DNA from: Acidimicrobiia bacterium
GTDB lineage: Bacteria > Actinomycetota > Acidimicrobiia > IMCC26256 > JAOSJL01
Assembly: GCA_041394025.1 (NCBI GenBank)
Contig: JAWKJA010000002.1
Location: 979,178-1,043,177 of the forward strand
Reading direction: 5' to 3'
DNA length: 64,000 bases
Below the pieces are notes generated by a model, which worked only from the letters and a program-made list of their open reading frames with translations, had not been told where the DNA came from and did not search any database. A program made the translations under genes and the position numbers. Of this stretch, positions 1 through 64,000 are shown piece after piece; positions within the stretch are counted from its first letter, which is position 1; the number at the start of each line of letters is the position of its first letter.

Positions 1-935
1 TCCGCCGCATCATGCTGACGTCCCTCGCCCCGGCCCGGATCCGCAGCGCGGAGCCCTACATCCGAGATCTGGCGGCGAAGACCGTCGACGCCTTCGCGGG
101 CACCGGGCACGCCGACCTCGTGGAGGACCTGGCAGTCCCTCTCCCCTCCACCGTCATCACGCACATGCTGGGTGTACCGGAGTCCGACCGGGAGCAGTTC
201 CACGCCTGGACGGCCGACATGGTCGAGGACAAGGCGACCTCGGAGGGTGGGCGACGTCAGCGTGCCGAAGTCGAGGAGGCCTTCGACGCGTACATCCAGG
301 ATCAGATCGACCAGCGACGGGCGATGGACGAACCACCCGAGGACATCATCTCGACGATGATGACCGAGGAACTGTCGAACGGGACGTACCTGACGGACCA
401 GGAGATCGTCACACAGGTCCGGTTCGCGTTGATGGCCGGCAACGAGACGACCACCAACCTGACGGCCAATCTCCTCTACGAGCTGATCCGCGAGCCGGAG
501 CGCTACGAGCGCGTCCGCAACGATCGCGATCTGATCCCCATCGCCATCGAGGAGTCACTACGCCACGACTCCCCCGTTCAGCTGATGATGCGGACAGCCA
601 CCGGAGACACGGAGCTCGCCGGGTGTCCGATCTCCGAGAAGGAGCGCGTCATCCTCAGTATGGGCTCGGCGAACCGTGACACCGACGTGTTCGGGCCCGA
701 TGCCGACCAGTTCAACCTCGACCGTGGGCTCGTGAAGAACCACCTGGCATTCGGGTTGGGTGCGCATCTCTGCATCGGGGCGCCACTCGCACGCCTCCAG
801 GTGACGATCGCTCTCGAGGCACTGCTCGACCGCGTCGCGGACCCCCGGATCGCCGACGACTTCGTCTACGAGAAGGTCCGGTTCTTCGGATTCCGGGCGC
901 CACAGCACCTTCCGGTGACCTTCACGCCGAGCTGA
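1..935 (+). CDS. Cytochrome P450, 5'-truncated by the window edge
   Basis: The frame is open to position 1 (track ORF 12..935). It carries the heme-thiolate loop FGLGAHLCIGAPLA, an ESLRHD (EXXR-like) motif and an AGNETT I-helix motif. Confidence 0.9.
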   Translation, partial: RRIMLTSLAPARIRSAEPYIRDLAAKTVDAFAGTGHADLVEDLAVPLPSTVITHMLGVPESDREQFHAWTADMVEDKATSEGGRRQRAEVEEAFDAYIQDQIDQRRAMDEPPEDIISTMMTEELSNGTYLTDQEIVTQVRFALMAGNETTTNLTANLLYELIREPERYERVRNDRDLIPIAIEESLRHDSPVQLMMRTATGDTELAGCPISEKERVILSMGSANRDTDVFGPDADQFNLDRGLVKNHLAFGLGAHLCIGAPLARLQVTIALEALLDRVADPRIADDFVYEKVRFFGFRAPQHLPVTFTPS

Positions 936-938
936 ATG

Positions 939-1154
939 TCAGGCGATCTTCTCGCCGTCCTTCACGACACTGATGGCGAAGTTGGGGCACCGACGCGCCG
1001 CCTCGAGGATCTTGTCCTCGGGCTCACCGTTCACGTCGGTGACGTAGGCGATGCCGTTGTTGTCCTCGTCGTTCGAAAAGACGCCCGGGGCGTAGAACGA
1101 GCACTCGCGCGCGCTCATGCAGGCTGCTTCGTCGATCGTCACTTCCAGAGCCAC
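939..1154 (-). CDS. Small 3Fe-4S-type ferredoxin (71 aa), a likely P450 redox partner
   Basis: C-terminal part of track ORF 939..1397. An in-frame GTG at 1154 is preceded by GAGGAGG. The cysteine pattern is CMSAREC...CP (Cx5C...CP). It is convergent with the P450 at 1..935. Confidence 0.8.
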   Translation of the reverse strand: MALEVTIDEAACMSARECSFYAPGVFSNDEDNNGIAYVTDVNGEPEDKILEAARRCPNFAISVVKDGEKIA

Positions 1155-1185
1155 TGTGTCCTCCTCGGGAGGTTCGGGTACGCGG

Positions 1186-1980
1186 TCAGGGTGTCCACTC
1201 GGGGTCGCGCTTCTCGGCGAAGGCGCGTGGACCCTCCTGGAAGTCGGGATGGCCCCAATGTGCGCGGAGGAGGTCCCAGCCGTGTTGGAGCGCGTCGTCG
1301 AGCGGGCGCTCGTACGAGTCCCACAGGGCCCGGCGGCTGGCGGCGATGGCCGCCGGTGAGCCCGCGGCGAACTTCTTCGCCAGCTCGATCGCAGCATCTC
1401 GCAGTCGACGACGCGGGACGACCTCGGTGACCAGTCCGAGTTCGTACGCGCGGGCGGCGTCGATGCGCTCGTGGCGGCCCGCGAGCACCATTCTCAGCGC
1501 AGCGCCGAGAGGTATCCGACGCGCGAGCATGACCGACTCGAGAGCACTCACCTGGCCGACGCTGACGTGCGGGTCGAGGAAGGTCGCCTCCTCTGCGGCG
1601 ATCGCCACGTCGCAGTCGAGGACGAAATGGAGCCCCCCTCCGGCGCACACACCGTTGACGGCGCAGATCGTGGGCTTCGAGATCCGGTTCTGCAGCGGTG
1701 TCAGGCGGTTGGACCTGGTGACATCGGGATGCTGCTGCGCTTCGGCGAGCTCACCGGCTTCGGCAAGAGCCTTCACGTCGGCTCCCACGCAGAACGCCCG
1801 GTCGCCGGTCGCTGTGACCACCGCGACCCGCTGGTGCGGATCGGCGTCGAAGGCGGGCCAGAACCGCTCGAACTCGGCCATCATCGTGCTGTTGATGGCA
1901 TTCATCCGCTCGGGTCGGTTGATCGTGACGATCGTGACCGGGCCGTCCCGCTCCTCGGTGAACGTCTCCCAATCCGGCAC
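1186..1980 (-). CDS. Enoyl-CoA hydratase/isomerase (crotonase) family protein
   Basis: 264 aa with ITINRPERMNAI and FCVGADVKAL crotonase signatures. GTG start at 1980. Confidence 0.85.
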   Translation of the reverse strand: MPDWETFTEERDGPVTIVTINRPERMNAINSTMMAEFERFWPAFDADPHQRVAVVTATGDRAFCVGADVKALAEAGELAEAQQHPDVTRSNRLTPLQNRISKPTICAVNGVCAGGGLHFVLDCDVAIAAEEATFLDPHVSVGQVSALESVMLARRIPLGAALRMVLAGRHERIDAARAYELGLVTEVVPRRRLRDAAIELAKKFAAGSPAAIAASRRALWDSYERPLDDALQHGWDLLRAHWGHPDFQEGPRAFAEKRDPEWTP

Positions 1981-2104
1981 CTGTCACCCTCTCGACCCTC
2001 GGTACGCGCTCGATCCTGCGAACGCGCGCAAGGCTTTCACAATCCCGCAACCTCATCGGTACACTACCCCGACCACCACCGACCACCGCGGGGACGCCCC
2101 ATCC

Positions 2105-3175
2105 ATGGAATACCAGTTCACGGCCGAGCAGGAGGAGCTGCGCAGCATCGTCCGCTCCCTGCTCGAGGACCGTGGGCGACCGCGCGAGAGCTACGACGGC
2201 GGTCCGGCGCTCGACGCGACCACCTGGTCGGCGCTCGCGGAGCTCGGCCTCTGCGGCCTCGGCGTCGACGAGGACTGGGGAGGAAGCGGTGGAACGCTCC
2301 TCGACCAGCTGATCGTGGTCGAGGAGATCGGCCGCGCCGCCGCCGCACTCCCGTTCACCTCCTCGACGGTCGTCTCCCTGCCGCTCGTGGCCGCGCTCGC
2401 CACGGATGACCAGCTGGCCGGCGTTCTCCCGGCCGCCTCGTCGGGATCGCTGACCCTCTCCACAGTGCTCACGGGCGAGGGAACGGGCAACAGGCACGAC
2501 GTCGTCACACACGTCGGCGGGAAGCTCACGGGGACGCTGTCGCTCGTTCCTGACGGCGCCTCTTGCGGACTGCTCCTCGTCCCGTGCGACGGAGCCGTGT
2601 TCGCCGTACGAATCGATTCCGACGGGGTGATCGTCACCGACGAGCCGACGCTCGACCGAACACGGCGTGCCGCCACGATCGTGCTCGACGGCGCCGCCGG
2701 TGAGCGCCTCGATTCCGGCAACGTCGAGCGGGCGCTGCAGGGCGCTCGACGCCGCGCTCTCGTGTCGCTGGCCGCCGACGCCACCGGCAGCGCCGGCCGC
2801 GCCCTCGAGATGTCAGTTGACTACGCCAAGGAGCGTGAGCAGTTCGGCACGGTCATCGGCACGTTCCAGGCCGTGAAGCACCGTGTCGCCGACATGCTCG
2901 TCGACCTCGAGAATGCCCGGTCCGCGACGATGTTCGGGGCGTGGGCCGTGGCCGGGGACGCCCCCGACGCCGATGTCGCCGCGGCCGTCGCCAAGGCGGC
3001 CGCCACCGAGCGGGCCGTTCACGTCGTCGGATCCGCGATCCAGGTCCACGGTGGTATCGCCATCACCTGGGAGCACGACCTGCATCTCCTGCTCCGGCGG
3101 GTGAAGTCGTGTGAGATCGCCTTCGGCGAGCCGTCCCTGCACCTCGAGAACGTGGCAGCCGAGCTCCTCGGCTGA
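2105..3175 (+). CDS. Acyl-CoA dehydrogenase family protein
   Basis: ATG at 2105 within track ORF 1346..3175. MEYQFTAEQEELR N-terminus, and YAKEREQFG..IGTFQAVKH plus QVHGGIAITWEHDLHL C-terminal ACAD motifs. Confidence 0.8.
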   Translation: MEYQFTAEQEELRSIVRSLLEDRGRPRESYDGGPALDATTWSALAELGLCGLGVDEDWGGSGGTLLDQLIVVEEIGRAAAALPFTSSTVVSLPLVAALATDDQLAGVLPAASSGSLTLSTVLTGEGTGNRHDVVTHVGGKLTGTLSLVPDGASCGLLLVPCDGAVFAVRIDSDGVIVTDEPTLDRTRRAATIVLDGAAGERLDSGNVERALQGARRRALVSLAADATGSAGRALEMSVDYAKEREQFGTVIGTFQAVKHRVADMLVDLENARSATMFGAWAVAGDAPDADVAAAVAKAAATERAVHVVGSAIQVHGGIAITWEHDLHLLLRRVKSCEIAFGEPSLHLENVAAELLG

Positions 3176-3195
3176 CCTCCGGACCCAGCAGACCC

Positions 3196-4200
3196 ATGAG
3201 CCCTGTCCCTGTCGTCTACGACACCGACGGTGGCGTCGACGACTGCTCCGCGCTCTGGTACGGGCTCGTGTCGAGTGAGATCGACATCGTCGGCGTCACG
3301 TCGGTGCACGGTGTCGTGTCGGCCCAGCAGGCCGCGGCCAACGTCGCAAAGGTCCTCGTCGCAGCGGACCGCACCGACATCCCGTACGCCGTGGGCGCCG
3401 AAGAGCCGATCGGTCCCCGACCAGGGTTCCCCGAGGCGGCGCTCATGCACGGCGAGGACGGTCTCGGCAACGCCGGACCGCCCGACGTCGACCTCGCTCC
3501 GACCGAGGAGACAGGCGCCGAGCTGATCGTGCGGCTGGCCAAGGAGCGCCCCGGCGAGTTGACCCTGGTGGCGGTCGGCCCGTTCACCAACGTCGCCCTG
3601 GCGCTTCGACTCGAGCCATCGCTCCCCGACCTCCTGGGCGACCTGGTGATCATGGGCGGCGCCGCGAGGCCACCCGGCAACGCCACTCCGCTGGGCGAGT
3701 TCAACGTCGTGTTCGACCCCGTCGCCTCCAACCAGATGGTTCTCGCCGGATGGCAGAGCCCCCCGCTGATGGTCGGTCTCGACGTCACGATGTCGGCCAC
3801 CATGGGCGACGCCGAGTTCGACGCCATGAACGAGCGGGCGACTCCCCAGGCTCGGTTCATGGCCGACCCGTTCGTTCTCTACCGCCAACTGAGCGCGATC
3901 GAAACCGGCGACGGGACCTGTCCGTCCCACGACACGCTGACGATGATGGCCGTCGAGCAACCCGACGTCGTCTCGGCGACCGAACTGCCGCTCGTGGTCG
4001 ACACGGGCGGCGATGCGGCGTTCGGCATGACGGTGGTCGACTTCCGCGCCGAGTGGCTGGACAAGGGGCTCGTTCCCGAGGAGTTCAGGGACATGGCGAT
4101 CGAGCAGTTCTACGGAGGGAAGGCGAAGTGGCGCATCGCCCTCGATGTCGACGTGGAACAGTTCCGGGCCTCGATCCGGCGCTTCTACTCCGGGGGCTGA
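3196..4200 (+). CDS. Nucleoside hydrolase (inosine/uridine-preferring, IUNH family)
   Basis: 334 aa. N-terminal VVYDTDGGVDDCSAL (DxDxxxDD Ca-binding motif). LVAVGPFTNVALAL and EFNVVFDP motifs. Confidence 0.85.
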   Translation: MSPVPVVYDTDGGVDDCSALWYGLVSSEIDIVGVTSVHGVVSAQQAAANVAKVLVAADRTDIPYAVGAEEPIGPRPGFPEAALMHGEDGLGNAGPPDVDLAPTEETGAELIVRLAKERPGELTLVAVGPFTNVALALRLEPSLPDLLGDLVIMGGAARPPGNATPLGEFNVVFDPVASNQMVLAGWQSPPLMVGLDVTMSATMGDAEFDAMNERATPQARFMADPFVLYRQLSAIETGDGTCPSHDTLTMMAVEQPDVVSATELPLVVDTGGDAAFGMTVVDFRAEWLDKGLVPEEFRDMAIEQFYGGKAKWRIALDVDVEQFRASIRRFYSGG

Positions 4201-4218
4201 CACCGGAGGCTGACGGTC

Positions 4219-4998
4219 CTACTTCGGCGGCATCCTGATGCCGCCGTCGAGGCGGATGGTCTCGGCGTTGAGATAGGGGTTGGTGAGGCACTCCATCACC
4301 GCGAACGCCAGCTCCTCGGCCGTGCCGAGGCGCTTCGGGAACGGGACCGACTCGCCGAGGTGCGCCTTGAACGCCTCGGAAGCCTCGCCTTCCCCGTAGA
4401 TCGGCGTGTCGATCAGGCCGGGGGCGATCGTGTTCACGCGGACACCCACGGCACTGAGGTCCCGCGCGATCGGCAGCGTCATGCCGACGACTCCGCCTTT
4501 GGAGGCGGAGTACGCGGCCTGTCCGATCTGTCCATCGAAGGCGGCAGCGGACGCCATGTTCACGACAGCCCCCCGGGTTCCGTCGGCGTCGACAGGCTCG
4601 GTGGCAGCCATGGCGGCGGCGGCGCGGCTCAGCATGTTGAAGGAGCCGATGAGGTTGATGCGCACGACCCGCGAGAACTCGTCGAGGTCCAGCGGTTGGT
4701 TGTTACGGTCGATCGTGCGGCCCGCGGATCCGATTCCGGCCGAGTTCACGAGCGCCCGCAGCGGGCCCATCTCGGAGGCGGCGTCGACCGCCGCCTGGGC
4801 GTCCTCGGTGGACGACACGTCACAGCGGACGAAGAGCCCTCCCAGCTCTGACGCCACCGCCGAGCCCTTGTCGTCGTCGAGATCGGCGATGACGACGCGT
4901 GATCCGGCGTCGGTGAGCTGGCGTGCGCTCGCCTCCCCGATACCCGACGCCCCGCCGGTGATGACGGCGGAGCTACCTGTCAGATCCATGCGCGGCAT
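4219..4998 (-). CDS. Short-chain dehydrogenase/reductase, 3-hydroxyacyl-CoA dehydrogenase type-2-like
   Basis: ATG at 4998 preceded by GGAGG, within track ORF 4219..5379. ITGGASGIG Rossmann motif and YSASKGGV catalytic YxxxK. Confidence 0.85.
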   Translation of the reverse strand: MPRMDLTGSSAVITGGASGIGEASARQLTDAGSRVVIADLDDDKGSAVASELGGLFVRCDVSSTEDAQAAVDAASEMGPLRALVNSAGIGSAGRTIDRNNQPLDLDEFSRVVRINLIGSFNMLSRAAAAMAATEPVDADGTRGAVVNMASAAAFDGQIGQAAYSASKGGVVGMTLPIARDLSAVGVRVNTIAPGLIDTPIYGEGEASEAFKAHLGESVPFPKRLGTAEELAFAVMECLTNPYLNAETIRLDGGIRMPPK

Positions 4999-5080
4999 TG
5001 GTCCTCCATCCACGACGCGGAGTGTGGATGATACGCATGGACACCGCATCTGACCGTGTCGACGGCCTGAGCGAATCCGA

Positions 5081-5389
5081 TCAGCAGCCGGTCGAGTCCC
5101 TGAGGCGCAGGCAGCTCTCCTCGATTCGTGCCGGACCGAGGACAGAGACGCGCCGGCGAAAGGCGCTCCGCGGAAGTGTGTGGATGTTGTCGAAGTTGAC
5201 GACGCAGTCGGTCGGGACACCGTCGTCCGACGCCGTGAGGACGAGCTCGGACACCAGGTTGCGGCGTGTGCGGGTGAGCGCCGCGACCACGACGAATCCG
5301 ATCGACTCGGCCACGGGATCTCGTGTGAGCACGAAGACCGGTCGGTCACCTCCGGGTGTCGAGGCGAACCACACCTCACCCCTCCGCAT
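5081..5389 (-). CDS. mazF: MazF/PemK-family type II toxin (endoribonuclease)
   Basis: 102 aa. MRRGEVWFASTPGGDRPVFVLTRDP...VVNFDNIHTLPR is typical of actinobacterial MazF toxins. Its start overlaps the upstream antitoxin gene by 14 nt. Confidence 0.85.
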   Translation of the reverse strand: MRRGEVWFASTPGGDRPVFVLTRDPVAESIGFVVVAALTRTRRNLVSELVLTASDDGVPTDCVVNFDNIHTLPRSAFRRRVSVLGPARIEESCLRLRDSTGC

Positions 5390-5627
5390 CGGCCCAGTCC
5401 GACCAGTCGTCTGCCGGACCCCAGCCGGCGACCTCGCTCAACGCCCGTTCATCGTCGGTGACAGGGGACTCGCCGTAGCGACGAGCGTCGGACACCGACT
5501 TCAGTTCCACGAGACGCCGATGCAACGCGTCGCGCAGGAGCTCGGAGCGGTCGATCCCCAGATGGTCGGCCCACCAGCGCATCTCGGCCGCTTCCTCGTC
5601 GTCGACCCGGAAGCTGAGCATTGTCAT
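5376..5627 (-). CDS. Type II antitoxin, ribbon-helix-helix-like N-terminus with an acidic C-terminal tail
   Basis: 83 aa. LSFRVDDEEAAEMRWWADHLGIDRSELLRDAL resembles an RHH fold. It lies immediately upstream of, and overlaps, mazF. Confidence 0.7.
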   Translation of the reverse strand: MTMLSFRVDDEEAAEMRWWADHLGIDRSELLRDALHRRLVELKSVSDARRYGESPVTDDERALSEVAGWGPADDWSDWADAEG

Positions 5628-5650
5628 ACAGAAATGGTATCTCGTATGAC
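5623..5650 (-). promoter_or_regulatory. Inverted repeat GTCATAC-N14-GTATGAC overlapping the antitoxin start codon; candidate autoregulatory operator
   Basis: The arms at 5623-5629 and 5644-5650 are exact reverse complements. The antitoxin ATG (5625-5627) lies inside one arm. Confidence 0.4.
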
Positions 5651-5688
5651 GATCGCCACCCGAGCATTCGGGGCTCGGTGGTCGGGGC

Positions 5689-6465
5689 TCAGAGGTCGTA
5701 CGCCCTGCGGATGGCCTTCCAGGTGAGGTTGGGAGCGTAGCGACGCGCCCGGTACATGGCTGTCGACCCCCGGCCCGGGAAGAAGAAGAGCTTGCCGGCC
5801 TCGAGAGCAGGCTCGATGCCGTCGATCACGTCGGAGGGCTGGAGGGTCGTCTTCATCTCGCGCGTCTTCGGGGGTACGGCGCCTTCCTCGATGAACACGT
5901 CGAGCATGGGGGTGTCGACCTGGGGCGGGCAGACGCAGAGCACGCGGATCCCGTGCGGCTTCATCTCGCGAGCCAGCACCTCGGTGTACGCGACCGCAGC
6001 GAACTTCGAGGCGTTGTAGGAGGCCATCCCGGGCGCGGGAAGCCACCCGGCGAGGGAGGCCAGGTTCACGATCTCACCGCCTCCGCGCTCGACCATCAGC
6101 GGCGCCACGGCCGCACACACGTGCACCATGCCGAAGTAGTTGACGTCCATGACCTTGTGGAACGTCTCGAGCGGAGTATCGAGGATCGGGCCGCCGGAGC
6201 CGATCCCGGCGATGTTGCAGAGACGACCGACCGGACCGTGTTCGGATTCCACGTTCTCGACGACATCGGCAACGGCGCCGGCGTCGGTGATGTCACACTC
6301 GTACGGCGTGACCGACGGTTCCTCGGCCGCCAGGCTCGCCAGACCCTCGGCATCGACGTCGACCGCCGCGATCGAGCGACCCGGACCGGACAGTCGTTGC
6401 GCGGCGAGACGCCCCATGCCGCTGGCCGCTCCTGTGACCAGGGCAACCCGTCCTGTGAATGCCAT
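5689..6465 (-). CDS. Short-chain dehydrogenase/reductase
   Basis: 258 aa. VTGAASGMG Rossmann motif and YNASKFA YxxxK. ATG preceded by GGAGTGAG. Confidence 0.85.
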   Translation of the reverse strand: MAFTGRVALVTGAASGMGRLAAQRLSGPGRSIAAVDVDAEGLASLAAEEPSVTPYECDITDAGAVADVVENVESEHGPVGRLCNIAGIGSGGPILDTPLETFHKVMDVNYFGMVHVCAAVAPLMVERGGGEIVNLASLAGWLPAPGMASYNASKFAAVAYTEVLAREMKPHGIRVLCVCPPQVDTPMLDVFIEEGAVPPKTREMKTTLQPSDVIDGIEPALEAGKLFFFPGRGSTAMYRARRYAPNLTWKAIRRAYDL

Positions 6466-6534
6466 CTCAGCTCACTCCGTTCCTCGGTTCTGCGGTCCTT
6501 CGGGGGTTCTCGCCGGCCGTGACCCCGGCACCGC

Positions 6535-7161
6535 TCAGCGCGTCCCGTAGAGACGATCACCGGCGTCGCCGAGTCCGGGCACGATGTAGCCGTCCTCGTT
6601 GAGCTGCCGATCCAGCGCGGCGGCGACGACGTGGACGTCGCGATGATCGGCAGCGACGCGTTCCACGCCTTCGGGTGCCGCAACGAGACAGATCACGGTG
6701 ATCCGCCCGGCGCCGCCTTCCTTGAGGAGCCCGCATGCCGCGGAGGTGGAACCTCCCGTCGCCAACATCGGGTCGATGAGCAGCACTCGACGTTGCTCGA
6801 GGTCGGCGGGGAACTTGGCGTAGTACTCGACCGGTTCGAGGGTCTCCTCGTCGCGGTACAGGCCCACGAACCCGACCCGTGCGACAGGGATCAGATCGAG
6901 GACGGCGTCGAGCATGCCGAGGCCGGCACGGAACACCGGCACCACGGCCAGCTTCTTGCCGCTGACCTTCCGTTGGGTGGTGCGCGCCAGCGGCGTCTCG
7001 ACCTCGATGGGCTCGGTCCCGAGGTCACGGGTCGCCTCGTACGTGAGGAGCGCTGCCAGTTCGGCGACGAGGTGGCGGAACTCCTTGGTCGTCGTCCTCC
7101 GATCACGCAGGAGCGCGAGCTTGTGGGCGACCAGGGGATGCTCGACGACGGTCAGCGGCAC
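6535..7161 (-). CDS. upp: Uracil phosphoribosyltransferase
   Basis: 208 aa. VVEHPLVAHKLALLRD N-terminus, LLIDPMLATGGS PRPP motif and YIVPGLGDAGDR C-terminus. Confidence 0.9.
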   Translation of the reverse strand: MPLTVVEHPLVAHKLALLRDRRTTTKEFRHLVAELAALLTYEATRDLGTEPIEVETPLARTTQRKVSGKKLAVVPVFRAGLGMLDAVLDLIPVARVGFVGLYRDEETLEPVEYYAKFPADLEQRRVLLIDPMLATGGSTSAACGLLKEGGAGRITVICLVAAPEGVERVAADHRDVHVVAAALDRQLNEDGYIVPGLGDAGDRLYGTR

Positions 7162-7167
7162 AGCTTC

Positions 7168-7647
7168 TCAGTCCTCCCACATGTGGTCGACTCCGATGTC
7201 CTCGTTCCACAACTCGGGGTGCTCGGTGACGAAGTCCGTCATCAGCGCCACACATTCATCGTCCCCGGCGTGGACGATCTCGACGCCGGCCGCGGCCAGG
7301 AGGTGCTCAGGCCCCGCGAAGGTCTCGCGCTCACCGATCACGACTCGTCCGATCCCGTACAGGAGGATGGCGCCCGTACACATGTGGCACGGCGAGAGCG
7401 TCGTGTACATCGTGGACCGCCGGTAGACCGTAGCGGGCCGTCGGCCGGCGTCTTCGAGAGCGTCGGTTTCGCCGTGGCGGATGGCGCTGCCCATCTGGAC
7501 GCGGCGGTTGCGTCCGGACCCCAGCACCTCGCCGTCCGCCACGAGTGCCGCGCCGATGGGCACACCACCCTCGTCGCGGCTGAGGCGCGCCTGGGCGATC
7601 GCCACCTCCAGATGCTCCCGGTCCTCCGCCGTCAATTCGTCATTCAT
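7168..7647 (-). CDS. Cytosine deaminase, CDA-fold (yeast Fcy1-like)
   Basis: 159 aa. HGE...PCHMCTGAI zinc motifs, and a C-terminal EHPELWNEDIG resembling the Fcy1 tail. It lies 6 nt upstream of upp. Confidence 0.8.
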   Translation of the reverse strand: MNDELTAEDREHLEVAIAQARLSRDEGGVPIGAALVADGEVLGSGRNRRVQMGSAIRHGETDALEDAGRRPATVYRRSTMYTTLSPCHMCTGAILLYGIGRVVIGERETFAGPEHLLAAAGVEIVHAGDDECVALMTDFVTEHPELWNEDIGVDHMWED

Positions 7648-8549
7648 GCGCCTGCACCCACGGCAGCGGCGCCGCGACGGAACGGCCGTCCGCCTGGGAC
7701 GCGGGGACTCAAGAAGTCGACGAGGAGCTCGGTGACCCTCGCGGGCTGCTCTTCCATCAGAAAGTGACCCGCCTCGAGGATCTCGACGTCAGCCTGGTGT
7801 AGATCCGCCGTGATGCGCTTCCATCCCTCGTCGCCCAGTGCCCAGTCGCGTGTTCCCCACACCACCAGGGCCGGCATGTCGAGGCGCACGTCGCCCACCT
7901 CGCGTTCTCGTCGTCGCCGGTTGTGCGACAGGAGCCGATAGCCGGCGAGAATCGCCCGGCGGGACTCCGGCGAGCCACATCCCTCGAGGTACGCATCGAT
8001 GTCCGCCTCTTCAAAGGTCTCCGGGTCGACGCTGTTTCCGCGTAGAGCGCGGGCCAACCCGGAGCGGTTCCCCAGCATGGCCTTCATGAACGACCTCCCG
8101 AGGAGCGGCGCCTGGAGTATCGACAGGTAGTACGACGACACCATGTCGTAGCGGTGGAAGCTCGTCGAGAGCGCAGCCAACCGGTCCACCCGGTCTGGAT
8201 TCCGCAGCGCCCACTCGAACATGACGACACCACCCATGTCGTGGCCGACGATCGCCGTCCCGTCGACCTGCTCGGCGGCGAGCACCGCATCGAGGTCGTC
8301 CGCGTATCCCTTCCACGAGTAGTCGGCGCCGGGCGAACGGTCGGAGCCACCCACCCCGCGCAGATCGGGAACGATCACGCGGTGGCCGGCATCCACCAGG
8401 CCCGGAACGACATGCCGCCACGCGCGCCGAGTCTCGGGCCAGCCATGGAGCAGGATGACGGGCGGCCCGTCCCCCGCGACACCGTAGGCGAGCCTGCCCA
8501 GTCTCCAGGTCGCGCGACCGGCGAGCGCACCCTCGGGGTGAGGGGGCAC
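7644..8549 (-). CDS. Alpha/beta hydrolase, epoxide hydrolase/dehalogenase-like with an Asp nucleophile
   Basis: ILLHGWPETRRAWRHV and GHDMGG motifs. The start is taken as the in-frame GTG at 8549, which overlaps the upstream stop (TAGTG). Its stop overlaps the next start (ATGA). The exact start is uncertain. Confidence 0.75.
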   Translation of the reverse strand: MPPHPEGALAGRATWRLGRLAYGVAGDGPPVILLHGWPETRRAWRHVVPGLVDAGHRVIVPDLRGVGGSDRSPGADYSWKGYADDLDAVLAAEQVDGTAIVGHDMGGVVMFEWALRNPDRVDRLAALSTSFHRYDMVSSYYLSILQAPLLGRSFMKAMLGNRSGLARALRGNSVDPETFEEADIDAYLEGCGSPESRRAILAGYRLLSHNRRRREREVGDVRLDMPALVVWGTRDWALGDEGWKRITADLHQADVEILEAGHFLMEEQPARVTELLVDFLSPRVPGGRPFRRGAAAVGAGA

Positions 8550-9346
8550 TACGGCTCCTGGATCTCGGGGATGTACATGCCCGCGTGCTGACCGCCGTCG
8601 ACGACGAGCGCGTGGCCCGTGATGAAGCTGGCCTCGTCGGACGCGAGGTACACGAAGGCATCGGCAATCTCGCGGGGCTCGGCCAGTCGGCCCTCGAACG
8701 GAACGATCGCCTTGATCTTCTCCTCGAACATCTCGACGACCTCGGGACCGAGCATCTCGATGGTGGCCGTCGCCATGGGCGTGCGGGTTCCGCCGGGGCA
8801 GACGCAGTTGACGCGAATCCCGTGACCGGAGTGATCCAGGGCGAGGGACTGCGTCATGTTGACGACGGCGGCCTTGGCGGCGCTGTAGGCGGCCTGGCCG
8901 GTGCAGCCCCACAGGCCGCCGACCGACGCCGTGAAGAGGATCGATCCCCCTCCCGACTCGCGGATGGCGGGAATCGCCGCCTTCGAGCAGAGGAAGCCAC
9001 CCTTCACGTTCACGTCGAAGACGAGGTCCCAGTCCTCCTCGGGCATGGCCACCACGCTGCCCGTTCGCTCCACTCCGGCGTTGTTCACGAGGACGTGGAG
9101 ACCGCCGTGTGCCTCGACGGCCGCGTCCACCATCACCACAGCGTCGTCGGCCACCGATACGTCGCCTGTACACGCAACGGCTGCACCGCCGCCCGACACG
9201 ATCTCGTCGACCGTTGCGAATGCCGCCTCACCGTCGACGTCCGCCACCGTCACCGACGCACCCTCCTCGGCGAAGCGTCGGGCGGTGGCCGCGCCGATTC
9301 CCGATCCCGCACCGGTCACCAACGCCGACCTGCCGGCGAGCCTCAT
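8549..9346 (-). CDS. Short-chain dehydrogenase/reductase (3-oxoacyl-ACP reductase-like)
   Basis: 265 aa. VTGAGSGIG, NNAG and YSAAKAAV motifs. AGGAGG precedes the ATG at 9346. Confidence 0.85.
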   Translation of the reverse strand: MRLAGRSALVTGAGSGIGAATARRFAEEGASVTVADVDGEAAFATVDEIVSGGGAAVACTGDVSVADDAVVMVDAAVEAHGGLHVLVNNAGVERTGSVVAMPEEDWDLVFDVNVKGGFLCSKAAIPAIRESGGGSILFTASVGGLWGCTGQAAYSAAKAAVVNMTQSLALDHSGHGIRVNCVCPGGTRTPMATATIEMLGPEVVEMFEEKIKAIVPFEGRLAEPREIADAFVYLASDEASFITGHALVVDGGQHAGMYIPEIQEP

Positions 9347-9373
9347 GTGTTCCTCCTGTCCTGGCCGCCCGTC

Positions 9374-9400
9374 GAATCCGTTAGATAGGCTGACGGATTC
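9374..9400. promoter_or_regulatory. Inverted repeat GAATCCGT-N11-ACGGATTC in a divergent promoter region
   Basis: Exact 8-bp arms at 9374-9381 and 9393-9400, between the SDR (minus strand) and E1-alpha (plus strand). It contains the 10-mer ATCCGTTAGA, which is also found at 33956-33965. Confidence 0.35.
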
Positions 9401-9441
9401 ATCGTCGGAACGTCAAGTGACGGCCTCGCGGGGAACTCGGC

Positions 9442-10374
9442 ATGACCGATCGGTTGGATCTCTACTCAACGCTCGTGGCGGCCCGCGCGCTCGAGGAGTC
9501 GGTGAGCGAGCACGCGGCGTACTACCACTCCGGCTTCGGCATGGAGGCCGTGGGCGTCGGCGTGGCCTCGGGCCTCCGGCCGACCGACCCGCTCGTCACC
9601 CACTACCGCGGCGTCGCAGCGCCGCTCGCCAAGGGGATGACGGCCCACGACATCCTCCGCAGCTTCCTGCTGAAAGCGACGTCGCCCACACGTGCACGGA
9701 GTTGGCACACCGTCGACACCGACCGGGGGCTCTACGGCCATCAGGGCACATCGGGCAGCGAGTTCGGACGGGCCGCCGGACTGGCACTCGCAGCCCAGCG
9801 GCGCGGCGAGGGCGATGTCGCCGTTGCGATGTTCGGCGACGGCTCGGCGCAGCGCGGCACACTCCACGAAGCGTTTCTCATGGCGTGCTCGTGGGATCTC
9901 CCTGTCGTCTGGGTGTGCGAGAACAACGGATACATGATCTCCACGCGCGCGGATCGGATCTTCCCCGGCGCCATCGCCGATCTGGCGGGTGGCTACGCGA
10001 TGCCGTGCCTGACAGTCGACGGCAACGACGTGTTCGCTGTGTCAGGCGCCATGGACGAGCTCACCGAAGCGGTGCGAAGCGGCGGACCTCCGGCCTTCCT
10101 CGAGGCGCAGACCTTCCGGGTCCGATCCCACACCGAGATCGAGGAGGCTCCGTACCAGGATCCCGAGGAGGTTGAACGGTGGAGGGAACGCGACCCTTTG
10201 GCCGTGGCCCGTGGCCTGCTCATCGACGAAGGAGCCTCACCCGAGGAGATCGACGAGCTCGAGGCAGGCACCCGAGCCGAGATCGATGCAGCGACAGCAG
10301 ATGTCCTGGCGGAGCCCGATCTGGATCCGACCGCCAACCCCTACGAGTACCTCTACGCGACAGAGGCGACCTGA
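9442..10374 (+). CDS. Thiamine-diphosphate-dependent 2-oxoacid/acetoin dehydrogenase E1 component, alpha subunit
   Basis: 310 aa with a GDG...NN-type ThDP motif (FGDGSAQRG...VCENNGY). Confidence 0.85.
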   Translation: MTDRLDLYSTLVAARALEESVSEHAAYYHSGFGMEAVGVGVASGLRPTDPLVTHYRGVAAPLAKGMTAHDILRSFLLKATSPTRARSWHTVDTDRGLYGHQGTSGSEFGRAAGLALAAQRRGEGDVAVAMFGDGSAQRGTLHEAFLMACSWDLPVVWVCENNGYMISTRADRIFPGAIADLAGGYAMPCLTVDGNDVFAVSGAMDELTEAVRSGGPPAFLEAQTFRVRSHTEIEEAPYQDPEEVERWRERDPLAVARGLLIDEGASPEEIDELEAGTRAEIDAATADVLAEPDLDPTANPYEYLYATEAT

Positions 10375-10376
10375 CG

Positions 10377-11348
10377 ATGACCGAGATGGGCTTCTTCCAG
10401 GCCGTCACCGAGGCGATCGCCGACGAGATGGACCAGGACCCCACCGTGATGCTGTGGGGTGAGAACGTCGAAGACCCCTACGGCGGTCTGCTCCAGCAGT
10501 ACGCAGGGCTGTCGACGCGGTTCGGCGACCGCGTGAAGGACTCCCCGTTGGCCGAGACCGCGATCGTCGGAGCCGCCATGGGCGCGGCCATGGGTGGACT
10601 GCGTCCGGTCGTCGACATCCAGATCGCCGACTTCTCGTTCGTGGCCATGGAAGAGATCGTGCGAGCGCCGCGGTGGCGACACACGCATGGTGGAGCCGGC
10701 GACATGCGGATGCCGATCGTCGTCAAGACGCTCGTCGGCGGTTACATGGGCGTGGGTGCCAACCACTCGCAGGTCCCCACCGGATTCTGGTGGCACACAC
10801 CCGGTCTGAAGATCGCGTTTCCCACGACACCGTCGGACGCGTACGGGCTCATGCGCAGCGCCATCCGCGACGACGACGTCGTGATGTTCTGCACGCACAA
10901 GCTCTACGCGTTCGAGGCCGGCCAGGTGGAGAGGAAGCCCGTTCCGTTCGGTCGGGCCGCCGTTCGCCGAGAAGGTGGCGACGCCACCATCGTGGCGCTC
11001 GGATACATGACCACGATCGCCTCTCAGGCCGCCGACATCCTGGCGGCTGAAGGCGTCGACGTGACGATCATCGACCCCCGCACCCTCGAGCCCTTCGACC
11101 TCGACACCGTCATGGGCTCCGTCGAGGAGACGGGTCGGTTGGTCGTCGTCGACGAGGACCATGCGCGCAGTGGGGCCGCCGCAGAGATCTGCATGCAGGT
11201 CCGGGAGGCTGCCGGACCGTCGACGTTGTCAAGCTCGCCCCGGCGCGTCGCCACGGGGAATGCCCCGTTGCCCGACGGTCCCCCTGAACTCCAGCTCCTC
11301 CCGAGCGCGCAGGGCGTCGCCGACGCCGTTCGGGCGACGCTCGCCTGA
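10377..11348 (+). CDS. 2-oxoacid/acetoin dehydrogenase E1 component, beta subunit
   Basis: ATG at 10377, 2 nt after the alpha-subunit stop. FFQAVTEAIADEM..GENV, DSPLAETAIVGAAMGAA and a transketolase-like C-terminal domain. Confidence 0.85.
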   Translation: MTEMGFFQAVTEAIADEMDQDPTVMLWGENVEDPYGGLLQQYAGLSTRFGDRVKDSPLAETAIVGAAMGAAMGGLRPVVDIQIADFSFVAMEEIVRAPRWRHTHGGAGDMRMPIVVKTLVGGYMGVGANHSQVPTGFWWHTPGLKIAFPTTPSDAYGLMRSAIRDDDVVMFCTHKLYAFEAGQVERKPVPFGRAAVRREGGDATIVALGYMTTIASQAADILAAEGVDVTIIDPRTLEPFDLDTVMGSVEETGRLVVVDEDHARSGAAAEICMQVREAAGPSTLSSSPRRVATGNAPLPDGPPELQLLPSAQGVADAVRATLA

Positions 11349-11373
11349 CAGCTCGCAGCCAACGCCTTTCGTG

Positions 11374-11904
11374 TCAGGCGTCGGCTGGGTCGTCGGTTGT
11401 CTCCGTGACCACCGAGAGATCCACGCCCTCCACGGCCGCGCCGAGGTCCTCCATCCAGTCGTCGGGATGGGCAGCGATGAACTGCGTCGTGAGCTCGATG
11501 ACCTCCGGCTCTCCCAGATCGATCACCTCGACGCCGGCCGCCTCGAGGAAGTCGTGGCTGGGCGTGCGGACGCCGTCCACCGATGCCAGGCCCGCCACGA
11601 CTCGGGGGATTCCCAGTTGTACGATGGCGCCTGCGCAGAGGAAGCACGGGATGGCGTTGGTGACGAGCGTCGTCTGCGCCAACTCGGCCAGCGGGACCGT
11701 TCCCGCCGCGCGTAGGCACGTGATCTCGGCGTGGGCGGTGACGTCACCGTCCTGGTAGTGGCGGTTCCGGCCCGTCGACAGCACAACACCGTCGGCGGTC
11801 CGCACGAGCGCAGCGCCGAACGGCGCGCCGTTCTCCGCCAGGCTCGCCCGCGCTTCACGGCTCGCCTCCGCCCACCCGGGTGTGTCTGCAGTTGAACTCT
11901 CCAC
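11374..11904 (-). CDS. CDA-fold nucleoside/nucleobase deaminase, divergent Fcy1-like paralog
   Basis: 176 aa. HAE...PCFLCAGAI zinc motifs, an AHPDDWMEDLG tail and an acidic C-terminal extension. GTG start. Confidence 0.75.
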   Translation of the reverse strand: MESSTADTPGWAEASREARASLAENGAPFGAALVRTADGVVLSTGRNRHYQDGDVTAHAEITCLRAAGTVPLAELAQTTLVTNAIPCFLCAGAIVQLGIPRVVAGLASVDGVRTPSHDFLEAAGVEVIDLGEPEVIELTTQFIAAHPDDWMEDLGAAVEGVDLSVVTETTDDPADA

Positions 11905-11956
11905 AACCGCTCACTTCGTTGGATGATTGAGGTGGGATCAGCCTACGCTCCGCGGC

Positions 11957-12904
11957 GTGACGACGCTGCTGATCGACACCGACCCGGGAGCCGACGACGC
12001 TGTCGCCATCGCCATGGCGTTGCGCACCCCCGATGTAGAGGTGGCCGCCCTCACCACCGTGGCCGGGAACACCGGACTCGACGCGTCGACACGGAACGCT
12101 CTGATCGTCCTGGACCGGGCCGGCCACGACGACATCCCGGTGCATCCCGGCGCCGACCGTCCGCTCGAAGCCGAACCGGCGGCGGCAGGCCACATCCACG
12201 GTGAAGACGGACTCGGGGATCAGGGATTCGCCGCTGTCGGAGCGCCCCACGAGACTCCGGCCGTCGACGCCACGATCGCCCTGCTGCGCGAGCGAGGCCC
12301 GCAGATCACCTGGGTGGCCCTGGGTCCTCTCACGAACATCGCCTCGGCCGTACTCGAGGATCCGGACACCTGTCGCGCGGCCTCCGAACTCGTCGTCATG
12401 GGAGGAACGGGTGACGGCGTCGGCAATGTCACTCCCGCGGCCGAGTTCAACTTCTGGGCCGATCCCGAGGCGGCCCGCATCGTGCTCCGCTCGGGAATGC
12501 GCATCAGGGTCGTCGGATGGGACGTGTCCCGGCGCGACGCTCTGATCTCCGGGGCCGACCGGGATGCTCTTCTCTCATCGAGCGACGACCTGGGAGCCTT
12601 TCTCCATGCGGCGACGAGCACACTGTTCGAGTTCACGTCACGCCGCGAGCCCGTGGACACGATGGATCTCCCGGATCCTGTGGCGGTTGCCGCAGCCATC
12701 GAGCCCGAGTCGGCTGACTGGGTCGACGTCCACGCAGACGTCGAGTGCAGCGGGGAGCTCACCCGGGGTGCGCTCGTGGTCGACCACCTCGGCAATACGG
12801 GCCTGGACCCGAACATCACCCTCTGCACGGCGTTCGATTCCCGGCGTTTCCGCGAGATGTTCCTCGACACGCTGACGTCGGGGGGAAGGGAACGGGTGTC
12901 GTGA
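11957..12904 (+). CDS. Nucleoside hydrolase (IUNH family), second copy
   Basis: LLIDTDPGADDAVAIA motif, WVALGPLTNIA and EFNFWADPEAA. I prefer the GTG at 11957 over the track's TTG at 11927, so the start is uncertain. Confidence 0.8.
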   Translation: MTTLLIDTDPGADDAVAIAMALRTPDVEVAALTTVAGNTGLDASTRNALIVLDRAGHDDIPVHPGADRPLEAEPAAAGHIHGEDGLGDQGFAAVGAPHETPAVDATIALLRERGPQITWVALGPLTNIASAVLEDPDTCRAASELVVMGGTGDGVGNVTPAAEFNFWADPEAARIVLRSGMRIRVVGWDVSRRDALISGADRDALLSSSDDLGAFLHAATSTLFEFTSRREPVDTMDLPDPVAVAAAIEPESADWVDVHADVECSGELTRGALVVDHLGNTGLDPNITLCTAFDSRRFREMFLDTLTSGGRERVS

Positions 12905-14172
12905 CACACGACGTGAATGCCCGCTCGCGGATCGCCGACGCGGCTCTCGCCCATGTCGGTGACGAGCGGATCGCATGGGTGGAGCGCCACTCTCCCGTTC
13001 TCAACGCCCTGGCACGCGAACGACTGTCCGATGGAGCGCTCACCGGCCGACGCGTCGCCGTCGTCGTTCACCTCGAGGCCAAGACGGCGTACCTGGCGCT
13101 GCTCCTCGCCGAGGCCGGAGCCCACGTCGTCGCCGCGGGGAGCAATCCCCGCTCGACGAACGACGCCGTCTGCGCCGCACTCGTGCGCCGAGGAGTCGAG
13201 GTCCACGCGGTGCACGGCGCCGGGCCGGGCGAGTTCGACGCCGACCTCCTGGCCGTCGCCGACACGGCACCCGAGATCGTCGTGGACGACGGCGCCGAGC
13301 TCACGACCCGGATGGCCCAGCACCGCGGTGACCTCCTCGGCGGTCTGCGGGGTGTCACGGAAGAAACCACGACAGGCGTGGCCCGTCTCCGTGCGATGGA
13401 CGCGGCCGGCCGACTCACGTTTCCAGCCGTCGCCGCCAACGACGCCGCCTGCAAACACCTCTTCGACAACCGCTACGGAACGGGCCAGACGACGGTCCAG
13501 GCTGTTCTCGCCCTGACCAATTCGACGTTGTGGGGAACGGCGGTCACCGTTGTCGGCTACGGCTGGGTCGGGCGCGGTGTGGCGCAGTACGCCCGTGGAC
13601 TGGGCGCGCGAGTCACGGTTGTCGAGGTCGACCCTGTCAAGGCGCTCGAGGCGCACATGGAGGGCTACCGCGTCGGATCCCTCTCCGAGGTGCTACCCGA
13701 CTCCCGAGTCGTCGTGACCGCAACCGGTGGCGTGGACGCGATCCCCGCCGATGCGGTGCCCCTGCTCCGCGACGGCGTGATCCTCGCCAACGCCGGCCAC
13801 GACGACCGCGAGATCGACGTCGGCACGCTCCGTGAGGCCGCAGAGTCCGTCGACGAGCCCCGCGCCGGCGTGGAACGGCTCCGGCTCCCAGGGGACCGGG
13901 AGGTCCACCTGCTCGTCGGAGCGGGACTCGTCAACATCGCCGGTGGCGACGGCCACCCGATCGAGATCATGGACCTGAGTTTCGCCGTGCAGGCGCTCTC
14001 GGCCCACTACATCGCCTCGACATCGCTCGCTCCGGGAATCCACCGGTTTCCGGACGATCTCGACCGAGCCATCGCACGTACGAAGCTCGCCACTCTGGGA
14101 ATCACCCTCGACGAGTCGGCTTCGGCGCTCGACGCCATCCGCGGCGAGTGGGCGAGTGGGGAGCACACATGA
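12901..14172 (+). CDS. ahcY: Adenosylhomocysteinase-like hydrolase, short archaeal/bacterial type, with the canonical catalytic residues retained
   Basis: GTG at 12901 overlaps the upstream stop (GTGA). VHLEAKTA, VVDDGAEL, TEETTTGV, KHLFDNRYG, VVGYGWVGRG, NAGHDDREID and GHPIEIMD. Confidence 0.85.
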   Translation: MTHDVNARSRIADAALAHVGDERIAWVERHSPVLNALARERLSDGALTGRRVAVVVHLEAKTAYLALLLAEAGAHVVAAGSNPRSTNDAVCAALVRRGVEVHAVHGAGPGEFDADLLAVADTAPEIVVDDGAELTTRMAQHRGDLLGGLRGVTEETTTGVARLRAMDAAGRLTFPAVAANDAACKHLFDNRYGTGQTTVQAVLALTNSTLWGTAVTVVGYGWVGRGVAQYARGLGARVTVVEVDPVKALEAHMEGYRVGSLSEVLPDSRVVVTATGGVDAIPADAVPLLRDGVILANAGHDDREIDVGTLREAAESVDEPRAGVERLRLPGDREVHLLVGAGLVNIAGGDGHPIEIMDLSFAVQALSAHYIASTSLAPGIHRFPDDLDRAIARTKLATLGITLDESASALDAIRGEWASGEHT

Positions 14173-15389
14173 GCGAGATCGCCGACCCGTCGCTGGCGCC
14201 GACGGGCGAGACGAAGATCGCGTGGGCAGCCGACCGGGCACCCGTGATGGCCACCATGCGGGATCGGCTCCGGACCACAGGCGATGTCGAGGGGCGCCGG
14301 ATCGCCGTCGTTCTCCCCATCGAGCCCAAGACCGCTCTCCTGGCACGGATCCTGGCTGAATCCGGCGCCGAGGTGTCGATCACGTCCCCGCCGAGCATGG
14401 TGCACGACGACGTGGCCGCCGCGCTCTCGGCCGGGGGCGTCGAGGTGCTCGCCCGACGAAACATGAGCACCGACGACGAACAGCGCTACCACGGGATGCT
14501 GCTCGACCGACGTCCCGAGGTGATCGTCGACGACCGGGCCGACCTCATCACGCTGGCGCACACTTCCCGCACCGAGGCGCTCGACGATTTGATCGGAGCG
14601 ACCGAGCAGACGACCTCTGGTATCGAGGTCCTGACCCGACTCGACGCCGAGGGAACTCTCCGCGTTCCCGTGATCGCCGGCAACGACGCTCGTTGCAAGC
14701 ATCTCTTCGACAACCGCTACGGATCCGGCCAGTCGGTGATCGCAGCCGTCCTCGACCGCACGAACCTCCTCATGGCGGGCGCCAACGTCGTGGTCGTCGG
14801 CTACGGCTGGGTGGGTCGAGGTGTCGCCCGGGTGGCCGCCGGGATGGGAGCGAGGGTCACGGTCACGGAGGTCGACCCGGTTGCCGCCCTCGAGGCACAC
14901 CACGACGGCTTCGAGGTGGCGACCGTGCTCGACGCATGTGGCTCCGCCGAGTTCGTGATCACCTGCTCCGGGGTGCACGGGGCGCTGAGCCCCGAGGCGA
15001 TCGACCGCTGCCCGGACGGAGTCGTGCTCGCCAACGCGGCCGGCATCGACGATGAGTTCTCGGTTCCCGATCTCGCCGCCCGCGCGTCGACGCAGCGCAG
15101 GGTGCGACCCGAGGTCGACGAGTACGAGATGCCCGACGGCCGGTCGGTCTTCGTCGTCGGCGGCGGGCACTGCGTGAACCTGTCAGCCGGTGAGGGTCAC
15201 CCCGTGGAGATCATGGATCTCAGCTTCGCGGTGCAGGGCCTGGCCGCTGCCCACCTGGCGCGCCACGGCGGCGAGATGACGCCGGGTCTGCACGCGCTCC
15301 CCACGTCGATCGACGACCAGATCGCCCGCGACAAGCTGGCTGCGCTCGGAATCTCCATCGACGGGCGGGGACGGCAGCGCGAGACGTGA
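14169..15389 (+). CDS. Adenosylhomocysteinase-like paralog with substituted catalytic positions
   Basis: ATG at 14169 overlaps the upstream stop (ATGA). It keeps KHLFDNRYG, VVGYGWVGRG and GHPVEIMD. It has LPIEPKTA, TEQTTSGI and NAAGIDDEFS where paralog 1 has VHLEAKTA, TEETTTGV and NAGHDDREID. Confidence 0.8.
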   Translation: MSEIADPSLAPTGETKIAWAADRAPVMATMRDRLRTTGDVEGRRIAVVLPIEPKTALLARILAESGAEVSITSPPSMVHDDVAAALSAGGVEVLARRNMSTDDEQRYHGMLLDRRPEVIVDDRADLITLAHTSRTEALDDLIGATEQTTSGIEVLTRLDAEGTLRVPVIAGNDARCKHLFDNRYGSGQSVIAAVLDRTNLLMAGANVVVVGYGWVGRGVARVAAGMGARVTVTEVDPVAALEAHHDGFEVATVLDACGSAEFVITCSGVHGALSPEAIDRCPDGVVLANAAGIDDEFSVPDLAARASTQRRVRPEVDEYEMPDGRSVFVVGGGHCVNLSAGEGHPVEIMDLSFAVQGLAAAHLARHGGEMTPGLHALPTSIDDQIARDKLAALGISIDGRGRQRET

Positions 15390-15404
15390 CGAACGGCTCC
15401 CAGG

Positions 15405-15875
15405 TCACGACTCCTGGCGTCCCTGGCCGCGGGCCGCGGCCACACTCAGGCGATCGAGCGTCTCACCCATCCCACGCCGCAGTCGTGCCGGACGACCCAG
15501 CAGGCGCTCGACCGCGAGCATCACCGTGGGCGTCTCCAGCGACTCGTACGACTCGGTGACGCGTGTGCCGCCCTCGACGGGCTCGAGCCGGTAGCTCCAG
15601 CGCGTCAGAGGTCGACCGCCTCGACCCGTTACGTAGACGAGCTCGCGGTCGACCTCGCAGACCTCGAGCTCGCCGCGGGTCGTCCAGCGCAGTAGCCCCC
15701 AGCGGTTGTGGCCGACAAAGGTGCGCCCCGGGCCGAACGGGGCGCCGGGATCGTCCCATGTGCAGCCCGTGCACTCCGGGCTCCACTCCCCCATCCGGGG
15801 CAGGTCCGCGAGCAGCGCCCACACCCGCGCGGGTGGGGCGGGGACGACGACGCTCACCTCGTCGGTCAGCTTCAC
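15405..15875 (-). CDS. SRPBCC (START/polyketide cyclase-like) family protein
   Basis: GTG at 15875 overlaps the TetR stop (GTGA). 156 aa; VVPAPPARVWALLADLPRMGEWSPE is typical of SRPBCC proteins. Confidence 0.7.
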   Translation of the reverse strand: MKLTDEVSVVVPAPPARVWALLADLPRMGEWSPECTGCTWDDPGAPFGPGRTFVGHNRWGLLRWTTRGELEVCEVDRELVYVTGRGGRPLTRWSYRLEPVEGGTRVTESYESLETPTVMLAVERLLGRPARLRRGMGETLDRLSVAAARGQGRQES

Positions 15876-16441
15876 CGCGAAGGATCCGCGAGCAACTCGA
15901 GCAGTCGGTCGAACAGCATCCGGGGTGGCTCCTCGAGCAACCCTGCGGCGTGCAGGAACTGGATCCCGGCGCATGCCGCCGCCAGGAGCTGAGCCGAGAG
16001 CGCGTCGATGCTGCCCTCGCCATCGTCGGTGGCGAGACTCTGCAACGCCTCCACCGCGGGAGCGACCTCGGTGACGAGCTCGGGGTCGGCGCCCGCGGCC
16101 AGGACCCCTTCGAGCACCGCGCGTACTGCACCCACCTCCGTGCGCTCCAGGTATGCAGCCTGGTCCGCCAGGAACGTCGCGGTCCGCTCCGCTCCCGTGG
16201 GAGCACGGCGCGAAGCGTCGGCCACCTCCCGGGCGAACACCTCGACCTGGCGCCGGAGGGTCGCGCGCAGAAGATCGTCGCGGTCGCGGAAGTAGCGGTA
16301 GACGGCGGGCGCGGTCATCCCCGCTGCCGCCGCGACGTCGGCCACCTGGAGGCTGCTCGCACCCCGCTCGATCACCGCGGCGGTGGCGAGCGAGAGGAGC
16401 CGGTCCCGCGTCGCCTCGTGGTGTGTGGCCGGTCGCGCCAT
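15872..16441 (-). CDS. TetR family transcriptional regulator
   Basis: 189 aa. N-terminal HTH: SLQVADVAAAAGMTAPAVYRYFRDRDDLL. Confidence 0.85.
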   Translation of the reverse strand: MARPATHHEATRDRLLSLATAAVIERGASSLQVADVAAAAGMTAPAVYRYFRDRDDLLRATLRRQVEVFAREVADASRRAPTGAERTATFLADQAAYLERTEVGAVRAVLEGVLAAGADPELVTEVAPAVEALQSLATDDGEGSIDALSAQLLAAACAGIQFLHAAGLLEEPPRMLFDRLLELLADPSR

Positions 16442-16497
16442 GACCCGGACCTCCGTTCCACACCGGTCTTGACCGACCGGTGCACCGTCTGTTAAGC

Positions 16498-16513
16498 AGC
16501 GTTACGTAACGCT
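16498..16513. promoter_or_regulatory. Perfect 16-bp palindrome AGCGTTACGTAACGCT; candidate TetR operator
   Basis: It lies in the 96-nt divergent region between the TetR gene (start 16441) and the amidohydrolase (start 16538). A second inverted repeat, CACCGGT-N8-ACCGGTG, is at 16461-16482. Confidence 0.5.
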
Positions 16514-16537
16514 AGTTCACAGAACCCCGGAGGAGCC

Positions 16538-17677
16538 ATGACCGAGCACCCCGTGATCGACGCCGACGGCCACATCCTGGAGGGACCCGGCTTCTTCGTC
16601 GAGTACCTGCCCGCCGACCTGGCGGCCACGGCCTTCGAGCTCCTGCCGGGTTCCGAATTCGACGACGGCATCGAACGCATGAGGTTGGCCGGCCACACCG
16701 TCACGATGGACATCGCCATCGGCGACGGGTGCACACCCGACGGGCTGCTCGCCGGAAACGCCACCGGCCGTGGATTCGAGGACATCCACGCCGGGGCCTT
16801 CGAGGCGCCCGCGAGACTCGACCTCATGGACGACATGGGGATCGACGTGTCGGTCCTCTACCCGTCGTTGCTGCTCATGGCCCAGATGTTCGACGATTCG
16901 ACCCGCGCCACGATCGTCGACGCCTACCAGCGCTGGATGGCCGACTTCTGCGCGGCGGATCCCGTCCGCCTCCGATGGGTGACGCCGGTTCCCCGCGTGT
17001 CGGTCGACGAGGCCGTCACCCACGTCGAGAACGCCGCCGACCGAGGGGCGGTCGGTGCGTTCTTCAGCGCGGCGCCGGCGCCGGGTTCGGGGCGCCTCGT
17101 CGGCGATCCCGCCGAGGACCCGATCCTCGATGCCCTGGTCGCACACGACCTCCCCCTCGCACTCCACGTCACCGACGGTTGGAACTCCACCTTCGACATG
17201 CGTCGACTGCTCCCGAACCGTCTGATGTGGGACATCGCGGCGGGGCCGATCGACATGATGCACGGCCTCACATACGTCCTCACCAGCGGGATGCTGGACC
17301 GGTATCCAACCCTCCGCGTCGCGATCCTCGAGGGGAACGTCGGGTGGATCCCCTACTGGGCGCACAAGATCCACGAGAGCTACGAGCACCTCGGCTCGCT
17401 GTACGACGAGCCGCCCCGCACCGCACTCGAGACGCTGCGGGAACGATGCTGGGTGTCGGGTGAGACCGACGAGCCCGGGCTCGCAGGGGTTGCCGCGCTC
17501 CTCGGGGCCGACCGGTGCCTCTGGGCCACCGACTTCCCGCACTTCGAGGCGAGCTGGAAGCCCGTCGATGAGTTGACCAGCCGTGATGACCTCACCAATG
17601 ACCAGAAGTCGGCGATGCTGTGCGACTCGTCGGTGACGTTCTACGGTCTCGACAGGGCGAGCCTTCCGACCCACTGA
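16538..17677 (+). CDS. Amidohydrolase-2 family protein (ACMSD-like metal-dependent hydrolase/decarboxylase)
   Basis: 379 aa. VIDADGHILE N-terminus and CLWATDFPHFE C-terminal motif. GGAGGAG RBS. Confidence 0.8.
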   Translation: MTEHPVIDADGHILEGPGFFVEYLPADLAATAFELLPGSEFDDGIERMRLAGHTVTMDIAIGDGCTPDGLLAGNATGRGFEDIHAGAFEAPARLDLMDDMGIDVSVLYPSLLLMAQMFDDSTRATIVDAYQRWMADFCAADPVRLRWVTPVPRVSVDEAVTHVENAADRGAVGAFFSAAPAPGSGRLVGDPAEDPILDALVAHDLPLALHVTDGWNSTFDMRRLLPNRLMWDIAAGPIDMMHGLTYVLTSGMLDRYPTLRVAILEGNVGWIPYWAHKIHESYEHLGSLYDEPPRTALETLRERCWVSGETDEPGLAGVAALLGADRCLWATDFPHFEASWKPVDELTSRDDLTNDQKSAMLCDSSVTFYGLDRASLPTH

Positions 17678-17685
17678 CGAGGCCC

Positions 17686-17719
17686 GTCGCGCCGCCCCGC
17701 GAGACACGGGCGCCGCGAC
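17686..17719 (+). terminator. GC-rich stem-loop downstream of the amidohydrolase stop; possible terminator
   Basis: GTCGCGCCGCCC-N10-GGGCGCCGCGAC pairs at 11 of 12 positions. There is no U-tract. Confidence 0.3.
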
Positions 17720-17773
17720 GCGCCAGACTGACCGGCGGGAGCCCGCAGCGGGTTCCCGGAGAGGTGGTTGGTC

Positions 17774-17980
17774 ATGAGTGTCTACAAGGTCATCGAGTTG
17801 GTCGGGACCAGCGGCGACTCCTGGGAGGACGCTGCATCCAGCGCGATCAGTCTCGCCCGCAAGAGCCTGCGCGACATGCGCGTGGCCGAGGTCGTCGAGC
17901 AGGACATCGATCTGAGCGACGACTCCGTCACGTACCGCACGAAGCTCCGCGTGTCCTTCAAGTACGAGGGCGGCGAGTAG
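17774..17980 (+). CDS. Dodecin-family flavin-binding protein
   Basis: 68 aa from the ATG at 17774. SVYKVIELVGTSGDSWEDAA...YRTKLRVSFKYE matches the dodecin pattern. Confidence 0.75.
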   Translation: MSVYKVIELVGTSGDSWEDAASSAISLARKSLRDMRVAEVVEQDIDLSDDSVTYRTKLRVSFKYEGGE

Positions 17981-18041
17981 CCACCTTGCGCGAGTCGGCA
18001 CCGGCGCGCATCTCGGCCTGGTCAGCACCGGCTCGGGCCGA

Positions 18042-19496
18042 TCAGGTGGTGCCGACGAAGACGTTCTTGATGCGGAGGAACGGGTCGAGGCCGGCCCGGC
18101 CGCCTTCGCGCCCGAAGCCGCTGTCCTTCACACCGCCGAAGGGCGCCGTGGGAGGGAGGTTCGGGAAGGCGTTGACGCCCACGTAGCCCGCCTCGAAGCC
18201 TGCGGCGACGCGGTGCGCCCGCCCGAGGTCGTTCGTGTAGACGAACGCTCCGAGGCCGTAGCGGGTGCTGTTGGCCATCCGTAGCGCCTCCTCCTCGCCG
18301 TCGAAGCGCAACACGGACTGCACGGGGCCGAACACCTCGTTCTGCGCCAGGTGGCTGGCGGGATCGACGTCGGCAAACACGGTCGGCTCCACGAAGGCGC
18401 CGTCGGCCAGATCACCGCCTGGGCGGCCCCCGCCGAGCACGAGGTGCCCGGCGTTCTCGTCGACGGCCCGCTCGATCACGCCGATGATCCGGTCTCGGTG
18501 CTGCGCCGACACGACCGGGCCCATCACCGTCTCGGGATCCAGGGGGTCACCGAGCGCGATGCCGGTGGCGACGTCGACGACCTTCGACAGGACCTCGTCG
18601 TAGATCGGGGCCTCCACCATCAGACGGGTCGGCAGGACGCACCCCTGCCCGGCGGCCGTGATGAGACCGACGCGCACAGCAGTGGCGACGACCGTGTCGA
18701 CGTCGGCGTCCGCGAACGCCACGAGAGCCGACTTCCCACCCAGCTCCAGGACGACCGGCGTGAGGCTCTCGGCCGCCGCGGCCATCACGGCACGTCCCGT
18801 CGCGGGACTGCCGGTGAAGCTGACGGTATCGACACCGGGGTGGGCCACGAGCACCCGACCCGTGTCGGCCGCTCCCGGGATGACGTTCACGACACCCGCC
18901 GGGATGCCCGCTTCGAGGCAGAGCACCCCGAAACGCAGCGCGGCAAAGGGCGCCAGCTCGGAGGGCTTCAACACGACGGCGTTCCCCGCCGCCAGGGCGG
19001 GAGCGACCTTCTGGCCGATCGACGTGATCGGTCCGTTCCAGGGGATCAGCACCGCCACGACACCCACGGGCTCCCGGAGTGTGTAGTCGAGACCCTCCTG
19101 GCCCGGGACAGGAAGGGTCTCGCCGTGGAACTTGTCGATCCATCCGGCGTAGTAGCGCAGATACTCGGCGGCGCGACGACCGCCGGACCCCGTGCCGACG
19201 GGCGAGCCGCTCTCCAAGGCGGCCAACCGCGTCAGTTCCGGGCGCGCCGCATCGATGAGATCGGCGAGCCCGAGCAGGACGTTGCGACGCTCCACCGGAT
19301 CCCACGTGGCCCAGCCGGGTGCAGCGTCACGGGCTGTGGCAACGGCGCGGGAGACGTCGTCGGGTCCAGCCATCGCGAACGACGCCTGGACTCGTCCGGT
19401 AGTGGCGTTCACGTGGTCCATGCTGTCGATACCGGTGGGACGTTCGGCACCGATGAGCAGTGAACCGGAGGGGAATCCCTCGTCGTTGTTGCTCAT
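18042..19496 (-). CDS. NAD(P)-dependent aldehyde dehydrogenase
   Basis: ATG at 19496 overlaps the upstream stop (ATGA). VLELGGKS, FTGSPATG and EVFGPV motifs. 484 aa. Confidence 0.9.
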   Translation of the reverse strand: MSNNDEGFPSGSLLIGAERPTGIDSMDHVNATTGRVQASFAMAGPDDVSRAVATARDAAPGWATWDPVERRNVLLGLADLIDAARPELTRLAALESGSPVGTGSGGRRAAEYLRYYAGWIDKFHGETLPVPGQEGLDYTLREPVGVVAVLIPWNGPITSIGQKVAPALAAGNAVVLKPSELAPFAALRFGVLCLEAGIPAGVVNVIPGAADTGRVLVAHPGVDTVSFTGSPATGRAVMAAAAESLTPVVLELGGKSALVAFADADVDTVVATAVRVGLITAAGQGCVLPTRLMVEAPIYDEVLSKVVDVATGIALGDPLDPETVMGPVVSAQHRDRIIGVIERAVDENAGHLVLGGGRPGGDLADGAFVEPTVFADVDPASHLAQNEVFGPVQSVLRFDGEEEALRMANSTRYGLGAFVYTNDLGRAHRVAAGFEAGYVGVNAFPNLPPTAPFGGVKDSGFGREGGRAGLDPFLRIKNVFVGTT

Positions 19497-20281
19497 CCCA
19501 CGAACACCAGTCCCCCGTCGACGACCAGCACCTGGCCGGTCATGAACTTCGCGTCGTCGGAGCACAGGAACATGAGCGGGCCCGTGAGGTCGTCGGCGCC
19601 GCCGGCGCGGGGCAGGCACTGCTGACGGGTCATGGCCTCGAGCCGGTCACCCGACACGACGCTGAGCGTCGCCTCGTTGGCGATCTGACCGGGAGCGATG
19701 GCGTTGACCCGGATGCCCGACGGACCGAGGTCGCGGGCCATGGCCCGCGTCAGAGCGTTCACCGCTCCCTTCGACGTGGCGTAGTGCGTGACGTTCGGTC
19801 CCCCGAGGTAGGCGCCGACCGACGACTGGTTCACGATGGCTCCCCCACCTCGCTCGGTCATGTGGGGCACGACGGCTCGACTCGCGAGCCACACGCCGGT
19901 CACGTTGACGTTCATCACCGCCGTCCACTCCTCGAGCGTGACATCGGTCATGGTGGCGGGACGCAGGCCGGCCCAGATCGCGGCGTTGTTGACGAGGACG
20001 TCGATGCCACCGCACTCCGAGACCGTGAACTCCGCGAGAGCGGTGACGGCGTCTTCATCGGTGACGTCGACGGCGAACGGGTGGGCCACACCGCCGGCTT
20101 CGCCGATCAGGCGCACGGTCTCGGCGGCTCCGTCGAGCTCCCGGTCGGCGACGACGACGCACGCTCCCGCAGCCGCGAGCGCCTGGGCGTACTCGCGCCC
20201 GATCCCGCGAGCGGCACCGGTGACGATCGCGACCCTGCCGTTGATATCAGCCACGGGAGCACTCGGGTTCCTGAGGGACAT
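19493..20281 (-). CDS. Short-chain dehydrogenase/reductase
   Basis: VTGAARGIG, NNAA and YATSKGAV motifs. The ATG at 20281 overlaps the TetR 3' end by 35 nt; an alternative GTG at 20254 would overlap by 8 nt. Confidence 0.85.
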   Translation of the reverse strand: MSLRNPSAPVADINGRVAIVTGAARGIGREYAQALAAAGACVVVADRELDGAAETVRLIGEAGGVAHPFAVDVTDEDAVTALAEFTVSECGGIDVLVNNAAIWAGLRPATMTDVTLEEWTAVMNVNVTGVWLASRAVVPHMTERGGGAIVNQSSVGAYLGGPNVTHYATSKGAVNALTRAMARDLGPSGIRVNAIAPGQIANEATLSVVSGDRLEAMTRQQCLPRAGGADDLTGPLMFLCSDDAKFMTGQVLVVDGGLVFVG

Positions 20282-20921
20282 CGCCGCGGACCCCCGAGAT
20301 CAGGAGGTCGGCCATGCGGCCCGCCGCGATCTCGACGGGCGGATCGTCGCGACCCGTGACGTACTCCTCGGTCACGCGGCGCACAGCGCCGAGCACCGCG
20401 ACCGCTGTGAACTCGGGGGACTCGCAGGTGGCGTCTTCGGCCTGAAGAGCGTCGGCGATCGCTTCGACCAGGAGCGCCCGCTCGGCAGACTCCACCGACC
20501 GAGCGACCGACCGCGACGGTCCGAGCCCGCGAACGTCGCTGAAGTAGAGGCGGGCGACGTCGGAGAACTCCCCGGCGCCGACCGTGATCATCGTCTCGAC
20601 AGTCGCCCGGAAGCGACGCCACGGATCTCCGTCGTCGATCGCTGCGTCGTCGCAGGCCTGTTCCACACCACGCTCGATCTCGTCGATGTAGCGCGGTCCG
20701 AGGTCCTGCATCACGCGGGCGAAGAGCACGTCCTTGTCGGAGAACAGCCGGTAGAAGGTCCCGACCGGAGCGCCCGAGCGCTCGATGATCTCGTTGATCG
20801 AGACGTCGTAGCCCTCCTCGGCGAAGGTCCTCCGGGCGCTGACGAGGATCTCCGCCTCCCACTCGTCGCGTGGTCGCCGGGCCCGGCGCTCCACGCGTTG
20901 TGGGGGACTCGTGGCGCTCAT
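20247..20921 (-). CDS. TetR family transcriptional regulator, operon-internal
   Basis: 224 aa. HTH: VSINEIIERSGAPVGTFYRLFSDKDVLF. Its start overlaps the upstream amidohydrolase stop (ATGA). Confidence 0.85.
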   Translation of the reverse strand: MSATSPPQRVERRARRPRDEWEAEILVSARRTFAEEGYDVSINEIIERSGAPVGTFYRLFSDKDVLFARVMQDLGPRYIDEIERGVEQACDDAAIDDGDPWRRFRATVETMITVGAGEFSDVARLYFSDVRGLGPSRSVARSVESAERALLVEAIADALQAEDATCESPEFTAVAVLGAVRRVTEEYVTGRDDPPVEIAAGRMADLLISGVRGDVPQEPECSRG

Positions 20922-22033
20922 GCGAGGCCGAACAACGCCTCGGCGTTGCCGTGCGTGATCATCGCGATCTCGTCATCGGGTACACCGGCCAGCGTCTTCG
21001 ACAGGCGCTCCTGGCTGTTCGGCCACGAGGTGTCGGAGTGCGGGTAGTCGCACTCCCACATGATGCGCTCGACGCCGACGTCGTGGCGGTTCCGCAGCCC
21101 GAAGTCCTCGTCGATGAAGCAGACCCAGAAGTTGCGGGCGAACGCCTCCGACGGCCGGATGGCATCAGCGGTCTTCGTGTGGAACTTGTGCTTCTCCCAC
21201 ACGTAGTCCGAGTGCTCCAGCGCGAAGGGCACCCAGCCAATGCCACCTTCCGAGAGCGCGATGCGGATGCCGGGGAACTCTTGCGGGACACGACTGAGGA
21301 TGAGGTCCGTGCAGGCCGACTGCGCGTTCATCGGCGACAGCGCCACGGTCACCGAGAAAGGCGCGTCGTCGGCCGTCTTCGGGATCACGCTGGAGGAGCC
21401 GATGTGCAGGCAGACGACGATGCCGGTGTCCTCACACGCCTTCCAGACAGGGTCCCAGTGGGGCGAGTGGAACGACGGTAGACCCAGCTTGGCGGGGTTC
21501 TCCGAGAACGACACGGCCTTGGCGCCCTTCTCCGCGCACCGACGGAGCTCGGCAGCGAAGTCATCGGGATCCCACAGCATTCCGATGACCTGGGGGATGA
21601 AGCGACCCGGCGCCGCCGCACACCACTCATCGAGCACGAAGTCGTTCCAGGCACGCACACACAGCTCAGCGAGCTCCCGGTCGTCGGCTTCGAGGAACGT
21701 CTGGCCACACGTACGGGGGAACGTCGGGAAGCAGAGGCTGGCGCGGATGCCGTCGGCGTCCATGTCGGCCGCGCGCGCCGCCGGGTCGTAGCAGCCCTCC
21801 CGCATGTCGGCGTAGGTGATGGGGTCCATGCTGAAGTCTTCGGCCTTCTTGCCCGCAGTGGCGAACAACCCGACCGTGGCCAGGCGACGGCCCTCGTACA
21901 CCCACTGCTCGGTACCGTCGTCGTTGGTCTCCACGTGGGGCCCCACGTCCCGGAACTTCTCCGGAAGGCGGTCGCGCCACACATTGGGTGGCTCGAGGAT
22001 GTGGTCGTCGACGCTGATGAGATCGAAGGTCAT
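20918..22033 (-). CDS. Amidohydrolase-2 family protein
   Basis: ATG at 22033 overlaps the P450 stop (ATGA). ISVDDHILEPP N-terminus and IMWECDYPHSD C-terminal motif. 371 aa. Confidence 0.8.
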   Translation of the reverse strand: MTFDLISVDDHILEPPNVWRDRLPEKFRDVGPHVETNDDGTEQWVYEGRRLATVGLFATAGKKAEDFSMDPITYADMREGCYDPAARAADMDADGIRASLCFPTFPRTCGQTFLEADDRELAELCVRAWNDFVLDEWCAAAPGRFIPQVIGMLWDPDDFAAELRRCAEKGAKAVSFSENPAKLGLPSFHSPHWDPVWKACEDTGIVVCLHIGSSSVIPKTADDAPFSVTVALSPMNAQSACTDLILSRVPQEFPGIRIALSEGGIGWVPFALEHSDYVWEKHKFHTKTADAIRPSEAFARNFWVCFIDEDFGLRNRHDVGVERIMWECDYPHSDTSWPNSQERLSKTLAGVPDDEIAMITHGNAEALFGLA

Positions 22034-23220
22034 GGCCGGTCCTTTCGTTCGTAGTCGAGGAGGAGCTGCTGCGGGCCTCGGAACACGTAGGCGGGGATCT
22101 GCTCGATCGTCTGGTCTTCGACGACGTGGAGGTCGGTGAGCCGCGCCACGAGTCGTTCGAGGGCGATGCGGATCTCGGCGCGTGCGAGCGGCGCCCCGAT
22201 GCAGAGGTGCGGGCCGTAGCCGAATGCGAAGTGCCCACGCCGAGGCCGGTCGGGCATGTAGCGATCGACCTGGAATCCGTCGGGGTTGTCGAACACGGCA
22301 GGGTCGCGGTTGGCGGCCCCCATGTGGAGAAGGGCGATTCGGCCTTCGTCGATCTCGCTGTCGTCCAGGTGCACGGGGCATGTGGCGCGTCGTGGCAGCG
22401 CCGTCACGGGCGGGTCGAAGCGCAGCGCCTCCTCCACGACCGACGGGATGACGCTCGGAGCCTGCACGACGCGCTCGCGGGCCGCACAGTCGCCGAACAG
22501 GTGACGCGCCGTGTTGCCGAGCGCGTTGGTGGTCGTCTCGTGTCCGGCCACGACGAGGAGCACGAGCGTGGACGCCGCCTCCCACTCGTCGAGCAGGCCA
22601 TCCTCATCTTCGGCCAGTGCCAGGGCGCTGATGAGATCGTCGGCGGGCGCGGCCACGTTGCGTCGCGCCCGCACCTGCTCGAGCGCCCACTGCTTGAACT
22701 CACGTGCCTGTTCGGAGGTCCCACCCCCGAGGCTCTGGCTGAGCTGTTCGTCGGACCACTCCTTGAACCTCTGCCGGTCCAGCTCGGGCACGCCGAGCAG
22801 TTCCGCCAGGACGATCACGGGCAGGTGGAACCCGAAAGCCGACATGAACTCCACCGGGCCGCTCTCGGGGAACGCATCGATCAGCTCGTCGACGACCTCG
22901 GTGATGCGCGGGTGCAGGGCCTCGACACGCTCGGGGGGAAACGTGCGGTTGAGGATCTTGCGCTGTCGCGTGTGCTCCGGGGGATCGCTCGACACGATCG
23001 AGTAATCGCCGTCGGGCTTGACGTTGTAGCGGCTCGACAGTGAATCGGTGTCGAGGAAGGCCTGGCGACACGCCTCGTGGCGCAGGACCACGTCGATGCC
23101 GGGGTCGTCGGCGCCGAGAGGATCGAAATGGGCGACCGCCGCCTCCCGCCGCAGAGCCGCCAACGCGTTCCAGGGGTCGTCGGGAGGCGTGCGGGGGTCG
23201 TAGGCCTCGGAGTCCGACAT
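22030..23220 (-). CDS. Cytochrome P450
   Basis: FGYGPHLCIGAPLA heme loop, EEALRFD and AGHETT motifs. I prefer the ATG at 23220 (MSDSEAYD) over the track's TTG at 23256, because that TTG is part of a -35-like TTGACG. Confidence 0.9.
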   Translation of the reverse strand: MSDSEAYDPRTPPDDPWNALAALRREAAVAHFDPLGADDPGIDVVLRHEACRQAFLDTDSLSSRYNVKPDGDYSIVSSDPPEHTRQRKILNRTFPPERVEALHPRITEVVDELIDAFPESGPVEFMSAFGFHLPVIVLAELLGVPELDRQRFKEWSDEQLSQSLGGGTSEQAREFKQWALEQVRARRNVAAPADDLISALALAEDEDGLLDEWEAASTLVLLVVAGHETTTNALGNTARHLFGDCAARERVVQAPSVIPSVVEEALRFDPPVTALPRRATCPVHLDDSEIDEGRIALLHMGAANRDPAVFDNPDGFQVDRYMPDRPRRGHFAFGYGPHLCIGAPLARAEIRIALERLVARLTDLHVVEDQTIEQIPAYVFRGPQQLLLDYERKDRP

Positions 23221-23256
23221 CGGAATAAATATTCCAAACTCAGCGGCTCCCGTCAA
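23221..23256 (-). promoter_or_regulatory. Putative promoter for a leaderless P450 transcript, with an embedded palindrome
   Basis: The minus strand reads TTGACG-17 nt-AATATT-TATTCCG-ATG. The -10 region contains the inverted repeat GGAATA-NN-TATTCC (23222-23235). Confidence 0.35.
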
Positions 23257-23304
23257 CCCCGGTGCGTCACCGGAGTCCGGACATGACCCCCCATGGACGC
23301 ATCG

Positions 23305-24474
23305 TCACGGCTCCCCGGTGATCCCGGCGTCGGCCAGCGAGGCGCGCTCGTCGTCGCTGAAGCCCGCCTCGGTGAGGACGGCCCCGGTGTGCTCACCGAC
23401 CTCCGGGAGGCGGTCGCACGCCGGGCGGTCGATCCCGACCTCCCGGACGGGCCAGGCGGGGACTCGCAGTGATGCGCCGTCGGGTGCGGTGACCGTCCGC
23501 ACGACGTCACGCGCCTGCGCTTGCGCCGTGTCGGGGATCTCTTCGGGGCTGTAGATGGGTGACGCCGCCACGTCGGCGCGCACGAACACCTCGGTCCACT
23601 CGTCGCGTGTCCGCGACGCGAAGACGGTCTCCAACGCCGCGCGCAACTTCGCATCCTCGACACCGAAATCGAACTCGGAGCCCTTCGGCGGCTCGGCAAG
23701 GAGATCTTCCCGCCCGATGTCGCGGCAGAAGGCCTCGAAGAAACGCGGCTCGATGGCACAGAACGCGACGCGGTGGCCGTCGGCCGTGTCGTACATCGAA
23801 TAACGCGCCTTGGGGTCACCTCCATGCAGAGGAAGAGCGTCGCTCACGTCGTCGTTCCAGTACGGAGCGCCCAGCATCTGCTGCCAGAAGACACCGGCAT
23901 CGGAACACGAGACGTCGAGCTCCGTTCCTGTACCGGAGCGCTCACGTCGGAACAGCGCCGCCGCGATACCACCGGCGGCGAACACCGGCCCGGCGAGAAC
24001 ACTGATGGGCATCCAGCCGTCGGCGACCGTGCCGTTCGGATTCGAGAAGGCCAGGCCGGCGGCCGCATCGAGGTTCAAGCCGTGGGCCGGCAGTGAGGAG
24101 AGAGGTCCGTCTCGCCCGAAGCCCGACACGTGGGCGACGACGATTCCCGAAGCCGCCAGCTCCGAACCATCGAGACCATCCCGCTCCATCACGCCCGGGC
24201 GGCCCGACTCCACGACCACGTCGAACGAGGTGACGAGGCGTCGCAGCACGTCGACCGATCCGGCAGCGGTGCGGTCGACCGCGACGCTTCGCTTGCCGGC
24301 GTCGAGCGTGGCACCGAGGATGCCGTGGCCGCTCACCAGGGGTGGAACTCGCCGGAGGTAGTCGCCCTCGGGCTGCTCGACCTTCACGACGTCGGCCCCC
24401 ATCGCCGCGAGCGCACCCGCCGTGGCGGCCCCCGGGATGAGCTTCGACAGGTCGAGGACACGCACACCCGCCAT
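23305..24474 (-). CDS. Family III CoA-transferase (CaiB/BaiF-like)
   Basis: ATG at 24474. MAGVRVLDLSKLIPGAATAGALAAMGADVVKVEQPEGDYLR is the family III N-terminal signature. 389 aa. Confidence 0.85.
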   Translation of the reverse strand: MAGVRVLDLSKLIPGAATAGALAAMGADVVKVEQPEGDYLRRVPPLVSGHGILGATLDAGKRSVAVDRTAAGSVDVLRRLVTSFDVVVESGRPGVMERDGLDGSELAASGIVVAHVSGFGRDGPLSSLPAHGLNLDAAAGLAFSNPNGTVADGWMPISVLAGPVFAAGGIAAALFRRERSGTGTELDVSCSDAGVFWQQMLGAPYWNDDVSDALPLHGGDPKARYSMYDTADGHRVAFCAIEPRFFEAFCRDIGREDLLAEPPKGSEFDFGVEDAKLRAALETVFASRTRDEWTEVFVRADVAASPIYSPEEIPDTAQAQARDVVRTVTAPDGASLRVPAWPVREVGIDRPACDRLPEVGEHTGAVLTEAGFSDDERASLADAGITGEP

Positions 24475-24497
24475 GAGTCCGCTCTGAGGCGCGGCAC

Positions 24498-25499
24498 TCA
24501 CGGCGCGCCGTCCATCTCGGCAGCCCACCGCGGCAGCGCGAGCCCGCGGTCGTTGTTCCACAGATGGGTCACGGCCCCACGACGCCCCGGATCGACAACG
24601 GATCGTCCGACCTCGGCCAGCGCCGCTCCCGCATCGCCACGCCTCATCGCCCAGCTCCGGAGACGTCGGCTGTACAGCTGGCAGTCGTACTCCTCTGCGA
24701 AGCCGTAGCCGCCCATCACCTGATGGACGTCGGTAGCGACCTTCCGGGCACCGTGGACGGCCCGCTCGCGAGCGATCGACGCGAAGAGGGCGTCGGGTGC
24801 GCCGTCGCCCCCCTGTTCTGCTCGGGCGACCCACGCGGCCTTGCGGACGAGCAGGCCCGCGCCGTCGACGGCGACGAAGGTGTCGGCGAGGCGGTGGGCA
24901 ACGGCCTGGAAGGAACCGACGGGCTGTCCGAACTGACGCCGCTCCCCCACGTAGTCCACCCCGATGGAGAGGAGACCCTCGGAAGCTCCCACCATCCGGG
25001 CGGCATCGAGCAGGGCGCCGAGGCGACGGATCCGATCGACGTCGTCGGCCGGGATCTCGGCGTCTCCGCGCGGTGGCTCCGGCGCCTCACACAGGAGGTC
25101 GCCGGCCGTTGTGCGGCGGGCAGGCGCCGTGACGTCGACGACGTGGCCCGCTCCCGCGGCGTCCGACACCAACGCCGACCCGACCATCGCCGGAACGAGT
25201 CCGTCGCACCCATCGGCGACACCACGCCGACCGGCGACGGCGGCGGTCGCCGCCGTCTCGACGAACGCCACGGGGGCCAGGGCCCGGCCCAGTTCCCACG
25301 CCGCAGCGGTCAAGGTGGCCGGCTCGAGGGGCAGGTCGTCGAGGCCGAAGTCGTGCAGACGCGCTTCGAGTTCCGGGGCACGGCCGTCGGGCGCCCGCTC
25401 GGCAGCACGCACGACCTCCGACGTGCACTCGGCGTCGAGGATCGCACGCAGCCCGGCTGCGAGGTCTGCGTCGTCGGCGTCCCAGCGCTCGTCGAGCAC
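24498..25499 (-). CDS. Acyl-CoA dehydrogenase-like protein, short partner-type subunit
   Basis: GTG at 25499, 1 nt after the upstream ACAD stop. It keeps the C-terminal ACAD motifs YVGERRQFGQPVGSFQAVAH and QVMGGYGFAEEYD, while the N-terminal half is divergent. 333 aa. Confidence 0.7.
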   Translation of the reverse strand: MLDERWDADDADLAAGLRAILDAECTSEVVRAAERAPDGRAPELEARLHDFGLDDLPLEPATLTAAAWELGRALAPVAFVETAATAAVAGRRGVADGCDGLVPAMVGSALVSDAAGAGHVVDVTAPARRTTAGDLLCEAPEPPRGDAEIPADDVDRIRRLGALLDAARMVGASEGLLSIGVDYVGERRQFGQPVGSFQAVAHRLADTFVAVDGAGLLVRKAAWVARAEQGGDGAPDALFASIARERAVHGARKVATDVHQVMGGYGFAEEYDCQLYSRRLRSWAMRRGDAGAALAEVGRSVVDPGRRGAVTHLWNNDRGLALPRWAAEMDGAP

Positions 25500-25500
25500 G

Positions 25501-26664
25501 TCAGCCCCTCGGCAGTCCGAGGCCGTGAGTGGCAAGCATGTTGCGTTGGATCTCGCTCGTGCCGCCGATGACGGTGTATGCGGTCGTCACCCGCAGCATC
25601 TCCTCCATGTCGGCGGCGAACGGATCCGGAGGTGTCGCATCCGAACGCGGGAAGAGCGCGTCGGATCCCAAGAGGTCGGCGAGCCACTGCGCGAGACGTT
25701 GCGCGAGCTCGGAGCCGTAGACCTTGGCAGCGGAGGCGGCGGCCGTTGCCGCCTCCCCGCGCTCGCCCATGGCGGCCACCTTCATGCCGAGCAGGCGTTC
25801 GACCTCGAGCTCGGCGACGAAACGACCCAGCTCCCCGAGCTGCACACCCGACAGCGTGCCCTCACTCCCCGCGAGGCGATGGATGAAACGCGTCAGCCAC
25901 AACCGTCCCTCGCGACCGCCGAAGCTCATCGAGCGCTCCAGGTCGAGCGCCTGCGACAGAACGTCCCAGCCGGCGCCGACGTCGCCGACGACGTTGCCGG
26001 CCGGCGTCGCGACGTCCTCGAAGGTGCAGAGGTTGACCCGCCACCCGCCCATGACGCGGACAGGCTCGATCGTGACGCCGGGGAGGTCGGTGTCGATCAG
26101 CAGGATCGAGAGCCCGTGGTGGCGCGTCGAGTCGGGGTCGGTGCGGACGACGGCGAAGATCGTGTCGGCGATGTGCGCAGCCGACGTCCAGAGCTTGGAG
26201 CCGTTGACGCGCCACACGTCGCCGTCACGCTCAGCGCGCGTCCGCAGTGCCAGGAGGTCGCTGCCGGCTTCGGGTTCGCTGTAGCCACCGGCGTACATCC
26301 GCGATCCCGACACGATCTGTGGGAGGTGCAGCGCCCGGAGTTCCGGGGAGCCGTGCCGAACGAGCATCCATCCGATCGCCTCGTTGATCTCGACTCCGTA
26401 CATCGGCAGCCCGGCGGTGTCGAGCTCCTCGTGCAGCAGCAGTCGTTGCGTCTCGGTGGCGGGACGGCCGTCGGGTTCGGGCCATCCGAGCCCGATCCAG
26501 CCGCGAGCGCAGAGCTCCTCGTAGAACGACGGCGCGTGGCGCTCGACCTCGAGCTCGGCCATCTCCTCGCGGTAGGCGAGTATGTCTGCGGCACCGAGCG
26601 TGTCGACGAACGAGCGGATCTCGTCGCGCCACGCGCGCTCGTCGTCGTCGAAGCCGAAATTCAC
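25501..26664 (-). CDS. Acyl-CoA dehydrogenase
   Basis: GTG at 26664 overlaps the upstream stop (GTGA). YSEPEAGSDL, WTSAAHIAD and IGGTSEIQRN motifs. 387 aa. Confidence 0.85.
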   Translation of the reverse strand: MNFGFDDDERAWRDEIRSFVDTLGAADILAYREEMAELEVERHAPSFYEELCARGWIGLGWPEPDGRPATETQRLLLHEELDTAGLPMYGVEINEAIGWMLVRHGSPELRALHLPQIVSGSRMYAGGYSEPEAGSDLLALRTRAERDGDVWRVNGSKLWTSAAHIADTIFAVVRTDPDSTRHHGLSILLIDTDLPGVTIEPVRVMGGWRVNLCTFEDVATPAGNVVGDVGAGWDVLSQALDLERSMSFGGREGRLWLTRFIHRLAGSEGTLSGVQLGELGRFVAELEVERLLGMKVAAMGERGEAATAAASAAKVYGSELAQRLAQWLADLLGSDALFPRSDATPPDPFAADMEEMLRVTTAYTVIGGTSEIQRNMLATHGLGLPRG

Positions 26665-27500
26665 GCGTCGAGCCCGAACGCGGCCAGCGCGTTGTCGCAC
26701 AGGAACTTCCGGGTCACATCGTCGGAGAGCCCGAGCGCTCCGACCTGGGTCAGACACCGCTCGAAGTCGAGGATCGGCCAGTCGGAGGCCCAGATGCACG
26801 TGTCGGATCCGAACGTCTTCAGGAAGTGCACGAAGCTGTCGGGGAAGTGCTTGGGCAGGTGGGCGCTCGTGTCGATCCACACGTTGGGGTGCTTCCAGGC
26901 GATGGCGAGCATCTCCTCGGTCCACGGCCAACCGATGTGGCCGGCCACGATGTGGAGTTCGGGAAAATCGACGGCGATGCGGTCGATGAGGAGCGGGCGC
27001 CCGGTGTGGGAGCTGTAGGTGGGTGGTCCGGTGTTGCCGACCTGGAACTGCACGGCGACGCCCAGATCGACGCAGGCCGCATACAGCGGGTACCACTGCG
27101 CCTCGGTGGGCTCCCTGTCGAGCAGGAACGGCTCCATCTTGAGCCCGCGAAAGCCCAGCACCTCCACCTGGCGGCGCAGCTCCTCCACCGCGGCCATCAC
27201 GCCGTCGGGTGTGTAGGGGTTGGCGGTCCCGATGCCGACGAGCCGGTCGGGCCAGCGGCGAACAGCCTCGTCCACGGCCTCGACGGGAATCAGGGGTCCC
27301 GCCGAACAGAGGGCCCGGTCCACGCCGGCGGCGTCCATCCCCTCCACGATCGCCTCGAGCGGCAGGCCACTGCGGATGGCGCTGCTGCCCCCGTATCTGT
27401 CGAGAAGAGCGAAGTTCCGCTCAGGCATGCCGCGCACGATCTCCGGCGTCCAGGGCTGGACCCAGGCGTCGATGACGGGGTGGCCGAACGAGCGCGTCAC
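26661..27500 (-). CDS. Amidohydrolase-2 family protein
   Basis: 279 aa. VIDAWVQPW N-terminus, AGHIGWPW and CIWASDWP motifs. Confidence 0.8.
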   Translation of the reverse strand: MTRSFGHPVIDAWVQPWTPEIVRGMPERNFALLDRYGGSSAIRSGLPLEAIVEGMDAAGVDRALCSAGPLIPVEAVDEAVRRWPDRLVGIGTANPYTPDGVMAAVEELRRQVEVLGFRGLKMEPFLLDREPTEAQWYPLYAACVDLGVAVQFQVGNTGPPTYSSHTGRPLLIDRIAVDFPELHIVAGHIGWPWTEEMLAIAWKHPNVWIDTSAHLPKHFPDSFVHFLKTFGSDTCIWASDWPILDFERCLTQVGALGLSDDVTRKFLCDNALAAFGLDA

Positions 27501-27596
27501 GCCAGAGAGGGTGCGTCGTGTGTCATCGTTTCAATAATCTCCCTGATTCGGGGCCCGGTCAAACCTGGGCCCATCCGCCGACTCGAGGACGCCATC

Positions 27597-28013
27597 ATGA
27601 CCCGTCGCAGCCACCACGTCGCCTGCATCACCCACGACCGCGAGAAGGTGATCGAGTTCCTGACAGAGGTCGTCGGCCTGGAGCGGCAGATGGAACTCCA
27701 TGCCCCGCCGGAGTCGTGCACCGCGATTCTCGGGTGGCCCGACGACAACCCCGGCGCTGACGGGACGATGCTCGGAGAGGGCCCGGGTGGGATCGTCGAG
27801 GTGATCCAGATCCCCGAGGCGATCGCCGACAACGTCGAGCCGGGAATCGCACTGGCAAGCTTCGCCAGCAGGAACATCGAGGAACAGCTCGCGGCGTGCG
27901 CTGAACGCGGCATCGCGACCTCGGATCTCATCGAGACCGAGGAGCTCGGGATGGCGGGTGCGGTCGCACACGTGGGCGGCCTCGACTTCGAGCTGGTCCG
28001 CTTCGGGAGCTGA
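27597..28013 (+). CDS. VOC (glyoxalase/bleomycin resistance/dioxygenase) family protein
   Basis: ATG at 27597 within track ORF 26826..28013. 138 aa; HHVACITHDREKVIEFLTEVVGL is typical of a VOC beta-alpha-beta-beta-beta module. Confidence 0.65.
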   Translation: MTRRSHHVACITHDREKVIEFLTEVVGLERQMELHAPPESCTAILGWPDDNPGADGTMLGEGPGGIVEVIQIPEAIADNVEPGIALASFASRNIEEQLAACAERGIATSDLIETEELGMAGAVAHVGGLDFELVRFGS

Positions 28014-28025
28014 CGACGGACTGCC

Positions 28026-29567
28026 TCAGAAGATCGATTCGACCGGGAGCTCCTCCGCCCGAGGTTCCACGAGGCTGTCGCGCAGGTCCGCCACGAGGTC
28101 GCTACGCAACGCCGCCCGCGCGGGGTCGTCCCAGAGGTTGATCCGCTGGAGCGGATCCTCGGACACGTCGTAGAGCTCACCCTCGGTGCCGTCGCAGAAC
28201 TCACTTGGTTCGTAGACCGTGCACAGCAGACCGTCGCGAAAGATCGACCGCATCGGGTAGTCGTAGCCCGGGAGGGTCCAGTCCCACTCGGTGAGCACGC
28301 GCTCGCGGCTCGATCCGGGGACCGCTGGGAGGGGATTTCCCTGCATCCAGTCGGGTACGGGGAGGCCGGCGATCTCGCAGAACGTGGGCGCCAAGTCCAC
28401 CTGACCGACCGGTTCGGGGACCTCGGCCGGGGTCACGGCGGCGACCGGTGCCGGTTGCCAGATGAAGGGAAGCCGCATGAGCGCATCGACGTGGAACGGT
28501 CCCTTGAAGATGAGGCCGAAGTCGCCCTGCATCTCCCCGTGGTCTGTCGTGAAGAAGACGTCGGTGCGGTCGCACCACCCGCGCGCGTCGATCTCGTCGA
28601 GGACCCGACCGCAGGCCCGGTCGATCAGTTCGTTCTCGGCGTGGACGAGCGCATTGATCTCGCGCACCATGTCGTGGCTGAGCTGTCGGGGCTCGTAGGG
28701 CGGCCCGAACTGGTTGCCGACAGCGGCATCAAAGGCCTCCATCCACTGGCGGGGGCGGTTCGCCAGAATCGCCTCGGTGGCCTCGATGGAACCCGGATGT
28801 CCCACCGGTAGCTCGAGTTCCTGCCACGGGATCTCCCGGGCCGCGGACTCGGGTGGGTCCCACGGGCTGTGCGGGTCGGGGAAGCTCATCCACACGAACC
28901 AGTTGTCGTCGACGGCGAAGCCCTGGAGCACATCGATCGTCCGTTGCGCCACCCAATCGGTGTGGTAGGCCTCCACGGGCATCGGGTTGTACCGGGTGTC
29001 GGGCGCGCCCGTGTCACCGAAGGTGGCGTTGCGGTCGTCGATGTCAAAGGCGTAGAAGCCCTCGCTTGCTCCGGGATGGTTCTGGTCGAGCCAGTGGTCG
29101 TAGTGGAACTGGCCCTTCCAGTAGCCGTGGCATGCGGTTTCGAAGTGGTCAAATCCCCGGTACGGACCGGTGGAGCCCTCGCCGGCCATCCGGTTCTCCG
29201 GCCACGCGTAGCTCCCGTCGAAATCGGGTGCCAGCAGCGCCTTGTCGATGTTGGGCTCGAAGTGCGCCTTACCGATCAGTGCCGTGCGGTAGTCCGCCCG
29301 GGCTCGGAGATACCCGGCGACGGTGGGGGCGTCGGGAGGTAGGGCGATGCCGTTCTGGATGACGCCGTGCGTTCGCGGGTACTGCCCCGTCAGGATCGTG
29401 GAGCGCGCCGGCGAGCACACCGTGTTCTGGCAGTGGGCTCGTGTGTAGTTCAGTCCGCGCTCGGCGAGACCGTCGGCAACGGGGGTGCGTGCGACCGCGC
29501 CCCCGTTCACACCGAGGGAGTCGAAGCGCTGCTGATCAGTGGTGATGAGCAGGATGTTGCGCCGCAC
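28026..29567 (-). CDS. Cys-type sulfatase (arylsulfatase family) with no signal peptide
   Basis: 513 aa. NILLITTDQQR starts at residue 4. CSPARSTILTG is the formylglycine motif (CxPxR). GTG start. Confidence 0.9.
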   Translation of the reverse strand: MRRNILLITTDQQRFDSLGVNGGAVARTPVADGLAERGLNYTRAHCQNTVCSPARSTILTGQYPRTHGVIQNGIALPPDAPTVAGYLRARADYRTALIGKAHFEPNIDKALLAPDFDGSYAWPENRMAGEGSTGPYRGFDHFETACHGYWKGQFHYDHWLDQNHPGASEGFYAFDIDDRNATFGDTGAPDTRYNPMPVEAYHTDWVAQRTIDVLQGFAVDDNWFVWMSFPDPHSPWDPPESAAREIPWQELELPVGHPGSIEATEAILANRPRQWMEAFDAAVGNQFGPPYEPRQLSHDMVREINALVHAENELIDRACGRVLDEIDARGWCDRTDVFFTTDHGEMQGDFGLIFKGPFHVDALMRLPFIWQPAPVAAVTPAEVPEPVGQVDLAPTFCEIAGLPVPDWMQGNPLPAVPGSSRERVLTEWDWTLPGYDYPMRSIFRDGLLCTVYEPSEFCDGTEGELYDVSEDPLQRINLWDDPARAALRSDLVADLRDSLVEPRAEELPVESIF

Positions 29568-29587
29568 GTTGGTTCCGGTCGGGCGGA

Positions 29588-30739
29588 TCAGGAGAACTCG
29601 ACGGGAACCGACTCGAAACCGCGCATCACGGGGCCGTGCATATGGCGCCGGCGGGCGCTCCGCGGGTCGACGGTGAACGGGGGGACCCGGGCGAGGAGCT
29701 CCTCCACCGCCACCCTGTGCTCCAGGCGCACGAGCGGTGCTCCGAGGCAGAAGTGCGGCCCCGCGGCAAACGTGAGATGGGGATTCGGGCTGCGGGTGAT
29801 GTCGAACTCATCGGGCGCCGAGACGGCATCGGGATCGCGGTTGGCAGACCCGAGGAGGACGAGCACGACATCGCCCTCCCTCATCGTCTCTCCGTGGAGC
29901 TCTACCTCGCGGCGCAGTGTCCGGATATCACCCTGCACCGGCGCGTCGAATCGGAGAAGCTCTTCCATGGCGTCGGGAATCAACGCGGGATCGTCGCGGA
30001 GCTGTTGCTGGAGATCAGGGCGGGTGCCGAGGTAGTAGGCGATGTTGCTCATGTGGAAGACGGTTGTTTCGATACCGGCGAAGAACAGCAGCAGGATCAT
30101 GCCGATCTGCTCCTCCGTCGCCAGCGTCTCGCCGTCGATCTCGGCCTCGACCATGGCCGTGAGCATGTCGTCACGTGGATCTGCGCGACGCTCCTCGAGC
30201 GCCTCGCCGAAGTACGAATAGCAGGCCATCAGGGCATCGACCGCTTCCTGGGTCCCGGGCTTGCCGAGCATGTCGTCGGCCCAGGCGCGGAACTGCTCAC
30301 GTTCCTCGGCGGGGACTCCGACGATGTCGGAGATCGCACGGACCGGCACGACATCGGCGAACGCCGGCACGAGATCGACTCGGGACTCCCCCGCGAAGTC
30401 GCCGATGAACTCGACGACGCTGTCGCGCAGGCGATCTTCCAGGGCGGCGACACGCCGCGGCGTGAACGCGCGGCTCACGAGGCTCCGCAGGCGCGTGTGC
30501 TCCGGCGGGTCGGACGTCACCATCGTGGGTGGAGCGTCGTCGACGTTCCCACCGAGGATGATGCCGCCCGCGTTCGAAAAGGTCGCGTGGTCCCGCAGCG
30601 CCTCACGCACGTCGGCATCACGTGAGATGGCGAAGAACCGTCCCTCGGGGTCCCGGTAACAGGGGTACTCGTTCCGCATGACCTCGTAGATCGGAAACGG
30701 GTTGTCCTGGACAGTGTGGTCGTACGGGTCGTACAGCAT
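29588..30739 (-). CDS. Cytochrome P450
   Basis: ATG at 30739 preceded by AGGAGG. FAAGPHFCLGAPL heme loop, EELLRFD and AGIETT motifs. 383 aa. Confidence 0.9.
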   Translation of the reverse strand: MLYDPYDHTVQDNPFPIYEVMRNEYPCYRDPEGRFFAISRDADVREALRDHATFSNAGGIILGGNVDDAPPTMVTSDPPEHTRLRSLVSRAFTPRRVAALEDRLRDSVVEFIGDFAGESRVDLVPAFADVVPVRAISDIVGVPAEEREQFRAWADDMLGKPGTQEAVDALMACYSYFGEALEERRADPRDDMLTAMVEAEIDGETLATEEQIGMILLLFFAGIETTVFHMSNIAYYLGTRPDLQQQLRDDPALIPDAMEELLRFDAPVQGDIRTLRREVELHGETMREGDVVLVLLGSANRDPDAVSAPDEFDITRSPNPHLTFAAGPHFCLGAPLVRLEHRVAVEELLARVPPFTVDPRSARRRHMHGPVMRGFESVPVEFS

Positions 30740-30747
30740 GGCGCCTC

Positions 30748-31620
30748 CTAGAGCGGATGGATCCCGAAACCGGCGAGCGCGACCGAGAGGTCCTCGGTGA
30801 ACTGCTTCCCGGTGAAGACGTCGGGTGAGTTGCCGGTGGCCGAACAGTTGACCCACGCGTCGATGTGACACGGGTCGGCTGTGAGGCGCCGGTGGCCGAT
30901 GAAGTCGACGCCGCGGCGGAAGCGCTTGTAGAACGTAAGTGGCGTCACCTGAAGAGGACCGTCCTCGTAGTACGCGACACGGCGGTCGTCGACGAGGAAC
31001 TCGACGTCGCGGTTCGGGAACCACCGGAAGCGAAGGTCGTGCGGCTCCGAGAAGTCCACGTCGGGGAGAACTGCGTTGAAGTTCAGGCCGGTGTTGAAGT
31101 CGATGACCGACGCCACGAAGCGCCGCTGTTTCCACGAGCGGTTGAACAGAGCCGGCACGAAACCGCTGCCGCCCAGGTAGACGATCGACACGCCCATGAA
31201 AGCAGGTCGATTCTCGCGGCTCTCGAGCCCGCGCCAGGACTGGAACGTCGCGCCGGCGGTGACGGTCTCGTCGGCGGCACGGCCGTCGACGAAGTGGGGT
31301 GAGGCAAGGAAGCCCCGGAACGCCGCCTCGCGCCCCGGAACCACGACGCGATCGGAGCCCTCGGCGAGCATCCGGTCGAGATTCGCCTGGTCGAAGCGGG
31401 GACTCGACGCCACCTCGGTCGTGCTGTACCGGTCGTCGGACGTGTGCTCCGGACCGAGAGGCAGGACGAGGCGTGACCCGTCGTGGTGGATCCGGGACGG
31501 CGCTGTCGGAGTCGGCTCCACGTGCCACGACTCGCGCGCAGCGGTGATCTCCACGATGTCGTAGTCGCCACGCGACAGGCCTCCCTTGATGTCGCTGTCG
31601 AATGTCACGTCGTAGGCCAC
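30748..31620 (-). CDS. Hypothetical protein (290 aa), no family recognised
   Basis: GTG at 31620 is preceded by GAGGAG and lies 13 nt after the LLM stop. Its own stop is 8 nt before the P450 start. Codon usage matches its neighbours. The C-terminal part is beta-strand-rich (RFRWFPNRDVEFLVDDRRVAYYEDG). Confidence 0.55.
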   Translation of the reverse strand: MAYDVTFDSDIKGGLSRGDYDIVEITAARESWHVEPTPTAPSRIHHDGSRLVLPLGPEHTSDDRYSTTEVASSPRFDQANLDRMLAEGSDRVVVPGREAAFRGFLASPHFVDGRAADETVTAGATFQSWRGLESRENRPAFMGVSIVYLGGSGFVPALFNRSWKQRRFVASVIDFNTGLNFNAVLPDVDFSEPHDLRFRWFPNRDVEFLVDDRRVAYYEDGPLQVTPLTFYKRFRRGVDFIGHRRLTADPCHIDAWVNCSATGNSPDVFTGKQFTEDLSVALAGFGIHPL

Positions 31621-31633
31621 GGCGCTCCTCGGC

Positions 31634-32701
31634 TCACCCGAGAACGAGCTCGGCCATGGTGGCGAGGTCGTTCTCGTCGGCATGGATCGCGAGCTTGTCG
31701 GGGCCCGTCGGGATCAGCAAGGTCGTGACGCACGTCTCGCGCCAGCGCTCGAGGTCGTCGCGGATCTTCTCGGCCGGGCCGACCAGTGCCACGTCCTCGA
31801 CCATCTCAGCGGGCACCACGGCGAATGCCTCATCGTGCTCTCCGGCCAGATAGTGCTCGCGGATCTTTTCGGCCTCGGCTTCGTAGCCCATGCGGCATGC
31901 AAGCTCGAAGTGGAAGTTCCGCTCGCGAGCCCCCATCCCGCCGATGTACAGCGCGAGGAGTGGGCGCAACGAGTCGACCTGCGCCTCCACATCGTCGCCG
32001 ATGGCCGTGGGGATGCCCAAGACCACCTCGAAGTCGTCCTGGGTCCGGCGGGCGCCGGGTCGGGCGAAGCCCTCGGCGAGGCGCTCGCGGTACCACCCGT
32101 CGAGGCGGGTCGAGAGGAACATGGCGAACCAGCCGTCGGCGATCTCACCGGCAAGCGCCACGTTCTTCGGGCCCTCGGCGCCGAGAAGGATCGGCAGGTC
32201 GGTGCGCCGCGGGTGGATCGTCGACTTCAAGGCCTTCGCGAGGCCCGTGCCGCCGGGGTACGGCAACGGGTAGTGCTTCCCGTCGAAGCACACGGGCTCC
32301 TCACGCGCGACGATCCGCCGGACGATCTCGACGTATTCCCGGGTGCGCCCGAGGGGTGGTTCGAACGGCCGTCCGTACCATCCTTCGACGACCTGCGGTC
32401 CCGACACGCCCAGTCCGAGCACGAACCGACCGTCGCTCAGGTGGTCCATGGTCATCGCAGCCATCGCCGCTGACGTCGGCGGGCGGGCCGCCATCTGCGC
32501 GATCCCGGTCCCCAGGCGCATCCCCGGCACGACCGTGGTGAGCGCGGCCAGGGGCGTCAAGGCGTCGGAGCCGTACACCTCTCCCAGCCAGACCGACTCG
32601 TACCCGAGGTCGCAGGCCCTGCGCACGAGCGTGAACGTGTCGTCGGGTGGGCCGGACCCCCAGTACGTGAGGTGCAGACCGAGTTTCAGCTCGTGACCCA
32701 C
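31634..32701 (-). CDS. LLM-class (luciferase-like) F420-dependent oxidoreductase
   Basis: 355 aa. LGYESVWLGEVYGSDA, RFVLGLGVSGPQVVEGWYG and LGAEGPKNVALAGEIADGW motifs. GTG start 3 nt after the upstream stop. Confidence 0.85.
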   Translation of the reverse strand: MGHELKLGLHLTYWGSGPPDDTFTLVRRACDLGYESVWLGEVYGSDALTPLAALTTVVPGMRLGTGIAQMAARPPTSAAMAAMTMDHLSDGRFVLGLGVSGPQVVEGWYGRPFEPPLGRTREYVEIVRRIVAREEPVCFDGKHYPLPYPGGTGLAKALKSTIHPRRTDLPILLGAEGPKNVALAGEIADGWFAMFLSTRLDGWYRERLAEGFARPGARRTQDDFEVVLGIPTAIGDDVEAQVDSLRPLLALYIGGMGARERNFHFELACRMGYEAEAEKIREHYLAGEHDEAFAVVPAEMVEDVALVGPAEKIRDDLERWRETCVTTLLIPTGPDKLAIHADENDLATMAELVLG

Positions 32702-32704
32702 GGT

Positions 32705-33928
32705 TCAGTGCCGACGATCGCGCGTCAGGTTCGGGATCTCGACGGGCCCCGCATCACGTGACGGGAGGATGACCGTGGCGTCGCCGTGCGCTGTCGTCTC
32801 GTCGCGCTGGTCGACACAGCTCAGCGCCACGTCGGCCACGCGGTGGCCGCTCTCCTCCCGCACGTCCTTCACTCGTCCGCGCACCCAGGTCGTGTCACCG
32901 ATGAAGTTGAAGCGGTCGAGGCGGTTCCAGAAGCGCCAGAGAAAGGCGTCGTCACCCATCCAGTCGGTGACGGCCTGGATCATCCACGCGGTGCGCATGA
33001 AGCCGTAGTCATAGCGGAACGGCGCACCCACCTCGGCTGCCCAGTCGTCCTCCCAGTGCAGGCGTTGCACGACGTCCCAGGCGCCGTGCCGGTTCTTCGT
33101 CCAGAAGTTGGGCATCTTCTGGCGGTGCTTGTAGCCGAGGCGCAGCGGTCCGAAGTTGTAGCCGCCCCAGCCCCACCCGGAGTGCATGGCGATGATGTCG
33201 GTGGTCGTGAGAGGGCCCTTGACCCGTTGGTCGATCTCGTCCCCCGGTTTCACGTCCTCCCACCACCGCGGCTTGTCGCCCCGCGGTTCCTCCCTCGCGT
33301 ACTGGGCGTCGATCTCGGTGAGGTCGTCGTCGGTGTAGTGCGCCTCCTCGTAGTCGTCGAACTTCCCCGTCTGGGCCGCCTTGCGGCGCTCGGCGCGCAC
33401 GAACCACTCGTGCTGGAACACGACGGGGCGCCCGTGCTGATTGGTCCAGTCGAGCTCGTGGTGGGTGATCACGGTCTGGCCGGCGAACTCCGACTCCTTG
33501 ACCTCCACGTCGGCAAGGACGGCGTGGAAGTCGAGGGTGTCGTCGGGACGGATGTGGTCGCCCCACTCGATCTCGGTCCCCGCGTGGAACAGGTGCACGC
33601 CCGACAGCGCCCCACGGCTCGCCTCCTTCACTTCCGGGGGAAGAGGAGGTGACTGATCCTCCCCCATCGTCATGTAGAAGAGCGGCGGCGCCAGGGTCGT
33701 GCCCCACCGCGTCGTGGCGCCGTACCCGGGGTCGCACCACATCGGGTTGTCGTCGCCGCAGCCGTGGGCGAAATGGCGGATGGCGTCCTGTGTGGCCACC
33801 TCGTTCCACTGGTACGTGTAGCCCAGTGCGTAGCCGACCTTGGCGCGGAGCTTGTCGAGCTGCTCGTCGTCGATACGCGCCCCGACACGCTTCTCTCGTT
33901 GCTCGTCGGTCTCAGCCCGATCCGTCAT
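32705..33928 (-). CDS. Double-hotdog (FAS1-like N-terminal plus MaoC-like) acyl dehydratase/hydratase
   Basis: 407 aa. The N-terminal half has IRHFAHGCGDDNPMW. The C-terminal half ends with a hotdog-like FIGDTTWVRGRVKDVRE...VALSCVDQRDETTAHGDATVILP. Confidence 0.75.
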   Translation of the reverse strand: MTDRAETDEQREKRVGARIDDEQLDKLRAKVGYALGYTYQWNEVATQDAIRHFAHGCGDDNPMWCDPGYGATTRWGTTLAPPLFYMTMGEDQSPPLPPEVKEASRGALSGVHLFHAGTEIEWGDHIRPDDTLDFHAVLADVEVKESEFAGQTVITHHELDWTNQHGRPVVFQHEWFVRAERRKAAQTGKFDDYEEAHYTDDDLTEIDAQYAREEPRGDKPRWWEDVKPGDEIDQRVKGPLTTTDIIAMHSGWGWGGYNFGPLRLGYKHRQKMPNFWTKNRHGAWDVVQRLHWEDDWAAEVGAPFRYDYGFMRTAWMIQAVTDWMGDDAFLWRFWNRLDRFNFIGDTTWVRGRVKDVREESGHRVADVALSCVDQRDETTAHGDATVILPSRDAGPVEIPNLTRDRRH

Positions 33929-34020
33929 CGACGCCTCTGCCTCCGCCCGGGTACCATCCGTTAGACAATTTAGCTACTTTCTCTCCAGACCACGAGAGCC
34001 GGAGAACGGACGCGACGGAC

Positions 34021-35202
34021 ATGACCGATACGGCGGGCCCGACCCCCCCTCCCGACGCGGACTACGACCCACTGGCGCCACCCGCGGACCCGTGGCCGGC
34101 CTTGGCCGAGATCGCCGAGGAATGCCCGGTGGCGCACATGCCCTCGGGGCTGGTCCTCGTGACGACACGCGACCGGGTCCGTCGCGTCTTTCGCGACGAC
34201 ACGACCTTCAGCTCCCGGCCCATACGCCCGGTGCCCGAGGACGAGGTCCAGCACATCGTCCATCTGGACGGCGCCGAGCACGTCCGGATCCGCCGACTGA
34301 TCAGCCAGGCGTTCACCGAGAAGTCGGTCGTCGACAGCGAGCCCCGGATCAGGGAGATCACGGGCGAGCTGCTGGACGGCTTCGCGGGGCGCGGTTCTGC
34401 TGACCTGGTCGCCGAGCTCACTGCCCCGATGCCCGCCATCGTCTTCTCCGAGATCCTCGGAATCCCTCCCGAGGACCGTGAGCAGTACCTCGAATGGGCC
34501 GACGACGCCATCGCCAACAACGACAAGGAAGGCGGTGCCACCACCGATGCCGAATTCCGCGAGTACATCCTGTCCCGCATCTCGGAGTACCGGGCACGAC
34601 AGGGTCCAGGACTGATCAGTAGTCTCGTCCACACCGAGGTCGACCAGGACTCGCTCAGCGACCCGGAGCTCGTCGCCATGGTGCGGATCCTCATCATCGC
34701 GGGAACCGAGACCACAGCGAACCTCATGGCCACGATGTTCCACCAGGTGCTGCGCGAGCCCGGCCTGGCAGAGAGAATTCGGGGCGACAGAGACCTTCTT
34801 CCCCGGGTCGTCGAGGAATCGCTGCGTATCGATCCGCCGCTCAACTGGGTCCCTCGCGTCGCCGCCATCGACACGGAGTTCGACGGCGTCGCGATCCCCG
34901 AGGGCGGCGTGGTGGCCGCCTGCGTGGGCCATGCCAACCACGACCGCTCGGAGATCAGCCACCCGGAAACGTTCGACGTCGACCGCCCTGACGAGGAGCT
35001 GCTCCACTTCACGTTCGGTCACGGGGTCCACTTCTGTGTCGGCGCTCCGTTGGCCCGCCTCGAAGCCCGGATCGCCCTCGAGATGACGCTGGACCGCTTC
35101 AGCGACCTGCGGATCGCCGATAGCTACGAGTTCGCGCCCCGAGGGCCGATGATGATGCGCGGCTGCGCCGATCTCCCCGTGGTGTTCACGCCCGAGAACT
35201 GA
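34021..35202 (+). CDS. Cytochrome P450
   Basis: ATG at 34021 within track ORF 33649..35202. FGHGVHFCVGAPLA heme loop, EESLRID and AGTETT motifs. 393 aa. Confidence 0.9.
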   Translation: MTDTAGPTPPPDADYDPLAPPADPWPALAEIAEECPVAHMPSGLVLVTTRDRVRRVFRDDTTFSSRPIRPVPEDEVQHIVHLDGAEHVRIRRLISQAFTEKSVVDSEPRIREITGELLDGFAGRGSADLVAELTAPMPAIVFSEILGIPPEDREQYLEWADDAIANNDKEGGATTDAEFREYILSRISEYRARQGPGLISSLVHTEVDQDSLSDPELVAMVRILIIAGTETTANLMATMFHQVLREPGLAERIRGDRDLLPRVVEESLRIDPPLNWVPRVAAIDTEFDGVAIPEGGVVAACVGHANHDRSEISHPETFDVDRPDEELLHFTFGHGVHFCVGAPLARLEARIALEMTLDRFSDLRIADSYEFAPRGPMMMRGCADLPVVFTPEN

Positions 35203-35214
35203 CGGACGACGACG

Positions 35215-36363
35215 TCAGTCGTCGCTGCCCAGGCGCCAGCGAGGGTCGGCGAGGAGAGCGTCCATCTCGGCGTTCCAGCGTTCTCGGCGATCGTCGTCAT
35301 CGAGCCACGCGGCGTCGAGTGAACGCCGCGCTGTCGCCGCCAGCTCCTCGGGCCCCCAACCCACCGTGCGGGTCGCGGCTCGGTACTCCTGTGCGAGGTC
35401 GGTGAAGAACATCGGGGGGTCGTCGCCGTGGATCGTGACATTGACGCCCGCCTCCACAAGACCACCCAGAGCGTGGCTGTCGAAGTCGGGCGTCAAGCCG
35501 GGCATCTGGAGGATGTTGCTCGTCGGACAGATCGTGAAGGGCACCTGCGAAGCAACGACCCGCTCGAGCAGTGCCGGGTCGTACAGCACGGCGTAGCCGT
35601 GGTCGAGGCGGTCGAGGCCCATGTCGAGCGCCGGAGCCACGTCGTCGGGCAGGTCGACGTGGCCGCACAGCTTCAGACCCGCGTCGCGGGCGACGTCGTA
35701 TCCGGGAGCAAGCGCGGCGAAGGGAACAGCGAGGGGATCGCCGTCGTTGCCGACGCCGACCACCCGCATGCCGCGGCTCCTCGCCTCGCCGGCGATCTCG
35801 GCGATCTCGCGGGCCCTGTCGCCCCCGGATCCGCGGTCGAACTCCACGATGACCCCACCCGTGAGATCCCAGGCCTCCGCTGCTGTCTCGAAGGCCGAGT
35901 CGATCGCCCCGAGGAACTCGTGGGCCTCAGCACCGTGGTCGAGGTAGTAGCCGAGCGTCACCATCATCTCCACGTGGCGGGCCCCACCGTCGACCTCTGC
36001 TCCCAGAACGTCGAGAGCCAGACGCCGGGTCGACTCGGTATCCCGCATGAGGGATGCCGAGCGCCGCATGTCCTGGATGAACTTGACGAAGCCCCGGTAG
36101 TCGTAGAGCGCATCGGGCCCGGCGGCTCCATGGCCGAAGTCGACGCCGCGCTCATGCGCCATCAGCCGCAACGTGGACGGACGGATGGAGCCCGAGAAAT
36201 GGAGGTGGAGCGACGCCTTGGGAAGCCGGCGGGCGAGGATGTCGAGCGCGATCTGCGGTCCGACCGGTGCCGCCTCGATGTCCATCATCCCGTCTTCGGG
36301 CAGGCCGTCCACGACGGCTTCGGCCGAGAGTTCCTCCATCCGCTTACCGACGTCGTCGGTCAT
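35215..36363 (-). CDS. Adenosine/adenine deaminase family (ADA-fold amidohydrolase) protein
   Basis: 382 aa. LPKASLHLHFSGS (HxH metal motif), HGY, TICPTSN and TIHGDDPPMF. The HxHxSGS variant resembles adenine-deaminase/ADAL-type members (by eye). Confidence 0.75.
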   Translation of the reverse strand: MTDDVGKRMEELSAEAVVDGLPEDGMMDIEAAPVGPQIALDILARRLPKASLHLHFSGSIRPSTLRLMAHERGVDFGHGAAGPDALYDYRGFVKFIQDMRRSASLMRDTESTRRLALDVLGAEVDGGARHVEMMVTLGYYLDHGAEAHEFLGAIDSAFETAAEAWDLTGGVIVEFDRGSGGDRAREIAEIAGEARSRGMRVVGVGNDGDPLAVPFAALAPGYDVARDAGLKLCGHVDLPDDVAPALDMGLDRLDHGYAVLYDPALLERVVASQVPFTICPTSNILQMPGLTPDFDSHALGGLVEAGVNVTIHGDDPPMFFTDLAQEYRAATRTVGWGPEELAATARRSLDAAWLDDDDRRERWNAEMDALLADPRWRLGSDD

Positions 36364-36397
36364 TCGCCTCTCCCCGGTCGTTCGTCCTTCAGTTGCG

Positions 36398-37729
36398 TCA
36401 ACATCGGATTCGACTCAGTGTGTCAGCCGCGGCGCGCTGGCCCGTTCGGTACGAAGCGCCCGTCGACGACGCAGCCAGGTAGTCGCCCGCGAATGACACG
36501 TTGTCCATCGGCGTGTGGTGGACGAACGTGTCGAGCGCACGGCAGTACCCGGGCCAGAAGATCGGCAGTGCGTCCTCCCACCGGGTCAGCTTCCGGTCGG
36601 TGACGAGCGGTGGGATCTGCGGGTATCGCAGACCGACCTGTCGCAGCATCTCGTCTGCCCAGTCGTCGTCACTGGTCTCGAGATTCCGGCGTATCGCTGC
36701 GGTGCGCATGCTCACACGGAAGAAGCTGACGTCGGGTGTTGTGCCTGCCCGGTCGTAGCCGAGTGCCAGGAGCTCCGGGTCCTCCCTGCGTGGGAAGAAC
36801 ACGTCCGTCGGCACATCGCCGGGTGGTGGTGACGAGAGCTTGAAGAAGCAGAGCTCGTGTGGGGTGTAGCGCACCCTTTCGAAGAAGTGGCGGCGCGTGT
36901 CGTCGAGGCCCTCGAGCATTCCGAGGACCTTCGTGCCCTGCGTCGCCACGACGACGTGGTCGGCCTCGCGACGCTCCGACTGCCCGTCGACCTCGACGTC
37001 GACCACCACGCGGCCGTCCGTACCGCCGCAGGGGTCGATCCTCCCGACTCGCGCCCCTGTCGTGACGTCGAGCTTCGAGGCCAACGTACGGGTGAGTTGT
37101 CCGAGGCCCTCGGTGAAGGTGAAGATCTCCGTCTCCTGGAACATCGTCGTGAGATAGACGAAGGCGCCCTTTCCGAAGTCGTGCGGCTCGTAGCCGCAGA
37201 ACAGCTCGAAACACGGCTCGACGACGTACTCCAGCAGCTCGGGATCGAGCCGACTCAACCACGTCTCGACCGACTCGTCGTCACACCACGCTGCACGCCA
37301 CGGTTCGAACGGTTCGTCGCCGTTGCGCCTCATCTGCTTCGCCAGCGTCGGGACCAGCTTCGGAAGCCGAAGTTTTCCGAGGATGCCCATTCCACCGAAC
37401 GTGAGGAAGCTGGCCGGCTCCGTGTACGAGAGGTGATGCGCGCGACCGTTGCGCCATATGTGGAACTCGACCTTTCCCGACGGCGTGGGGTACGGCACCT
37501 TGTCATCGCCCATCCCGAGCTCGCGGGCAAGGACGTCGAAGTTGTCGTCGACGCTCGTGATGAACTCGGCGCCCCGGTCGATCCACGCGCCGTGGAACCG
37601 TGTGGACTGCATGCGGCCACCCACGACGTCGCCCGCCTCGAGGACCGACACGTCGACGCCGGCCTTCTGGAGCTCCCAGGCGGCCCCCAGCCCCGAGATT
37701 CCTGCGCCCACCACGATCACACTCGCCAT
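36398..37729 (-). CDS. FAD-dependent oxidoreductase (amine oxidase/protoporphyrinogen oxidase-like), paralog 1
   Basis: ATG at 37729. VIVVGAGISGLGAAWEL...VLEAGDVVGGRM dinucleotide-binding motif and a C-terminal FAGDY motif. 443 aa. Confidence 0.8.
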   Translation of the reverse strand: MASVIVVGAGISGLGAAWELQKAGVDVSVLEAGDVVGGRMQSTRFHGAWIDRGAEFITSVDDNFDVLARELGMGDDKVPYPTPSGKVEFHIWRNGRAHHLSYTEPASFLTFGGMGILGKLRLPKLVPTLAKQMRRNGDEPFEPWRAAWCDDESVETWLSRLDPELLEYVVEPCFELFCGYEPHDFGKGAFVYLTTMFQETEIFTFTEGLGQLTRTLASKLDVTTGARVGRIDPCGGTDGRVVVDVEVDGQSERREADHVVVATQGTKVLGMLEGLDDTRRHFFERVRYTPHELCFFKLSSPPPGDVPTDVFFPRREDPELLALGYDRAGTTPDVSFFRVSMRTAAIRRNLETSDDDWADEMLRQVGLRYPQIPPLVTDRKLTRWEDALPIFWPGYCRALDTFVHHTPMDNVSFAGDYLAASSTGASYRTGQRAAADTLSRIRC

Positions 37730-37758
37730 CGGTTCGCCCCTCTGCGTGGAGACTGCTG

Positions 37759-39081
37759 CTAGGCCGAGCCGAGTCGCACGTCGATCTCCTCGGCCGCCCG
37801 CAACCCCGACTGGTAGGCGGCGCTCGTGGCGCCCGTCACCAGGTAGTCGCCGCAGAACGCCACGCCGCGCTGCGGCGGCAGGCCCACGAAGTCGGCCAAG
37901 CGCCGGATCGAGCCCGGCGGGAAGGCGGGCAGCGCATCGCGCCAGCGGATGACCTTGCTGTCGGTCACGGTGTCGGCGATGTCGGGATAGAGCCGCGACG
38001 CCGACTCGATCATTCTCTCGACCCACAGGTCCGTGGGGGTGTCGAGGTTCCGACGGATCACGTGGGTCTTCATGCTGATGCGCAGGAACGAGACATCGTC
38101 ACTCGTCGTGGAGCGGTCGTAGCCGACGGCGGCCACCTCCGGATCCTCCTTGCGGGGGATGAACACCCCCGGGGTCGGTACGCCCTCTGGCGGGCGGGAC
38201 ACCGTGAAGAACGCCAACTCGTGAGGTACGTACTCGACACGGTCGAAGAAGAGGCGCCGCTGCTCGCCGAGACCGTCGACGATCTCTCCGACCCGGCTGC
38301 CGGGCGTCGCCATGAGGACGAGGTCGGCCTCCTCGGTCTTCTCGTCCGAACCGACGGTATGGGTCACGGTGACGGGATCGGCGGACAGGTCGACTCTCGT
38401 CACGTCGGTACCGGTGGTGACGTCGAGCCTCGATGCCAGCGCCCGCGTGACGGTCCCGAGACCCTCGGGCCACGTGTGGATCTCGGGAAGGCGTGGGATC
38501 AGCATCATCGGGAGGAACGCGCCCTTGGAGAGGTTGTGGGGCTCCCACCCGCAGTAGAGCTCGAAGAACGGCTCGATGGCGTACTCGAGGAACTCGGGGT
38601 TGGTCCGGCCCAACCACGTCTGGACCGACTCGTCGTCGGCCCACGCGCCCCGCCAGATCTCGAAGTGGTTGCGGCCCGTGATCCGTGCCTGCTTGGCGAA
38701 CGCCGGCAGCATCTTCGCGAGCCGCGCACGCGACGCCACGCTCATCCCCCGGTAGCGGAGAACGCCGGTCGGCGACGAGTAGTCGAACTCGTGGGAAACA
38801 CCGTCGCGCAGTATCCGTGGCGCCACCTTGCCTCCCGGATAGGGACGCCGCTGCGCCAGGATCCCGAGCTCTGCCAGGAGGTCGTCGGGGATGCCGGGCG
38901 TCGCGACGAACTCCGCTCCGAGATCGATCCAGGTGCCCTTCCACTCCGTCGAGCTCATGCGACCACCCACGTGGTTCGAGCGTTCGAGGACCGACACGTC
39001 GTAGCCGCGCTTCTGGAGCTCGTACGCCGCGCCGAGTCCCGCGATTCCGGCACCGACGACGAGAACGCGCGGTGCGCTCAA
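37759..39081 (-). CDS. FAD-dependent oxidoreductase, paralog 2
   Basis: TTG at 39081 overlaps the SDR stop (TTGA). VLVVGAGIAGLGAAYEL...VLERSNHVGGRM. It is collinear with paralogs 1 and 3, sharing WADDESVQTWL and FCGDY. The start is uncertain. Confidence 0.8.
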   Translation of the reverse strand: MSAPRVLVVGAGIAGLGAAYELQKRGYDVSVLERSNHVGGRMSSTEWKGTWIDLGAEFVATPGIPDDLLAELGILAQRRPYPGGKVAPRILRDGVSHEFDYSSPTGVLRYRGMSVASRARLAKMLPAFAKQARITGRNHFEIWRGAWADDESVQTWLGRTNPEFLEYAIEPFFELYCGWEPHNLSKGAFLPMMLIPRLPEIHTWPEGLGTVTRALASRLDVTTGTDVTRVDLSADPVTVTHTVGSDEKTEEADLVLMATPGSRVGEIVDGLGEQRRLFFDRVEYVPHELAFFTVSRPPEGVPTPGVFIPRKEDPEVAAVGYDRSTTSDDVSFLRISMKTHVIRRNLDTPTDLWVERMIESASRLYPDIADTVTDSKVIRWRDALPAFPPGSIRRLADFVGLPPQRGVAFCGDYLVTGATSAAYQSGLRAAEEIDVRLGSA

Positions 39082-39890
39082 AACGATGTTCCGCCGTCGA
39101 CGTTCCACCAGGCGCCGTTCACATAGGACGCCTTGTCGGAACACAGGAATGCGATGACGTTCCCGACCTCCTCCGGTTCACCGAACCGGTCCGCCCAGGT
39201 GACGTGGCCGTAGCGCCGGTTGGCGTCCTCCACGTACTCGGCCTCGGTCATCCCCTTCTCCTCCAGCGCCTTGGCCATCCTCTCCCGGATCGGCTCCGAC
39301 GCCGTCATGCCGGGCATCACCGCATTGGCACGGATGCCGTCGTGGGCGAACTCCCGGGCCAGGTTCTTCGTGAAGTGTGCCAGGGCGGCCTTTGCCGACG
39401 AGTAGTGAGCGAGGAGCGGAATCCAGTGGCGGATCGACATCGCCGACGTGTTCACGATCGCCCCAACCCCGGCCTCCTTCATGATCGGCACCGCCGCCCG
39501 ACAGGTACGCACCGCCGACATGAGCAGCGCGTCGTAGGTGCGCGCCCACAGCTCATCGTCCTGGTCGAGGATGCCCTCGGAGCGCTCCGTCGGGCCCACC
39601 GTGTTGACGAGGGCGTCGAGACGCCCGAAGCGCTCGTGGGCGGCCTCGACGACGCGCTCACCCTCACCCTCTGCTGCGAGGTCGGCGGTCCAGGTCTCGG
39701 CATCCACACCCAGCGCCCGGGCGCGGTCCGCCGTCTCGTCGAGGTTGCCGGTGCTGCGCGAAACCAGAGCGAGGTTCGCCCCCTCGCCGGCCATCACGAG
39801 CGCCGCCGCCCTGCCGATCCCGACGCCGGCACCGGTCACGAGAGCCAACCTGCCATCGAGTCCCAGATCCACGGTCGGCTGCGTCTCCAT
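39078..39890 (-). CDS. Short-chain dehydrogenase/reductase
   Basis: 270 aa. VTGAGVGIG and YSSAKAAL motifs. Confidence 0.85.
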   Translation of the reverse strand: METQPTVDLGLDGRLALVTGAGVGIGRAAALVMAGEGANLALVSRSTGNLDETADRARALGVDAETWTADLAAEGEGERVVEAAHERFGRLDALVNTVGPTERSEGILDQDDELWARTYDALLMSAVRTCRAAVPIMKEAGVGAIVNTSAMSIRHWIPLLAHYSSAKAALAHFTKNLAREFAHDGIRANAVMPGMTASEPIRERMAKALEEKGMTEAEYVEDANRRYGHVTWADRFGEPEEVGNVIAFLCSDKASYVNGAWWNVDGGTSF

Positions 39891-39984
39891 CGGTCGGATG
39901 CGAATCAGGTAGCGAAGTTATATCATCACTCCCTACGCCCGGCGACCGGGCCGCGCGTGATCACGCCACCCGGGGGGGAATCCG

Positions 39985-41103
39985 ATGGCTACGACGGCGG
40001 AGCCCGCATCCGACGACACACCGACGCGGCCGTCCGGGCCATCGCGCACCCCGGCCGCCGCTCGCGCGCTCGAAGGCAAGAAGGCCCGGCCGGTCCTGTT
40101 CTGGGCGGCACTCGGCACCTTCTTCGTCTGCCTCCAGTTCTACATCTACACACGGTGGATCGCGTCGAGCGACTTCACCCGTACCGACACGGGTCCCGAC
40201 CCGCTGCCGACGGCCACACAGGTGTGGGTGGTCGGCTTCCAGGTTCTCTCGGTCGTCCTCGCGCTGGTGTTCGTCGTGTGGGTCGTGCGGCAGAGCCTGC
40301 GGGAACGCCGTCTCAGCTTCGACGCCATGCTCGTGATCGCATGGATGTCGCTCTACTGGCAGGACCCGCTGCTCAACTACTTCCGTCAGCAGTTCTTCTA
40401 CAACTCCGGCATGATCAACTTCGGCTCGTGGACCGAGCAGATCCCTGGATGGATCAGCCCACAGGCGTCCCAGCTCCCCGAGCCGGTGCTGTTCGTCGGG
40501 GTCATCTACCTCTGGTTGGGTCCGCTCTCGGCGTTGATGGCATTCGGGATCATGAGGGCCGTCAAGCGTCGCAGACCCGAGACGTCGGTTTTCGCGCTCC
40601 TGGTCTCGGCCTGGGCCGTCCTGTTCTTCTGGGACATCCTGTGCGAGGTCATCTTCATCCGGACCGAGCTCTACGCCTACAACGGAGCCATTCACGGCCT
40701 GTCGATCTTCGGCGGGGAGAGGTACCAGTTCCCCGTGTACGAGGCGTTCTTCTGGCCGATGGTCTGGACGGCCATGGGAGCGATCCGCTTCTTCCGGGAC
40801 GATCGGGGCCGGACCTTCCTCGACCGCGGCCTCGATCGTGTGAGGGCGAGTAGGAGGAACACGACCGGCCTGCGGCTCCTCGCCATCATCGGATTCGCCA
40901 ACCTGGCGATGATCATCTACACGGTGCCGATCTGGTACTCGGGGATGCACGCCGGCCGTACGCCCGAGGGCTATCCGAGCTACCTCACGAACGAGATGTG
41001 CGGCGAGGGCACCGACTACGCCTGCACCGCGCCGGAGATCCCGATCCCGCTCCCCGGGTCGGGCAACGTGGACCCCGACGGTGGGCTCGTTCCGCCGTCG
41101 TGA
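39985..41103 (+). CDS. Polytopic membrane protein, probable AveC (spirocyclase) family
   Basis: 372 aa with several hydrophobic segments. The blocks FWAALGTFFVCLQFYIYTRW, LSFDAMLVIAWMSLYWQDPLLNYF and GERYQFPVYEAFFWP...IRFFRDDRG resemble my recollection of Streptomyces AveC. No alignment was run. Confidence 0.6.
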   Translation: MATTAEPASDDTPTRPSGPSRTPAAARALEGKKARPVLFWAALGTFFVCLQFYIYTRWIASSDFTRTDTGPDPLPTATQVWVVGFQVLSVVLALVFVVWVVRQSLRERRLSFDAMLVIAWMSLYWQDPLLNYFRQQFFYNSGMINFGSWTEQIPGWISPQASQLPEPVLFVGVIYLWLGPLSALMAFGIMRAVKRRRPETSVFALLVSAWAVLFFWDILCEVIFIRTELYAYNGAIHGLSIFGGERYQFPVYEAFFWPMVWTAMGAIRFFRDDRGRTFLDRGLDRVRASRRNTTGLRLLAIIGFANLAMIIYTVPIWYSGMHAGRTPEGYPSYLTNEMCGEGTDYACTAPEIPIPLPGSGNVDPDGGLVPPS

Positions 41104-41176
41104 TAGACCGACGCTCAATCAGTTAGTACAGTCACACGATTCGCGACCGGAGCCCGCGGCCTCGGGGGGAGACGAC

Positions 41177-42415
41177 ATGCACCGTTCGATTCGATTGTTG
41201 GTTGTTGTCGTCGGCCTCGCACTCGCCGCCGCGGCATGCGAGAACGGCTCGTCGTCGGACAGCGGCAACGGTGGCGATTCGGTCGACACCGCCGACCTCA
41301 CGGGCGCGCCCGTCAAGCTGCACGTCATCGTCGACGGCGGCGGCGACACGGGCCTCGAACTCAGCCGTGTGGGCGATGCCGCCCAGGTGGCTGCAGACGC
41401 CGTGAACGCCGATGGAGGCGTCCAGGACAGTCCCGTCGAGATCACGTTGTGCGAGGCCGGTTTCGACCCCAACGCCGCGGCCGGGTGCGCGCGGGATGCC
41501 GTCGACGACGGAGCCACGGCGGTCGTCGGGGCGTTCACGACGTCGGGTGACGCCTATGTCCCGCCACTCGAGGAGGCGGGAATCCCGACGGTCGCCCCCT
41601 TCGCCATCAGCTTCAGCGAGTTCAGCAGCGAGTTCTCGTACCCGATCATCGGCGGCGCCCCTGCCACCACGGCCGGGATGGGCGCGCAACTCGCCGACGG
41701 CGACGCCGAGAGGATCAACGTGAGCTTCCTCGACATCGCCGAGGGCGCTCAGGCGGGAGTACTCCTCCAGGAGGGGCTGACGCCCCGGGGCCTCGAGATC
41801 TTCTCCGAGACCCCCGTGCCCGTGGAGACACCCGACCTGTCGTCGGTCATCGCCGATGCGACCGACGGATCCGACTCGGTGGCCCTCGTCCTGAGCGAGG
41901 ACGACGCTCCGCGCTGGATCCAACAGGCGAGCGAACAGGGTGTCGACCAGACGATCGCGTCGACCTCGGCGGCGATCACCCCGGATGCGGCATCGACGCT
42001 CGGTGCCTCGGCTGAAGGTGTGCTGGTGACGTCGAACTTCATCCCGATCACCGAGAGCGATGACCCCGGCGTGGAGAACTTCCTCGCCGAGGTCGACGAG
42101 TACGACTCCGATCTCGTGATCGACGACGGCTCGATGAACGGCTGGGCCGGCGTCCACGTCATCGCCGATGTCCTCGCTGACGCCACGGGTGACGTCTCCG
42201 ACCCCGCAACGCTCATCTCGGCGCTCGGTACGGCGACGAACGTGGAGACCGGCATCACGCCGCCGCTCGACTTCGCCACACCTCCCGAACCGATCTTCGG
42301 CGGCGCCATCTCGAGGCTGTTCAACCCCGACGTCCTGTACGCCGTGATCGAAGGTGGGGAGATCGTCCTCACGACCGACGAGCCCGAGTTCATCAACCCG
42401 TTCGTGGCCCCGTAG
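41177..42415 (+). CDS. ABC transporter substrate-binding lipoprotein (LivJ/Peripla_BP_6-like), paralog A
   Basis: ATG at 41177. The signal peptide has the lipobox LALAAAAC. AVVGAFTTSGDAYVPPLEEAGIPTV. Confidence 0.8.
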   Translation: MHRSIRLLVVVVGLALAAAACENGSSSDSGNGGDSVDTADLTGAPVKLHVIVDGGGDTGLELSRVGDAAQVAADAVNADGGVQDSPVEITLCEAGFDPNAAAGCARDAVDDGATAVVGAFTTSGDAYVPPLEEAGIPTVAPFAISFSEFSSEFSYPIIGGAPATTAGMGAQLADGDAERINVSFLDIAEGAQAGVLLQEGLTPRGLEIFSETPVPVETPDLSSVIADATDGSDSVALVLSEDDAPRWIQQASEQGVDQTIASTSAAITPDAASTLGASAEGVLVTSNFIPITESDDPGVENFLAEVDEYDSDLVIDDGSMNGWAGVHVIADVLADATGDVSDPATLISALGTATNVETGITPPLDFATPPEPIFGGAISRLFNPDVLYAVIEGGEIVLTTDEPEFINPFVAP

Positions 42416-42490
42416 GGCCGGACGGGGCCTCCCGACCCACGAGCCCCACGCCCTTCCATGACCACACGACAGGAACAGAGGTAGGCACGC

Positions 42491-45187
42491 GTGGAAGAGC
42501 CCCTCAGATTCGCGTTGCTGGGCCTCGGCGCGGGTGCCGTGTACACACTGGCCGCACAGGGCATCGTCCTCGTCTACCGCGGGTCGGGGATCCTCAACTT
42601 CGCCCAGGGCGCCATCGGGATGGTCGGCGCTTTCCTGTTCTTCGAGCTCCGCGACGAACGTGGATGGGAATGGAAGCTCGCGTTCCTCGTGTCCGTTCTG
42701 GCATGCGCCGCGATCGGGGCCGCCATCCAGTTCCTCGTCATGCACAACCTGCGGCGGGCCTCGGCCATCTCCCGCCTCATCGCCACTCTGGGGCTCCTGG
42801 TACTCCTCCAGGCTTTCGTGGTGCGGTACTTCGGCGCCGAGAACCGCCTCGTGTCCGGCATCCTGCCCACCGACACGGTCGAGATCTTCGGGACCACGAT
42901 CTCTCGGGACCGGCTGATCCTTGCCACCGTCGCCATCGTCGTGTCGATCGCACTGTTCCTCATCTACCGGTACACGCGGTTCGGGCTCGCCACGTCCGCG
43001 GTGGCGGAGAACCAGGTCGCGACGGCGGCCCTGGGGCGCTCCCCCAATCTCATCGCTGCCGTGAACTGGACGGCCGCCGGAGTTCTCGCCGGGGTCGCGG
43101 CGATCCTCTTCGCGCCGCTCATCGGCCTCAATCCCGGCCTGTTCACGCTGCTCGTGATCCCAGCCCTGGCGGCCGCGCTGGTCGGCGGCTTCACGTCCTT
43201 CTCGCTCACCGCCGTCGCCGGCTTCGCCATCGGAATCGCCGAGTCGGAGATGGCGCGCTACATCGACACGCCCGGGTGGTCGAAGTCGGTTCCGTTCCTC
43301 GTGATCATCGCCGTGCTCGTGATCCGCGGGCGCGGCCTCCCCCTGCGCAGCGAGCGGGCAGAGAAACCACCTCTTCTCGGTGACGGGCGCGTCAACCCGT
43401 GGTTCGTGAGCGGCGCCGTGGTCGTGGGCCTCGCTCTCGTGATGTTCGTCTTCGACGACGACTGGATCTCGGCGTTCACGACGAGCGGCATCTTCGCGAT
43501 CGTCGCCCTGTCGCTCGTGGTCGTCACCGGCTATGCCGGACAGCTCTCGTTGGCACAGATGGCCCTCGCCGGGATGGGGGCCTGGTTCTCGGGTCGGCTG
43601 ATCGACAACTACGGGATCTCCTTCGAACTGGCAATCCTGGCCGGGATCGCTCTCTGCGTCCCCGTCGGCCTGGCTGTGGCGCTACCCGCCCTTCGCACGC
43701 GCGGCGTCAACCTCGCCGTGGCGACCCTCGGACTGGCGCTGGTGATCGAGCGGCTGATCCTCCTGAATCCCGAGCTCACCGGGAAGTTCGAGGGCACCCA
43801 GATCGGCGATGTGACGCTGCTCGGAATCGACGTCAGCTCCGTTCGGCATCCGGAGCGCTACGCCGTCGTCGTCATGCTCTTCTTCCTGGTGGCAGCGCTC
43901 CTCGTCGCCAACCTGCGCCGCGGCCGCGCCGGACGTCGACTGATCGCCGTGCGCACGAACGAACGTGCCGCGGCAGCACTGGGAATCAGCGTGTTCGGCG
44001 CCAAGCTCGTGGCCTTCGCCATCGCCGCAGCCATCGCCGCCGTCGGCGGCATCCTCATCGCGTTCCGGAATCCGACGGTCGTCTTCACGCCGTTCACGGT
44101 CTTCGCATCCATCGATGCGGTCGTCTTCACGGTCATCGGGGGAATCGGCTTCATCCTCGGGCCGCTGCTGGGCTCCACGCTCTCGCCCGGGGGGATCGGC
44201 GAGCAGGTCTTCGCCTTTCTGGGCGAGGACGTGGAGACGATCTTCCAGCTCTTCGCCGGCGCTCTGCTCATATCCATCCTGCTCCAGGAGCCCAACGGGC
44301 TGGTGCCTCTCAACAAGCGTCAGATGGGTTCCCTCCTGAGGCGGCTCAGGATCATCGGACCACCCCGAGTGCCCGACGCACGGCCGCTGCCGACCACCGG
44401 GCGCGACCCGGTCACCCCCCGAACGCTCGAGGTGCGCGACCTGACCGTCCGTTTCGGCGGGGTCGTGGCCCTCGACGCCGTGTCCCTGGCCGTTCGGCCG
44501 GGTGAGGTCGTGGGGCTCATCGGCCCCAACGGGGCCGGAAAGACGACACTCGTCGACGCCGCCACCGGATTCGTGAAACCTGCCGACGGAAGGGTGACCC
44601 TCGACGGGGAGTCGATCGCACGCTGGACCGCGCGCAAGCGCTCCCGCGCCGGCATCGGTCGCTCCTTCCAATCGCTCGAGCTCTTCGAGGACATGACGGT
44701 TCGCGACAATCTCCGCACGGGTTCCGACCGCAAGGACCCGTGGGCGTACCTGACCGACCTCGTCTGGCCCGGGGACCCGGCCCTCAGCCCGACGGCGGTG
44801 GCGGCGGTACGCGAGTTCGGACTGGAGGACGATCTGGAGCGCAAGCCCGGCGAACTGCCCTACGGACGGCGGCGGCTGGTCGGCATCGCGCGCACTGTCG
44901 CGACAGCGCCGTCGGTGCTCCTGCTCGACGAGCCCGCCGCCGGCCTCGACGAGAACGAGACCGATGAACTGAGCGACCTCATCCGGCGTCTCGCCGACGA
45001 CTGGGGCCTCGCCGTGCTCCTCATCGAGCACGACGTCGGGATGGTCATGCGCACCTGTGACCGCGTCGTCGCACTCGACTTCGGCGAGAAGATAGCGGAG
45101 GGAACACCCGACGAGATCCGCAGCGACGACGCCGTCGTCATTGCCTACCTCGGAGACTTCGACACCGACACGGCGAACGCTCCATGA
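42491..45187 (+). CDS. Fused branched-chain-amino-acid-type ABC transporter: LivH permease, LivM permease and LivG ATPase in one 898-aa polypeptide
   Basis: One uninterrupted ORF from the GTG at 42491. LivH-like region to about aa 295 (GILNFAQGA). LivM-like region about aa 300-625 (GYAGQLSLAQMA). The ATPase follows, with GPNGAGKTT, LLLDEPAAGL and LLIEHDV. Confidence 0.85.
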   Translation: MEEPLRFALLGLGAGAVYTLAAQGIVLVYRGSGILNFAQGAIGMVGAFLFFELRDERGWEWKLAFLVSVLACAAIGAAIQFLVMHNLRRASAISRLIATLGLLVLLQAFVVRYFGAENRLVSGILPTDTVEIFGTTISRDRLILATVAIVVSIALFLIYRYTRFGLATSAVAENQVATAALGRSPNLIAAVNWTAAGVLAGVAAILFAPLIGLNPGLFTLLVIPALAAALVGGFTSFSLTAVAGFAIGIAESEMARYIDTPGWSKSVPFLVIIAVLVIRGRGLPLRSERAEKPPLLGDGRVNPWFVSGAVVVGLALVMFVFDDDWISAFTTSGIFAIVALSLVVVTGYAGQLSLAQMALAGMGAWFSGRLIDNYGISFELAILAGIALCVPVGLAVALPALRTRGVNLAVATLGLALVIERLILLNPELTGKFEGTQIGDVTLLGIDVSSVRHPERYAVVVMLFFLVAALLVANLRRGRAGRRLIAVRTNERAAAALGISVFGAKLVAFAIAAAIAAVGGILIAFRNPTVVFTPFTVFASIDAVVFTVIGGIGFILGPLLGSTLSPGGIGEQVFAFLGEDVETIFQLFAGALLISILLQEPNGLVPLNKRQMGSLLRRLRIIGPPRVPDARPLPTTGRDPVTPRTLEVRDLTVRFGGVVALDAVSLAVRPGEVVGLIGPNGAGKTTLVDAATGFVKPADGRVTLDGESIARWTARKRSRAGIGRSFQSLELFEDMTVRDNLRTGSDRKDPWAYLTDLVWPGDPALSPTAVAAVREFGLEDDLERKPGELPYGRRRLVGIARTVATAPSVLLLDEPAAGLDENETDELSDLIRRLADDWGLAVLLIEHDVGMVMRTCDRVVALDFGEKIAEGTPDEIRSDDAVVIAYLGDFDTDTANAP

Positions 45188-45897
45188 GCACACTGATCGC
45201 GGCGCGGAAGATGTCGGCCGGCTACGGGAGTCTCGCCGCCGTACGCGACCTCGACCTCCACGTCGACGAGGGCGAGGTGGTGGCCCTGCTCGGTCCCAAC
45301 GGCGCCGGCAAGACGACGACGATCATGACGCTCGCCGGTGTGCAGCAGCCCCTGTCGGGCACGGTCGAACTGTACGGCGAGGCGACCCGGAAGCCGCTGC
45401 ACCACCGGGCCCGCCGGGGGCTGGCGCTCGTCCCCGAAGAGCGGTCCGTGTTCATGCAGTTGTCGGCCGGCGGAAACCTCCGACTCGGCCGGGGTGCGGT
45501 CGCCGACGCCCTCGACCTGTTTCCCGAGCTCGAGCCCCTGTTGCGGCGCAAGGCGGGCCTCCTGTCGGGAGGTGAGCAGCAGATCCTGACACTCGCCCGT
45601 GCCCTCGCGTCCGAACCCCGTATCCTCCTGGCCGACGAGCTCTCCCTCGGTCTGGCACCGCTCGTGGTGCGACGCCTCATGGCGGAGGTCCGGGCCGCGG
45701 CCGACCACGGCGTGGGGGTGCTCCTCGTGGAGCAGCATGCCCGGCAGGCTCTCGAAGTTGCCGACCGCGCGTGCGTCATGCGGCGAGGACGGATCGAGCT
45801 CCAGGGATCGGCGCACGAGCTCGCGGAGCAGATCGGCGACATCGAGCAGTCGTACCTCGCCGGCCCCGAGGTCGACGACACCGGCTCGAAGCGCTGA
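45184..45897 (+). CDS. Branched-chain-amino-acid-type ABC transporter ATP-binding protein (LivF-like)
   Basis: 237 aa. GPNGAGKTT, LSGGEQQ and LLADELSLGLAP motifs. Its start overlaps the upstream stop (ATGA). Confidence 0.9.
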   Translation: MSTLIAARKMSAGYGSLAAVRDLDLHVDEGEVVALLGPNGAGKTTTIMTLAGVQQPLSGTVELYGEATRKPLHHRARRGLALVPEERSVFMQLSAGGNLRLGRGAVADALDLFPELEPLLRRKAGLLSGGEQQILTLARALASEPRILLADELSLGLAPLVVRRLMAEVRAAADHGVGVLLVEQHARQALEVADRACVMRRGRIELQGSAHELAEQIGDIEQSYLAGPEVDDTGSKR

Positions 45898-45912
45898 CGC
45901 GAGGCGGTGCGT

Positions 45913-46881
45913 CTAGGGGCCGGGTAGCTCGAGGTCGTAGAGCGCCGGCCCGAACAGGTCCTTCCCGGGTTGCGCGGGATCGATCCCACGTTCCTCTCCC
46001 GCGTCAGCGGTCATCTCGAGCACCGCCGCCAACGCCTGGAGCCCGGCCACGGGCCCCTGGCCGGTGAGGCGCACCCGCCCCCGTGGAATCCGGTCCGGCA
46101 CGAGGTCGACGGTCCGGTCAGCCAACGACCTGTCGATCTCGGACTCGAGCGTCACCATCCCGGTTCGCGCTCCCTGCCTCTCGAGCCAGAGGTAGCGACC
46201 GTGGGCGAGATCGCGGAAGTCGCAGCGTGACACCGTTCCGAGTGCCGCTTCAGTGAAATTCGACTCGAGGCCCGACGCTGCAGCGGAACCTTCGGCGCCG
46301 TGGAGAGCGACGAGGACCTCCCTGCCCCACAACTCCCCCAGCGACGCGATGTCGCCCCGTACGGGTCCTATCAGGTCTTCGTAGCGCCGGGGCAGGTCGG
46401 CACCGACGGCCTTGGCCGTGATGACCGACGGCACGAGTTGCGATGCACACGCAACGAAGCTCTCCTCCCCGTATCGGTCGAGGAGGATCAGCGACTCGCC
46501 GGCGGAGCGTACGGCGTGCGCGAGCTCGCTGTCGGGCTCGCCGCACAGGACGACGACTTCCGTGCCGACCCACGTCGCGACTCGCTCCCAGGCCGCGAGG
46601 ATGTCGGTGTTGGATCCCGCGGCACTGACGAGGACCACGCGGGTCCCGCGCGGTGGCGGCGGGCTCCGGACGACTCCGAGGGGCGAGAGAGGCGCCGTGA
46701 CGGCGCCCGACGCCAGCCGATGGATGTCCGCGATGTAGCGGGCGACGGTGCCCGAGCCCCCGGAGCCGACGGCCAGCAGGGGCCACGGCGCCGGACGGAG
46801 CACACGGTCGTCGACATCGGCCGCGAGAGCCACGGCGTATGCCTCGGAGAGGGTTGCCAGTTCGTCGCGGTACGAACGCAT
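45913..46881 (-). CDS. Tandem SIS-domain protein (GlmS C-terminal/FrlB/AgaS-like sugar-phosphate isomerase or deglycase)
   Basis: 322 aa. LLAVGSGGSGTVARY (SIS GxGxS-like) and a second-half GAEGSAAASGLESNFTEAAL. By-eye assignment only. Confidence 0.5.
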   Translation of the reverse strand: MRSYRDELATLSEAYAVALAADVDDRVLRPAPWPLLAVGSGGSGTVARYIADIHRLASGAVTAPLSPLGVVRSPPPPRGTRVVLVSAAGSNTDILAAWERVATWVGTEVVVLCGEPDSELAHAVRSAGESLILLDRYGEESFVACASQLVPSVITAKAVGADLPRRYEDLIGPVRGDIASLGELWGREVLVALHGAEGSAAASGLESNFTEAALGTVSRCDFRDLAHGRYLWLERQGARTGMVTLESEIDRSLADRTVDLVPDRIPRGRVRLTGQGPVAGLQALAAVLEMTADAGEERGIDPAQPGKDLFGPALYDLELPGP

Positions 46882-46906
46882 CAGTGAACCGGGTGGCTCG
46901 TGAGTG

Positions 46907-48214
46907 TCATCCCATCCGCGCGAGCGCGTCGCGCGCTGCGGTCTGTCCGGTCTCGAAGGCGTATTCCGTCGCCGGGCCGGCCAGGTAGTCGCCGGCGAAG
47001 CTGATACCGGACAGCGGCTTCAGGTGGACGAACTCGCCGAGATCCCTGCAGTAGCCGGTGGGGAACGCGGGAATGCCCTCCCGAAATCCCACCTGCTTCC
47101 ACTCGGTCGTCGTCGATTCGATGTTCGGCCAGTAGCGTTCCAGAGCGTCGATCTTGGCGCGGTACTTGGCGTCGCCGCTCCAGTCGAGCATCTGACGGGC
47201 GAACTGGTACTTGCAGAGGATCGTGAACATCCAGTCGTCGGGGTTCGTCGGGTACTCGTGCCAACCGGCGCGGGCGATGTCGCGGTCTTCCTTGCGCGGG
47301 AAGTACACCATTCCCTCGAGGCCCGCGGGGGGCTCGGGCATCTTCAGCGTGAGCCAGTCGGCAGGCACGTAGGTGACCCTCCGGAAGAACCGACGCCGCG
47401 GCTCGTCGAGACCGTTCACGAAGTCGAGGACCCGGGTACCGGGCACGGCCACGATCACATGGTCGGCGTCGATGGTCTTCGACTCCCCACCCTGCTCGTA
47501 GTTCACGGTCATCGGTGGATCGCCGACATCCAGTCGCGTCGCCGATGCGCCCGTCCGGACGTCCAGGGTTGCTGCCAGAGCACGCGTGACCTGGCCCATC
47601 CCCTCTTCGAAAGTGAGCAGCTCGACCTGCTTGTGACTCGTGAAGAGGTGGAGAAAGAATCCCTTCCCGAGCTGTGACGGATCCCAGCTGGCCTGTCCGG
47701 CGAGCATCGGCTCCGCGGCGAACTCGAGGAACTCGGGAGCGATACGCCCCAACCACGTGTCGATCGACTCCGTGTCGGCCCACGCTGCCAGCCAGGGCTC
47801 ACGCTTGTGGTCGGGGTTGATGCGGGTCTGCTTGAGGAGCGCGGGGATGATCGCCGCCATGCGGGCCCGGCCCATCCAGGAGATGGCGCCGAACTTCAGG
47901 TAGGAGGTGGGGTCCATCGAGTCGACCTCGTAGATCTCGCCCCCCTTGTAGACGCGCGTGGTCATGTGCTCGTTGCCGTGATGGGGGATCTCCTTCACGC
48001 CGAGCTCCCGCGCGGCCGCACGCATCTCCACGGAGTCGCCCGTCGTCTCACCGGCACCCCGGTCGATCCAGGTGTCACCCCACTTGAAGGAGCGCATCCG
48101 GCCGCCCGCTTCCTCCTCTTTCTCCAGAACCACGACGTCGATGCCCTGATTCCGGAGCGCCCACGCCGCCCCCAGACCGGCGATCCCGCCCCCGATGACC
48201 ACCACCCGTGCCAT
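46907..48214 (-). CDS. FAD-dependent oxidoreductase, paralog 3
   Basis: ATG at 48214 preceded by GAGGGG. VVVIGGGIAGLGAAWAL...VLEKEEEAGGRM and FAGDY motifs. It shares WADTESIDTWL with paralogs 1 and 2. 435 aa. Confidence 0.8.
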   Translation of the reverse strand: MARVVVIGGGIAGLGAAWALRNQGIDVVVLEKEEEAGGRMRSFKWGDTWIDRGAGETTGDSVEMRAAARELGVKEIPHHGNEHMTTRVYKGGEIYEVDSMDPTSYLKFGAISWMGRARMAAIIPALLKQTRINPDHKREPWLAAWADTESIDTWLGRIAPEFLEFAAEPMLAGQASWDPSQLGKGFFLHLFTSHKQVELLTFEEGMGQVTRALAATLDVRTGASATRLDVGDPPMTVNYEQGGESKTIDADHVIVAVPGTRVLDFVNGLDEPRRRFFRRVTYVPADWLTLKMPEPPAGLEGMVYFPRKEDRDIARAGWHEYPTNPDDWMFTILCKYQFARQMLDWSGDAKYRAKIDALERYWPNIESTTTEWKQVGFREGIPAFPTGYCRDLGEFVHLKPLSGISFAGDYLAGPATEYAFETGQTAARDALARMG

Positions 48215-48319
48215 GGGGCCCCTCAAACCTCTAGCGAATACGACTGATTGTACGCTATCGTCTCACGGCGGTCGCGTGCAGGTGACACGCGGCGAATCGA
48301 GACCCGGGGAGATGACCCG

Positions 48320-49564
48320 ATGCGACGGTCCACGTTGTTGCGGTGGTTGGGAGTTGCCGTGGTCCTCACGCTTGCGGCTGCGGCGTGCGACAGTGACGGT
48401 GACTCCTCGGAGACGTCCAGCAATGAGCCACCTCCCGAGCTCACCGGCGATCCCATCACGGTCGTCCAGATCGCCACCTACGAGCCACCGGCCGGTTCGA
48501 CCGGTGGGAGCCCCGAGGCCGAGGTGGGCGCCCAGGCCGCGGCGAAGGCCATCAACGACGCCGGCGGCGTGAACGGAAGCCCGATCGAGGTCATCGGCTG
48601 CGACGAGAAGCAGGACCCGAACGAGACGGCGGCATGCGCCCGCATGGCGGCCGACGAGGGTGCCGTGGCGGTGGTGGGTGCCTTCACGACCTTCGACGTG
48701 AACTACATGCCTGTACTCGCCGAGGCGGGCATCCCGTCGGTCGGTAACTTCGCCATCGGCTTCGAGGACTTCGCCAACGAGTACTCCTTCCCGATCACCG
48801 GTGGCGCTCCCTCCGGCATCGCAGGACAGGCGGCGATCCTGGCCGACGAAGCGGGCGCCGAGAAGATCGATGCCGTGTTCCTCGAGATCGAAGCCGGTGA
48901 GATCGCCGTGGACTTCGCCGACGCCGCCCTGGAGCCGCGTGGCCTCGCTGTCGACAACAGGATCCCCTGGCCTCCCGGCACGACCGACCCGGCACCCATC
49001 GTGGCCGCGGCGGAGTCGAACGACCCCGACGGGATCGTCATCGCCCTCGCTCAGGGCGACGCCTCCCGCTACATCGAGGGGTCCTTCCTCGGAGGCTCCG
49101 ACACGGCCCTCGGGATCAACGGCGCCTCACTGACCCAGGACGACATCGAGCAGCTCGGAGATGCGTCGAACGGCCTGTACTTCGCCGGCACGTACCTCCC
49201 GTCCACATCGGACGACCCGGCAGTGCAGGACTTCAACCATGACATGGACGCCATCGACGAGAACGTCGCCAAGAACGACGTGTCGATGAACTCCTATGCC
49301 TCGGTGAAGCTCGTCGCCCAGGTGGCCGAGGGCATCACCGGCCCCGTCACCGCGGCGTCCCTCTTCGGGGCGTTGAACGGCACGGGCGAGGTCGATCTCG
49401 GCCTCGTGGCACCGTTCTCCTACCAGGAACCCGACAACACACTGTTCCCCGGCGTGATCACGCGGATCTTCAACCCCGACGTCATGTACATGCGCGTGGA
49501 GGACGGCGAGATCACACCCATCACGGGCGACTGGGTCAACCCCACCACGCCGCCTTCCGGTTGA
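48320..49564 (+). CDS. ABC transporter substrate-binding lipoprotein, paralog B
   Basis: ATG at 48320. Lipobox LTLAAAAC. AVVGAFTTFDVNYMPVLAEAGIPSV is collinear with paralog A. Confidence 0.8.
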   Translation: MRRSTLLRWLGVAVVLTLAAAACDSDGDSSETSSNEPPPELTGDPITVVQIATYEPPAGSTGGSPEAEVGAQAAAKAINDAGGVNGSPIEVIGCDEKQDPNETAACARMAADEGAVAVVGAFTTFDVNYMPVLAEAGIPSVGNFAIGFEDFANEYSFPITGGAPSGIAGQAAILADEAGAEKIDAVFLEIEAGEIAVDFADAALEPRGLAVDNRIPWPPGTTDPAPIVAAAESNDPDGIVIALAQGDASRYIEGSFLGGSDTALGINGASLTQDDIEQLGDASNGLYFAGTYLPSTSDDPAVQDFNHDMDAIDENVAKNDVSMNSYASVKLVAQVAEGITGPVTAASLFGALNGTGEVDLGLVAPFSYQEPDNTLFPGVITRIFNPDVMYMRVEDGEITPITGDWVNPTTPPSG

Positions 49565-49571
49565 TCACGGG

Positions 49572-50501
49572 GTGACGTCGGCGCCCAGCCTGCGGGACGC
49601 GGGAAAGGTCTACGTCGAGGTCGGTCTCAACGAGGTTGCGTCGAAGGATCGCAACGCCAACATCCCGTACGGCCCCGACGAAGTGGCGGCGGACGCGATC
49701 GCGTGCGCGCAGGCCGGCGCATCCGTGATCCACTTCCACGCCCGCCACGGCGACGGTACGCAGGCGTGGACCGACGACGGTGTCTACCGGCGGGCGATGG
49801 AGCTCATCGCCGAGGAGGCGGACCTCGTCACCTACCCCACCTATCCGCCCCGCGTCGACCGGGAGGAGCGGTACCGCCACCTGTGGGCGCTGGCCGACGA
49901 GCCCTCGACGGCCCCGCTGGAGCTGGCGCCGATCGACATCGGCTCGCGCAACGTGTCGTTGTGGGAGCCAGACAAGCAGCGGTTCGCGCCCCTCGGGATC
50001 CTGCCGGCCGAGAGCCAGGTGGCGCTCAACCCTCCCGACGAGATCGAGTGGGTCATCGCCCGGGCCGCCGAGCGTGGACTGCATCCCACGCTGGGCGTCT
50101 TCGACATGACGTATCTTCGGTACTCGATCCACGCGCTCTGGGCGGGCCTGCTGAAACCTCCTCTGCTCCTCAAGTGGTTCCTGTCGGAACGGTGGGTCGG
50201 CGGCACGTTCCCCACCCCCGCGGGACTCGACGCCTACCTTTCCCAGGTTCCCGACGGCGTGGATCACGAGGGGCTCGTGGTGCCCTACGCGATGTCGAAA
50301 GCCGACGACGTCGAAACCCTGTGGAGGCACGGCCTCGAGCGCGGTCAGAACATCCGCGTCGGTATCGGCGACAACCCGGAGGCCTTTGCCACATCCACGA
50401 ACACCGAGCTCGTGGAACGCGCCGTGGAGCTCATCGCCGGTTACGGCCTGAGACCGGCGACGGCCGACGACGTCAGGAACCGCCTCGGCCTCCGGGTTTG
50501 A
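49572..50501 (+). CDS. Beta-keto acid cleavage enzyme (BKACE/DUF849, 3-keto-5-aminohexanoate cleavage enzyme family)
   Basis: 309 aa. GLNEVASK...PYGPDEVAADAIACAQAGASVIHFHAR is the BKACE N-terminal signature. GTG start 7 nt after the SBP stop. Confidence 0.8.
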   Translation: MTSAPSLRDAGKVYVEVGLNEVASKDRNANIPYGPDEVAADAIACAQAGASVIHFHARHGDGTQAWTDDGVYRRAMELIAEEADLVTYPTYPPRVDREERYRHLWALADEPSTAPLELAPIDIGSRNVSLWEPDKQRFAPLGILPAESQVALNPPDEIEWVIARAAERGLHPTLGVFDMTYLRYSIHALWAGLLKPPLLLKWFLSERWVGGTFPTPAGLDAYLSQVPDGVDHEGLVVPYAMSKADDVETLWRHGLERGQNIRVGIGDNPEAFATSTNTELVERAVELIAGYGLRPATADDVRNRLGLRV

Positions 50502-50505
50502 TGCG

Positions 50506-51294
50506 TCAGTGAACGTCGGTCACGTAGGCGTCGACCATCTCGAGGAGTCCGGTCTCCAGACCGGGATCGTCGGTCAGGGGCCCGGTGACGGCGGCGGTAG
50601 CCGCCTCGCGTGGCGGTACACCGGCCGCGATCAGCCGACCCGCCGCGATGAGCACCCGGGTGGAAGCCACCTCCCGTAGACCGCTGCTCTCGAGCTTCCG
50701 GATGGCCTGCGCCAGTGCCACGAGCTCGGCCGGCCGGGTGCCGTCGAGGCCCGTCTCGTGCGCGACGACCTTCTCCTCCACCTCGGGCGGCGGGAAGCCC
50801 AGCTCGATGGAGATCATGCGCTGGCGTGTCGAGTCCTTGAGATCCTTCAGGACGCTCTGGTAGCCGGGGTTGTAGCTGACCACGAGCCCGAAGCCGTCGG
50901 CCGCACGCAGCGTCTCCCCCCGTCGCTCGAGCGGCAGCTCCCGACGGTGGTCTGCGAGGGGATGCAGCACGACGGTGGTGTCCTGGCGGGCCTCGACGAT
51001 CTCGTCGAGGTAGCAGATCGACCCCGACCGGACGGCGGTCGTGAGTGGGCCGTCGACCCACTCGGTGTCCCCACCCTTGAGCAGGAAACGACCGACCAGG
51101 TCGGCGGCCGTGAGATCCTCGTGGCAGGCGACCGTGATCAACGGGCGACCCACATCATGCGCCATCGCTTCGATGAACCGCGTCTTGCCGCATCCGGTGG
51201 GACCCTTGAGCAGGATGGTCAAACCCTGTTCGTGGGCGGCCACGAAGATGCGCTCCTCGTTTCCCACGGGCTCGTAGTAGGGGCGTCCGGGCAC
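50506..51294 (-). CDS. CbbQ/NirQ/NorQ-type MoxR-class AAA+ ATPase
   Basis: GTG at 51294, 1 nt after the upstream stop. LLKGPTGCGKTRFIEAMA (Walker A), ICYLDEIVEA (Walker B), VVSYNPGYQ and LKDSTRQRM. 262 aa. Confidence 0.85.
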   Translation of the reverse strand: MPGRPYYEPVGNEERIFVAAHEQGLTILLKGPTGCGKTRFIEAMAHDVGRPLITVACHEDLTAADLVGRFLLKGGDTEWVDGPLTTAVRSGSICYLDEIVEARQDTTVVLHPLADHRRELPLERRGETLRAADGFGLVVSYNPGYQSVLKDLKDSTRQRMISIELGFPPPEVEEKVVAHETGLDGTRPAELVALAQAIRKLESSGLREVASTRVLIAAGRLIAAGVPPREAATAAVTGPLTDDPGLETGLLEMVDAYVTDVH

Positions 51295-51295
51295 G

Positions 51296-54013
51296 TCAGG
51301 CGCCTTTCTCGACGACACGGATCGTGCCGGTGTCGCCGTCGACCTCCACAGTCTGGCCGTCGTGCAACACGCGCGTGGCGTTCTCGGTGCCGACAACGCA
51401 CGGCACGCCGAACTCCCGGGCCACGACGGCCGGATGCGACAGAACGCCCCCCACGTCAGTCACGACGGCCCCCGCGAAGGCGAAGAGCGGGGTCCAGCCG
51501 GTGTCGGTGATGTGGGCGACGAGGACGTCGCCCGGGTCGAGATCGTCACTGACGTCGGTGAGAATGCGGACCCGACCTCGCACCGTTCCCGGTGACGCCG
51601 GTATTCCGCTCACGGCGGAGCCCTCAGCCGTGTCGGGATCGTCGGATTCGTCGACCCCGGCCGCGTCGGTGTCCCAGATGCCGGTGAAGTGATTGGGCAT
51701 CCTCAGCGCGGCGAGCCGCTTCCGCTCCTCGCGTCGGCGGGCGATGGTGTCGGCGCCGACCGCCGTGGACGCGAGCAGCTCCCGGTACGACAGGTAGAAG
51801 ACGTCCGATGGGTCGACGAGGGCGCCGAGAGCCACCAGCCTCCGGGCGCGCTCCCGAACAGCACGTCGCAATCCATGGGTGAGTCGGACGATCGGGTCAC
51901 GGGCCTGCTCGCGCTGACGCATGGCGTTGTTCATCATCCGTGCGGCGATCCGTTCCCGTAGTGCGCGCCGAGTCGCGGGCGGCGTGGAGGCAGGGGTCGG
52001 CGCTTTGACAGCCTTGATGACCGAATCGAGGAGGAGAACCGGCCGATCCGAGAACATTTCGTTCTCGAGCTCGGTCTCGCCGGGTCCACGGTGTCCGTAG
52101 CGTTCGACCAGGTCCTCGAACCACGTAGCGAACTCGCTGAGGCCGTCGACGGGTTCGCCGTCGTCTCCTGCACCACCCGTCGGGCGGTCTCCGGGTCGGA
52201 TGGCTGCCAGCACCTCCTCCGGTGAGCGTGTCGTGAGGAACGAGCCGAGCTGCCGACACCGGGCTGCCAGGTCTGCGAGTCGCCTCACACCGACCAGGGC
52301 ACCGGCACTCTGGAGGTCGTCGACCCCGCCGCGCTCGAGGTCGAACGCCTCGACACCCGAGATCTTCTCCGCCGCCGACTGTGCGCCGGCGGCGATCATG
52401 TTGGAGATGCACGCCACGTTCCAGGCCTGGCACAGCTCGTCGTGCAGGAGCTCGATGTGGGCGAGGAGCTCGGCATCCTCTTTGGCGCCCAACTCGTCGG
52501 GCGATGCGGGAAGCGTCGCGGCCTCGCGTTCGGAACGTCCGATCTCCCCTCGGAACCCCAGCAGCTTCGGGCCCGTGTGCGCCAACAGACGCAACGAGTC
52601 GAGTGCCTCCGACAGAGACATCGACGACGCCTCCCGGTTCGCGTGGTGGATACCCAGGAACTGCTCGTCGATGTCCTCGGGCGACATACCCGGCATCGCG
52701 GCGGCCATCTCGCGAACGACCGAGACGTTGGCGTAGATCCTGTGACCGAAGCTTCCGGCGCCCCGACCGCGCTGGGCATGCGCGATCTCGTCTCTCAGGT
52801 CGAGGAAGTCGACCATGCCGTCGCTCGCGGCGAGCATGGCGTCGAGAGAAACCGACAGCGACAGCGGTGTCATCGGGCCCGGAAACGCCTCGGAAAGGTT
52901 GGTGGCCGAGTAGGTGGGATACGTCGGGTCGATCGGGCTGTCGAACTCACCTCTGAGCTCTGCGGGTGCCGCGTCGGCCAGCCCGGCGTCGGTCGACGCA
53001 TCCGATCCATCCGGACCGTCATACGGAGGAAGATCGCGTGGAGGGTTCGTATCGACGTACGCAAGGCGCCAGGGGAGGTCGATGCGGTGAGGACCGATGT
53101 AGACGGTACGCGAGAGCACCCGGGCCAGGTCTTCGAGAGCCTCGCGCCCGGTCCACGCGCACTGGAAATCCCACTCCTCCCGCAGCCGCTTGTCGTCGAG
53201 CACGGGCATCCACCGGTACCCGGCGAGTGACGGAGGGTCCATCTCGATCAGGTTGTACTTCCAACCGATTTCGACCACCCGCTGCATCGCGGACAGCGGA
53301 ATCTCAACGACCTTCTTGCCCAGAATCCCTGCTATCTCGGGAATGGTCATCCCGCCGTCGGGCGGCGCCACGTTCACGACCCCGGTGCGGTCGCTCAAGA
53401 TCGCCTCGGCGTGGAACCGGCCGATGTCCTCGTCGTGCATGAACTGCCAGACCGGCGTTTCTCCTTTCGCCGACATCAGAACGGGAGTGGCGAACATGCG
53501 GAACTCGTAGTTGTCGAGATGTCGACCTGCGGCCGGTGAGCTGCGGGTCACGACGGACGGGACACCTGCGTCGGCGATGAGTCCCTCCACCTCGGCCTTG
53601 TGCGCCGCGTAGTAGATGTCAGGTGCCGGGCGAAGCGGATCCGACTCGGTGAACACGGGCGGGTTGTCGGGATGGGATCCGTAGACCGTGGCCGACGACG
53701 AGAACACGATGCGGGGGCAGCCTGTTGCCTCCATGGCCCGCAGCACGTTGGTGCTCCCACCGATGTTGACGTCGCGGGTCTCCTCCTCGGTGCGAAGCGG
53801 CGTGACAGCCCATGCCAGGTGCACGACCACATCGGCGCCGACCATTGCCTTCTCGACGGCCTCGGTGTCACGGATGTCGGCGCTGACGAACTCCACTCCG
53901 GGGACGGTGACATCGCGTCGCGCCATGGCCACGACGTCCACGCCTTCCCGGACGAGACGCGTGCAGATGTCACGGCCGAAGACGCCGCTGGCACCCGTGA
54001 CGAGGACCCTCAT
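51296..54013 (-). CDS. Tri-partite fusion protein: extended-SDR (NAD-dependent epimerase/dehydratase-like), rifampin-phosphotransferase-like helical region and PEP-utilizer swivel phosphohistidine domain
   Basis: 905 aa. The N-terminus has MRVLVTGASGVFG and YYAAHK (YxxxK). The middle has TNLSEAFPGPMTPLS. The last 103 aa carry GIPASPG...VTDVGGVLSHPAVVAREFGVPCVVG, with the His codon at 51434-51436. Confidence 0.8.
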   Translation of the reverse strand: MRVLVTGASGVFGRDICTRLVREGVDVVAMARRDVTVPGVEFVSADIRDTEAVEKAMVGADVVVHLAWAVTPLRTEEETRDVNIGGSTNVLRAMEATGCPRIVFSSSATVYGSHPDNPPVFTESDPLRPAPDIYYAAHKAEVEGLIADAGVPSVVTRSSPAAGRHLDNYEFRMFATPVLMSAKGETPVWQFMHDEDIGRFHAEAILSDRTGVVNVAPPDGGMTIPEIAGILGKKVVEIPLSAMQRVVEIGWKYNLIEMDPPSLAGYRWMPVLDDKRLREEWDFQCAWTGREALEDLARVLSRTVYIGPHRIDLPWRLAYVDTNPPRDLPPYDGPDGSDASTDAGLADAAPAELRGEFDSPIDPTYPTYSATNLSEAFPGPMTPLSLSVSLDAMLAASDGMVDFLDLRDEIAHAQRGRGAGSFGHRIYANVSVVREMAAAMPGMSPEDIDEQFLGIHHANREASSMSLSEALDSLRLLAHTGPKLLGFRGEIGRSEREAATLPASPDELGAKEDAELLAHIELLHDELCQAWNVACISNMIAAGAQSAAEKISGVEAFDLERGGVDDLQSAGALVGVRRLADLAARCRQLGSFLTTRSPEEVLAAIRPGDRPTGGAGDDGEPVDGLSEFATWFEDLVERYGHRGPGETELENEMFSDRPVLLLDSVIKAVKAPTPASTPPATRRALRERIAARMMNNAMRQREQARDPIVRLTHGLRRAVRERARRLVALGALVDPSDVFYLSYRELLASTAVGADTIARRREERKRLAALRMPNHFTGIWDTDAAGVDESDDPDTAEGSAVSGIPASPGTVRGRVRILTDVSDDLDPGDVLVAHITDTGWTPLFAFAGAVVTDVGGVLSHPAVVAREFGVPCVVGTENATRVLHDGQTVEVDGDTGTIRVVEKGA

Positions 54014-54040
54014 GGACGGATCGGTCCGGTGTCCACGTGG

Positions 54041-55177
54041 CTACTTCTCTCCTGCCGTGTCGGCCAGTGCCTCGAGGCGTTCGACCGTGTCGGCGAACCC
54101 CTCGATGAGTTCCAGCATCACTCGCCGGGCGGGCTTCACGGAATTCATACTGCCCACGACCTGACCCACGAAGTAGTTGGCGAGCTTCTCGGCGCCCGAA
54201 CCCGGTGTCGTCGAGGCACGGGCGATGCGAGCGCGTGCATCGTCGACCAGCATCGGCTGGAGCGGCATCGGTAGAGGGCCGGGCGACTCATCAGACTCCC
54301 ACTCGTCGGTCCACGCGGTGCGCAGCTGCCGGGCCGGCTTGCCGGTGATGGACCGCGAACGCACGGTGTCACCACTCCCGGCTGCGAGGAACTTGTCCTT
54401 GACGACCGGGTGGGTCTCGGCCTCCTCGGTGGTCAGCCAGACCGAGCCGGTCCACACTCCCTCGGCACCCAGTGCCAGGGCCGCAGCAACCTGCCGGCCG
54501 TCGCCGATGCCACCGGCCGCGAGCACCGGGACGGGGGCCACCTCGTCGACGACCTCGGGAACGAGGACCATCGTCGAGATCGTTCCCGTGTGCCCACCGG
54601 CCTCGTATCCCTGGGCGACGATGATGTCGGCACCGACCTGGGCGTTGCGCGCGGCATGCGCCCGGGTCCCGGCAAGTGCGGCGACCGGGATGTCGCGTGC
54701 GTGCGCCTCCTCGATCATCATCGGTGGCGGTGGGCCGAGGGCGTTGGCGATCAGACGGATCGGGTGTGCGAAGGCGATGTCGGCCAGTTGTCCCACCCGC
54801 TCGTGGGCGACAGTCATCTTCGCGAAGCTCTGCTCGACGACACCCTCGGGTATCTCCGGCACCTCGTAGCGCTCGAGGAGATCGCCGAGAAACGCCCGGT
54901 GCTCATCGGGAATCAGCTCCGCGAGGGCCGTCGGGTCGAGGTCGGATTCGTCGCCCACGTAGCTGGCGGGGAAGAGCAGGTCGACGCCGAACGGTCGGCC
55001 CCCGACCTCACCCTCGATCCAGTCGAGCTCCACCTCCAGCTCCTCGGGAGTGAGAGCGGTGGCACCGAGAACGCCCATGCCACCGGCGTTGGTGACCGCC
55101 GCCACCACGTCACGGCAGTGGCTGAACGCCAGGATCGGGAACTCGATACCCAGCATGTCGCGGACTGTCGTGTTCAC
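54041..55177 (-). CDS. Nitronate monooxygenase/FMN-dependent NAD(P)H oxidoreductase (NMO family)
   Basis: 378 aa. LGIEFPILAFSHCRDVVAAVTNAGGMGVLG, and GYEAGGHTG and AAGGIGDGRQ motifs. GTG preceded by GGGAGG. Confidence 0.85.
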   Translation of the reverse strand: MNTTVRDMLGIEFPILAFSHCRDVVAAVTNAGGMGVLGATALTPEELEVELDWIEGEVGGRPFGVDLLFPASYVGDESDLDPTALAELIPDEHRAFLGDLLERYEVPEIPEGVVEQSFAKMTVAHERVGQLADIAFAHPIRLIANALGPPPPMMIEEAHARDIPVAALAGTRAHAARNAQVGADIIVAQGYEAGGHTGTISTMVLVPEVVDEVAPVPVLAAGGIGDGRQVAAALALGAEGVWTGSVWLTTEEAETHPVVKDKFLAAGSGDTVRSRSITGKPARQLRTAWTDEWESDESPGPLPMPLQPMLVDDARARIARASTTPGSGAEKLANYFVGQVVGSMNSVKPARRVMLELIEGFADTVERLEALADTAGEK

Positions 55178-55256
55178 GGTGCCTCCCGGGGGAATCGCGA
55201 TAAGTCTAAATGATTATGCTGCTTCCATCTCAGGCACGAAACGGAGCCGCGACCCC

Positions 55257-56792
55257 ATGACCGACCCCCGCAGCCTCACCCTCGGCGACGTCCTGCGCGA
55301 GCACCGTCGGAGCCGCCCAGGGAAGACAGCCACCGTCGACGGGGATGTGCGGCACACATGGCCCGAGCTCGACGACCGCGTCAACCGGCTCGCCAACGCC
55401 CTGAACGCCGACGGCTTCGCTGCGGGAGACCGGATCCTGTGGCTGGCGCAGAACTCGTCGCGTCTTCTCGAAGCGCTCCTCGCTACCGCGAAGCTCGGCG
55501 GGATCTGCTGTCCGGTCAACTGGCGCCAGTCCCCCGAGGAGCTGACCTTCGTGATCGACGACGTAGAGGCTCACACGGTCCTGTGGCAGGAGGCAGAGAT
55601 CGGCGACTCCGTGCGTGTGGGTCGTGAGCGCGCGTCGTCATCGTCACGCTGGGTACAGCTGGACTCTGCCACCGATCCGAACTCAGACGAGTACGAGGCT
55701 CTCCTGGGCGACGCGTCTCCGACTGACCCGGACCTCGACGTCGACCCAGCCACCCCCGTTCTCGACGTCTACACAGCGGCGTTCGAGGGACGGCCCAACG
55801 GCGCCCTGCTCGACCACACGGCCATCGTGACCCAGAGTGTGCTCATGGCGATGCTCCAGGGCGTCGACCACGAGTACCGGTATCTCAACTGCGGGCCGAT
55901 GTTCCACGTCGGTACGCTCATGCTCACCCTCGCCACCTTCCAGATGGGTGGTGTGAACGTCTTCACCCCGCGTGTCGACGCGGAGGAGCTCTGCCGTCTC
56001 ATCGACTCCGAGCGGTGCACCGGGGCCTTCCTGCGCCCGCCGACGATCGCCCAGATCGTGGAGGTCAACGCCGATCGACGCTACGACCTCTCGTCGCTGC
56101 GGGCCAATCCCGGTCCGGACGCCTGGAACGAGATGGTCACCCTCGACACATCACCGCGCGCCCGCCACCGTGGTGGCTACGGCCAGACCGAGGTCATGGG
56201 GCTCATCACGTTCGGGGCGCTCGGTCCCGGGACCGGCAACGCCGGACGTCCCTCACCCTTCGCTCAGGTCAGGATCGTGGATCCCGAGGGAAACGAGGTC
56301 GCCACCGGGGAGACCGGTGAGATCGTCGTGCGCGGCCTCACCGTCATGGTCGGTTACGACCGCCGGCCCGAGCTCAACGACCGCCGGCAGCGCGGTGGGT
56401 GGCACCACACGAACGACCTCGGTGTCCGCGAGGCCGACGGGACGATCCGCTTCGTCGGACCCATGACCCGGATCGTCAAGTCGGCGGCGGAGAACATCTA
56501 CCCCGCCGAGGTCGAGGCGGCCCTGAAGCGCCACGACGCCGTGGCCGACGCAGCGATCATCGGTGTGCCCGATGAGAAGTGGGAGCAGAGTGTGAAGGCC
56601 ATCATCGTTCTGGAGGATGGCAGGTCGGTCACCGCCGAGGACCTCATCGAACACTGTCGCTCGACGATCGCGTCGTACAAGAAGCCGCGCACGGTGGAGT
56701 TCGTCGACGCACTGCCGAAGCGGGGGAACGAGACCGACTACGACGCCCTCGACGCGCAGTTCGGCGGCGGCGGCTACCCCGGTGGGGACTGA
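55257..56792 (+). CDS. ANL-superfamily acyl-CoA synthetase/AMP-dependent ligase
   Basis: ATG at 55257. GYGQTE, GEIVVRG, WHHTNDLG, ENIYPAEVE and SYKKPRTVEFVDALPK motifs. The P-loop position reads YTAAFEGRPNGA instead of the TSGTTGxPKG type. 511 aa. Confidence 0.85.
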   Translation: MTDPRSLTLGDVLREHRRSRPGKTATVDGDVRHTWPELDDRVNRLANALNADGFAAGDRILWLAQNSSRLLEALLATAKLGGICCPVNWRQSPEELTFVIDDVEAHTVLWQEAEIGDSVRVGRERASSSSRWVQLDSATDPNSDEYEALLGDASPTDPDLDVDPATPVLDVYTAAFEGRPNGALLDHTAIVTQSVLMAMLQGVDHEYRYLNCGPMFHVGTLMLTLATFQMGGVNVFTPRVDAEELCRLIDSERCTGAFLRPPTIAQIVEVNADRRYDLSSLRANPGPDAWNEMVTLDTSPRARHRGGYGQTEVMGLITFGALGPGTGNAGRPSPFAQVRIVDPEGNEVATGETGEIVVRGLTVMVGYDRRPELNDRRQRGGWHHTNDLGVREADGTIRFVGPMTRIVKSAAENIYPAEVEAALKRHDAVADAAIIGVPDEKWEQSVKAIIVLEDGRSVTAEDLIEHCRSTIASYKKPRTVEFVDALPKRGNETDYDALDAQFGGGGYPGGD

Positions 56793-59416
56793 CCGTCGTC
56801 CACCACCCGCACGATCCCCGCATCGCCGTCGACCTCGACGATCTGGCCGTCGGTGAGCCGTCGCGTCGCGTCGGCGGCACCGACGACGCAGGGAATCCCG
56901 TACTCACGGGCGACGATCGCCGGGTGCGACATCAGCCCGCCCACATCCGTGACGACGGCAGATGCCATCGCGAAGAACGGAGTCCAACCGGTGTCCGTCA
57001 CGTGGGTGACGAGGACGTCTCCGGGCTCGAGTTGATCGCCGGAGTCGACGATCCGCGCCGGTCCCTGGGCCCGCCCCGGCGCGGCTGCGATCCCGCGCAC
57101 CTCACCGCACTCGGTTGACTCGTCGGGCTCGGGTGTCGCCGACCCTCCGAGCGCCGCCTCGGACCATGAGCGGGTGAACATCGACGGCATCGAATAGTCA
57201 CGCAACCGTTCCCGCTCGGCGCGGCGACGTACGACACGGTCAGCTGCATCGGAGGGCGGGGTGAACGCCTCGTCGACCGCCAGGTACCAGATGTCGTCGG
57301 GCTCGGGGAGCGTCCCACCGGCTGCCAGGCGACGCCCCTGCTCACGCAGGGCCTTGCGCAACTCGTGTGTGAGGCGCACTGTGGTGTCCCGAATGTCCTC
57401 ACGCATCGACAGGAGCGAGGTTGCCAGACGTTCAACCGCTCCCCGACGACCGGGCGACAGGGTCCCGCTCGATGGAGTGTCCGCCGTCTTCACGATCACG
57501 TCGAGAAGTCGGTCGGGGGTGTCGTCGAAGACATCGTTGGCCAGTTCGAGCTCACCCGGTCCACGGTGACCCACTTGCCGCCGCAACTCGGCGAACTCCC
57601 GGGCGAACCCGGGATCCCGGTCGTCGAGACGCTTCACGCGCTCCTCTGGTGGGGTGTCGTCCAACCAGCCTTTCAACGCGGGCGCTGCGCGGAGATGGTC
57701 GGCCAGCACTTCCACGCCTGCGATCGCGTTGGCACTGGCCAGACCGTCGTCGCCGACATGCAGCGCACCCACGGCCTCGGGGCCGCGGAGTCGCTCGACA
57801 GCGGACACGGCGGCACCGGCGACAGGGTTGGCGATGATGACGGCGGCCCAGCACTGGGCGAGCTCGTCGCGCAGCACGCCGACACGCGCCTCCAGTCCGG
57901 CATCGCTGAGCTCTTCGAGCACATCTGTGCCCACGACCAACGTGTCGACCCGCCCCGCCAACCGCCGTCCCTCACCGCGGAGCCCGATCACGGGCGGTGC
58001 CGTGCGCCCGACGATACGAAGCGCCGTGAGCACCTCGCGGGGAGTCATCGCGGGCCGCTCGAAGTCCTCCGGCACGGGAATTCCGAGGTACTGGCTGTCC
58101 ATGTCCTCGGGCGTGATCCCCGGGAGCCCCTCGGTCGTCTCACGGGCGAGCGACACGTTGAGGTATATGTGGTGCCCGAACACGGACACCATGCGGACCG
58201 TCGCCTCGTGACGAACCTCGCCCGACATTCCCAGGAAGTCGACGAGATAGGTCTGACCCGCCCGTAGCGCGCTGATCGACACGGTCACCGACATCGGTGT
58301 GAGCGGCCCGGGAAACGCCTCCGACAGATTCGTGGCGGTGAAGACGTCGAAGTCGGGGTGAACCGCGTCGTCGAACTCCCCCGCCACCCCCTCGGGAGCC
58401 GCGGGAAGGAGGTCACCGCCGTCGAGACGCGGCCAGTTGCCCGGTGGTGGCTCCACCCACGGCAGACGCCGCCGCCGTGGAACTCGGTAACGACCCACGT
58501 AGGTGCTGCGCGTGAGGGAACGTGCGGCGTCACGGGCGGTCTCGGCGCTGGTCCACGCGCACCGGAAGCCCCATTCTTCGCGCAGACGCGTGGTGTCGAC
58601 GACGGGCATGTACCGGAGCCCGTCGTAGGCAGCCGGATCCATCTCGGTGACACCCAACGCCGCCATCACCCCGACCATCCCGGTGGCGACACATTCGGGG
58701 AGCCGCGGCGTCGGCCGCTCGACAAGTTCGCCGAGCTCCTCGGGGCTCAGGACGTCATCGGCGGCCAGGTTGACCGTGCCGGTCCGGGGGGAGATGGCAG
58801 CCTCGGCGAGAAAGCGGCCGACGTCCTCCTGGTGGACGAGCTGCCAACGGTTCGTGTCACCCCGCACCGCAGGGAACACGGGTCCTGCAAACTGCTGTGT
58901 GACCGCGTTGTCGATTCCGCGCCCCAGTGTCGCCGCCACCCTCGCCACGACGGCGTCGACGTCTGCGGCAGCGATGAGATCCTCTACCTCCATCTTGTGG
59001 TGCGCGTACTCGAAGGCGGGATCAGGTCGCGGTTGGTCGTCTTCCCGGAAGGGCGCGGGATGGTGACGCGCACTCCCGTAGACGGTGACCGAAGAGGCGA
59101 ACACCAGACGCCGGCAACCGGTGCTCTCCATGGCGGCCAGGACGTTCGCGCTCCCACCGACATTGATGTCACGGGTGTCGGCGGTCTCGCCGGCGGCACT
59201 CATCATCCAGGCCAGGTGCACAACGGCGTCGCATCCCAGGAGCGCTGACGCCACACTGGCGGCGTCGGCAACGTCCCCGGCGATGAAGCCGACTCCCGGC
59301 GGGAGGGACACCGGCTCGTGGCGTGCCAGAGCGACCGGATCGGCACCCAGCCGGGTGAGCCGACGGGCAACGGCGCGACCGAACGCCCCCGTTCCACCCG
59401 TTACCAGGACCCGCAT
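56774..59416 (-). CDS. Second SDR / RPH-like / PEP-utilizer swivel fusion protein, paralog of 51296..54013
   Basis: ATG at 59416. MRVLVTGGTGAFG, EYAHHK, TNLSEAFPGPLTPMS and VTDVGGLMSHPAIVAREYGIPCVVG (His codon 56924-56926). 880 aa. Its start lies 16 nt inside the upstream VWA gene. Confidence 0.8.
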   Translation of the reverse strand: MRVLVTGGTGAFGRAVARRLTRLGADPVALARHEPVSLPPGVGFIAGDVADAASVASALLGCDAVVHLAWMMSAAGETADTRDINVGGSANVLAAMESTGCRRLVFASSVTVYGSARHHPAPFREDDQPRPDPAFEYAHHKMEVEDLIAAADVDAVVARVAATLGRGIDNAVTQQFAGPVFPAVRGDTNRWQLVHQEDVGRFLAEAAISPRTGTVNLAADDVLSPEELGELVERPTPRLPECVATGMVGVMAALGVTEMDPAAYDGLRYMPVVDTTRLREEWGFRCAWTSAETARDAARSLTRSTYVGRYRVPRRRRLPWVEPPPGNWPRLDGGDLLPAAPEGVAGEFDDAVHPDFDVFTATNLSEAFPGPLTPMSVTVSISALRAGQTYLVDFLGMSGEVRHEATVRMVSVFGHHIYLNVSLARETTEGLPGITPEDMDSQYLGIPVPEDFERPAMTPREVLTALRIVGRTAPPVIGLRGEGRRLAGRVDTLVVGTDVLEELSDAGLEARVGVLRDELAQCWAAVIIANPVAGAAVSAVERLRGPEAVGALHVGDDGLASANAIAGVEVLADHLRAAPALKGWLDDTPPEERVKRLDDRDPGFAREFAELRRQVGHRGPGELELANDVFDDTPDRLLDVIVKTADTPSSGTLSPGRRGAVERLATSLLSMREDIRDTTVRLTHELRKALREQGRRLAAGGTLPEPDDIWYLAVDEAFTPPSDAADRVVRRRAERERLRDYSMPSMFTRSWSEAALGGSATPEPDESTECGEVRGIAAAPGRAQGPARIVDSGDQLEPGDVLVTHVTDTGWTPFFAMASAVVTDVGGLMSHPAIVAREYGIPCVVGAADATRRLTDGQIVEVDGDAGIVRVVDDGQSPPG

Positions 59417-61158
59417 CTCTTCTCCCGTCGTTGGTCGGCCGACCGTATCGCCTGCCGGAAGAGACGGCCGAGGTCGCCGCGTATCATGTCGACATCGGGC
59501 GCACGGGCGTGCGCCGACGTGCCGAAGACGCGTTGCAGCGCGGCGGCATCGGTCCGACCTCCGATCGACAGGCACAGGCAGCCGATTCCGTTGCGTCGCG
59601 CCTCGGCGAGCGCGCGACGGGCATCCGCCTCCCCGTAGGTTCCCTCGTACCCGTCGTCGTAGGCGAAGCCGTCCGAGAGGACGACGAGGAGGCGTTGCTC
59701 CGTCCCACCGTGTGTCTCGAGGAGGTGGGATCCATGGCGCACGGCGGCACCGAGACGCGTGTACGAACCCGGCTCGAGAACAGCGAGACGGCGGAGCGTC
59801 TCGGCACCGTAGTGGTCGTCGAAGGTCTTGACCCGCACCATGTGGACGGCGGAACGACCCCGGGACCGGAAGCCGTAGGCCGCCACGCGGTCTCCCAGAC
59901 TCGCCAGTGCGTCGAGCAACCTGGCCGCGGCGGCACGCTGGTGGTCGTGGACCGAGCGGCCGGCGGGGCTGCGCTCCGCTCCCGACCCCGAGATGTCGAG
60001 GAGTACCAGGACCGACAGGTCGCGCCGGGTCCGCAGGTTCTCGAGGTACACGTCCTCGTCGATCTCCTGGGGCACGTCGACGTCACGGGCCGCAGCGTGA
60101 CCGACGGCCAACTCCACCTGCCGGTCGACGACCGCGTCGAGATCCAGATCGTCGCCCTGCGGTCGACGCCGGTTTCGCTGCAAGCCGACGCCCAGGCGCG
60201 CCAGGCGCCTGCGCAGCACATCGTCGGACGCCGATCCGAGGTCGCGGGGAGGCCGGTCGTGCGGCGGCTCCACCTCCACGACGGTGCACCAGCCTGGCCT
60301 GTAGCGCCTCTTGTGAGCGTTCCACTCGGGGTACACGGCGTGCCCCGGGACGAGCGGCTGCTCGGCCACCGTGGGATCGACGGGGACGAGCGACACCACG
60401 GCGTGCTTGCCCCGCCGCGCGACCGCGCGGCCCCTGCCCGTGGGCAGTTCGGCACCCGCCGGGCCGGAGCCCTCCTCGCGTCCGAGCCCCAGCACCTTGT
60501 GGAGAAGCCTCGCCACCGGCCCCCGGCCACCGACCGGCGCGCTGAACTTCTCGGCCACCCTTCCCGGGTCCTGAGTCTCCTCGCTCTCGTCGAGATCGGG
60601 CAGGTCGTCGTCGCGTGGACTCCTCCGGAGATCTTGGCGGGTCGGGACCCCACCGTCGTCGCCGCGGTCGCGACGCAGCACACGGCGCGGGCGAATGGTC
60701 CCCCACTCCGGTGGTGGGTCGGGCACCGTCGGGTCGCCCAGCGCGGTCTCGAGTGACTCCTCGGGGCTCCGTGTGACGGGGATGCCCTCGGGCGTCGGGA
60801 TTCGCACACCGGGAGGGAGTCCGCCCCCGGCCGCCAAGCGGCACGACTCGAGCGCCAGGTAGCGGCTCGTGACCCGGGGGTGCCCCGACAGGCGTTTCAG
60901 GATCGGGCGGTCCAGGGAGTGACCTCCCAGCAGTGCCGCCTGTGCCGCGACCTCCGCGCGGGTGCCCGGCCACCCGGCGGCAGGGTCGGGCGACACGAAG
61001 ATCGTCGCTCCGTCGGTGAAGGGTGCCTCCCCCTCCCGATGGGGCGCGACCTCGACCGGGCGGCCGGCGAGCGCCGACGCCAGGAGCCGGTAGCGCTCGC
61101 TCTCGACCCCGGGCCGCGCTCGCTCGGGGATATCGTCGGTGTCGTCGGATACGGGCAC
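59401..61158 (-). CDS. NorD/CbbO-type von Willebrand factor A (VWA) domain protein
   Basis: 585 aa. YPEWNAHKRRYRPGWCTVVE (the NorD/CbbO YxEWD...WC block) and a C-terminal VWA domain with MIDAS LLDISGSG. GTG start. Confidence 0.8.
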   Translation of the reverse strand: MPVSDDTDDIPERARPGVESERYRLLASALAGRPVEVAPHREGEAPFTDGATIFVSPDPAAGWPGTRAEVAAQAALLGGHSLDRPILKRLSGHPRVTSRYLALESCRLAAGGGLPPGVRIPTPEGIPVTRSPEESLETALGDPTVPDPPPEWGTIRPRRVLRRDRGDDGGVPTRQDLRRSPRDDDLPDLDESEETQDPGRVAEKFSAPVGGRGPVARLLHKVLGLGREEGSGPAGAELPTGRGRAVARRGKHAVVSLVPVDPTVAEQPLVPGHAVYPEWNAHKRRYRPGWCTVVEVEPPHDRPPRDLGSASDDVLRRRLARLGVGLQRNRRRPQGDDLDLDAVVDRQVELAVGHAAARDVDVPQEIDEDVYLENLRTRRDLSVLVLLDISGSGAERSPAGRSVHDHQRAAAARLLDALASLGDRVAAYGFRSRGRSAVHMVRVKTFDDHYGAETLRRLAVLEPGSYTRLGAAVRHGSHLLETHGGTEQRLLVVLSDGFAYDDGYEGTYGEADARRALAEARRNGIGCLCLSIGGRTDAAALQRVFGTSAHARAPDVDMIRGDLGRLFRQAIRSADQRREKRCGSW

Positions 61159-61244
61159 ACGATCTCCGGTGGCGCGGGTACGGGACCGATATCGTATATT
61201 CCGTCAGATGATTGGAGTGCCCGGCCGGGCCTCCCGGGGGGCGC

Positions 61245-62039
61245 ATGGCACCACTGCTCGAAACCAGCGATCTCTCGGTGACCTTCGGCGGGCTCCACGC
61301 CCTCGACGACGTCTCGCTCACCGTCGAGGAGGGCTCCTTCGTCGGCCTCATCGGCCCCAACGGCGCCGGCAAGACGACCTTCGTCGACGCCATCACCGGC
61401 TTCGTTCCGTACCGGGGTGAGGTCCGCTTCGCCGAGCGGGCCCTCGTCCGGGCGCGCCCTCACCGGCGAGCCGCCGCCGGGCTCGTGCGCACCTTTCAGT
61501 CCCTCGAGCTCTTCGACGACCTCACCGTGCGCGAGAACCTGCTCGTCAGTCACGAGAAGCCGATGTGGTGGTCGATGTTCGTCGACGCTGTGCGGCCCCG
61601 GTCGGGCCTGTCGGACCCGGACGTGAACGGGGCCCTCGAGTTGCTCGACCTCACCGATGTGGCCGATCGCATGCCCACGGAGCTTCCGCACGGTGTCCGT
61701 AAGTTGGTCGGCGTCGGGCGTGCGCTCGCAGGCGATCCCAGGCTCCTGGTCCTCGACGAGCCTGCCGCCGGCCTCGACTCGGAGGAGAGCATCGAGCTGG
61801 GTGAGCGCCTGAAGACCCTCACGGAGCACGGCATCACGATCCTCATGGTCGACCACGACATGGCCCTCGTTCTCGGGGTGTGCGACCCGATCTGGGTCCT
61901 CGACTTCGGGAAGGTCATCGGATGTGGCCCGCCGAACGCCATCCAGCGCGACCCGGCTGTCGTTGCCGCGTACCTCGGTGAGCAGGGCGGGTCCCCCGCC
62001 GACGACCCTGCCCCCACCACGGGGACGACCCCGGCGTGA
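61245..62039 (+). CDS. LivG-like ABC transporter ATP-binding protein with no adjacent permease
   Basis: ATG at 61245 within the track ORF starting at 61212. GPNGAGKTT, LVLDEPAAGLD and LMVDHDM motifs. Confidence 0.85.
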   Translation: MAPLLETSDLSVTFGGLHALDDVSLTVEEGSFVGLIGPNGAGKTTFVDAITGFVPYRGEVRFAERALVRARPHRRAAAGLVRTFQSLELFDDLTVRENLLVSHEKPMWWSMFVDAVRPRSGLSDPDVNGALELLDLTDVADRMPTELPHGVRKLVGVGRALAGDPRLLVLDEPAAGLDSEESIELGERLKTLTEHGITILMVDHDMALVLGVCDPIWVLDFGKVIGCGPPNAIQRDPAVVAAYLGEQGGSPADDPAPTTGTTPA

Positions 62040-62806
62040 GCCACACCGGCACACCGCCTGGTCCGGGGCCCTCCCGCCCACAACACGAAGGACTCGACGG
62101 GCGCGTCCTGCATGTCGACGGCCTGACAGCCGGCTACGACGGTGTCCCCGTCGTCCGCGACGTTTCGCTTCACGTCGGTGCGGGCGAGGTCGTCGCTCTC
62201 CTGGGCCCCAACGGTGCCGGCAAGACAACGACGCTCCTGTCGATCTCGGGCCTGATCGCCCCGATGGGCGGCACGATCACGGTTGTCGGTGGGCCGGCGT
62301 CGACACGTCGGCCCTACGTGACGGCACGTCGGGGTGTCGCCCACGTCCCGGAGGACCGCTCGCTCTTCTTCGGGCTGAGTGGCCGTGAGAACCTGCGTCT
62401 CGGCACGCGGGGATCCCGGGTCGACATCGATGATGCCCTCGAGTTCTTTCCGGCGCTCGAGCCTCATCTCCGCAAGCGAGCGGGGTTGCTGTCGGGAGGC
62501 GAGCAGCAGATGCTGGCACTCGCGCGTGCGCTCGTGGGACGCCCCAAGCTCCTCATGGTGGACGAGATGAGTCTGGGGCTTGCTCCCATCATCGTGGAAC
62601 ATCTCGTCCCGGTGTTGCGCGACGTCGCCGAGAAGACCGGCACCGGCGTCCTGGTCGTGGAGCAACACGTCCACGTCGCCCTCGAGGTGGCCGACCGCGC
62701 CTACGTCATGAACAAGGGCGGTATCGAGATCGAGGGAACAGCCATGGAGCTGTCGACCGCCACCGACCGGCTCGAGGCCAGCTACCTCGGTCGTAGCGGC
62801 TTCTGA
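62036..62806 (+). CDS. LivF-like ABC transporter ATP-binding protein with no adjacent permease
   Basis: GTG at 62036 overlaps the upstream stop (GTGA). GPNGAGKTT, LSGGEQQ and LMVDEMSLGLAP motifs. Confidence 0.85.
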   Translation: MSHTGTPPGPGPSRPQHEGLDGRVLHVDGLTAGYDGVPVVRDVSLHVGAGEVVALLGPNGAGKTTTLLSISGLIAPMGGTITVVGGPASTRRPYVTARRGVAHVPEDRSLFFGLSGRENLRLGTRGSRVDIDDALEFFPALEPHLRKRAGLLSGGEQQMLALARALVGRPKLLMVDEMSLGLAPIIVEHLVPVLRDVAEKTGTGVLVVEQHVHVALEVADRAYVMNKGGIEIEGTAMELSTATDRLEASYLGRSGF

Positions 62807-62897
62807 GGTGGGTGGGTCCTCCCCCCGGACGGTCGGATCGTTCCCCGGCAACAGCAATCATACAGATTATTGAGCTGATTTTGGCCGGGGCATTACA

Positions 62898-63500
62898 GTG
62901 TCGACCGTGCCGAGCGATCCCGACCTCACCGACGACGCCTGGCGTCTGCTCCACGAGATACGCCTCCGCGGGATGCTCGACGCCGACGGCCAATCCCGCG
63001 CCGACGACCTCGAATCATCAGGGCTGATCGCTCGCAAAGCCTCCTTCCTCGTGCTCACGCCGGCGGGTCGCGAAGCACATGCCGCGTGGGCCCTGCTCCC
63101 CGACGACTCCGAGGAGCGCAACGCTGCGCGCCGAACGTACGAGAACTTCCTCCCGATGAACCGGGAGCTGCTCCAGGTCTGCCACGACTGGCAGGTGACG
63201 AGCGGTGGCGCTCCCAACGACCACAGCGACAAGGCCTACGACTGGGCCGTCATCGACCGTCTCGCTGCACTCGACGAGAGAGCCGGCCCGCTCGTCCGGC
63301 GCCTCGGGAGAAAGGTCAGCCGTTTCGGCGACTACCGGTCCCGGCTCAGGGATGCCCTTCGGCGGGTGCAGGACGGTGAGAACGAGTGGTTCGCGTCCCC
63401 GCGTTGCGACTCGTACCACACGGTGTGGATGCAGTTCCACGAGGACCTCCTCGCAGCCGTCGGGGTCGGGCGCGACGAAGAGGCCGAAGCGGCGTCGTGA
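62898..63500 (+). CDS. Hypothetical protein (200 aa), no family recognised
   Basis: GTG start downstream of an AT-rich island. Codon usage matches its neighbours. The N-terminus could be a winged helix; this is weak. Confidence 0.5.
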   Translation: MSTVPSDPDLTDDAWRLLHEIRLRGMLDADGQSRADDLESSGLIARKASFLVLTPAGREAHAAWALLPDDSEERNAARRTYENFLPMNRELLQVCHDWQVTSGGAPNDHSDKAYDWAVIDRLAALDERAGPLVRRLGRKVSRFGDYRSRLRDALRRVQDGENEWFASPRCDSYHTVWMQFHEDLLAAVGVGRDEEAEAAS

Positions 63501-63509
63501 CGGCGTGTC

Positions 63510-64000
63510 TCAGCCCGCCTGGAGTGCTGCCACGGTCCCGGCGGGAAGGTCGCGGTGGTCGAATCCCGGGGTGTAGAAGCTGATCCGGTCGAGCAGGTCA
63601 CCGTACCTGCCGAGGAGCTCCCGGGCCACGTCGTCGGGTTCGGCGACCACGGCGAATGCGTGGAGGATGTCGTCATCGATGAGGTCACCCATCTCCGCCC
63701 ACCGGTCCTGTTTCGTGAGGGAGCGCAGCTCCGTCTGCAGCTCGCCCCATCCGTGGAGTTCGAGGACCCGCCGGTAGGCGGGTGTCGAGGCGTAGAACGC
63801 GATCTGCTCCCGTGTCGCGGCTGCCACCCGGGCGAGCTCCTCCTCGGAACGGCCGGTCACGGTGAACATCGGGCCCACGACCTCCACGTCGGCCCGTGAC
63901 CGACCCGATGAACGGAGGCCCTTCTCCAGTGCAGGCATCGTGATGTCCCGCAGGGACCTCTCGGTCGCGAAGCCGTGCACCAGGAGGCCGTCGGCCACCT
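63510..64000 (-). CDS. LLM-class F420-dependent oxidoreductase, C-terminal part only; the N-terminus lies beyond the window
   Basis: The frame is open to the window end. ADGLLVHGFATERS...QIAFYASTPAYRRVLELHGW is typical of the LLM/F420 family. Confidence 0.75.
   Translation of the reverse strand, partial: VADGLLVHGFATERSLRDITMPALEKGLRSSGRSRADVEVVGPMFTVTGRSEEELARVAAATREQIAFYASTPAYRRVLELHGWGELQTELRSLTKQDRWAEMGDLIDDDILHAFAVVAEPDDVARELLGRYGDLLDRISFYTPGFDHRDLPAGTVAALQAG

What the first reader, a model, noticed from the sequence alone, without database searches (positions are those of the whole stretch)
50506..61158. A split CbbQ/NorQ-type AAA+ ATPase and NorD/CbbO-type VWA partner, each coupled to one copy of a large paralogous fusion enzyme, with no Rubisco or nitric-oxide reductase
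What the sequence shows:
- The Q-type ATPase (50506..51294) starts 1 nt after the stop of fusion protein 1 (51296..54013).
- The O/D-type VWA protein (59401..61158) ends 16 nt inside the start of fusion protein 2 (56774..59416).
- The two halves of a normally paired remodelling machine therefore sit in two different minus-strand transcription units, each welded to one paralog.

Established background: Q/O and Q/D pairs act as AAA+ plus VWA-MIDAS adaptor machines on a specific client. CbbQO acts on Rubisco and NorQD on NorB iron-site assembly. CobST and BchID are the chelatase analogues.

Inference: no known client is encoded here, so the two ~900-aa fusion proteins are the obvious candidate clients or partners. 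That would make this a Q/O-type activase or metal-insertion system for a previously undescribed enzyme.
Basis: partly seen in the sequence, partly recalled or inferred. Interest (0 to 1): 0.85.

Follow-up and report, generated by a model that had tools for sequence, protein, structure and literature searches.

The report
Split NorQ/NorD chaperone pair, client unknown
A genuine NorQ/NorD-type ATPase-plus-adaptor pair really is split here and joined to two copies of a large Rv2047c-like enzyme, but related genomes suggest the pair serves a conserved membrane-protein module rather than those enzymes.

Summary
On the minus strand, Q (50506-51294) starts 1 nt after the Fus1 stop. D (59401-61158) overlaps the Fus2 start by 16 nt. 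The two fusions are 45% identical. No NOR or Rubisco gene was found among the ORFs scanned across the 64 kb.

- **Q and D:** Q is a bona fide NorQ/CbbQ (E 4e-93 to solved NorQ). D is NorD-type, with an intact MIDAS motif (E 7e-35 to solved NorD).
- **Fusions:** they belong to the Rv2047c family: an extended SDR, a rifampin-phosphotransferase-like helical domain and a phosphohistidine swivel domain. They have no ATP-grasp domain.
- **Evidence that the fusions are clients is weak.** Only 13 of 48 full-length fusion loci have Q within 10 kb.
- **The orthologous pair occurs without a fusion.** In four other Actinomycetota, pairs with Q 74-75% and D 48-50% identical head a conserved fusion-free operon: D-Q-cytoplasmic PBP-AveC-like membrane protein-SDR-ALDH-P450.
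- **In this lineage D and Q bracket 8-17 kb of catabolic genes.** Fus1-type→Q coupling is conserved in five loci. D→Fus2-type adjacency is seen only in the window and one close relative.

Most likely this is a rearranged lipid/terpenoid-type cluster. Q/D probably serves a shared component, with the AveC-like membrane protein the best candidate. A fusion client is not excluded.

The parts
50506..51294 (-). Q: NorQ/CbbQ-type MoxR AAA+ ATPase (262 aa). It is the last gene of the NMO-Fus1-Q unit.
   Evidence: AAA_5 and CbbQ_C. E 3.7e-93 to solved NorQ 9qhd and 1.5e-87 to CbbQ 5c3c. Walker A, Walker B and the H2-insert GRxLLxxxxT motif are present (motif as described in PMC13036017).
51296..54013 (-). 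Fus1: Rv2047c-family fusion enzyme (905 aa). Domains: extended SDR (1-~315), RPH-like helical substrate domain (~365-780), phosphohistidine swivel domain (~795-905, His860).
   Evidence: Pfam Epimerase and PEP-utilizers. NCBIfam PRK05865 matches end to end at 484 bits, below the 1509-bit cutoff. AF2 model has pLDDT 92 and pTM 0.94. Foldseek top hits are rifampin phosphotransferase 5fbu/5hv1 at E ~3e-21 over ~620 columns, plus GalE-like SDRs. Motifs GxxGxxG, Y135xxxK, GHRGPGE and GGVLSH are present.
54041..55177 (-). NMO/FabK-like FMN oxidoreductase. It is the first gene of the NMO-Fus1-Q unit.
   Evidence: Pfam NMO at 2.7e-53. The orthologous NMO lies upstream of the Fus1-type gene in L081, L082 and L002.
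55050..56792 (+). Acyl-CoA synthetase (start codon uncertain). It is convergent with Fus2 (19-nt 3' overlap) and separates the two minus-strand units.
   Evidence: AMP-binding and AMP-binding_C. The same convergent ACS follows the Fus2-type gene in L083, L170 and L174.
56774..59416 (-). Fus2: paralog of Fus1 (880 aa, ~45% identical) with the same three-domain architecture.
   Evidence: Y137xxxK, GHRGPGELE, GGLMSH. Fus2-type orthologs at 55-57% identity occur in L082, L083 and L170.
59401..61158 (-). D: NorD-type VWA/MIDAS adaptor (585 aa). Layout: N-terminal domain, charged linker, finger region, C-terminal VWA.
   Evidence: Residues 262-571 match solved NorD 9qhd_G at E 7e-35. 33-36% identity to NorD genes on denitrifier plasmids. 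MIDAS DISGS...T...D is present. More than 1,300 homologs, many named NorD by their sources.
49572..50501 (+). BKACE (beta-keto acid cleavage enzyme), convergent with Q.
   Evidence: Pfam BKACE at 1.9e-49. It holds the same position next to Q in L002 and L081, and lies one gene away in L084.
39982..41103 (+). AveC-like polytopic membrane protein. A member of this family accompanies the D/Q subfamily in every sampled genome where enough flank was held. It is the best alternative client candidate.
   Evidence: Pfam AveC_like at 2.6e-54. AF2 pLDDT 92.9, with no PDB fold match. It lies two genes after Q in the canonical operons L167, L169, L171 and L173 and is divergent from D in L084.
41177..42415 (+). 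Lipoprotein Peripla_BP_6 solute-binding protein. It is followed by Liv-type ABC permease/ATPase genes (42491-45897).
   Evidence: Pfam. Lipobox LAAAAC.
61212..62806 (+). LivG/LivF-type ABC ATPase pair, divergent from D. D also has an ABC ATPase gene or pair as its divergent upstream neighbour in relatives (directly in L170; with other genes between in L083 and L084).
   Evidence: Pfam ABC_tran and BCA_ABC_TP_C. L083, L170 and L084.

Best explanation
This is a rearranged actinobacterial catabolic cluster of the lipid/terpenoid type (P450s, SDRs, ALDH, ACADs, acyl-CoA ligase, BKACE, Liv-type uptake) in an Acidimicrobiia MAG.

**Q and D**
- They are a real NorQ/NorD-type machine: a Q hexamer, with the finger of the D VWA domain in its pore and the D MIDAS site gripping an acidic residue of a client.
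- They belong to an actinobacterial subfamily whose usual form is an operon: D-Q-cytoplasmic PBP-fold protein-AveC-like membrane protein-SDR-ALDH-P450.
- In this lineage D and Q have been separated by 8-17 kb of pathway genes. In the window those genes include two paralogous Rv2047c-family enzymes.

**Most likely client (inferred)**
- Q/D still serves a component common to all these clusters.
- By analogy with NorQD acting on membrane-bound NorB, the best candidate is the AveC-like polytopic membrane protein, or its PBP-type partner.

**The fusions (inferred)**
- They are pathway enzymes co-expressed with Q/D.
- An NAD(P)-dependent SDR step is coupled to phosphoryl transfer from a swivelling phospho-His to a hydroxyl of a hydrophobic substrate, as in rifampin phosphotransferase and as proposed for Rv2047c.
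- The phospho-His would have to be charged in trans, because the fusion has no ATP-grasp domain.

**Shown and inferred**
- Shown: gene identities, architecture, orthology and neighbourhoods.
- Inferred: the client, the chemistry and the substrate class.
For: **Identity of Q and D**
-.

**Conserved fusion-free operon**
- D-Q-Peripla_BP_6-AveC_like-SDR-ALDH/P450 occurred in 4 of 4 D homologs sampled outside the split lineage: L167 (M. aubagnense), L169 (Pseudofrankia), L171 (a MAG) and L173 (Mycolicibacter).
- Those Q proteins are 74-75% identical to the window's Q. That is as close as the Q proteins of split loci (70-80%).
- The D N-terminal domain (residues 1-150) is 37-42% identical to the canonical operons and 40-43% to split loci, so specificity has not obviously changed.

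**AveC-like protein**
- It is present in the window, in L002, L081 and L084, and in all four canonical operons.

**Fusions usually lack Q/D**
- 35 of 48 full-length fusion loci have no Q within 10 kb.
- L085 and L086, each annotated gene by gene, have no Q/D in ±10 kb.
- No Q/D partner is mentioned for Rv2047c itself, which sits in an operon with pks12 (PMC7058343, PMC2443190).

**Second actinobacterial D-Q subfamily**
- In the one locus examined in detail (L008), the pair is flanked by polytopic membrane proteins in its own operon. This fits a membrane-client theme.

**Fusion architecture**
-.
- No PPDK_N ATP-grasp occurs in the fusion or in the window.
- Stand-alone PPDK_N+PEP-utilizers genes lie near fusions in five other loci.
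Against: **Points favouring a link to the fusions**
- Fus1-type→Q coupling (a 1-nt gap or a 4-nt overlap) is conserved in five independent loci. Every sampled genome of the split lineage places fusions inside or next to the D...Q bracket.
- The D linker (residues 151-260) differs systematically. Split loci carry GPAGAELPTG, canonical operons carry PGADxPTHRT, and identity is 49-66% against 36-40%. The 2026 NorQD study reports that the NorD linker is remodelled and is essential for metal insertion, so this difference could mark a changed client.

**Weaknesses of the AveC-like candidate**
- In the window it lies 9 kb from Q and 18 kb from D.
- It is only 26-31% identical to the canonical-operon AveC-like proteins.
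- The cytoplasmic PBP of the canonical operon is absent from the split lineage.
- Its fold gave no hint of a metal site.

**Limits of the survey**
- The sample is small: seven split and four canonical genomes.
- It was seeded in a biased way. Split loci came mostly from fusion homologs; canonical loci came from D homologs.
- There are no experimental data.
Confidence: 0.42

Rival explanations
1. Fus1 and Fus2 are the direct clients of Q6-D. The machine acts as an activase, for example by releasing a tightly bound or mis-phosphorylated intermediate or by resetting the swivel domain. Alternatively it acts as an assembly factor for this enzyme family in this lineage.
For: - Fus1-type→Q translational coupling is conserved in the window, L002, L081, L082 and L084.
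- D lies directly upstream of the Fus2-type gene in the window and in L174.
- Every sampled genome of the split lineage keeps fusions within or beside the D...Q bracket.
- The D linker motif differs between split and canonical loci.
- A cytoplasmic PBP related to the canonical-operon PBP sits directly upstream of fusion genes in L007, L088 and L089. This links the two gene sets indirectly.
- Fusion genes also lie 1.4-8 kb from a second D-Q subfamily in eight Mycobacterium genomes.
Against: - 35 of 48 fusion loci lack Q within 10 kb.
- Orthologous D-Q pairs with an equally conserved N-terminal domain head fusion-free operons.
- D→Fus2 adjacency is not conserved in L083 or L170.
- Neither the SDR domain nor the RPH-like domains are known to need an inserted metal cofactor.
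- In L008, the one Mycobacterium locus examined in detail, the D-Q pair forms a separate opposite-strand operon with its own membrane proteins.
Confidence: 0.22
2. Q/D matures another enzyme of the cluster, with the fusions as bystanders. Candidates are a metal-dependent Amidohydro_2, the Zn-dependent BKACE, or a P450.
For: - Amidohydro_2 and P450 genes lie immediately after D in L083, L084 and L170.
- BKACE is convergent with Q in the window, L002 and L081.
- P450s occur in every canonical operon.
- MoxR/VWA pairs are typically metal-cofactor chaperones (PMC9976466).
Against: - No BKACE appears in any of the four canonical loci. Amidohydro_2 appears in only one of them (L169, about 8 kb away).
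- The P450s next to D in split loci are only ~32% identical to those of the canonical operons.
- P450s are not known to need such chaperones.
Confidence: 0.15
3. The genes are displaced parts of a classical NorQD or CbbQO system. Their NOR or Rubisco client would be encoded elsewhere in the genome.
For: - Q is highly similar to solved NorQ (E 3.7e-93).
- The rest of the 1.6 Mb contig and of the MAG could not be inspected.
Against: - No NOR or Rubisco gene appears among the window ORFs scanned or in any of the gene-by-gene annotated related loci.
- The pair belongs to a large actinobacterial subfamily with its own conserved non-NOR operon.
- Gene order is D then Q, the reverse of norQD.
- The D N-terminal domain is unrelated to the NorD N-terminus.
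Confidence: 0.03

Closest known systems
NorQ/NorD of Paracoccus denitrificans and Jhaorihella thermophila (FeB insertion into cNOR; PDB 9qh4-9qhg; PMC9976466, PMC13036017)
   Same: - Q aligns end to end with solved NorQ (E 3.7e-93) and shares Walker A/B, the H2-insert GRxLLxxxxT motif and the CbbQ_C domain.
- D has the NorD layout: N-terminal domain, charged linker, finger region and a C-terminal VWA with MIDAS. It matches solved NorD at E 7e-35.
   Different: - There is no norCB.
- Gene order in the subfamily is D then Q, and here the two genes are 8 kb apart.
- The D N-terminal domain has no detectable similarity to that of NorD.
- The client is unknown.
CbbQ/CbbO Rubisco activase (PDB 5c3c, 6l1q; PMC4660213)
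   Same: Q matches CbbQ at E 1.5e-87. The general design is the same: a Q6 ring plus one VWA adaptor.
   Different: - D is 585 aa. From memory, not checked here, CbbO is about 770 aa.
- D matches solved NorD but gave no CbbO hit. I did not check whether a CbbO structure is in the PDB set searched.
- No Rubisco is present.
- The setting is heterotrophic catabolism.
Rv2047c of M. tuberculosis (NCBIfam PRK05865; operon with pks12; PMC7058343, PMC2443190)
   Same: It has the same three-part architecture (extended SDR, helical domain, PEP-utilizers swivel His) and matches the model end to end.
   Different: - Fus1 scores 484 bits and Fus2 436 bits against a cutoff of 1509. Fus1 is about 35% identical to the mycobacterial homologs.
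- There is no pks12 neighbour.
- The gene is duplicated.
- The setting is catabolic rather than mycoketide biosynthesis.
Rifampin phosphotransferase RPH-Lm (PDB 5fbs/5fbt/5fbu/5hv1)
   Same: It is the top structural match over ~620 columns: the substrate-binding helical domain plus the C-terminal swivel His domain. The sequence match covers residues 684-901 at E 9e-31.
   Different: The N-terminal ATP-grasp domain of RPH is replaced by an SDR domain. The fusion therefore cannot charge its own histidine from ATP in the way RPH does.
Actinobacterial operon D-Q-Peripla_BP_6-AveC_like-SDR-ALDH-P450 (Mycolicibacterium aubagnense, Mycolicibacter heraklionensis, Pseudofrankia). My searches found no paper describing it.
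   Same: Q (74-75%) and D (48-50%, full length) are orthologous. An AveC-like protein, SDRs, an ALDH and P450s are also present in the window.
   Different: - In the window D and Q are separated.
- The cytoplasmic PBP is missing.
- The AveC-like gene heads a Liv-type ABC importer operon 9-18 kb away.
- Two fusion genes are interposed.

Membership tests
NorQ/CbbQ (MoxR AAA+, CGN subfamily) | Single AAA+ module of the AAA_5 type followed by a CbbQ_C lid domain | tested here: met
   AAA_5 at 1.1e-33 and CbbQ_C at 1.2e-26, both far above the Pfam cutoffs.
NorQ/CbbQ (MoxR AAA+, CGN subfamily) | Walker A, Walker B (D-E) and the H2-insert motif GRxLL/IxxxxT that contacts the VWA finger | tested here: met
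   GPTGCGKT, CYLDE and GRFLLKGGDT are present. The motif is defined in PMC13036017. I read sensor and Arg-finger candidates by eye from the sequence but did not formally map them.
NorQ/CbbQ (MoxR AAA+, CGN subfamily) | Close sequence relationship to experimentally solved NorQ/CbbQ | tested here: met
   9qhd_A at E 3.7e-93, 9qh4_A at 1.1e-87, 5c3c_A at 1.5e-87 and 6l1q_C at 1.3e-85, all aligned end to end.
NorQ/CbbQ (MoxR AAA+, CGN subfamily) | Hexameric ring with ATPase activity stimulated by the VWA partner | not testable with these tools
   Needs biochemistry or multimer modelling.
NorD/CbbO-type VWA adaptor | C-terminal VWA domain with an intact MIDAS (DxSxS...T...D) | tested here: met
   D-I-S-G-S, T in GSYTRLG and D in VLSDG, conserved across nine orthologs. 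The Pfam VWA_2 and VWA_CoxE hits fall just below their cutoffs.
NorD/CbbO-type VWA adaptor | Homology to NorD across the finger region and the VWA domain up to the C-terminal Q-contact | tested here: met
   Residues 262-571 align to 9qhd_G 342-644 of 646 at E 7.1e-35. Identity to NorD genes on denitrifier plasmids is 33-36%. The finger itself was not modelled.
NorD/CbbO-type VWA adaptor | Gene adjacent to its Q partner | tested here: not met
   In the window D and Q are 8.1 kb apart in different transcription units. Orthologs in L167, L169, L171 and L173 are adjacent, in the order D then Q.
Classical NorQD system | norC/norB (a heme-copper oxidase family client) in the locus | tested here: not met
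   No COX1-type or cytochrome c gene was found among the window ORFs scanned or in the annotated related loci.
Classical CbbQO system | Rubisco or carboxysome genes in the locus | tested here: not met
   None found in the same scans.
Rv2047c family (NCBIfam NF004520 / PRK05865) | N-terminal extended SDR (GxxGxxG, YxxxK), helical Rph_4th-type domain and C-terminal PEP-utilizers swivel His, matching the model end to end | tested here: met
   Model positions 1-839 of 854 are matched. Precomputed Pfam for the identical protein P0001 lists PF27448 (named Rph_4th in the listings) plus PF00391 and PF01370. Motifs are confirmed and the structure.
Rv2047c family (NCBIfam NF004520 / PRK05865) | Score above the equivalog cutoff (1509 bits) | tested here: not met
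   Fus1 scores 484.5 bits and Fus2 436.4 bits. They are family relatives, not equivalogs of Rv2047c.
Rifampin phosphotransferase (RPH) | N-terminal ATP-grasp (PPDK_N) domain that charges the swivel His | tested here: not met
   No PPDK_N hit. The AF2 model is almost entirely helical from 380 to 770. tblastn with a PPDK_N protein matches only the swivel domain.
Actinobacterial D-Q-PBP-AveC_like operon | D and Q adjacent, followed by a signal-less Peripla_BP_6 and an AveC_like membrane protein | tested here: not met
   The window has orthologous D and Q and a divergent AveC_like protein (28% identity). It has no ortholog of the cytoplasmic PBP, and the genes are dispersed.

The most novel reading that the evidence does not exclude
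In this Acidimicrobiia-centred lineage, a NorQD-type AAA+/VWA remodelling machine has been recruited to a new kind of client. That client would be the Rv2047c-family SDR-phosphohistidine-swivel enzymes, which lack their own ATP-grasp domain. Q6-D would then act as an activase or assembly factor for them. This would be the first soluble, non-Rubisco, non-metal-site client of the Q/D class. It would also give a handle on the unknown biochemistry of Rv2047c, which is essential in M. tuberculosis under mycobactin exposure.
Probability: 0.2. Interest if true: 0.75.

Novelty: new variant of a known kind. Interest (0 to 1): 0.55.

Why it matters
Only a few clients of Q-type MoxR/VWA machines are known: Rubisco, NorB, and more distantly CO dehydrogenase and the chelatases.

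- **An uncharacterised subfamily.** This locus belongs to a large actinobacterial NorQ/NorD subfamily. D has more than 1,300 detectable homologs, and dozens sit at ~48-50% identity. It works in heterotrophic lipid/terpenoid-type catabolism and has no known client.
- **Testable candidates.** Comparison across genomes narrows the candidates to two. One is an AveC-like membrane protein of unsolved fold. The other is the Rv2047c-family fusion enzymes.
- **Relevance to tuberculosis.** The Rv2047c family matters for M. tuberculosis physiology (mycoketide synthesis and mycobactin tolerance), but its biochemistry has not been determined.
- **Caveat.** The data do not show that the fusions are the clients.

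Tried and rejected
- **Mycobacterial D-Q pairs as independent support for a Fus-Q/D link: rejected.** Eight Mycobacterium fusion loci have a D-Q pair 1.4-8 kb away. In the three loci checked, the fusion follows a giant ORF of more than 3,300 aa whose position and size fit pks12; its domains were not scanned. In L008 the pair (Q 48%, D 29%) forms its own opposite-strand operon with two paralogous polytopic membrane proteins and a single-TM protein. It is absent from other Mycobacterium fusion loci.
- **The 426-aa gene upstream of Fus1-type genes in relatives is not the missing VWA partner.** It is a PaaK-like adenylate-forming ligase. The window has no copy.
- **The 898-aa ORF at 42491-45187 is not a third fusion paralog.** It is a fused Liv permease/ATPase.
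- **Plasmid searches gave no actinobacterial context.** The D query found only proteobacterial norD, and the Fus1 query found no full-length member.
- **Literature searches found no description of the operon.** I searched for AveC-like together with NorQ/NorD or P450 in Actinobacteria.
- **The promoter/terminator scan was uninformative.** It found 0 promoters and 1 terminator, no more than in shuffled sequence.
- **NCBIfam and Pfam gave nothing for several small unknown ORFs**.

Full report
**Source.** The window comes from an Acidimicrobiia MAG. Fus1 is 100% identical to an NCBI protein on a 1.6 Mb contig. GC content is 66-72%.

**Check of the observation**

- **Q (50506-51294, minus strand).**
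  - It carries AAA_5 and CbbQ_C.
  - It has Walker A GPTGCGKT, Walker B CYLDE and the H2-insert GRFLLKGGDT.
  - It aligns end to end with solved NorQ (E 3.7e-93) and CbbQ (E 1.5e-87).
- **Q start.** The long ORF in the list begins at 51396. The start at 51294 gives the normal 262-aa length and sits 1 nt after the Fus1 TGA, behind an AGAAAGG run.
- **D (59401-61158).**
  - Its Pfam VWA hits are just below threshold.
  - Residues 262-571 match solved NorD at E 7e-35.
  - It is 33-36% identical to norD genes on denitrifier plasmids.
  - The MIDAS residues are intact.
  - Its stop lies 16 nt inside Fus2, whose ATG at 59416 gives the family N-terminus MRVLVTGG.
- **Fus1 and Fus2.** They are about 45% identical over their full length.
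- **Transcription units.** A plus-strand acyl-CoA synthetase gene separates a D-Fus2 unit from an NMO-Fus1-Q unit.
- **No classical client.** Pfam scans of 40 of the larger ORFs spread across the window found no NOR or Rubisco. They found P450s, SDRs, an ALDH, ACADs, Amidohydro_2 genes, luciferase-like monooxygenases, amine oxidases, BKACE, Liv-type ABC systems and some purine-salvage genes. Some smaller ORFs and gaps were not scanned.

**What the fusion enzymes are**

- Both match NCBIfam PRK05865, the Rv2047c model, from end to end. They score far below its equivalog cutoff (484 and 436 bits against 1509).
- A 65-sequence alignment gave a confident AF2 model (pLDDT 92, pTM 0.94). It shows three parts:
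  - an extended GalE-like SDR (residues 1-~315);
  - a largely helical domain (~365-780);
  - a C-terminal swivel domain carrying the invariant His860.
- Foldseek's best hits are rifampin phosphotransferase structures over ~620 columns, followed by GalE-type SDRs.
- Invariant motifs include GxxGxxG, YxxxK, GHRGPGE.E and GGxxSH.
- There is no ATP-grasp domain in the fusion or anywhere in the window. The histidine must therefore be charged in trans.
- In five other fusion loci a stand-alone PPDK_N+PEP-utilizers gene lies nearby.
- Rv2047c is co-operonic with pks12 and is needed for growth with mycobactin. It has been proposed to release mycoketide reductively and then phosphorylate it, but this has not been shown biochemically (PMC7058343, PMC2443190).

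**Do fusion homologs neighbour Q and D?**

I collected 166 loci, of which 48 are full length, and searched them with tblastn.

- Q lies within 10 kb in 13 of the 48, and D in 11.
- Four of the 13 (L002, L081, L082, L084) are close relatives of the window, with fusions 52-56% identical to Fus1. In all four a Fus1-type gene is followed directly by Q. Where genes were called (L081, L082, L084) the overlap is 4 nt. The Fus1-type gene is usually preceded by a PaaK-like ligase.
- D is also in those clusters, but further away:
  - In L083 and L170 the order is D, Amidohydro_2, P450, TetR, SDR, LLM, then a Fus2-type gene.
  - In L084 it is D, Amidohydro_2, P450, TetR, PaaK-like, Fus1-type, Q.
  - Only L174 (D 75% identical) repeats the window's D→Fus2-type adjacency.
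- Eight of the 13 are Mycobacterium loci.
  - In the three I checked, the fusion follows a giant ORF of more than 3,300 aa whose size and position fit pks12. I did not scan its domains.
  - In L008 a more distant pair (Q 48%, D 29%) forms a separate opposite-strand operon. It is flanked by two paralogous polytopic membrane proteins and a single-TM protein.
- The other 35 loci show no Q or D. L085 (M. vicinigordonae) and L086 (a Mycolicibacterium locus next to a linalool-dehydratase-like gene) were annotated gene by gene.

**Where else does this D/Q pair occur?**

- D has more than 1,300 detectable homologs. Dozens are about 48-50% identical over 95% of its length, and many are named NorD by their sources.
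- I looked up four such homologs outside the split lineage. All four head the same operon: D, Q, a signal-less Peripla_BP_6 protein, an AveC_like membrane protein, an SDR, then ALDH and P450 genes.
  - The loci are L167 (M. aubagnense), L169 (Pseudofrankia), L171 (a MAG) and L173 (Mycolicibacter heraklionensis, next to an Mce operon).
  - None has a fusion gene in ±10 kb.
- Orthology to the window pair:
  - Q in these operons is 74-75% identical to the window's Q, within the range seen for split loci (70-80%).
  - The D N-terminal domain, thought to set target specificity in NorD (PMC9976466), is about as conserved against canonical operons (37-42%) as against split loci (40-43%).
  - The linker (residues 151-260) is the exception, at 36-40% against 49-66%. 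Its motif also differs: PGADxPTHRT in canonical operons and GPAGAELPTG in split loci.
- The window has an AveC-like gene (39982-41103) that heads a lipoprotein-PBP/Liv ABC operon. L002, L081 and L084 also have one, and in L084 it is divergent from D.
- The AveC-like protein models confidently (pLDDT 92.9) as a helical membrane protein. It has no PDB fold match.

**Interpretation**

- The simplest history is that an ancestral D-Q(-PBP-AveC) module and a fusion-containing catabolic block merged. D and Q now bracket 8-17 kb of pathway genes.
- The orthologous pair works without fusions in four other taxa, and most fusions work without Q/D. The fusions are therefore unlikely to be the general client.
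- A shared component is more likely. NorQD acts on membrane-bound NorB, and in L008 the second actinobacterial D-Q subfamily is also embedded among membrane proteins. By that analogy the AveC-like protein is the best candidate (confidence about 0.4).
I put it at about 0.2.
- A displaced NOR or Rubisco system is very unlikely (about 0.03).
- My samples are small, and they were seeded from fusion homologs or D homologs. The comparison is therefore indicative, not quantitative.

**Novelty**

- Q and D are clear members of the NorQ/NorD class by sequence. They fail the contextual criteria: adjacency in this window, and a NOR or Rubisco client.
- I file this as a new variant of a known kind: a NorQD-type pair in a catabolic, non-NOR setting, split by gene insertion, with the client undetermined.
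- I found no paper describing the canonical actinobacterial operon or any link between it and the Rv2047c family.

Noticed in passing
window 39982-41103 (+): An AveC-like polytopic membrane protein. Its AF2 model is confident (pLDDT 92.9), but there is no PDB fold match (best E 0.6). Invariant residues are W59, W150, P155, E222, C340 and C348. A member of this family accompanies this D/Q subfamily in every sampled genome where enough flank was held.
   Followed up: partly
L167 10001-19808; also L169, L171, L173: A conserved actinobacterial operon that I could not find described: NorD-like, NorQ-like, signal-less Peripla_BP_6, AveC_like, SDR, ALDH, P450. In Mycolicibacter it lies next to an Mce lipid-uptake operon.
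   Followed up: partly
L007 8877-10004, L088 8847-10004, L089 (~8910-9941): A Peripla_BP_6 gene 33-34% identical to the canonical-operon PBP lies directly upstream of the fusion gene. In my ORF calls it overlaps the fusion by 4 nt in L007 and by 16 nt in L088. I did not check it for a signal peptide. This is an indirect link between the two gene sets.
   Followed up: partly
L085 1943-3526 (-); L007 4292-5950 (+); also L005, L009, L093: A stand-alone PPDK_N+PEP-utilizers protein (527-552 aa) lies near fusion genes in five loci. It is a candidate in-trans ATP-grasp donor for the fusion's swivel His. The window has none.
   Followed up: partly
L081 8682-9962; L082 8733-10004; L084 8696-9982; L002 ~8662-9549: A PaaK-like adenylate-forming ligase (426 aa) lies immediately upstream of Fus1-type genes in relatives (a 4-nt overlap in L082, 18-38 nt gaps in L084 and L081). 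It is absent from the window, where the NMO gene abuts Fus1 instead.
   Followed up: partly
L008 12672-17207 (-): In a Mycobacterium locus where the fusion follows a giant pks12-like ORF, a distant D-Q pair is flanked by two paralogous ~240-aa polytopic membrane proteins and a 143-aa single-TM protein. None has a Pfam or NCBIfam match.
   Followed up: partly
window D residues 151-260 (about 60379-60708): The D linker motif differs by lineage: GPAGAELPTG in fusion-containing loci and PGADxPTHRT in canonical operons. The NorD linker is reported to be essential for metal insertion, so the missing His may matter.
   Followed up: no
window 42491-45187 (+): An 898-aa single ORF that fuses two Liv-type permease domains with a LivG-type ATPase.
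   Followed up: no
window 3115-4200, 11927-12904, 35215-36414: Two inosine-uridine nucleoside hydrolases and an adenosine deaminase are scattered among the lipid-type catabolic genes. A sulfatase lies at 28026-29807.
   Followed up: no
window 45913-46881 (-), 62898-63500 (+), 30748-31713 (-): ORFs with coding-like GC3 but no Pfam match. The first two also have no NCBIfam match; the third was not tried there.
   Followed up: no
L086 1-1293 (-): A linalool dehydratase/isomerase (Ldi) family gene lies about 9 kb from a fusion gene in a Mycolicibacterium. This hints at terpenoid substrates for the fusion family.
   Followed up: no

Follow-up and report, generated by a model that had tools for sequence, protein, structure and literature searches.

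An SDR-fused swivel phosphohistidine protein from an Acidimicrobiia genome as a possible acceptor half of a split RPH-type dikinase

The gene at 51296..54013 (-) of the window (the whole 64-kb stretch of DNA analysed here) encodes a 905-aa protein with an ATG start, hereafter paralogue 1, in which an SDR domain, a substrate-binding domain of the rifampin phosphotransferase (RPH) type and a swivel phosphohistidine domain follow one another (open reading frame and translation). Paralogue 1 may be the acceptor half of a split RPH-type small-molecule dikinase, fused at its N-terminus to an intact, probably NADP(H)-dependent SDR; we give this catalytic assignment about an even chance of being right. 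The architecture itself is already known: the family with SDR, helical and swivel domains is widespread in Actinomycetota, where more than 100 full-length relatives exist, and includes M. tuberculosis Rv2047c. Viewed as part of a split RPH-type dikinase, a ‘hypothetical epimerase’ becomes a testable enzyme, in a large actinobacterial family one of whose members, in M. tuberculosis, is required for survival when mycobactin is supplied from outside. For the window itself, the more modest result is two further members of the family.

An earlier note on this DNA had described three parts, an SDR, a helix-rich middle and a swivel His domain, and Pfam, an AlphaFold2 (AF2) model, Foldseek and domain HMMs, which give the order SDR-RD-SWIVEL, agree that they are real. 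The extended SDR domain (residues 1-312; 53078..54013, -) is matched by Pfam Epimerase, 3Beta_HSD and RmlD_sub_bind and, in Foldseek, by GalE-type SDRs. The two motifs reported for these N-terminal ~300 aa, GASGVFG and YYAAHK, were located at 6-13 (as TGASGVFG) and 134-139, and residue checks place G7xxG10xxG13, R32/R33, D46, S106/S107 and Y135xxxK139 in the domain; an invariant Arg follows beta-strand 2. Fold, Gly motif and Ser/Tyr/Lys are those of extended SDRs (GalE-type, cinnamoyl-CoA reductase, OleD), whereas those enzymes are not fused to kinase modules. Partial NCBIfam matches of this domain, to OleD (the 2-alkyl-3-oxoalkanoate reductases, E 2e-19), AvaA7, HpnA and GalE, all lie far below the cut-offs and place it in no particular SDR subfamily. 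An interdomain segment (residues 313-361; 52931..53077, -) without regular secondary structure in the AF2 model leads to the all-helical substrate-binding domain (residues 362-775; 51689..52930, -), homologous to the RPH rifampin-binding domain and to HpeH, aligned by Foldseek to 5hv1/5fbu/5fbt and corresponding to PF27448 Rph_4th in precomputed Pfam lists. Its motifs are N372/E375 (in TNLSEAFPGP, from 371), GH641R642GPGETE and R701/E702/R705. The swivel phosphohistidine (PEP-utilizers mobile) domain closes the chain (residues 796-902; 51308..51628, -; PF00391, E 2.5e-24) and keeps the catalytic His that had been claimed for it: His860 lies within GGVLSHPAVVARE, which starts at 855, its codon (in TDVGGVLSH) occupies 51434..51436 (-) by coordinate check, and it aligns with the catalytic His of RPH.

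As the earlier note predicted, Pfam places Epimerase at the N-terminus (residues 3-174, E 1.5e-25) and PEP-utilizers at the C-terminus (826-896, E 2.5e-24) of paralogue 1 and gives no PPDK_N match; even at E<=1, neither PPDK_N nor PEP-utilizers_C is matched. Among the domains of PEP synthase and PPDK, only the mobile His domain is matched, and the PEP-utilizers_C TIM-barrel is missing. The AF2 model is confident (pLDDT 91.1, pTM 0.94), with pLDDT below 50 only at residues 335-340, a poorly ordered stretch between the SDR and helical domains, and consists of an alpha/beta domain at the N-terminus, a stretch made almost entirely of helices (about 370-770) and, at the C-terminus, a small domain rich in beta structure. 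When searched against the PDB with Foldseek, as had been proposed, the model found Listeria rifampin phosphotransferase first (5hv1, 5fbu; E ~1e-20, best 6e-21, ~600 columns, 20% identity), followed by GalE-type extended SDRs spread over NDP-sugar enzymes (target-normalised TM <=0.78). The Pfam and Foldseek matches to the parts of paralogue 1 are far beyond chance. From the AF2 model and the Foldseek alignment, the middle region (the ~450 aa called helix-rich and RPH-like before) has the fold of the RPH rifampin-binding domain, not that of an ATP-grasp. An ATP-grasp hidden there was considered and is ruled out by Pfam (E<=1), the helical AF2 structure and the Foldseek alignment to the rifampin-binding domain; with the domain HMMs, these results bear out the claim that no phosphoryl donor module is present in cis. 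RPH (PDB 5FBS/5FBT/5FBU, 5HV1) is thus the best structural match, and a profile match covers its residues 522-866 (native numbering), while phmmer against the PDB matches the swivel side of paralogue 1 to RPH 649-866. The two proteins nevertheless differ: the ATP-grasp of RPH (residues 1-314) is missing from paralogue 1 and an SDR stands in its place, the RPH model NF041857 scores 149.7 bits against a cut-off of 999 and only over the C-terminal 209 residues, and the antibiotic-resistance setting of RPH is not that of paralogue 1.

The residues of phosphotransfer are highly conserved. In a profile alignment, R701, E702 and R705 of paralogue 1 pair with R666, E667 and K670 of RPH, in which Arg666Ala and Glu667Ala abolish the second phosphotransfer (PMC4844700). 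N372, E375, H641, R642, E702 and H860 are invariant (155/155 relatives); position 701 is Arg in 152/155 and position 705 in 133/155, the remainder being Lys. The same phosphotransfer motifs are present in full-length RPH-like and HpeH-like proteins, and among the SDR-less helical+swivel relatives from a genome scan the N-x-[SGA]-E and swivel-His motifs are shared by all, GHR and RE by most. Homology and residue invariance suggest that, once His860 is charged, the swivel domain would dock on the helical domain, R701/E702 (the equivalents of RPH R666/E667) would position the phosphohistidine, and the phosphate would pass to a hydroxyl of the bound substrate.

The SDR has a different history. Both window paralogues have an intact SDR, as do 56/57 members of their clade, and paralogue 1 retains YxxxK, whereas the catalytic Tyr is kept in 0/17 alignable pks12-linked orthologues; this is a new point, and for the pks12-linked clade it makes the ‘reductive release’ proposed in 2008 less convincing. 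The SDR of the Nocardia clade is degenerate, its NAD-binding motif and catalytic segment decayed or deleted. Since the SDR has decayed in these two clades, yet all phosphotransfer residues persist, redox chemistry is not obligatory for the family. The fusion in paralogue 1 suggests that, in a further step, the SDR, working on the same substrate, would make or consume the phosphorylated hydroxyl or a carbonyl next to it, for example by converting a ketone or aldehyde to the alcohol that then becomes a phosphate ester. A quite different role had been raised before, in which the SDR replaces the ATP-grasp and the phosphoryl group for His860 comes from redox-coupled or NDP-sugar-like chemistry in the Rossmann domain. 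The SDR does sit at the N-terminal place of the RPH ATP-grasp, the Arg, Asp and His of its substrate lobe are listed as invariant in a 45-sequence alignment, and the model is compact (pTM 0.94). However, the pks12-linked clade has lost Tyr/Lys and the SDR of the Nocardia clade is degenerate, while both clades keep the phosphotransfer residues, SDR-less helical+swivel relatives exist with separate ATP-grasp genes, and we know of no precedent for SDR-mediated phosphohistidine formation. Loading of His860 by the SDR is accordingly very improbable.

A donor acting in trans, the other option that had been put forward, is the best reading because the C-terminal two thirds of paralogue 1 resemble HpeH/CreH/PpsA and because a VadK-like gene recurs in related loci. 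HpeHI, CreHI and PpsAB, of the same superfamily, set a direct experimental precedent: their ATP-grasp is a subunit of its own, and it charges the helical+swivel subunit (PMC12167813). By their description, HpeH, CreH and PpsA are like paralogue 1 in that a single chain lacking an ATP-grasp carries an RPH-type helical domain and, C-terminal to it, a swivel His (PMC12167813). They lack the N-terminal SDR of ~310 aa that paralogue 1 adds; their complexes have an ATP-grasp partner, whereas none adjoins paralogue 1; and their substrates are phenols, whereas the context of paralogue 1 points to aliphatic or lipid-like compounds. VadK of M. tuberculosis (Rv1127c), which combines an ATP-grasp with a swivel domain, phosphorylates itself on His (PMC13400623). 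The PEP-utilizers swivel domain is common to VadK and the SDR-fused family, and their deficits are complementary, VadK and other truncated PPDKs having ATP-grasp and swivel without an acceptor domain (neither SDR nor helical substrate domain) and the SDR-fused proteins having acceptor and swivel without an ATP-grasp. The first step would then be the charging of His860 by an ATP-grasp protein encoded elsewhere, most likely a PPDK_N+swivel (‘VadK-like’) or an HpeI-like protein. VadK-like proteins already carry a swivel His of their own, which is a point against a donor in trans.

Genomic context was searched for such a donor. HMMs built from six RPH-like N-termini and five VadK-like proteins matched only the two swivel domains in the window, and neither these HMMs nor Pfam scans of most plausible genes revealed an ATP-grasp or VadK-like gene within the 64 kb; likewise, none was found within 10 kb of the closest relatives (L003, L082-L084). 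PPDK_N+PEP-utilizers genes do recur near other SDR-fused members, at <=10 kb in five loci (L006, L008, L010, L086, L087), in each of which they adjoin an ANL gene, and a truncated match to the same profile occurs in L037. Contigs of matching length (75-171 kb) suggest three more cases in which one contig carries both a fused and a VadK-like protein. Genes of this type also adjoin SDR-less helical+swivel genes in four loci (L045, L048, L057, L073), and stand-alone ATP-grasp genes are present in L060 and L079; an extra PPDK_N+PEP-utilizers gene was seen in 0 of ~20 loci whose kinase has its ATP-grasp in cis. Separate SDR genes beside RPH-like kinases (L038, L060, L065, L066) were considered as a split form of the fusion and rejected, since their weak matches (30-44 bits) mark them as generic SDRs.

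The same survey bears on two other explanations. With no ATP-grasp in the window or the closest related clusters, paralogue 1 could be an ATP-independent transphosphorylase or phosphomutase, His860 shuttling phosphate between two substrates or two positions with no nucleotide-binding partner; HpeH alone moves phosphate from 4-phosphoacetophenone to acetovanillone (PMC12167813), and paralogues lying side by side could pass phosphate to each other. However, the ATP-dependent enzymes characterised so far perform such exchange as a partial reaction, other family members repeatedly have ATP-grasp+swivel genes close by, and the context suggests no phosphorylated donor substrate, which makes this explanation rather unlikely. 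A regulatory module would also account for the linkage of VadK-like genes to the family: a VadK-like His kinase would phosphorylate the swivel His to control the fused SDR or partner enzymes, with no small molecule phosphorylated, in keeping with the description of VadK as a regulatory autophosphorylating His kinase without a known phosphoacceptor (PMC13400623). We regard this as decidedly unlikely, as the RPH-type residues for phosphotransfer to a substrate are nearly invariant (E702 155/155, R701 152/155) and the SDR catalytic residues are dispensable in two clades, the opposite of what control of the SDR would predict.

Paralogue 1 does not stand alone. Paralogue 2 (56774..59416, -; 880 aa by gene call on an identical Logan contig) has the same SDR, helical and swivel order in Pfam and domain HMMs, is ~44% identical to paralogue 1 (tblastn) and has all the key residues (residue table), and the tandem arrangement may mean that the two act together. 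The window context is a catabolic-type gene island of an Acidimicrobiia MAG that carries both. Downstream of paralogue 1, a CbbQ/NorQ-type AAA+ ATPase (50506..51294, -; 262 aa; Pfam AAA_5 + CbbQ_C) starts one base past its stop codon, a position kept in L003 and L083. The gene of a VWA-domain protein (59401..61158, -; 585 aa; Pfam VWA_2 / VWA_CoxE), the presumed CbbQ partner, shares the 16 nt at its 3′ end with the start of paralogue 2. Each paralogue is thus tightly linked to one half of the CbbQ/VWA pair, which, like the second paralogue itself, is a new point. The VWA protein is homologous to the one adjoining CbbQ in mycobacterial loci; a related cluster (L084) also holds a VWA_2 protein, and among 18 pks12-type loci CbbQ is present in 8 and the VWA partner in at least 7. 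An ANL adenylate-forming enzyme (55257..56792, +; 511 aa as called on the identical contig; Pfam AMP-binding + AMP-binding_C) lies between the paralogues, as again in L002, L082 and L083/L084, and ANL genes occur in 9 clustered loci, also beside VadK-like genes. The CbbQ gene is convergent with a BKACE (beta-keto acid cleavage enzyme family) gene (49572..50501, +; Pfam BKACE) that is conserved in five loci (L003, L004, L005, L041, L083).

The neighbouring ANL enzyme or the CbbQ (Q-type) ATPase had been named as candidate donors in trans, and both gene types are indeed recurrently linked to the family. However, what ANL enzymes pass to a carboxylate is AMP, ATP hydrolysis by AAA+ ATPases involves no phosphoenzyme, and swivel His domains are known to be charged at ATP-grasp or PEP-binding domains. 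A donor role for either is mechanistically implausible, and we attach next to no weight to it; substrate activation accounts better for the ANL link, and assembly or remodelling for that of CbbQ/VWA. CbbQ/VWA pairs are known as remodelling or maturation factors, and the one here more probably serves remodelling or assembly than phosphoryl supply. Phosphatase genes directly adjoin family members elsewhere (HAD in L004-L006, Y_phosphatase3 in Nocardia loci). Invariant phosphotransfer residues and the recurrence nearby of ANL-VadK-like pairs, phosphatases and CbbQ/VWA narrow the hypotheses. ANL, ALDH, ACAD, P450, CoA-transferase and BKACE neighbours, together with the pks12 linkage of Rv2047c orthologues, point to an acyl or alcohol compound of lipid-like or terpenoid-like character as the probable substrate. 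An NMO-family FMN oxidoreductase gene (54041..55177, -; 378 aa; Pfam NMO) lies 27 nt upstream of paralogue 1 and is also found upstream in L082 and L083, there with a 423-426-aa gene in between. This intervening gene was rejected as a VWA partner, having no similarity to the window VWA protein and no Pfam match; by eye, it has a GTTGTPT motif, typical of PaaK-like adenylating enzymes.

The earlier note took the architecture to be uncharacterised, which holds insofar as no member has a characterised biochemical function; it is not unrecognised, however, since NF004520/PRK05865 (‘sugar epimerase family protein’) matches end to end and a JGI name exists (‘nucleoside-diphosphate-sugar epimerase/phosphohistidine swiveling domain-containing protein’). 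Residues 1-903 of paralogue 1 are colinear with model positions 1-839 of 854 (E 5.2e-145), and Rv2047c and NF004520 are likewise without an ATP-grasp. At 484.5 bits, against a curated cut-off of 1509, paralogue 1 is not an NF004520 equivalog, and it belongs to a different subfamily, cluster 5. For M. tuberculosis Rv2047c, an epimerase-type domain at the N-terminus and a PEP-utilising one at the C-terminus have been described; the protein has a genetic phenotype only (mycobactin toxicity) together with a proposed role in phosphomycoketide synthesis. In the same operon, pks12 encodes the synthase for the phosphomycoketide antigen that CD1c presents. Its pks12-linked orthologues, with ~33-36% identity to paralogue 1, adjoin a PKS, whereas paralogue 1 sits in a catabolic-type island as one of two CbbQ- or VWA-linked paralogues; Pfam scans of most plausible genes found no PKS in the window, and paralogue 1 is not directly downstream of pks12. 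A giant upstream ORF is present in 18 loci, and in L009 it is a bimodular reducing type I PKS.

A wider and more tentative possibility, which we hold to be doubtful, is that the family including Rv2047c provides the missing acceptor of VadK-like truncated PPDKs. Such a two-component system would have two swivel His residues, possibly with a His-to-His relay, and would phosphorylate lipid or terpenoid alcohols such as the Pks12 mycoketide; the paired paralogues of the window clade would also need the CbbQ/VWA remodeller. If this were true, VadK would gain a small-molecule output and the phosphorylation step of phosphomycoketide synthesis would be assigned. The VadK authors propose another role, regulation of the methylcitrate cycle; Rv2047c is absent from the main text and supplements of that paper, and Rv2048c and pks12 from its supplements (PMC13400623). 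A mention of ‘Rv2047c’ elsewhere (PMC6851703) is irrelevant, as it is apparently a mislabelled succinate-dehydrogenase locus tag. In TnSeq, ppdK, pks12 and rv2047c have a common requirement at high mycobactin (PMC7058343).

Paralogue 1 is read from an ATG start through 905 codons of the minus strand (51296-54013), and the three-part architecture that the earlier note had assigned to this ORF was borne out by the ORF coordinates, Pfam, AlphaFold2 and Foldseek. As that note had expected, Pfam placed Epimerase at the N-terminus (residues 3-174, E = 1.5e-25, overlapped as usual by other families of extended SDRs) and PEP-utilizers at the C-terminus (residues 826-896, E = 2.5e-24); PPDK_N and PEP-utilizers_C were not found in Pfam even at E ≤ 1, nor were further domains. 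The motifs it quoted are all present, in true numbering as G7xxG10xxG13, Y135xxxK139 (YYAAHK, 134-139), TNLSEAFPG at 371 and GGVLSH860. A confident AlphaFold2 model, with 45 homologues as input (pLDDT 91.1, pTM 0.94), shows an alpha/beta domain that extends to residue 312 or so, then a stretch with no regular secondary structure, where confidence is under 50 at 335-340 alone. From about 370 to 770 the model is essentially all helical, and the chain ends in a small domain rich in beta structure. In Foldseek, the best PDB matches of this model were Listeria rifampin phosphotransferase (RPH) structures 5hv1 and 5fbu (E about 1e-20, about 600 columns, 20% identity), followed by GalE-type SDRs (TM up to 0.78 on the target). 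Precomputed Pfam lists assign the middle region to PF27448 ("Rph_4th"), and family-profile positions 560-872 align with RPH residues 534-878 of 5hv2, whose numbering is the native RPH numbering plus 12. Taken together, Pfam, AlphaFold2, Foldseek, the RPH profile alignment and Rph_4th describe a middle region that is all-helical and RPH-like rather than an ATP-grasp. The domain that the earlier note had named as a possible refutation was thus absent from this region.

Paralogue 1 is colinear over residues 1-903 with NF004520 of NCBIfam (PRK05865, "sugar epimerase family protein", 854 positions; E = 5e-145), at 484 bits, far under the equivalog cut-off of 1509. The architecture, which the earlier note did not recognise as characterised, thus belongs to a recognised family, though one without known enzyme activity: it is known as a sequence family, not as an enzyme. 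The protein database holds at least 120 clusters, nearly all of 840-900 aa and with the same Pfam combination; hosts among the clusters listed include Mycobacterium, Mycolicibacterium, Sporichthya and many Actinomycetota MAGs. Such proteins carry the JGI name [quoted passage not shown], and an Acidimicrobiia MAG encodes a protein of 100% identity to paralogue 1 itself. Our genome scan found the fused architecture in about 40 loci, and a homologue directly downstream of a giant ORF in 18 loci, which we take to be those of Rv2047c orthologues; in one of them (L009) the giant ORF encodes a type I PKS that has two modules and is fully reducing. The combination of reductase-like and swivel domains in M. 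tuberculosis Rv2047c was described earlier, with the proposal that the protein releases the Pks12 product reductively and phosphorylates it (Chopra et al., 2008; PMC2443190). Mycobactin kills an rv2047c deletion mutant (Zhang et al.; PMC7058343), and 2020 TnSeq data showed a stronger requirement for ppdK (now VadK), pks12 and rv2047c alike when mycobactin was high (PMC7058343).

RPH is built of three domains: ATP-grasp (1-314), rifampin-binding (327-754) and swivel His (767-865). When phosphate is transferred to the drug, the phosphohistidine is positioned by Arg666 and Glu667 together with Lys670, and the Arg666Ala and Glu667Ala substitutions abolish this transfer (PMC4844700). In the profile alignment these three residues correspond to R701, E702 and R705 of paralogue 1. 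N372, E375, H641, R642, E702 and H860 are invariant in 155 family members, while position 701 is Arg in 152 (Lys in three) and position 705 is Arg in 133 (Lys in 22). The scan showed the N-x-[SGA]-E and swivel-His motifs to be common to full-length RPH-like proteins and SDR-less helical+swivel proteins, most of which also have the GHR and RE motifs. With these residues and motifs kept, the machinery for "reaction 2" (phosphate from His~P to a substrate hydroxyl) is conserved in full. Of the proteins characterised so far, HpeH, CreH and PpsA come closest; each is the acceptor subunit of a two-component dikinase. In HpeH the residue His581 is essential, and HpeI, the partner of HpeH, is a separate ATP-grasp protein (PMC12167813). 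Our best explanation, at about even odds, is that paralogue 1 is likewise the SDR-fused acceptor half of a split RPH-type dikinase, in which His860 would be charged by an ATP-grasp protein encoded elsewhere and would pass its phosphate to a hydroxyl of a lipid-like substrate. HpeH on its own passes phosphate between phenolic substrates (PMC12167813); that paralogue 1 is an ATP-independent phosphotransferase seems unlikely to us, and that its histidine makes it a regulatory phospho-receiver somewhat less likely still.

If paralogue 1 is such an acceptor half, its donor should be an ATP-grasp protein. Pfam scans of most of the plausible window genes found no ATP-grasp, and HMMs of six RPH-like N-termini and five VadK-like proteins matched only the two swivel domains in the window. 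Elsewhere, five loci have a PPDK_N+PEP-utilizers gene (525-562 aa) no more than 10 kb away from an SDR-fused member, in each case directly adjoining an ANL gene (pairs at L006 1020-4330, L008 2631-5947, L010 1147-4388, L086 1709-4956 and L087 17495-19663). The two genes overlap by 4 nt in L006, L008 and L087, and the pairs lie 4-8 kb from fused members that span several different subfamilies. Contig sizes that agree between the two protein searches suggest that the two gene types share a contig in three more cases (75, 153 and 171 kb), and L037 has a truncated match to the VadK-like profile at the locus edge. VadK-like genes are also neighbours of helical+swivel genes that lack the SDR, in L045, L048, L057 and L073 (in L048 the two are contiguous and on one strand), while L060 and L079 have stand-alone ATP-grasp genes. 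Where the kinase carries an ATP-grasp of its own, in about 20 loci, no such additional gene is present. In Gordonia oryzae (L048, 3461-7631, minus strand) the VadK-like gene, the helical+swivel gene and a gene for a 328-aa protein with only a weak swivel match are contiguous on one strand, which looks like a three-gene split dikinase. These PPDK_N+PEP-utilizers proteins are of the same type as M. tuberculosis VadK (Rv1127c), which combines ATP-grasp and swivel domains, lacks an acceptor domain and autophosphorylates on His422; neither the paper on VadK nor its supplements mention Rv2047c (PMC13400623). Since their domain deficits are complementary, VadK-like and fused-family proteins make attractive candidate partners. 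The earlier note's view that no donor is visible in cis thus stood, and a donor in trans is likely, given the VadK-like genes near other members; the trans candidates it named, the neighbouring ANL enzyme and the Q-type ATPase, are implausible, and we give the idea that the ANL or CbbQ protein supplies the phosphoryl group almost no weight.

The SDR domain had been offered as a replacement for the donor module. In both window paralogues the Gly motif, S106/S107 and Y135xxxK139 are kept, as they are in 56 of the 57 members of the window clade, and an invariant Arg (R32) follows beta-strand 2. Under the coenzyme rules for extended SDRs, an Arg at this place suggests NADP(H), and R32 accordingly suggests NADP(H) as the coenzyme here. 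The pks12-linked orthologues keep the Gly motif, R32 and D46, but the catalytic Tyr is present in none of the 17 aligned (L009, L011, L014-L018, L020-L024, L033-L035, L039 and L040), where E, D, H, V or a gap takes its place and the Lys is often lost. In the Nocardia clade (L027-L032, L036, L037) the SDR is degenerate, with GxxExxG in place of the usual Gly motif and a deletion of the Ser..YxxxK segment. Judged from these alignments, SDR chemistry is dispensable in both clades, with kinase residues unchanged, which argues against the SDR as phosphoryl supplier and leaves that explanation very improbable. The Tyr loss also weakens the published proposal of a "reductive release" role for Rv2047c-type proteins. 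In the window clade, the SDR is probably an active oxidoreductase on the same substrate as the kinase module.

In minus-strand order, beginning at the highest coordinates, the window cluster comprises a VWA gene (61158-59401, minus), which overlaps by 16 nt the start of paralogue 2 (56774-59416, minus; 880 aa, about 44% identical to paralogue 1, with the same architecture and all key residues), then the ANL gene (55257-56792, plus), NMO (55177-54041, minus), paralogue 1, a CbbQ/NorQ AAA+ gene (51294-50506, minus) whose start lies one base past the paralogue 1 stop codon, and a BKACE gene (plus) convergent with CbbQ. The same cluster recurs in L082 and L083/L084: a VWA_2 gene lies upstream of paralogue 2 at a distance of about 5 kb, and paralogue 2 is followed by P450 (absent in L082), ANL, CoA-transferase, NMO, a 426-aa gene and paralogue 1, then CbbQ, BKACE and an ABC transporter with its binding protein. 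These loci, the window and L002, where two paralogues flank the ANL gene, have paired paralogues on one contig; several pairs of database matches with contigs of equal size may be further cases. Outside the window, CbbQ/VWA association was seen in L003, L083/L084, L009, L011, L015, L022-L024, L039 and L050. Because it extends to pks12-type mycobacterial loci (of 18 such loci, 8 have CbbQ and at least 7 have a VWA partner within 10 kb), the AAA+/VWA link to the family arose at least twice; we favour a role in remodelling or assembly. Two contigs of long-read MAGs (L003 9944-13403, L050 9962-12597) have the homologous gene broken into several reading frames, and in L003 the CbbQ gene downstream of it is broken too; assembly frameshifts, not pseudogenes, are the probable explanation.

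Genes for P450s, acyl-CoA dehydrogenases, enoyl-CoA hydratases and classical SDRs are among the neighbours of family members, and in L006 and L086 an ALDH gene is directly downstream. Phosphatases (HAD or Y_phosphatase3) directly adjoin family members in two clades; in L027-L030 and L036 a Y_phosphatase3 gene comes directly after the family gene and shares its strand, and in L031, L037 and L040 one lies close by. In L087, a linalool dehydratase-isomerase-family gene (4066-6045) about 1 kb upstream of the family member, with a TetR gene between, hints at terpenoid alcohol substrates. The window is itself an island of catabolic type; among its genes are five P450s, three Amidohydro_2 genes, three flavin amine oxidases and ACADs. 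The flavin amine oxidases (PF01593) lie at 36398-38026 and 37759-39144, which are overlapping ORF calls, and at 46907-48226. Together, family neighbours and island point to a lipid-like or terpenoid-like substrate and to interconversions of carboxylate, aldehyde, alcohol and phosphate ester. A PF01593 homologue is also found in L083. Six pks12-linked loci (L014, at 12633-13643, L016, L018, L020, L021 and L033) have an EcKL/APH-type phosphotransferase gene downstream of the Rv2047c-type gene, another candidate kinase of that pathway. Nucleoside/base genes are scattered through the window (3196-4200, 11374-15389, 35215-36363) and encode two IU nucleoside hydrolases, a cytidine-deaminase-fold protein, an adenosine-deaminase-family protein and two tandem AdoHcyase-like NAD-binding proteins. 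An AveC-like (spirocyclase family) gene (39985-41103, plus) adjoins periplasmic binding protein and ABC transporter genes, and is conserved in the related cluster L083 (19300-20370).

Follow-up and report, generated by a model that had tools for sequence, protein, structure and literature searches.

A 64-kb stretch of Acidimicrobiia DNA (64,000 nt, hereafter the window) encodes two diverged fusion proteins, here called copy 1 and copy 2, each composed of an SDR domain, an RPH-like substrate-binding domain and a swivel domain with a candidate phosphohistidine. The locus raises the question of whether they are obligate partners in one assembly or enzymes in their own right, and the first-pass annotation had left the choice between an obligate hetero-oligomer and two sequential activities. 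Of these two options, separate activities fit the evidence better. We favor, with a probability of roughly 0.55, the reading that the pair are subfunctionalised bifunctional reductase/phosphotransferases, each complete and autonomous, which would descend from ancient Rv2047c-type paralogs and have their histidines loaded in trans.

Table 1. Genes, domains and predicted catalytic codons of the locus (window coordinates)
Feature	Coordinates	Strand	Details
AveC-like protein	39985..41103	+	usual companion of D-Q pairs in other Actinobacteria
Peripla_BP_6 binding protein (PBP)	41081..42415	+	usual companion of D-Q pairs in other Actinobacteria
BKACE (beta-keto acid cleavage enzyme)	49572..50501	+	
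NorQ/CbbQ-type MoxR AAA+ ATPase (Q)	50506..51294	-	262 aa; Pfam AAA_5 + CbbQ_C; Walker A GPTGCGKT, Walker B YLDE
Copy 1, paralog with the same three-part architecture (copy-1 orthogroup)	51296..54013	-	905 aa; identical to database protein P0029
Copy 1 swivel histidine H860, counterpart of copy 2 H831	51434..51436	-	pairwise alignment and motif positions
NMO/FabK-like FMN oxidoreductase	54041..55177	-	first gene of the NMO-copy 1-Q unit; kept upstream of copy 1 orthologs
Acyl-CoA synthetase (ACS)	55257..56792	+	opposite strand, between the paralogs; same position in orthologous loci, 62-83% identity
Copy 2, SDR / RPH-like substrate-binding / swivel-His fusion (copy-2 orthogroup)	56774..59416	-	880 aa; ORF and translation
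Copy 2 swivel phosphohistidine domain (aa 770-875)	56792..57109	-	T823-D-V-G-G-L-M-S-H831; Pfam PF00391, E-value 2.5e-25
Copy 2 swivel His codon (H831)	56924..56926	-	
Copy 2 RPH-type substrate-binding domain (aa ~350-760)	57137..58369	-	TNLSEAFPGP 362, GHRGPGE 616, R672-E673-x-x-R676-D677; Pfam PF27448 Rph_4th (precomputed)
Copy 2 extended-SDR domain (aa 1-315)	58472..59416	-	G7xxG10xxG13, R32 after beta-2, S108/S109, Y137xxxK141
NorD-type VWA protein (D)	59401..61158	-	585 aa; Pfam VWA_2 + VWA_CoxE; MIDAS D-I-S-G-S ... T ... D intact

The proposed three-part architecture was recovered by Pfam in both paralogs and by AF2 modeling and Foldseek for copy 2. Pfam reported Epimerase (aa 3-206, E-value ~1e-25) and PEP-utilizers (aa 797-867) for copy 2, the latter family (PF00391) with E-values of 2.5e-25 and 2.5e-24 for the two copies, and PF27448 (Rph_4th) is precomputed on both proteins. 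In the confident AF2 model of copy 2 (pLDDT 91, pTM 0.92) the chain begins as an extended SDR resembling GalE and continues through a substrate-binding domain of the RPH type to a swivel-His domain; Foldseek identified the fold of the N-terminal 330 aa as that of SDRs (GalE-type structures, TMt 0.75-0.79) and matched the model to RPH (5hv1, E-value 4e-21 over ~600 columns). The start of copy 2 was assigned to the ATG at 59416, with the Shine-Dalgarno sequence GGGAGAAGAG upstream, while its open frame reaches further up, to a GTG at 59575; the longest ORF in the window does not exceed 933 aa.

The glycines G7/G10/G13, R32 after beta-2, S108/S109, Y137 and K141 (copy 2 numbering) are invariant in 61 homologs. 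In SDRs an Arg following beta-2 generally points to NADP(H), and its invariance here suggests that this cofactor would be used. The swivel motif T-x-x-G-G-x-M/L-S-H surrounds H831 in copy 2 and H860 in copy 1; that of copy 2 conforms to the T/SxxGGxxxH pattern of the RPH/HpeH type, with Ser at -1 and, as also seen in RPH and phenolic dikinases, Met at -2. A further motif, R672-E673-x-x-R676 in copy 2 and R701-E702-x-x-R705 in copy 1, is conserved and agrees in its offset with the NCBIfam alignment to RPH, but HMMER introduces a gap there, which renders its alignment to RPH ambiguous.

BLASTP aligned the two proteins collinearly over their full length (406/908 identical residues, 45%, E=0), and each sequence block that had been quoted as common to them was located in both: GxxGxxG at aa 7 in either copy, YxxxK at 137 in copy 2 and 135 in copy 1, TNLSEAFPGP at 362 and 371, GHRGPGE at 616 and 640, and SHPA at 830 and 859. 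The SDR Tyr/Lys pair and the swivel His are thus retained in each, and the motif positions give a complete catalytic set in both copies. Because the codon-aligned nucleotide identity is only 56.5% (third positions 42.5%) and the longest identical run measures 14 nt, the duplication is old, as had been stated from the sequence, and recent gene conversion is not in evidence; synonymous sites between the copies are saturated. A neighbor-joining bootstrap recovered the copy-1 orthogroup in 100/100 and the copy-2 orthogroup in 99/100 replicates, with the two together as one clade in 0/100 (the tree is distance-based, and the support values refer to the tested splits only), and on these grounds the duplication is ancient. 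Only 14 of 864 aligned positions are conserved but different between the orthogroups, which are equally conserved. With an 80%-identical ortholog as reference, copy 2 gave a dN/dS ratio of 0.14, in line with the 0.14 and 0.17 of the neighboring ACS and VWA genes; the ratio was 0.27 for copy 1, where dS is saturated. Both copies are therefore judged to be under purifying selection, and neither is decaying.

The closest named relative of both copies is the family of Rv2047c from Mycobacterium tuberculosis, which we take to correspond to NCBIfam NF004520/PRK05865 ("sugar epimerase family protein", 854 positions). The NF004520 profile gave collinear full-length matches (aa 1-873 of copy 2 and 1-903 of copy 1 against positions 1-839 of 854), but the scores of 436.4 and 484.5 bits are far under the equivalog cut-off of 1509 bits, and since they fall below it we regard the window proteins as family-level relatives of Rv2047c, not as orthologs. 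The genomic contexts also differ: Rv2047c belongs to the pks12 mycoketide operon, whereas the window looks catabolic and no polyketide synthase domain was found in any of its scanned genes. Rv2047c has been described with the same two end domains, and published work on it is limited to a phenotype from genetics and a suggested role, the latter requiring net phosphorylation.

The C-terminal parts resemble dikinases. The substrate-binding and swivel-His domains match RPH (5hv1, 5fbt, 5fbu) not only in the Foldseek comparison but also in the profile search against the PDB (E-value 1e-53), and share with it the GxRxxGE block, the swivel T-x-x-G-G-x-M-x-H and, subject to the alignment ambiguity noted above, R-E-x-x-(R/K). 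The identity is, however, only 16-19%, and there is no indication that rifamycin is the substrate. Single-chain dikinases of the RPH and PEP synthase type carry an ATP-grasp domain (PPDK_N) in the same chain, whereas Pfam gave no PPDK_N match in the fusion proteins, and the NCBIfam profiles for RPH and PEP synthase cover just their C-terminal ~200 aa. Another parallel is offered by the two-component enzymes HpeHI, PpsAB and CreHI, in which ATP-grasp also resides in another polypeptide: the C-terminal ~530 aa of the fusions are equivalent to HpeH/PpsA/CreH (RPH-like substrate domain and swivel His), including the Ser before the His seen in PpsA and CreH, although these proteins lack the fused N-terminal SDR. 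That the ATP-grasp subunit can have a gene of its own is exemplified by HpeHI. Unlike in the two-component dikinases, no HpeI-like ATP-grasp gene adjoins the fusion genes; PPDK_N/ATP-grasp was found in no scanned gene of the window, nor was an ATP-grasp gene found near four relative loci (L001, L002, L014 and L059), SDR-less variants included. Phenols are unlikely substrates of the fusions.

We propose that the SDR site would carry out the reduction or oxidation of a lipid-like or acyl substrate at a carbonyl or hydroxyl, after which the swivel His (H831 or H860) would pass its phosphoryl group on to a hydroxyl of the substrate held in the RPH-like pocket. The R-E-x-x-R motif may assist this transfer as the counterpart of R666/E667/K670 of RPH, where R666 and E667 are essential for the second phosphotransfer and position the phosphohistidine. 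By analogy with HpeHI, PpsAB and CreHI, the histidine would be charged by a hypothetical, unlinked ATP-grasp protein. The two copies would then act on different substrates or at different steps of one pathway, in a large, catabolic-looking cluster that contains P450s, an acyl-CoA synthetase, BKACE, NMO, acyl-CoA dehydrogenases, hydratases and Liv-type uptake genes. They represent intact, anciently diverged members of a poorly understood type, a dehydrogenase joined to a phosphate-carrying module without the ATP-binding part.

That only a heterodimer or hetero-oligomer of copy 1 and copy 2 is active appears unlikely. Wherever a related Acidimicrobiia-type assembly allowed a verdict (the window, L001/L005, L006, L004 with L008, a 24.6-kb contig with P0008/P0028, and L035), both orthogroups were present, as expected of co-inherited partners, both are under apparent purifying selection, and, among the loci listed, the same subclade never occurs twice in one genome. 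Heterodimers are also structurally plausible, because the related HpeH dimerises through its helical substrate-binding domain. On the other hand, the strict 1:1 co-occurrence that holds in the judged assemblies of this lineage fails across the family, where a genome carries 1, 2, 3 or 4 copies in changing subclade combinations (B+E, C+D, D+E, B+D+E and others; lower bounds, from a listing of at most 80 loci), and Rv2047c is discussed in the literature as a lone gene. The first-pass annotation had held that a majority of single-copy genomes would speak against its pair; among the loci listed, many genomes do encode just one family protein and others 3-4, yet all relatives of the window that could be judged keep both. 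The two genes are, moreover, neither adjacent nor co-transcribed: a gene on the opposite strand divides them into two transcription units, and their orthologs are separated by 6-8 kb in which the gene content varies. Together with the complete catalytic sets and the small number of differentiating positions, this argues against an obligate heteromer.

The two genes that bracket the pair, named Q and O/D in the first-pass annotation, are real, and their profile matches identify them as a true NorQ/NorD-type pair. Q matched NorQ (9qhd_A, E-value 4e-93) and CbbQ (5c3c, 1.5e-87), and the C-terminal half of D matched the VWA domain of NorD (9qhd_G, 7e-35) over aa 262-571, its N-terminal 260 aa being unrelated to the solved NorD structures; with MIDAS, Walker A and Walker B intact, both look functional. 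Here D and Q lie ~8 kb apart with four genes between them, whereas elsewhere in Actinobacteria they are adjacent, in a D-Q-PBP_6-AveC_like-SDR-ALDH-P450 cassette that had no fusion gene within 10 kb in any of the three contexts examined (D homologs 47-50% identical to the window D over the full length), and for this reason the split arrangement is specific to the present lineage. The end of D and the beginning of copy 2 share 16 nt, and the GTG start of Q lies 1 nt past the copy 1 stop (junction sequences); this translational coupling, together with the constant co-occurrence in the lineage, would also fit a physical complex.

By analogy with CbbQO-Rubisco and NorQD-cNOR, the fusion proteins could be clients of this machinery, with the MIDAS of D binding copy 2 (or the pair) and the Q hexamer remodeling or activating it. 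The coupling just described, the intact motifs, the failure to find either known client, cNOR (NorCB) or Rubisco, among the scanned window genes, and the order D...copy 2...copy 1-Q, kept in L001/L005, L006, L004 and L080, are consistent with such a role. We nevertheless consider it quite improbable: the D-Q cassettes of other Actinobacteria manage without a nearby fusion gene, the window itself retains the AveC-like and PBP genes of that cassette 9 kb away, ~5 kb of other genes separate D from copy 2 in L001 and L006, and in Mycobacterium, Nocardia and Nocardioides none of the ~70 fusion genes among the loci listed has Q or D within 10 kb. The weight that had been placed on one copy standing next to Q and the other next to O/D is therefore not supported, and the split gives no grounds for assigning Q or D to each paralog as a partner; under the isoenzyme reading, the bracketing chaperone genes would simply be co-expressed members of the cluster.

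It is doubtful that the proteins are not ATP-dependent kinases at all, i.e. that the swivel His merely shuttles or removes phosphate (as in a phosphotransferase, a mutase or a phosphatase-like enzyme) or is charged at the SDR domain, with no ATP-grasp partner. ATP-grasp is missing in cis, in the scanned window and beside every relative examined, HpeH alone transfers phosphate between phenolic substrates, and phosphatase-like genes accompany mycobacterial members of the family. However, we know of no precedent for the loading of a swivel histidine at an SDR site, and the SDR Ser/Tyr/Lys set shows the conservation usual for redox SDRs. The role proposed for Rv2047c would, as noted, demand net phosphorylation. 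In a screen of M. tuberculosis ppdK, pks12 and rv2047c were each more strongly required at high mycobactin, which is again at odds with a kinase-free function and favors loading in trans; ppdK (Rv1127c) is a truncated dikinase that bears an ATP-grasp. We would likewise give little credence to the combined idea that a NorQ/NorD-type AAA+/VWA machine, split around the two genes in this lineage, acts on a heteromeric SDR-phosphohistidine pair, even though it would define a new client class for MoxR-VWA chaperones, which might make up for the missing ATP-grasp by driving or gating the swivel cycle.

BKACE is found 3-6 kb from family genes in many mycobacterial loci, and the HAD and His_Phos_1 phosphatase-like genes that occur near family genes in mycobacteria suggest phosphorylated intermediates.

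The genes of copy 1 and copy 2 encode collinear full-length paralogs, as the first-pass annotation had stated: BLASTP aligns the proteins end-to-end with 406/908 identities (45%, E=0), and all sequence blocks quoted in that annotation were found in both. The copies are also diverged at the nucleotide level, with 56.5% identity in the codon-aligned sequences and 42.5% at third positions, the latter about as expected from composition alone (the sequence is ~68% GC). Since the third-position identity is close to the composition level and the longest identical run between the copies is only 14 nt, the duplication is old, with no gene conversion apparent. Relaxed selection in copy 2, suspected because its long ORF failed a first GC3 filter, was rejected, as the GC content of its codon positions is normal (0.75/0.52/0.81). 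In the database, the protein P0029 matches copy 1 with 100% identity.

Features of the window and of related database loci (L numbers; loci carrying homologs of the family or of the D-Q pair)
Feature	Coordinates	Strand	Remarks
Copy 1	51296..54013	-	905 aa
Copy 2	56774..59416	-	880 aa; ATG start, GGGAGAAGAG upstream; open frame extends to GTG 59575
Q, NorQ/CbbQ-type AAA+	50506..51294	-	NorQ 9qhd_A, E 4e-93; Walker A GPTGCGKT, Walker B YLDE
D, NorD-type VWA protein	59401..61158	-	9qhd_G, E 7e-35 over aa 262-571
AveC-like + PBP pair	39985..42415		retained in the window; counterpart of the cassettes in the next row
D-Q-PBP-AveC cassettes	L081:10001-19808, L082:10001-18520, L083:10001-19633		PBP and AveC_like called as a single 811-aa gene in L083
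Broken copy-2 ortholog	L035:807-3457		Acidimicrobiia MAG MFD05684.bin.2.108; split over three reading frames
SDR-less family variants	L014:17552-19114, L070:17553-19295, L059:4300-6102		520-600 aa, HpeH-like
Weak DUF7065 match	L059:6038-7123		beside SDR-less variant
Family variants with shortened SDR	L075-L077, ~9794-12031		~745 aa; first ~150 SDR residues missing
PaaK/F390-synthetase-like ligase	L001:19431-20711, L006:17722-18975		426 aa; between NMO (FMN oxidoreductase) and copy-1 ortholog
~335-aa protein family	L002:12643-13650 (example)		also L018, L019, L020, L024, L046, L050 and others
898-aa ORF	42491-45187		two BPD_transp_2 stretches (branched-chain-type ABC permease) fused to LivG-type ATPase
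LivF-type ATPase	45184-45897		separate, after the 898-aa fusion ORF
Amine-oxidase-like flavoprotein paralogs	36398-38026, 37759-39144, 46907-48226		longest-ORF bounds
Nucleoside-salvage genes	3196-4200, 6535-7161, 11374-15389, 35215-36363		two IU-type nucleoside hydrolases, UPRTase, cytidine deaminase, two adjacent AdoHcy-hydrolase-like genes, adenosine deaminase

In both copies, Pfam identifies an N-terminal domain of the NAD-dependent epimerase/dehydratase type (extended SDR) and a C-terminal mobile domain of PEP-utilising enzymes, and precomputed annotations place PF27448 ("Rph_4th") in the middle. Among NCBIfam models, only NF004520/PRK05865 ("sugar epimerase family protein") matches over the full length, and it is also the best hit (436-484 bits vs a cut-off of 1509); the models of rifampin phosphotransferase (RPH), PEP synthase, PigC and RedH match only the last ~200 residues. 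The AF2 model of copy 2, with a 61-sequence alignment as input, is confident (pLDDT 91, pTM 0.92). Foldseek aligned ~600 columns of it with the RPH structures 5hv1, 5fbt and 5fbu (E ~1e-21), and its first ~330 residues with GalE-type extended SDRs (TMt 0.75-0.79). The family profile matches RPH with E 1e-53, and both have the GxRxxGE block as well as the swivel motif. The architecture is an extended SDR, followed by an RPH-type substrate-binding domain and a swivel phosphohistidine domain; RPH begins with an ATP-grasp domain, whereas the family has the SDR in its place. The family can be described as a dikinase-type phosphate carrier in which a dehydrogenase has taken the place of the ATP-binding domain.

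Both copies retain the SDR Tyr/Lys pair and the swivel His, as previously noted, and indeed all catalytic residues. Invariant in 61 homologs and in both window copies are G7/G10/G13, R32, S108/S109, Y137 and K141 of the SDR, N363/E366, G616, R618, G619, P620 and E622 of the RPH-like domain (for H617 and G621, conservation among the homologs is at least 90%), E673 and D677 (R672 and R676, at least 90%), and T807/D808, G826/G827, S830 and H831 of the swivel domain (T823, at least 90%). In the swivel motif T-x-x-G-G-x-M-S-H, residue -2 is Met and residue -1 is Ser, features also given for RPH and phenolic dikinases in the HpeHI paper. In RPH, R666/E667 (with K670) are essential in the second phosphotransfer. 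Judging from the sequence, the R-E-x-x-R motif of the family may be their equivalent: its offset fits the NCBIfam RPH alignment, while the HMMER alignment is ambiguous there.

The Pfam scan, which covered practically all plausible window genes, found no PPDK_N domain, and a search of the unannotated ORFs 45913..46881 and 30748..31683 against PDB sequences found no ATP-grasp partner; by eye alone, the former may resemble a SIS-type protein. Likewise, no PPDK_N was recorded within 10 kb of the family relatives in L001 and L002. Family variants lacking all or part of the SDR exist (see Table); beside those in L014 and L059 no HpeI-like ATP-grasp gene was found, only the weak DUF7065 match. In HpeHI, PpsAB and CreHI, which are two-component dikinases, a separately encoded ATP-grasp protein serves an RPH-like substrate-plus-swivel protein, and the latter can also move phosphate between substrates on its own. 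Given the absence of PPDK_N from the window and the neighborhoods examined, the partner would be unlinked, if it is ATP that loads the histidine.

PRK05865 is, we presume, M. tuberculosis Rv2047c (854 aa), the closest known relative. Rv2047c has the same end domains as PRK05865-type proteins, shares an operon with pks12, and has been proposed both to free the mycoketide chain by reduction and to phosphorylate it. A screen in M. tuberculosis found a stronger requirement for ppdK, pks12 and rv2047c at high mycobactin; this shared requirement is a hint, not a result, that truncated PpdK could be a trans-acting ATP-grasp partner. One further mention of Rv2047c in the literature proved to be a misprint, an Sdh gene being meant. 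The literature yielded no study that characterises the family or the D-Q/AveC-like cassette discussed below.

Members of the copy-2 orthogroup are 50-80% identical to copy 2 and 45-48% to copy 1; those of the copy-1 orthogroup are 55-65% identical to copy 1. Both types co-occur wherever the assembly permits judgement (the window, the 2.46-Mb contig with L001/L005, L006, the MAG that has L004 and L008, the 24.6-kb contig with P0008 and P0028, and L035). An NJ tree built from 76 family proteins gives the copy-1 and copy-2 groups bootstrap support of 100% and 99% and their joint clade 0/100, and each is nearer to different subclades from Mycobacterium, Nocardioides and Nocardia. Conservation is the same in both orthogroups, and the conserved-but-different positions number only 14. 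The NG86 dN/dS is 0.14 for copy 2 (vs an 80%-identical ortholog; adjacent acyl-CoA synthetase ACS 0.14, VWA gene 0.17) and 0.27 for copy 1 (vs a 65%-identical ortholog; dS is saturated here), with neither pseudogenisation nor relaxed selection in the window copies. The broken copy-2 ortholog in L035 reflects either sequencing/assembly frameshift errors or a genuine pseudogene. The picture of an ancient, co-inherited pair under selection thus holds for this lineage, within what is an old multi-paralog family of Actinomycetota usually found in large catabolic-looking clusters.

The heteromery proposed with it fared worse. The 47 genomes recovered from a species-representative collection divide into 21 with one family copy, 17 with two, 6 with three and 3 with four (all copy numbers being lower bounds). 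There are at least five paralog subclades, the same one never occurring twice in a genome, and their combinations vary (B+E, C+D, D+E, B+D+E, B+C+E, C+D+E), a pattern typical of isoenzymes with different specificities and not of a fixed A/B complex. HpeH dimerises, and by analogy a heterodimer of copy 1 and copy 2 might form; however, an obligate one is not supported, given the varying copy number and subclade combinations, the full catalytic set in each copy, and the genomic layout. In the window, D-copy2 and NMO-copy1-Q are separate units with the opposite-strand ACS in between; in relatives the copies lie 6-8 kb apart with variable intervening genes (P450, CoA-transferase, PaaK-like ligase), and mycobacterial paralogs are 13-65 kb apart. 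In the window NMO adjoins copy 1 directly, without the 426-aa ligase. We regard the pair as an ordinary example of the family, not a new principle.

The placement of one copy beside Q and the other beside D is real, with a 16-nt overlap between the D stop and the copy 2 start, and 1 nt between the copy 1 stop and the Q start, and the order D...copy2-ACS-NMO-copy1-Q is kept in close relatives; the D MIDAS is intact (D-x-S-x-S, T and D residues). However, proteins homologous to D over its full length (47-50% identity) occur widely in Actinobacteria. In 3/3 contexts examined (Mycolicibacterium aubagnense, Pseudofrankia and the metagenome-assembled contig L083) D is followed immediately by Q, then Peripla_BP_6, AveC_like, SDR, ALDH and P450, and a fusion gene is absent from the surrounding 10 kb; conversely, neither Q nor D lies within 10 kb of any of the ~70 family genes at loci of Mycobacterium, Nocardia or Nocardioides. 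The bracketing is therefore lineage-specific. It looks like an insertion of four genes into a D-Q pair, and argues for co-expression in one pathway rather than one-to-one pairing. A role of the fusions as Q/D clients in this lineage would agree with the conserved gene order, but is improbable when each set occurs elsewhere without the other. The cassette suggests that its NorQD-type chaperone serves an undescribed client, possibly the AveC-like protein. The split NorQD pair and the ATP-grasp-less design of the family are the points that merit experiment; with no ATP-grasp gene nearby and an old multi-paralog family, the sharper question is what loads the histidine, and which substrates are served.

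The window is rich in genes of catabolic type, with four P450s, two luciferase-like monooxygenases, three amine-oxidase-like flavoproteins, Amidohydro_2 proteins, acyl-CoA dehydrogenases, an enoyl-CoA hydratase, a hotdog hydratase, ALDH, several SDRs, a beta-keto acid cleavage enzyme, NMO, ACS, two Liv-type uptake systems and TetR regulators. Similar gene sets are found at the family loci of mycobacteria, with DUF35/thiolase, HAD and His_Phos_1 phosphatase-like genes in addition. The pathway may act on a lipid-like or acyl substrate, of which a carbonyl or hydroxyl would be reduced or oxidised and a hydroxyl transiently phosphorylated. The Hpe pathway follows a kinase and phosphatase logic, which such transient phosphorylation would parallel, as it would the role proposed for Rv2047c.

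Genes for the ~335-aa proteins directly adjoin 37/96 family genes at loci of Mycobacterium, Nocardia and Nocardioides, and paralogs of these proteins are encoded within the same clusters. The ~335-aa family is unannotated, without Pfam or PDB sequence match, and is absent from the window (tblastn and custom HMM) and its close relatives. Nucleoside-salvage genes lie both beside and within the catabolic cluster of the window. Given the ~270-nt overlap of the first two flavoprotein ORFs, one or both of them probably start further downstream.
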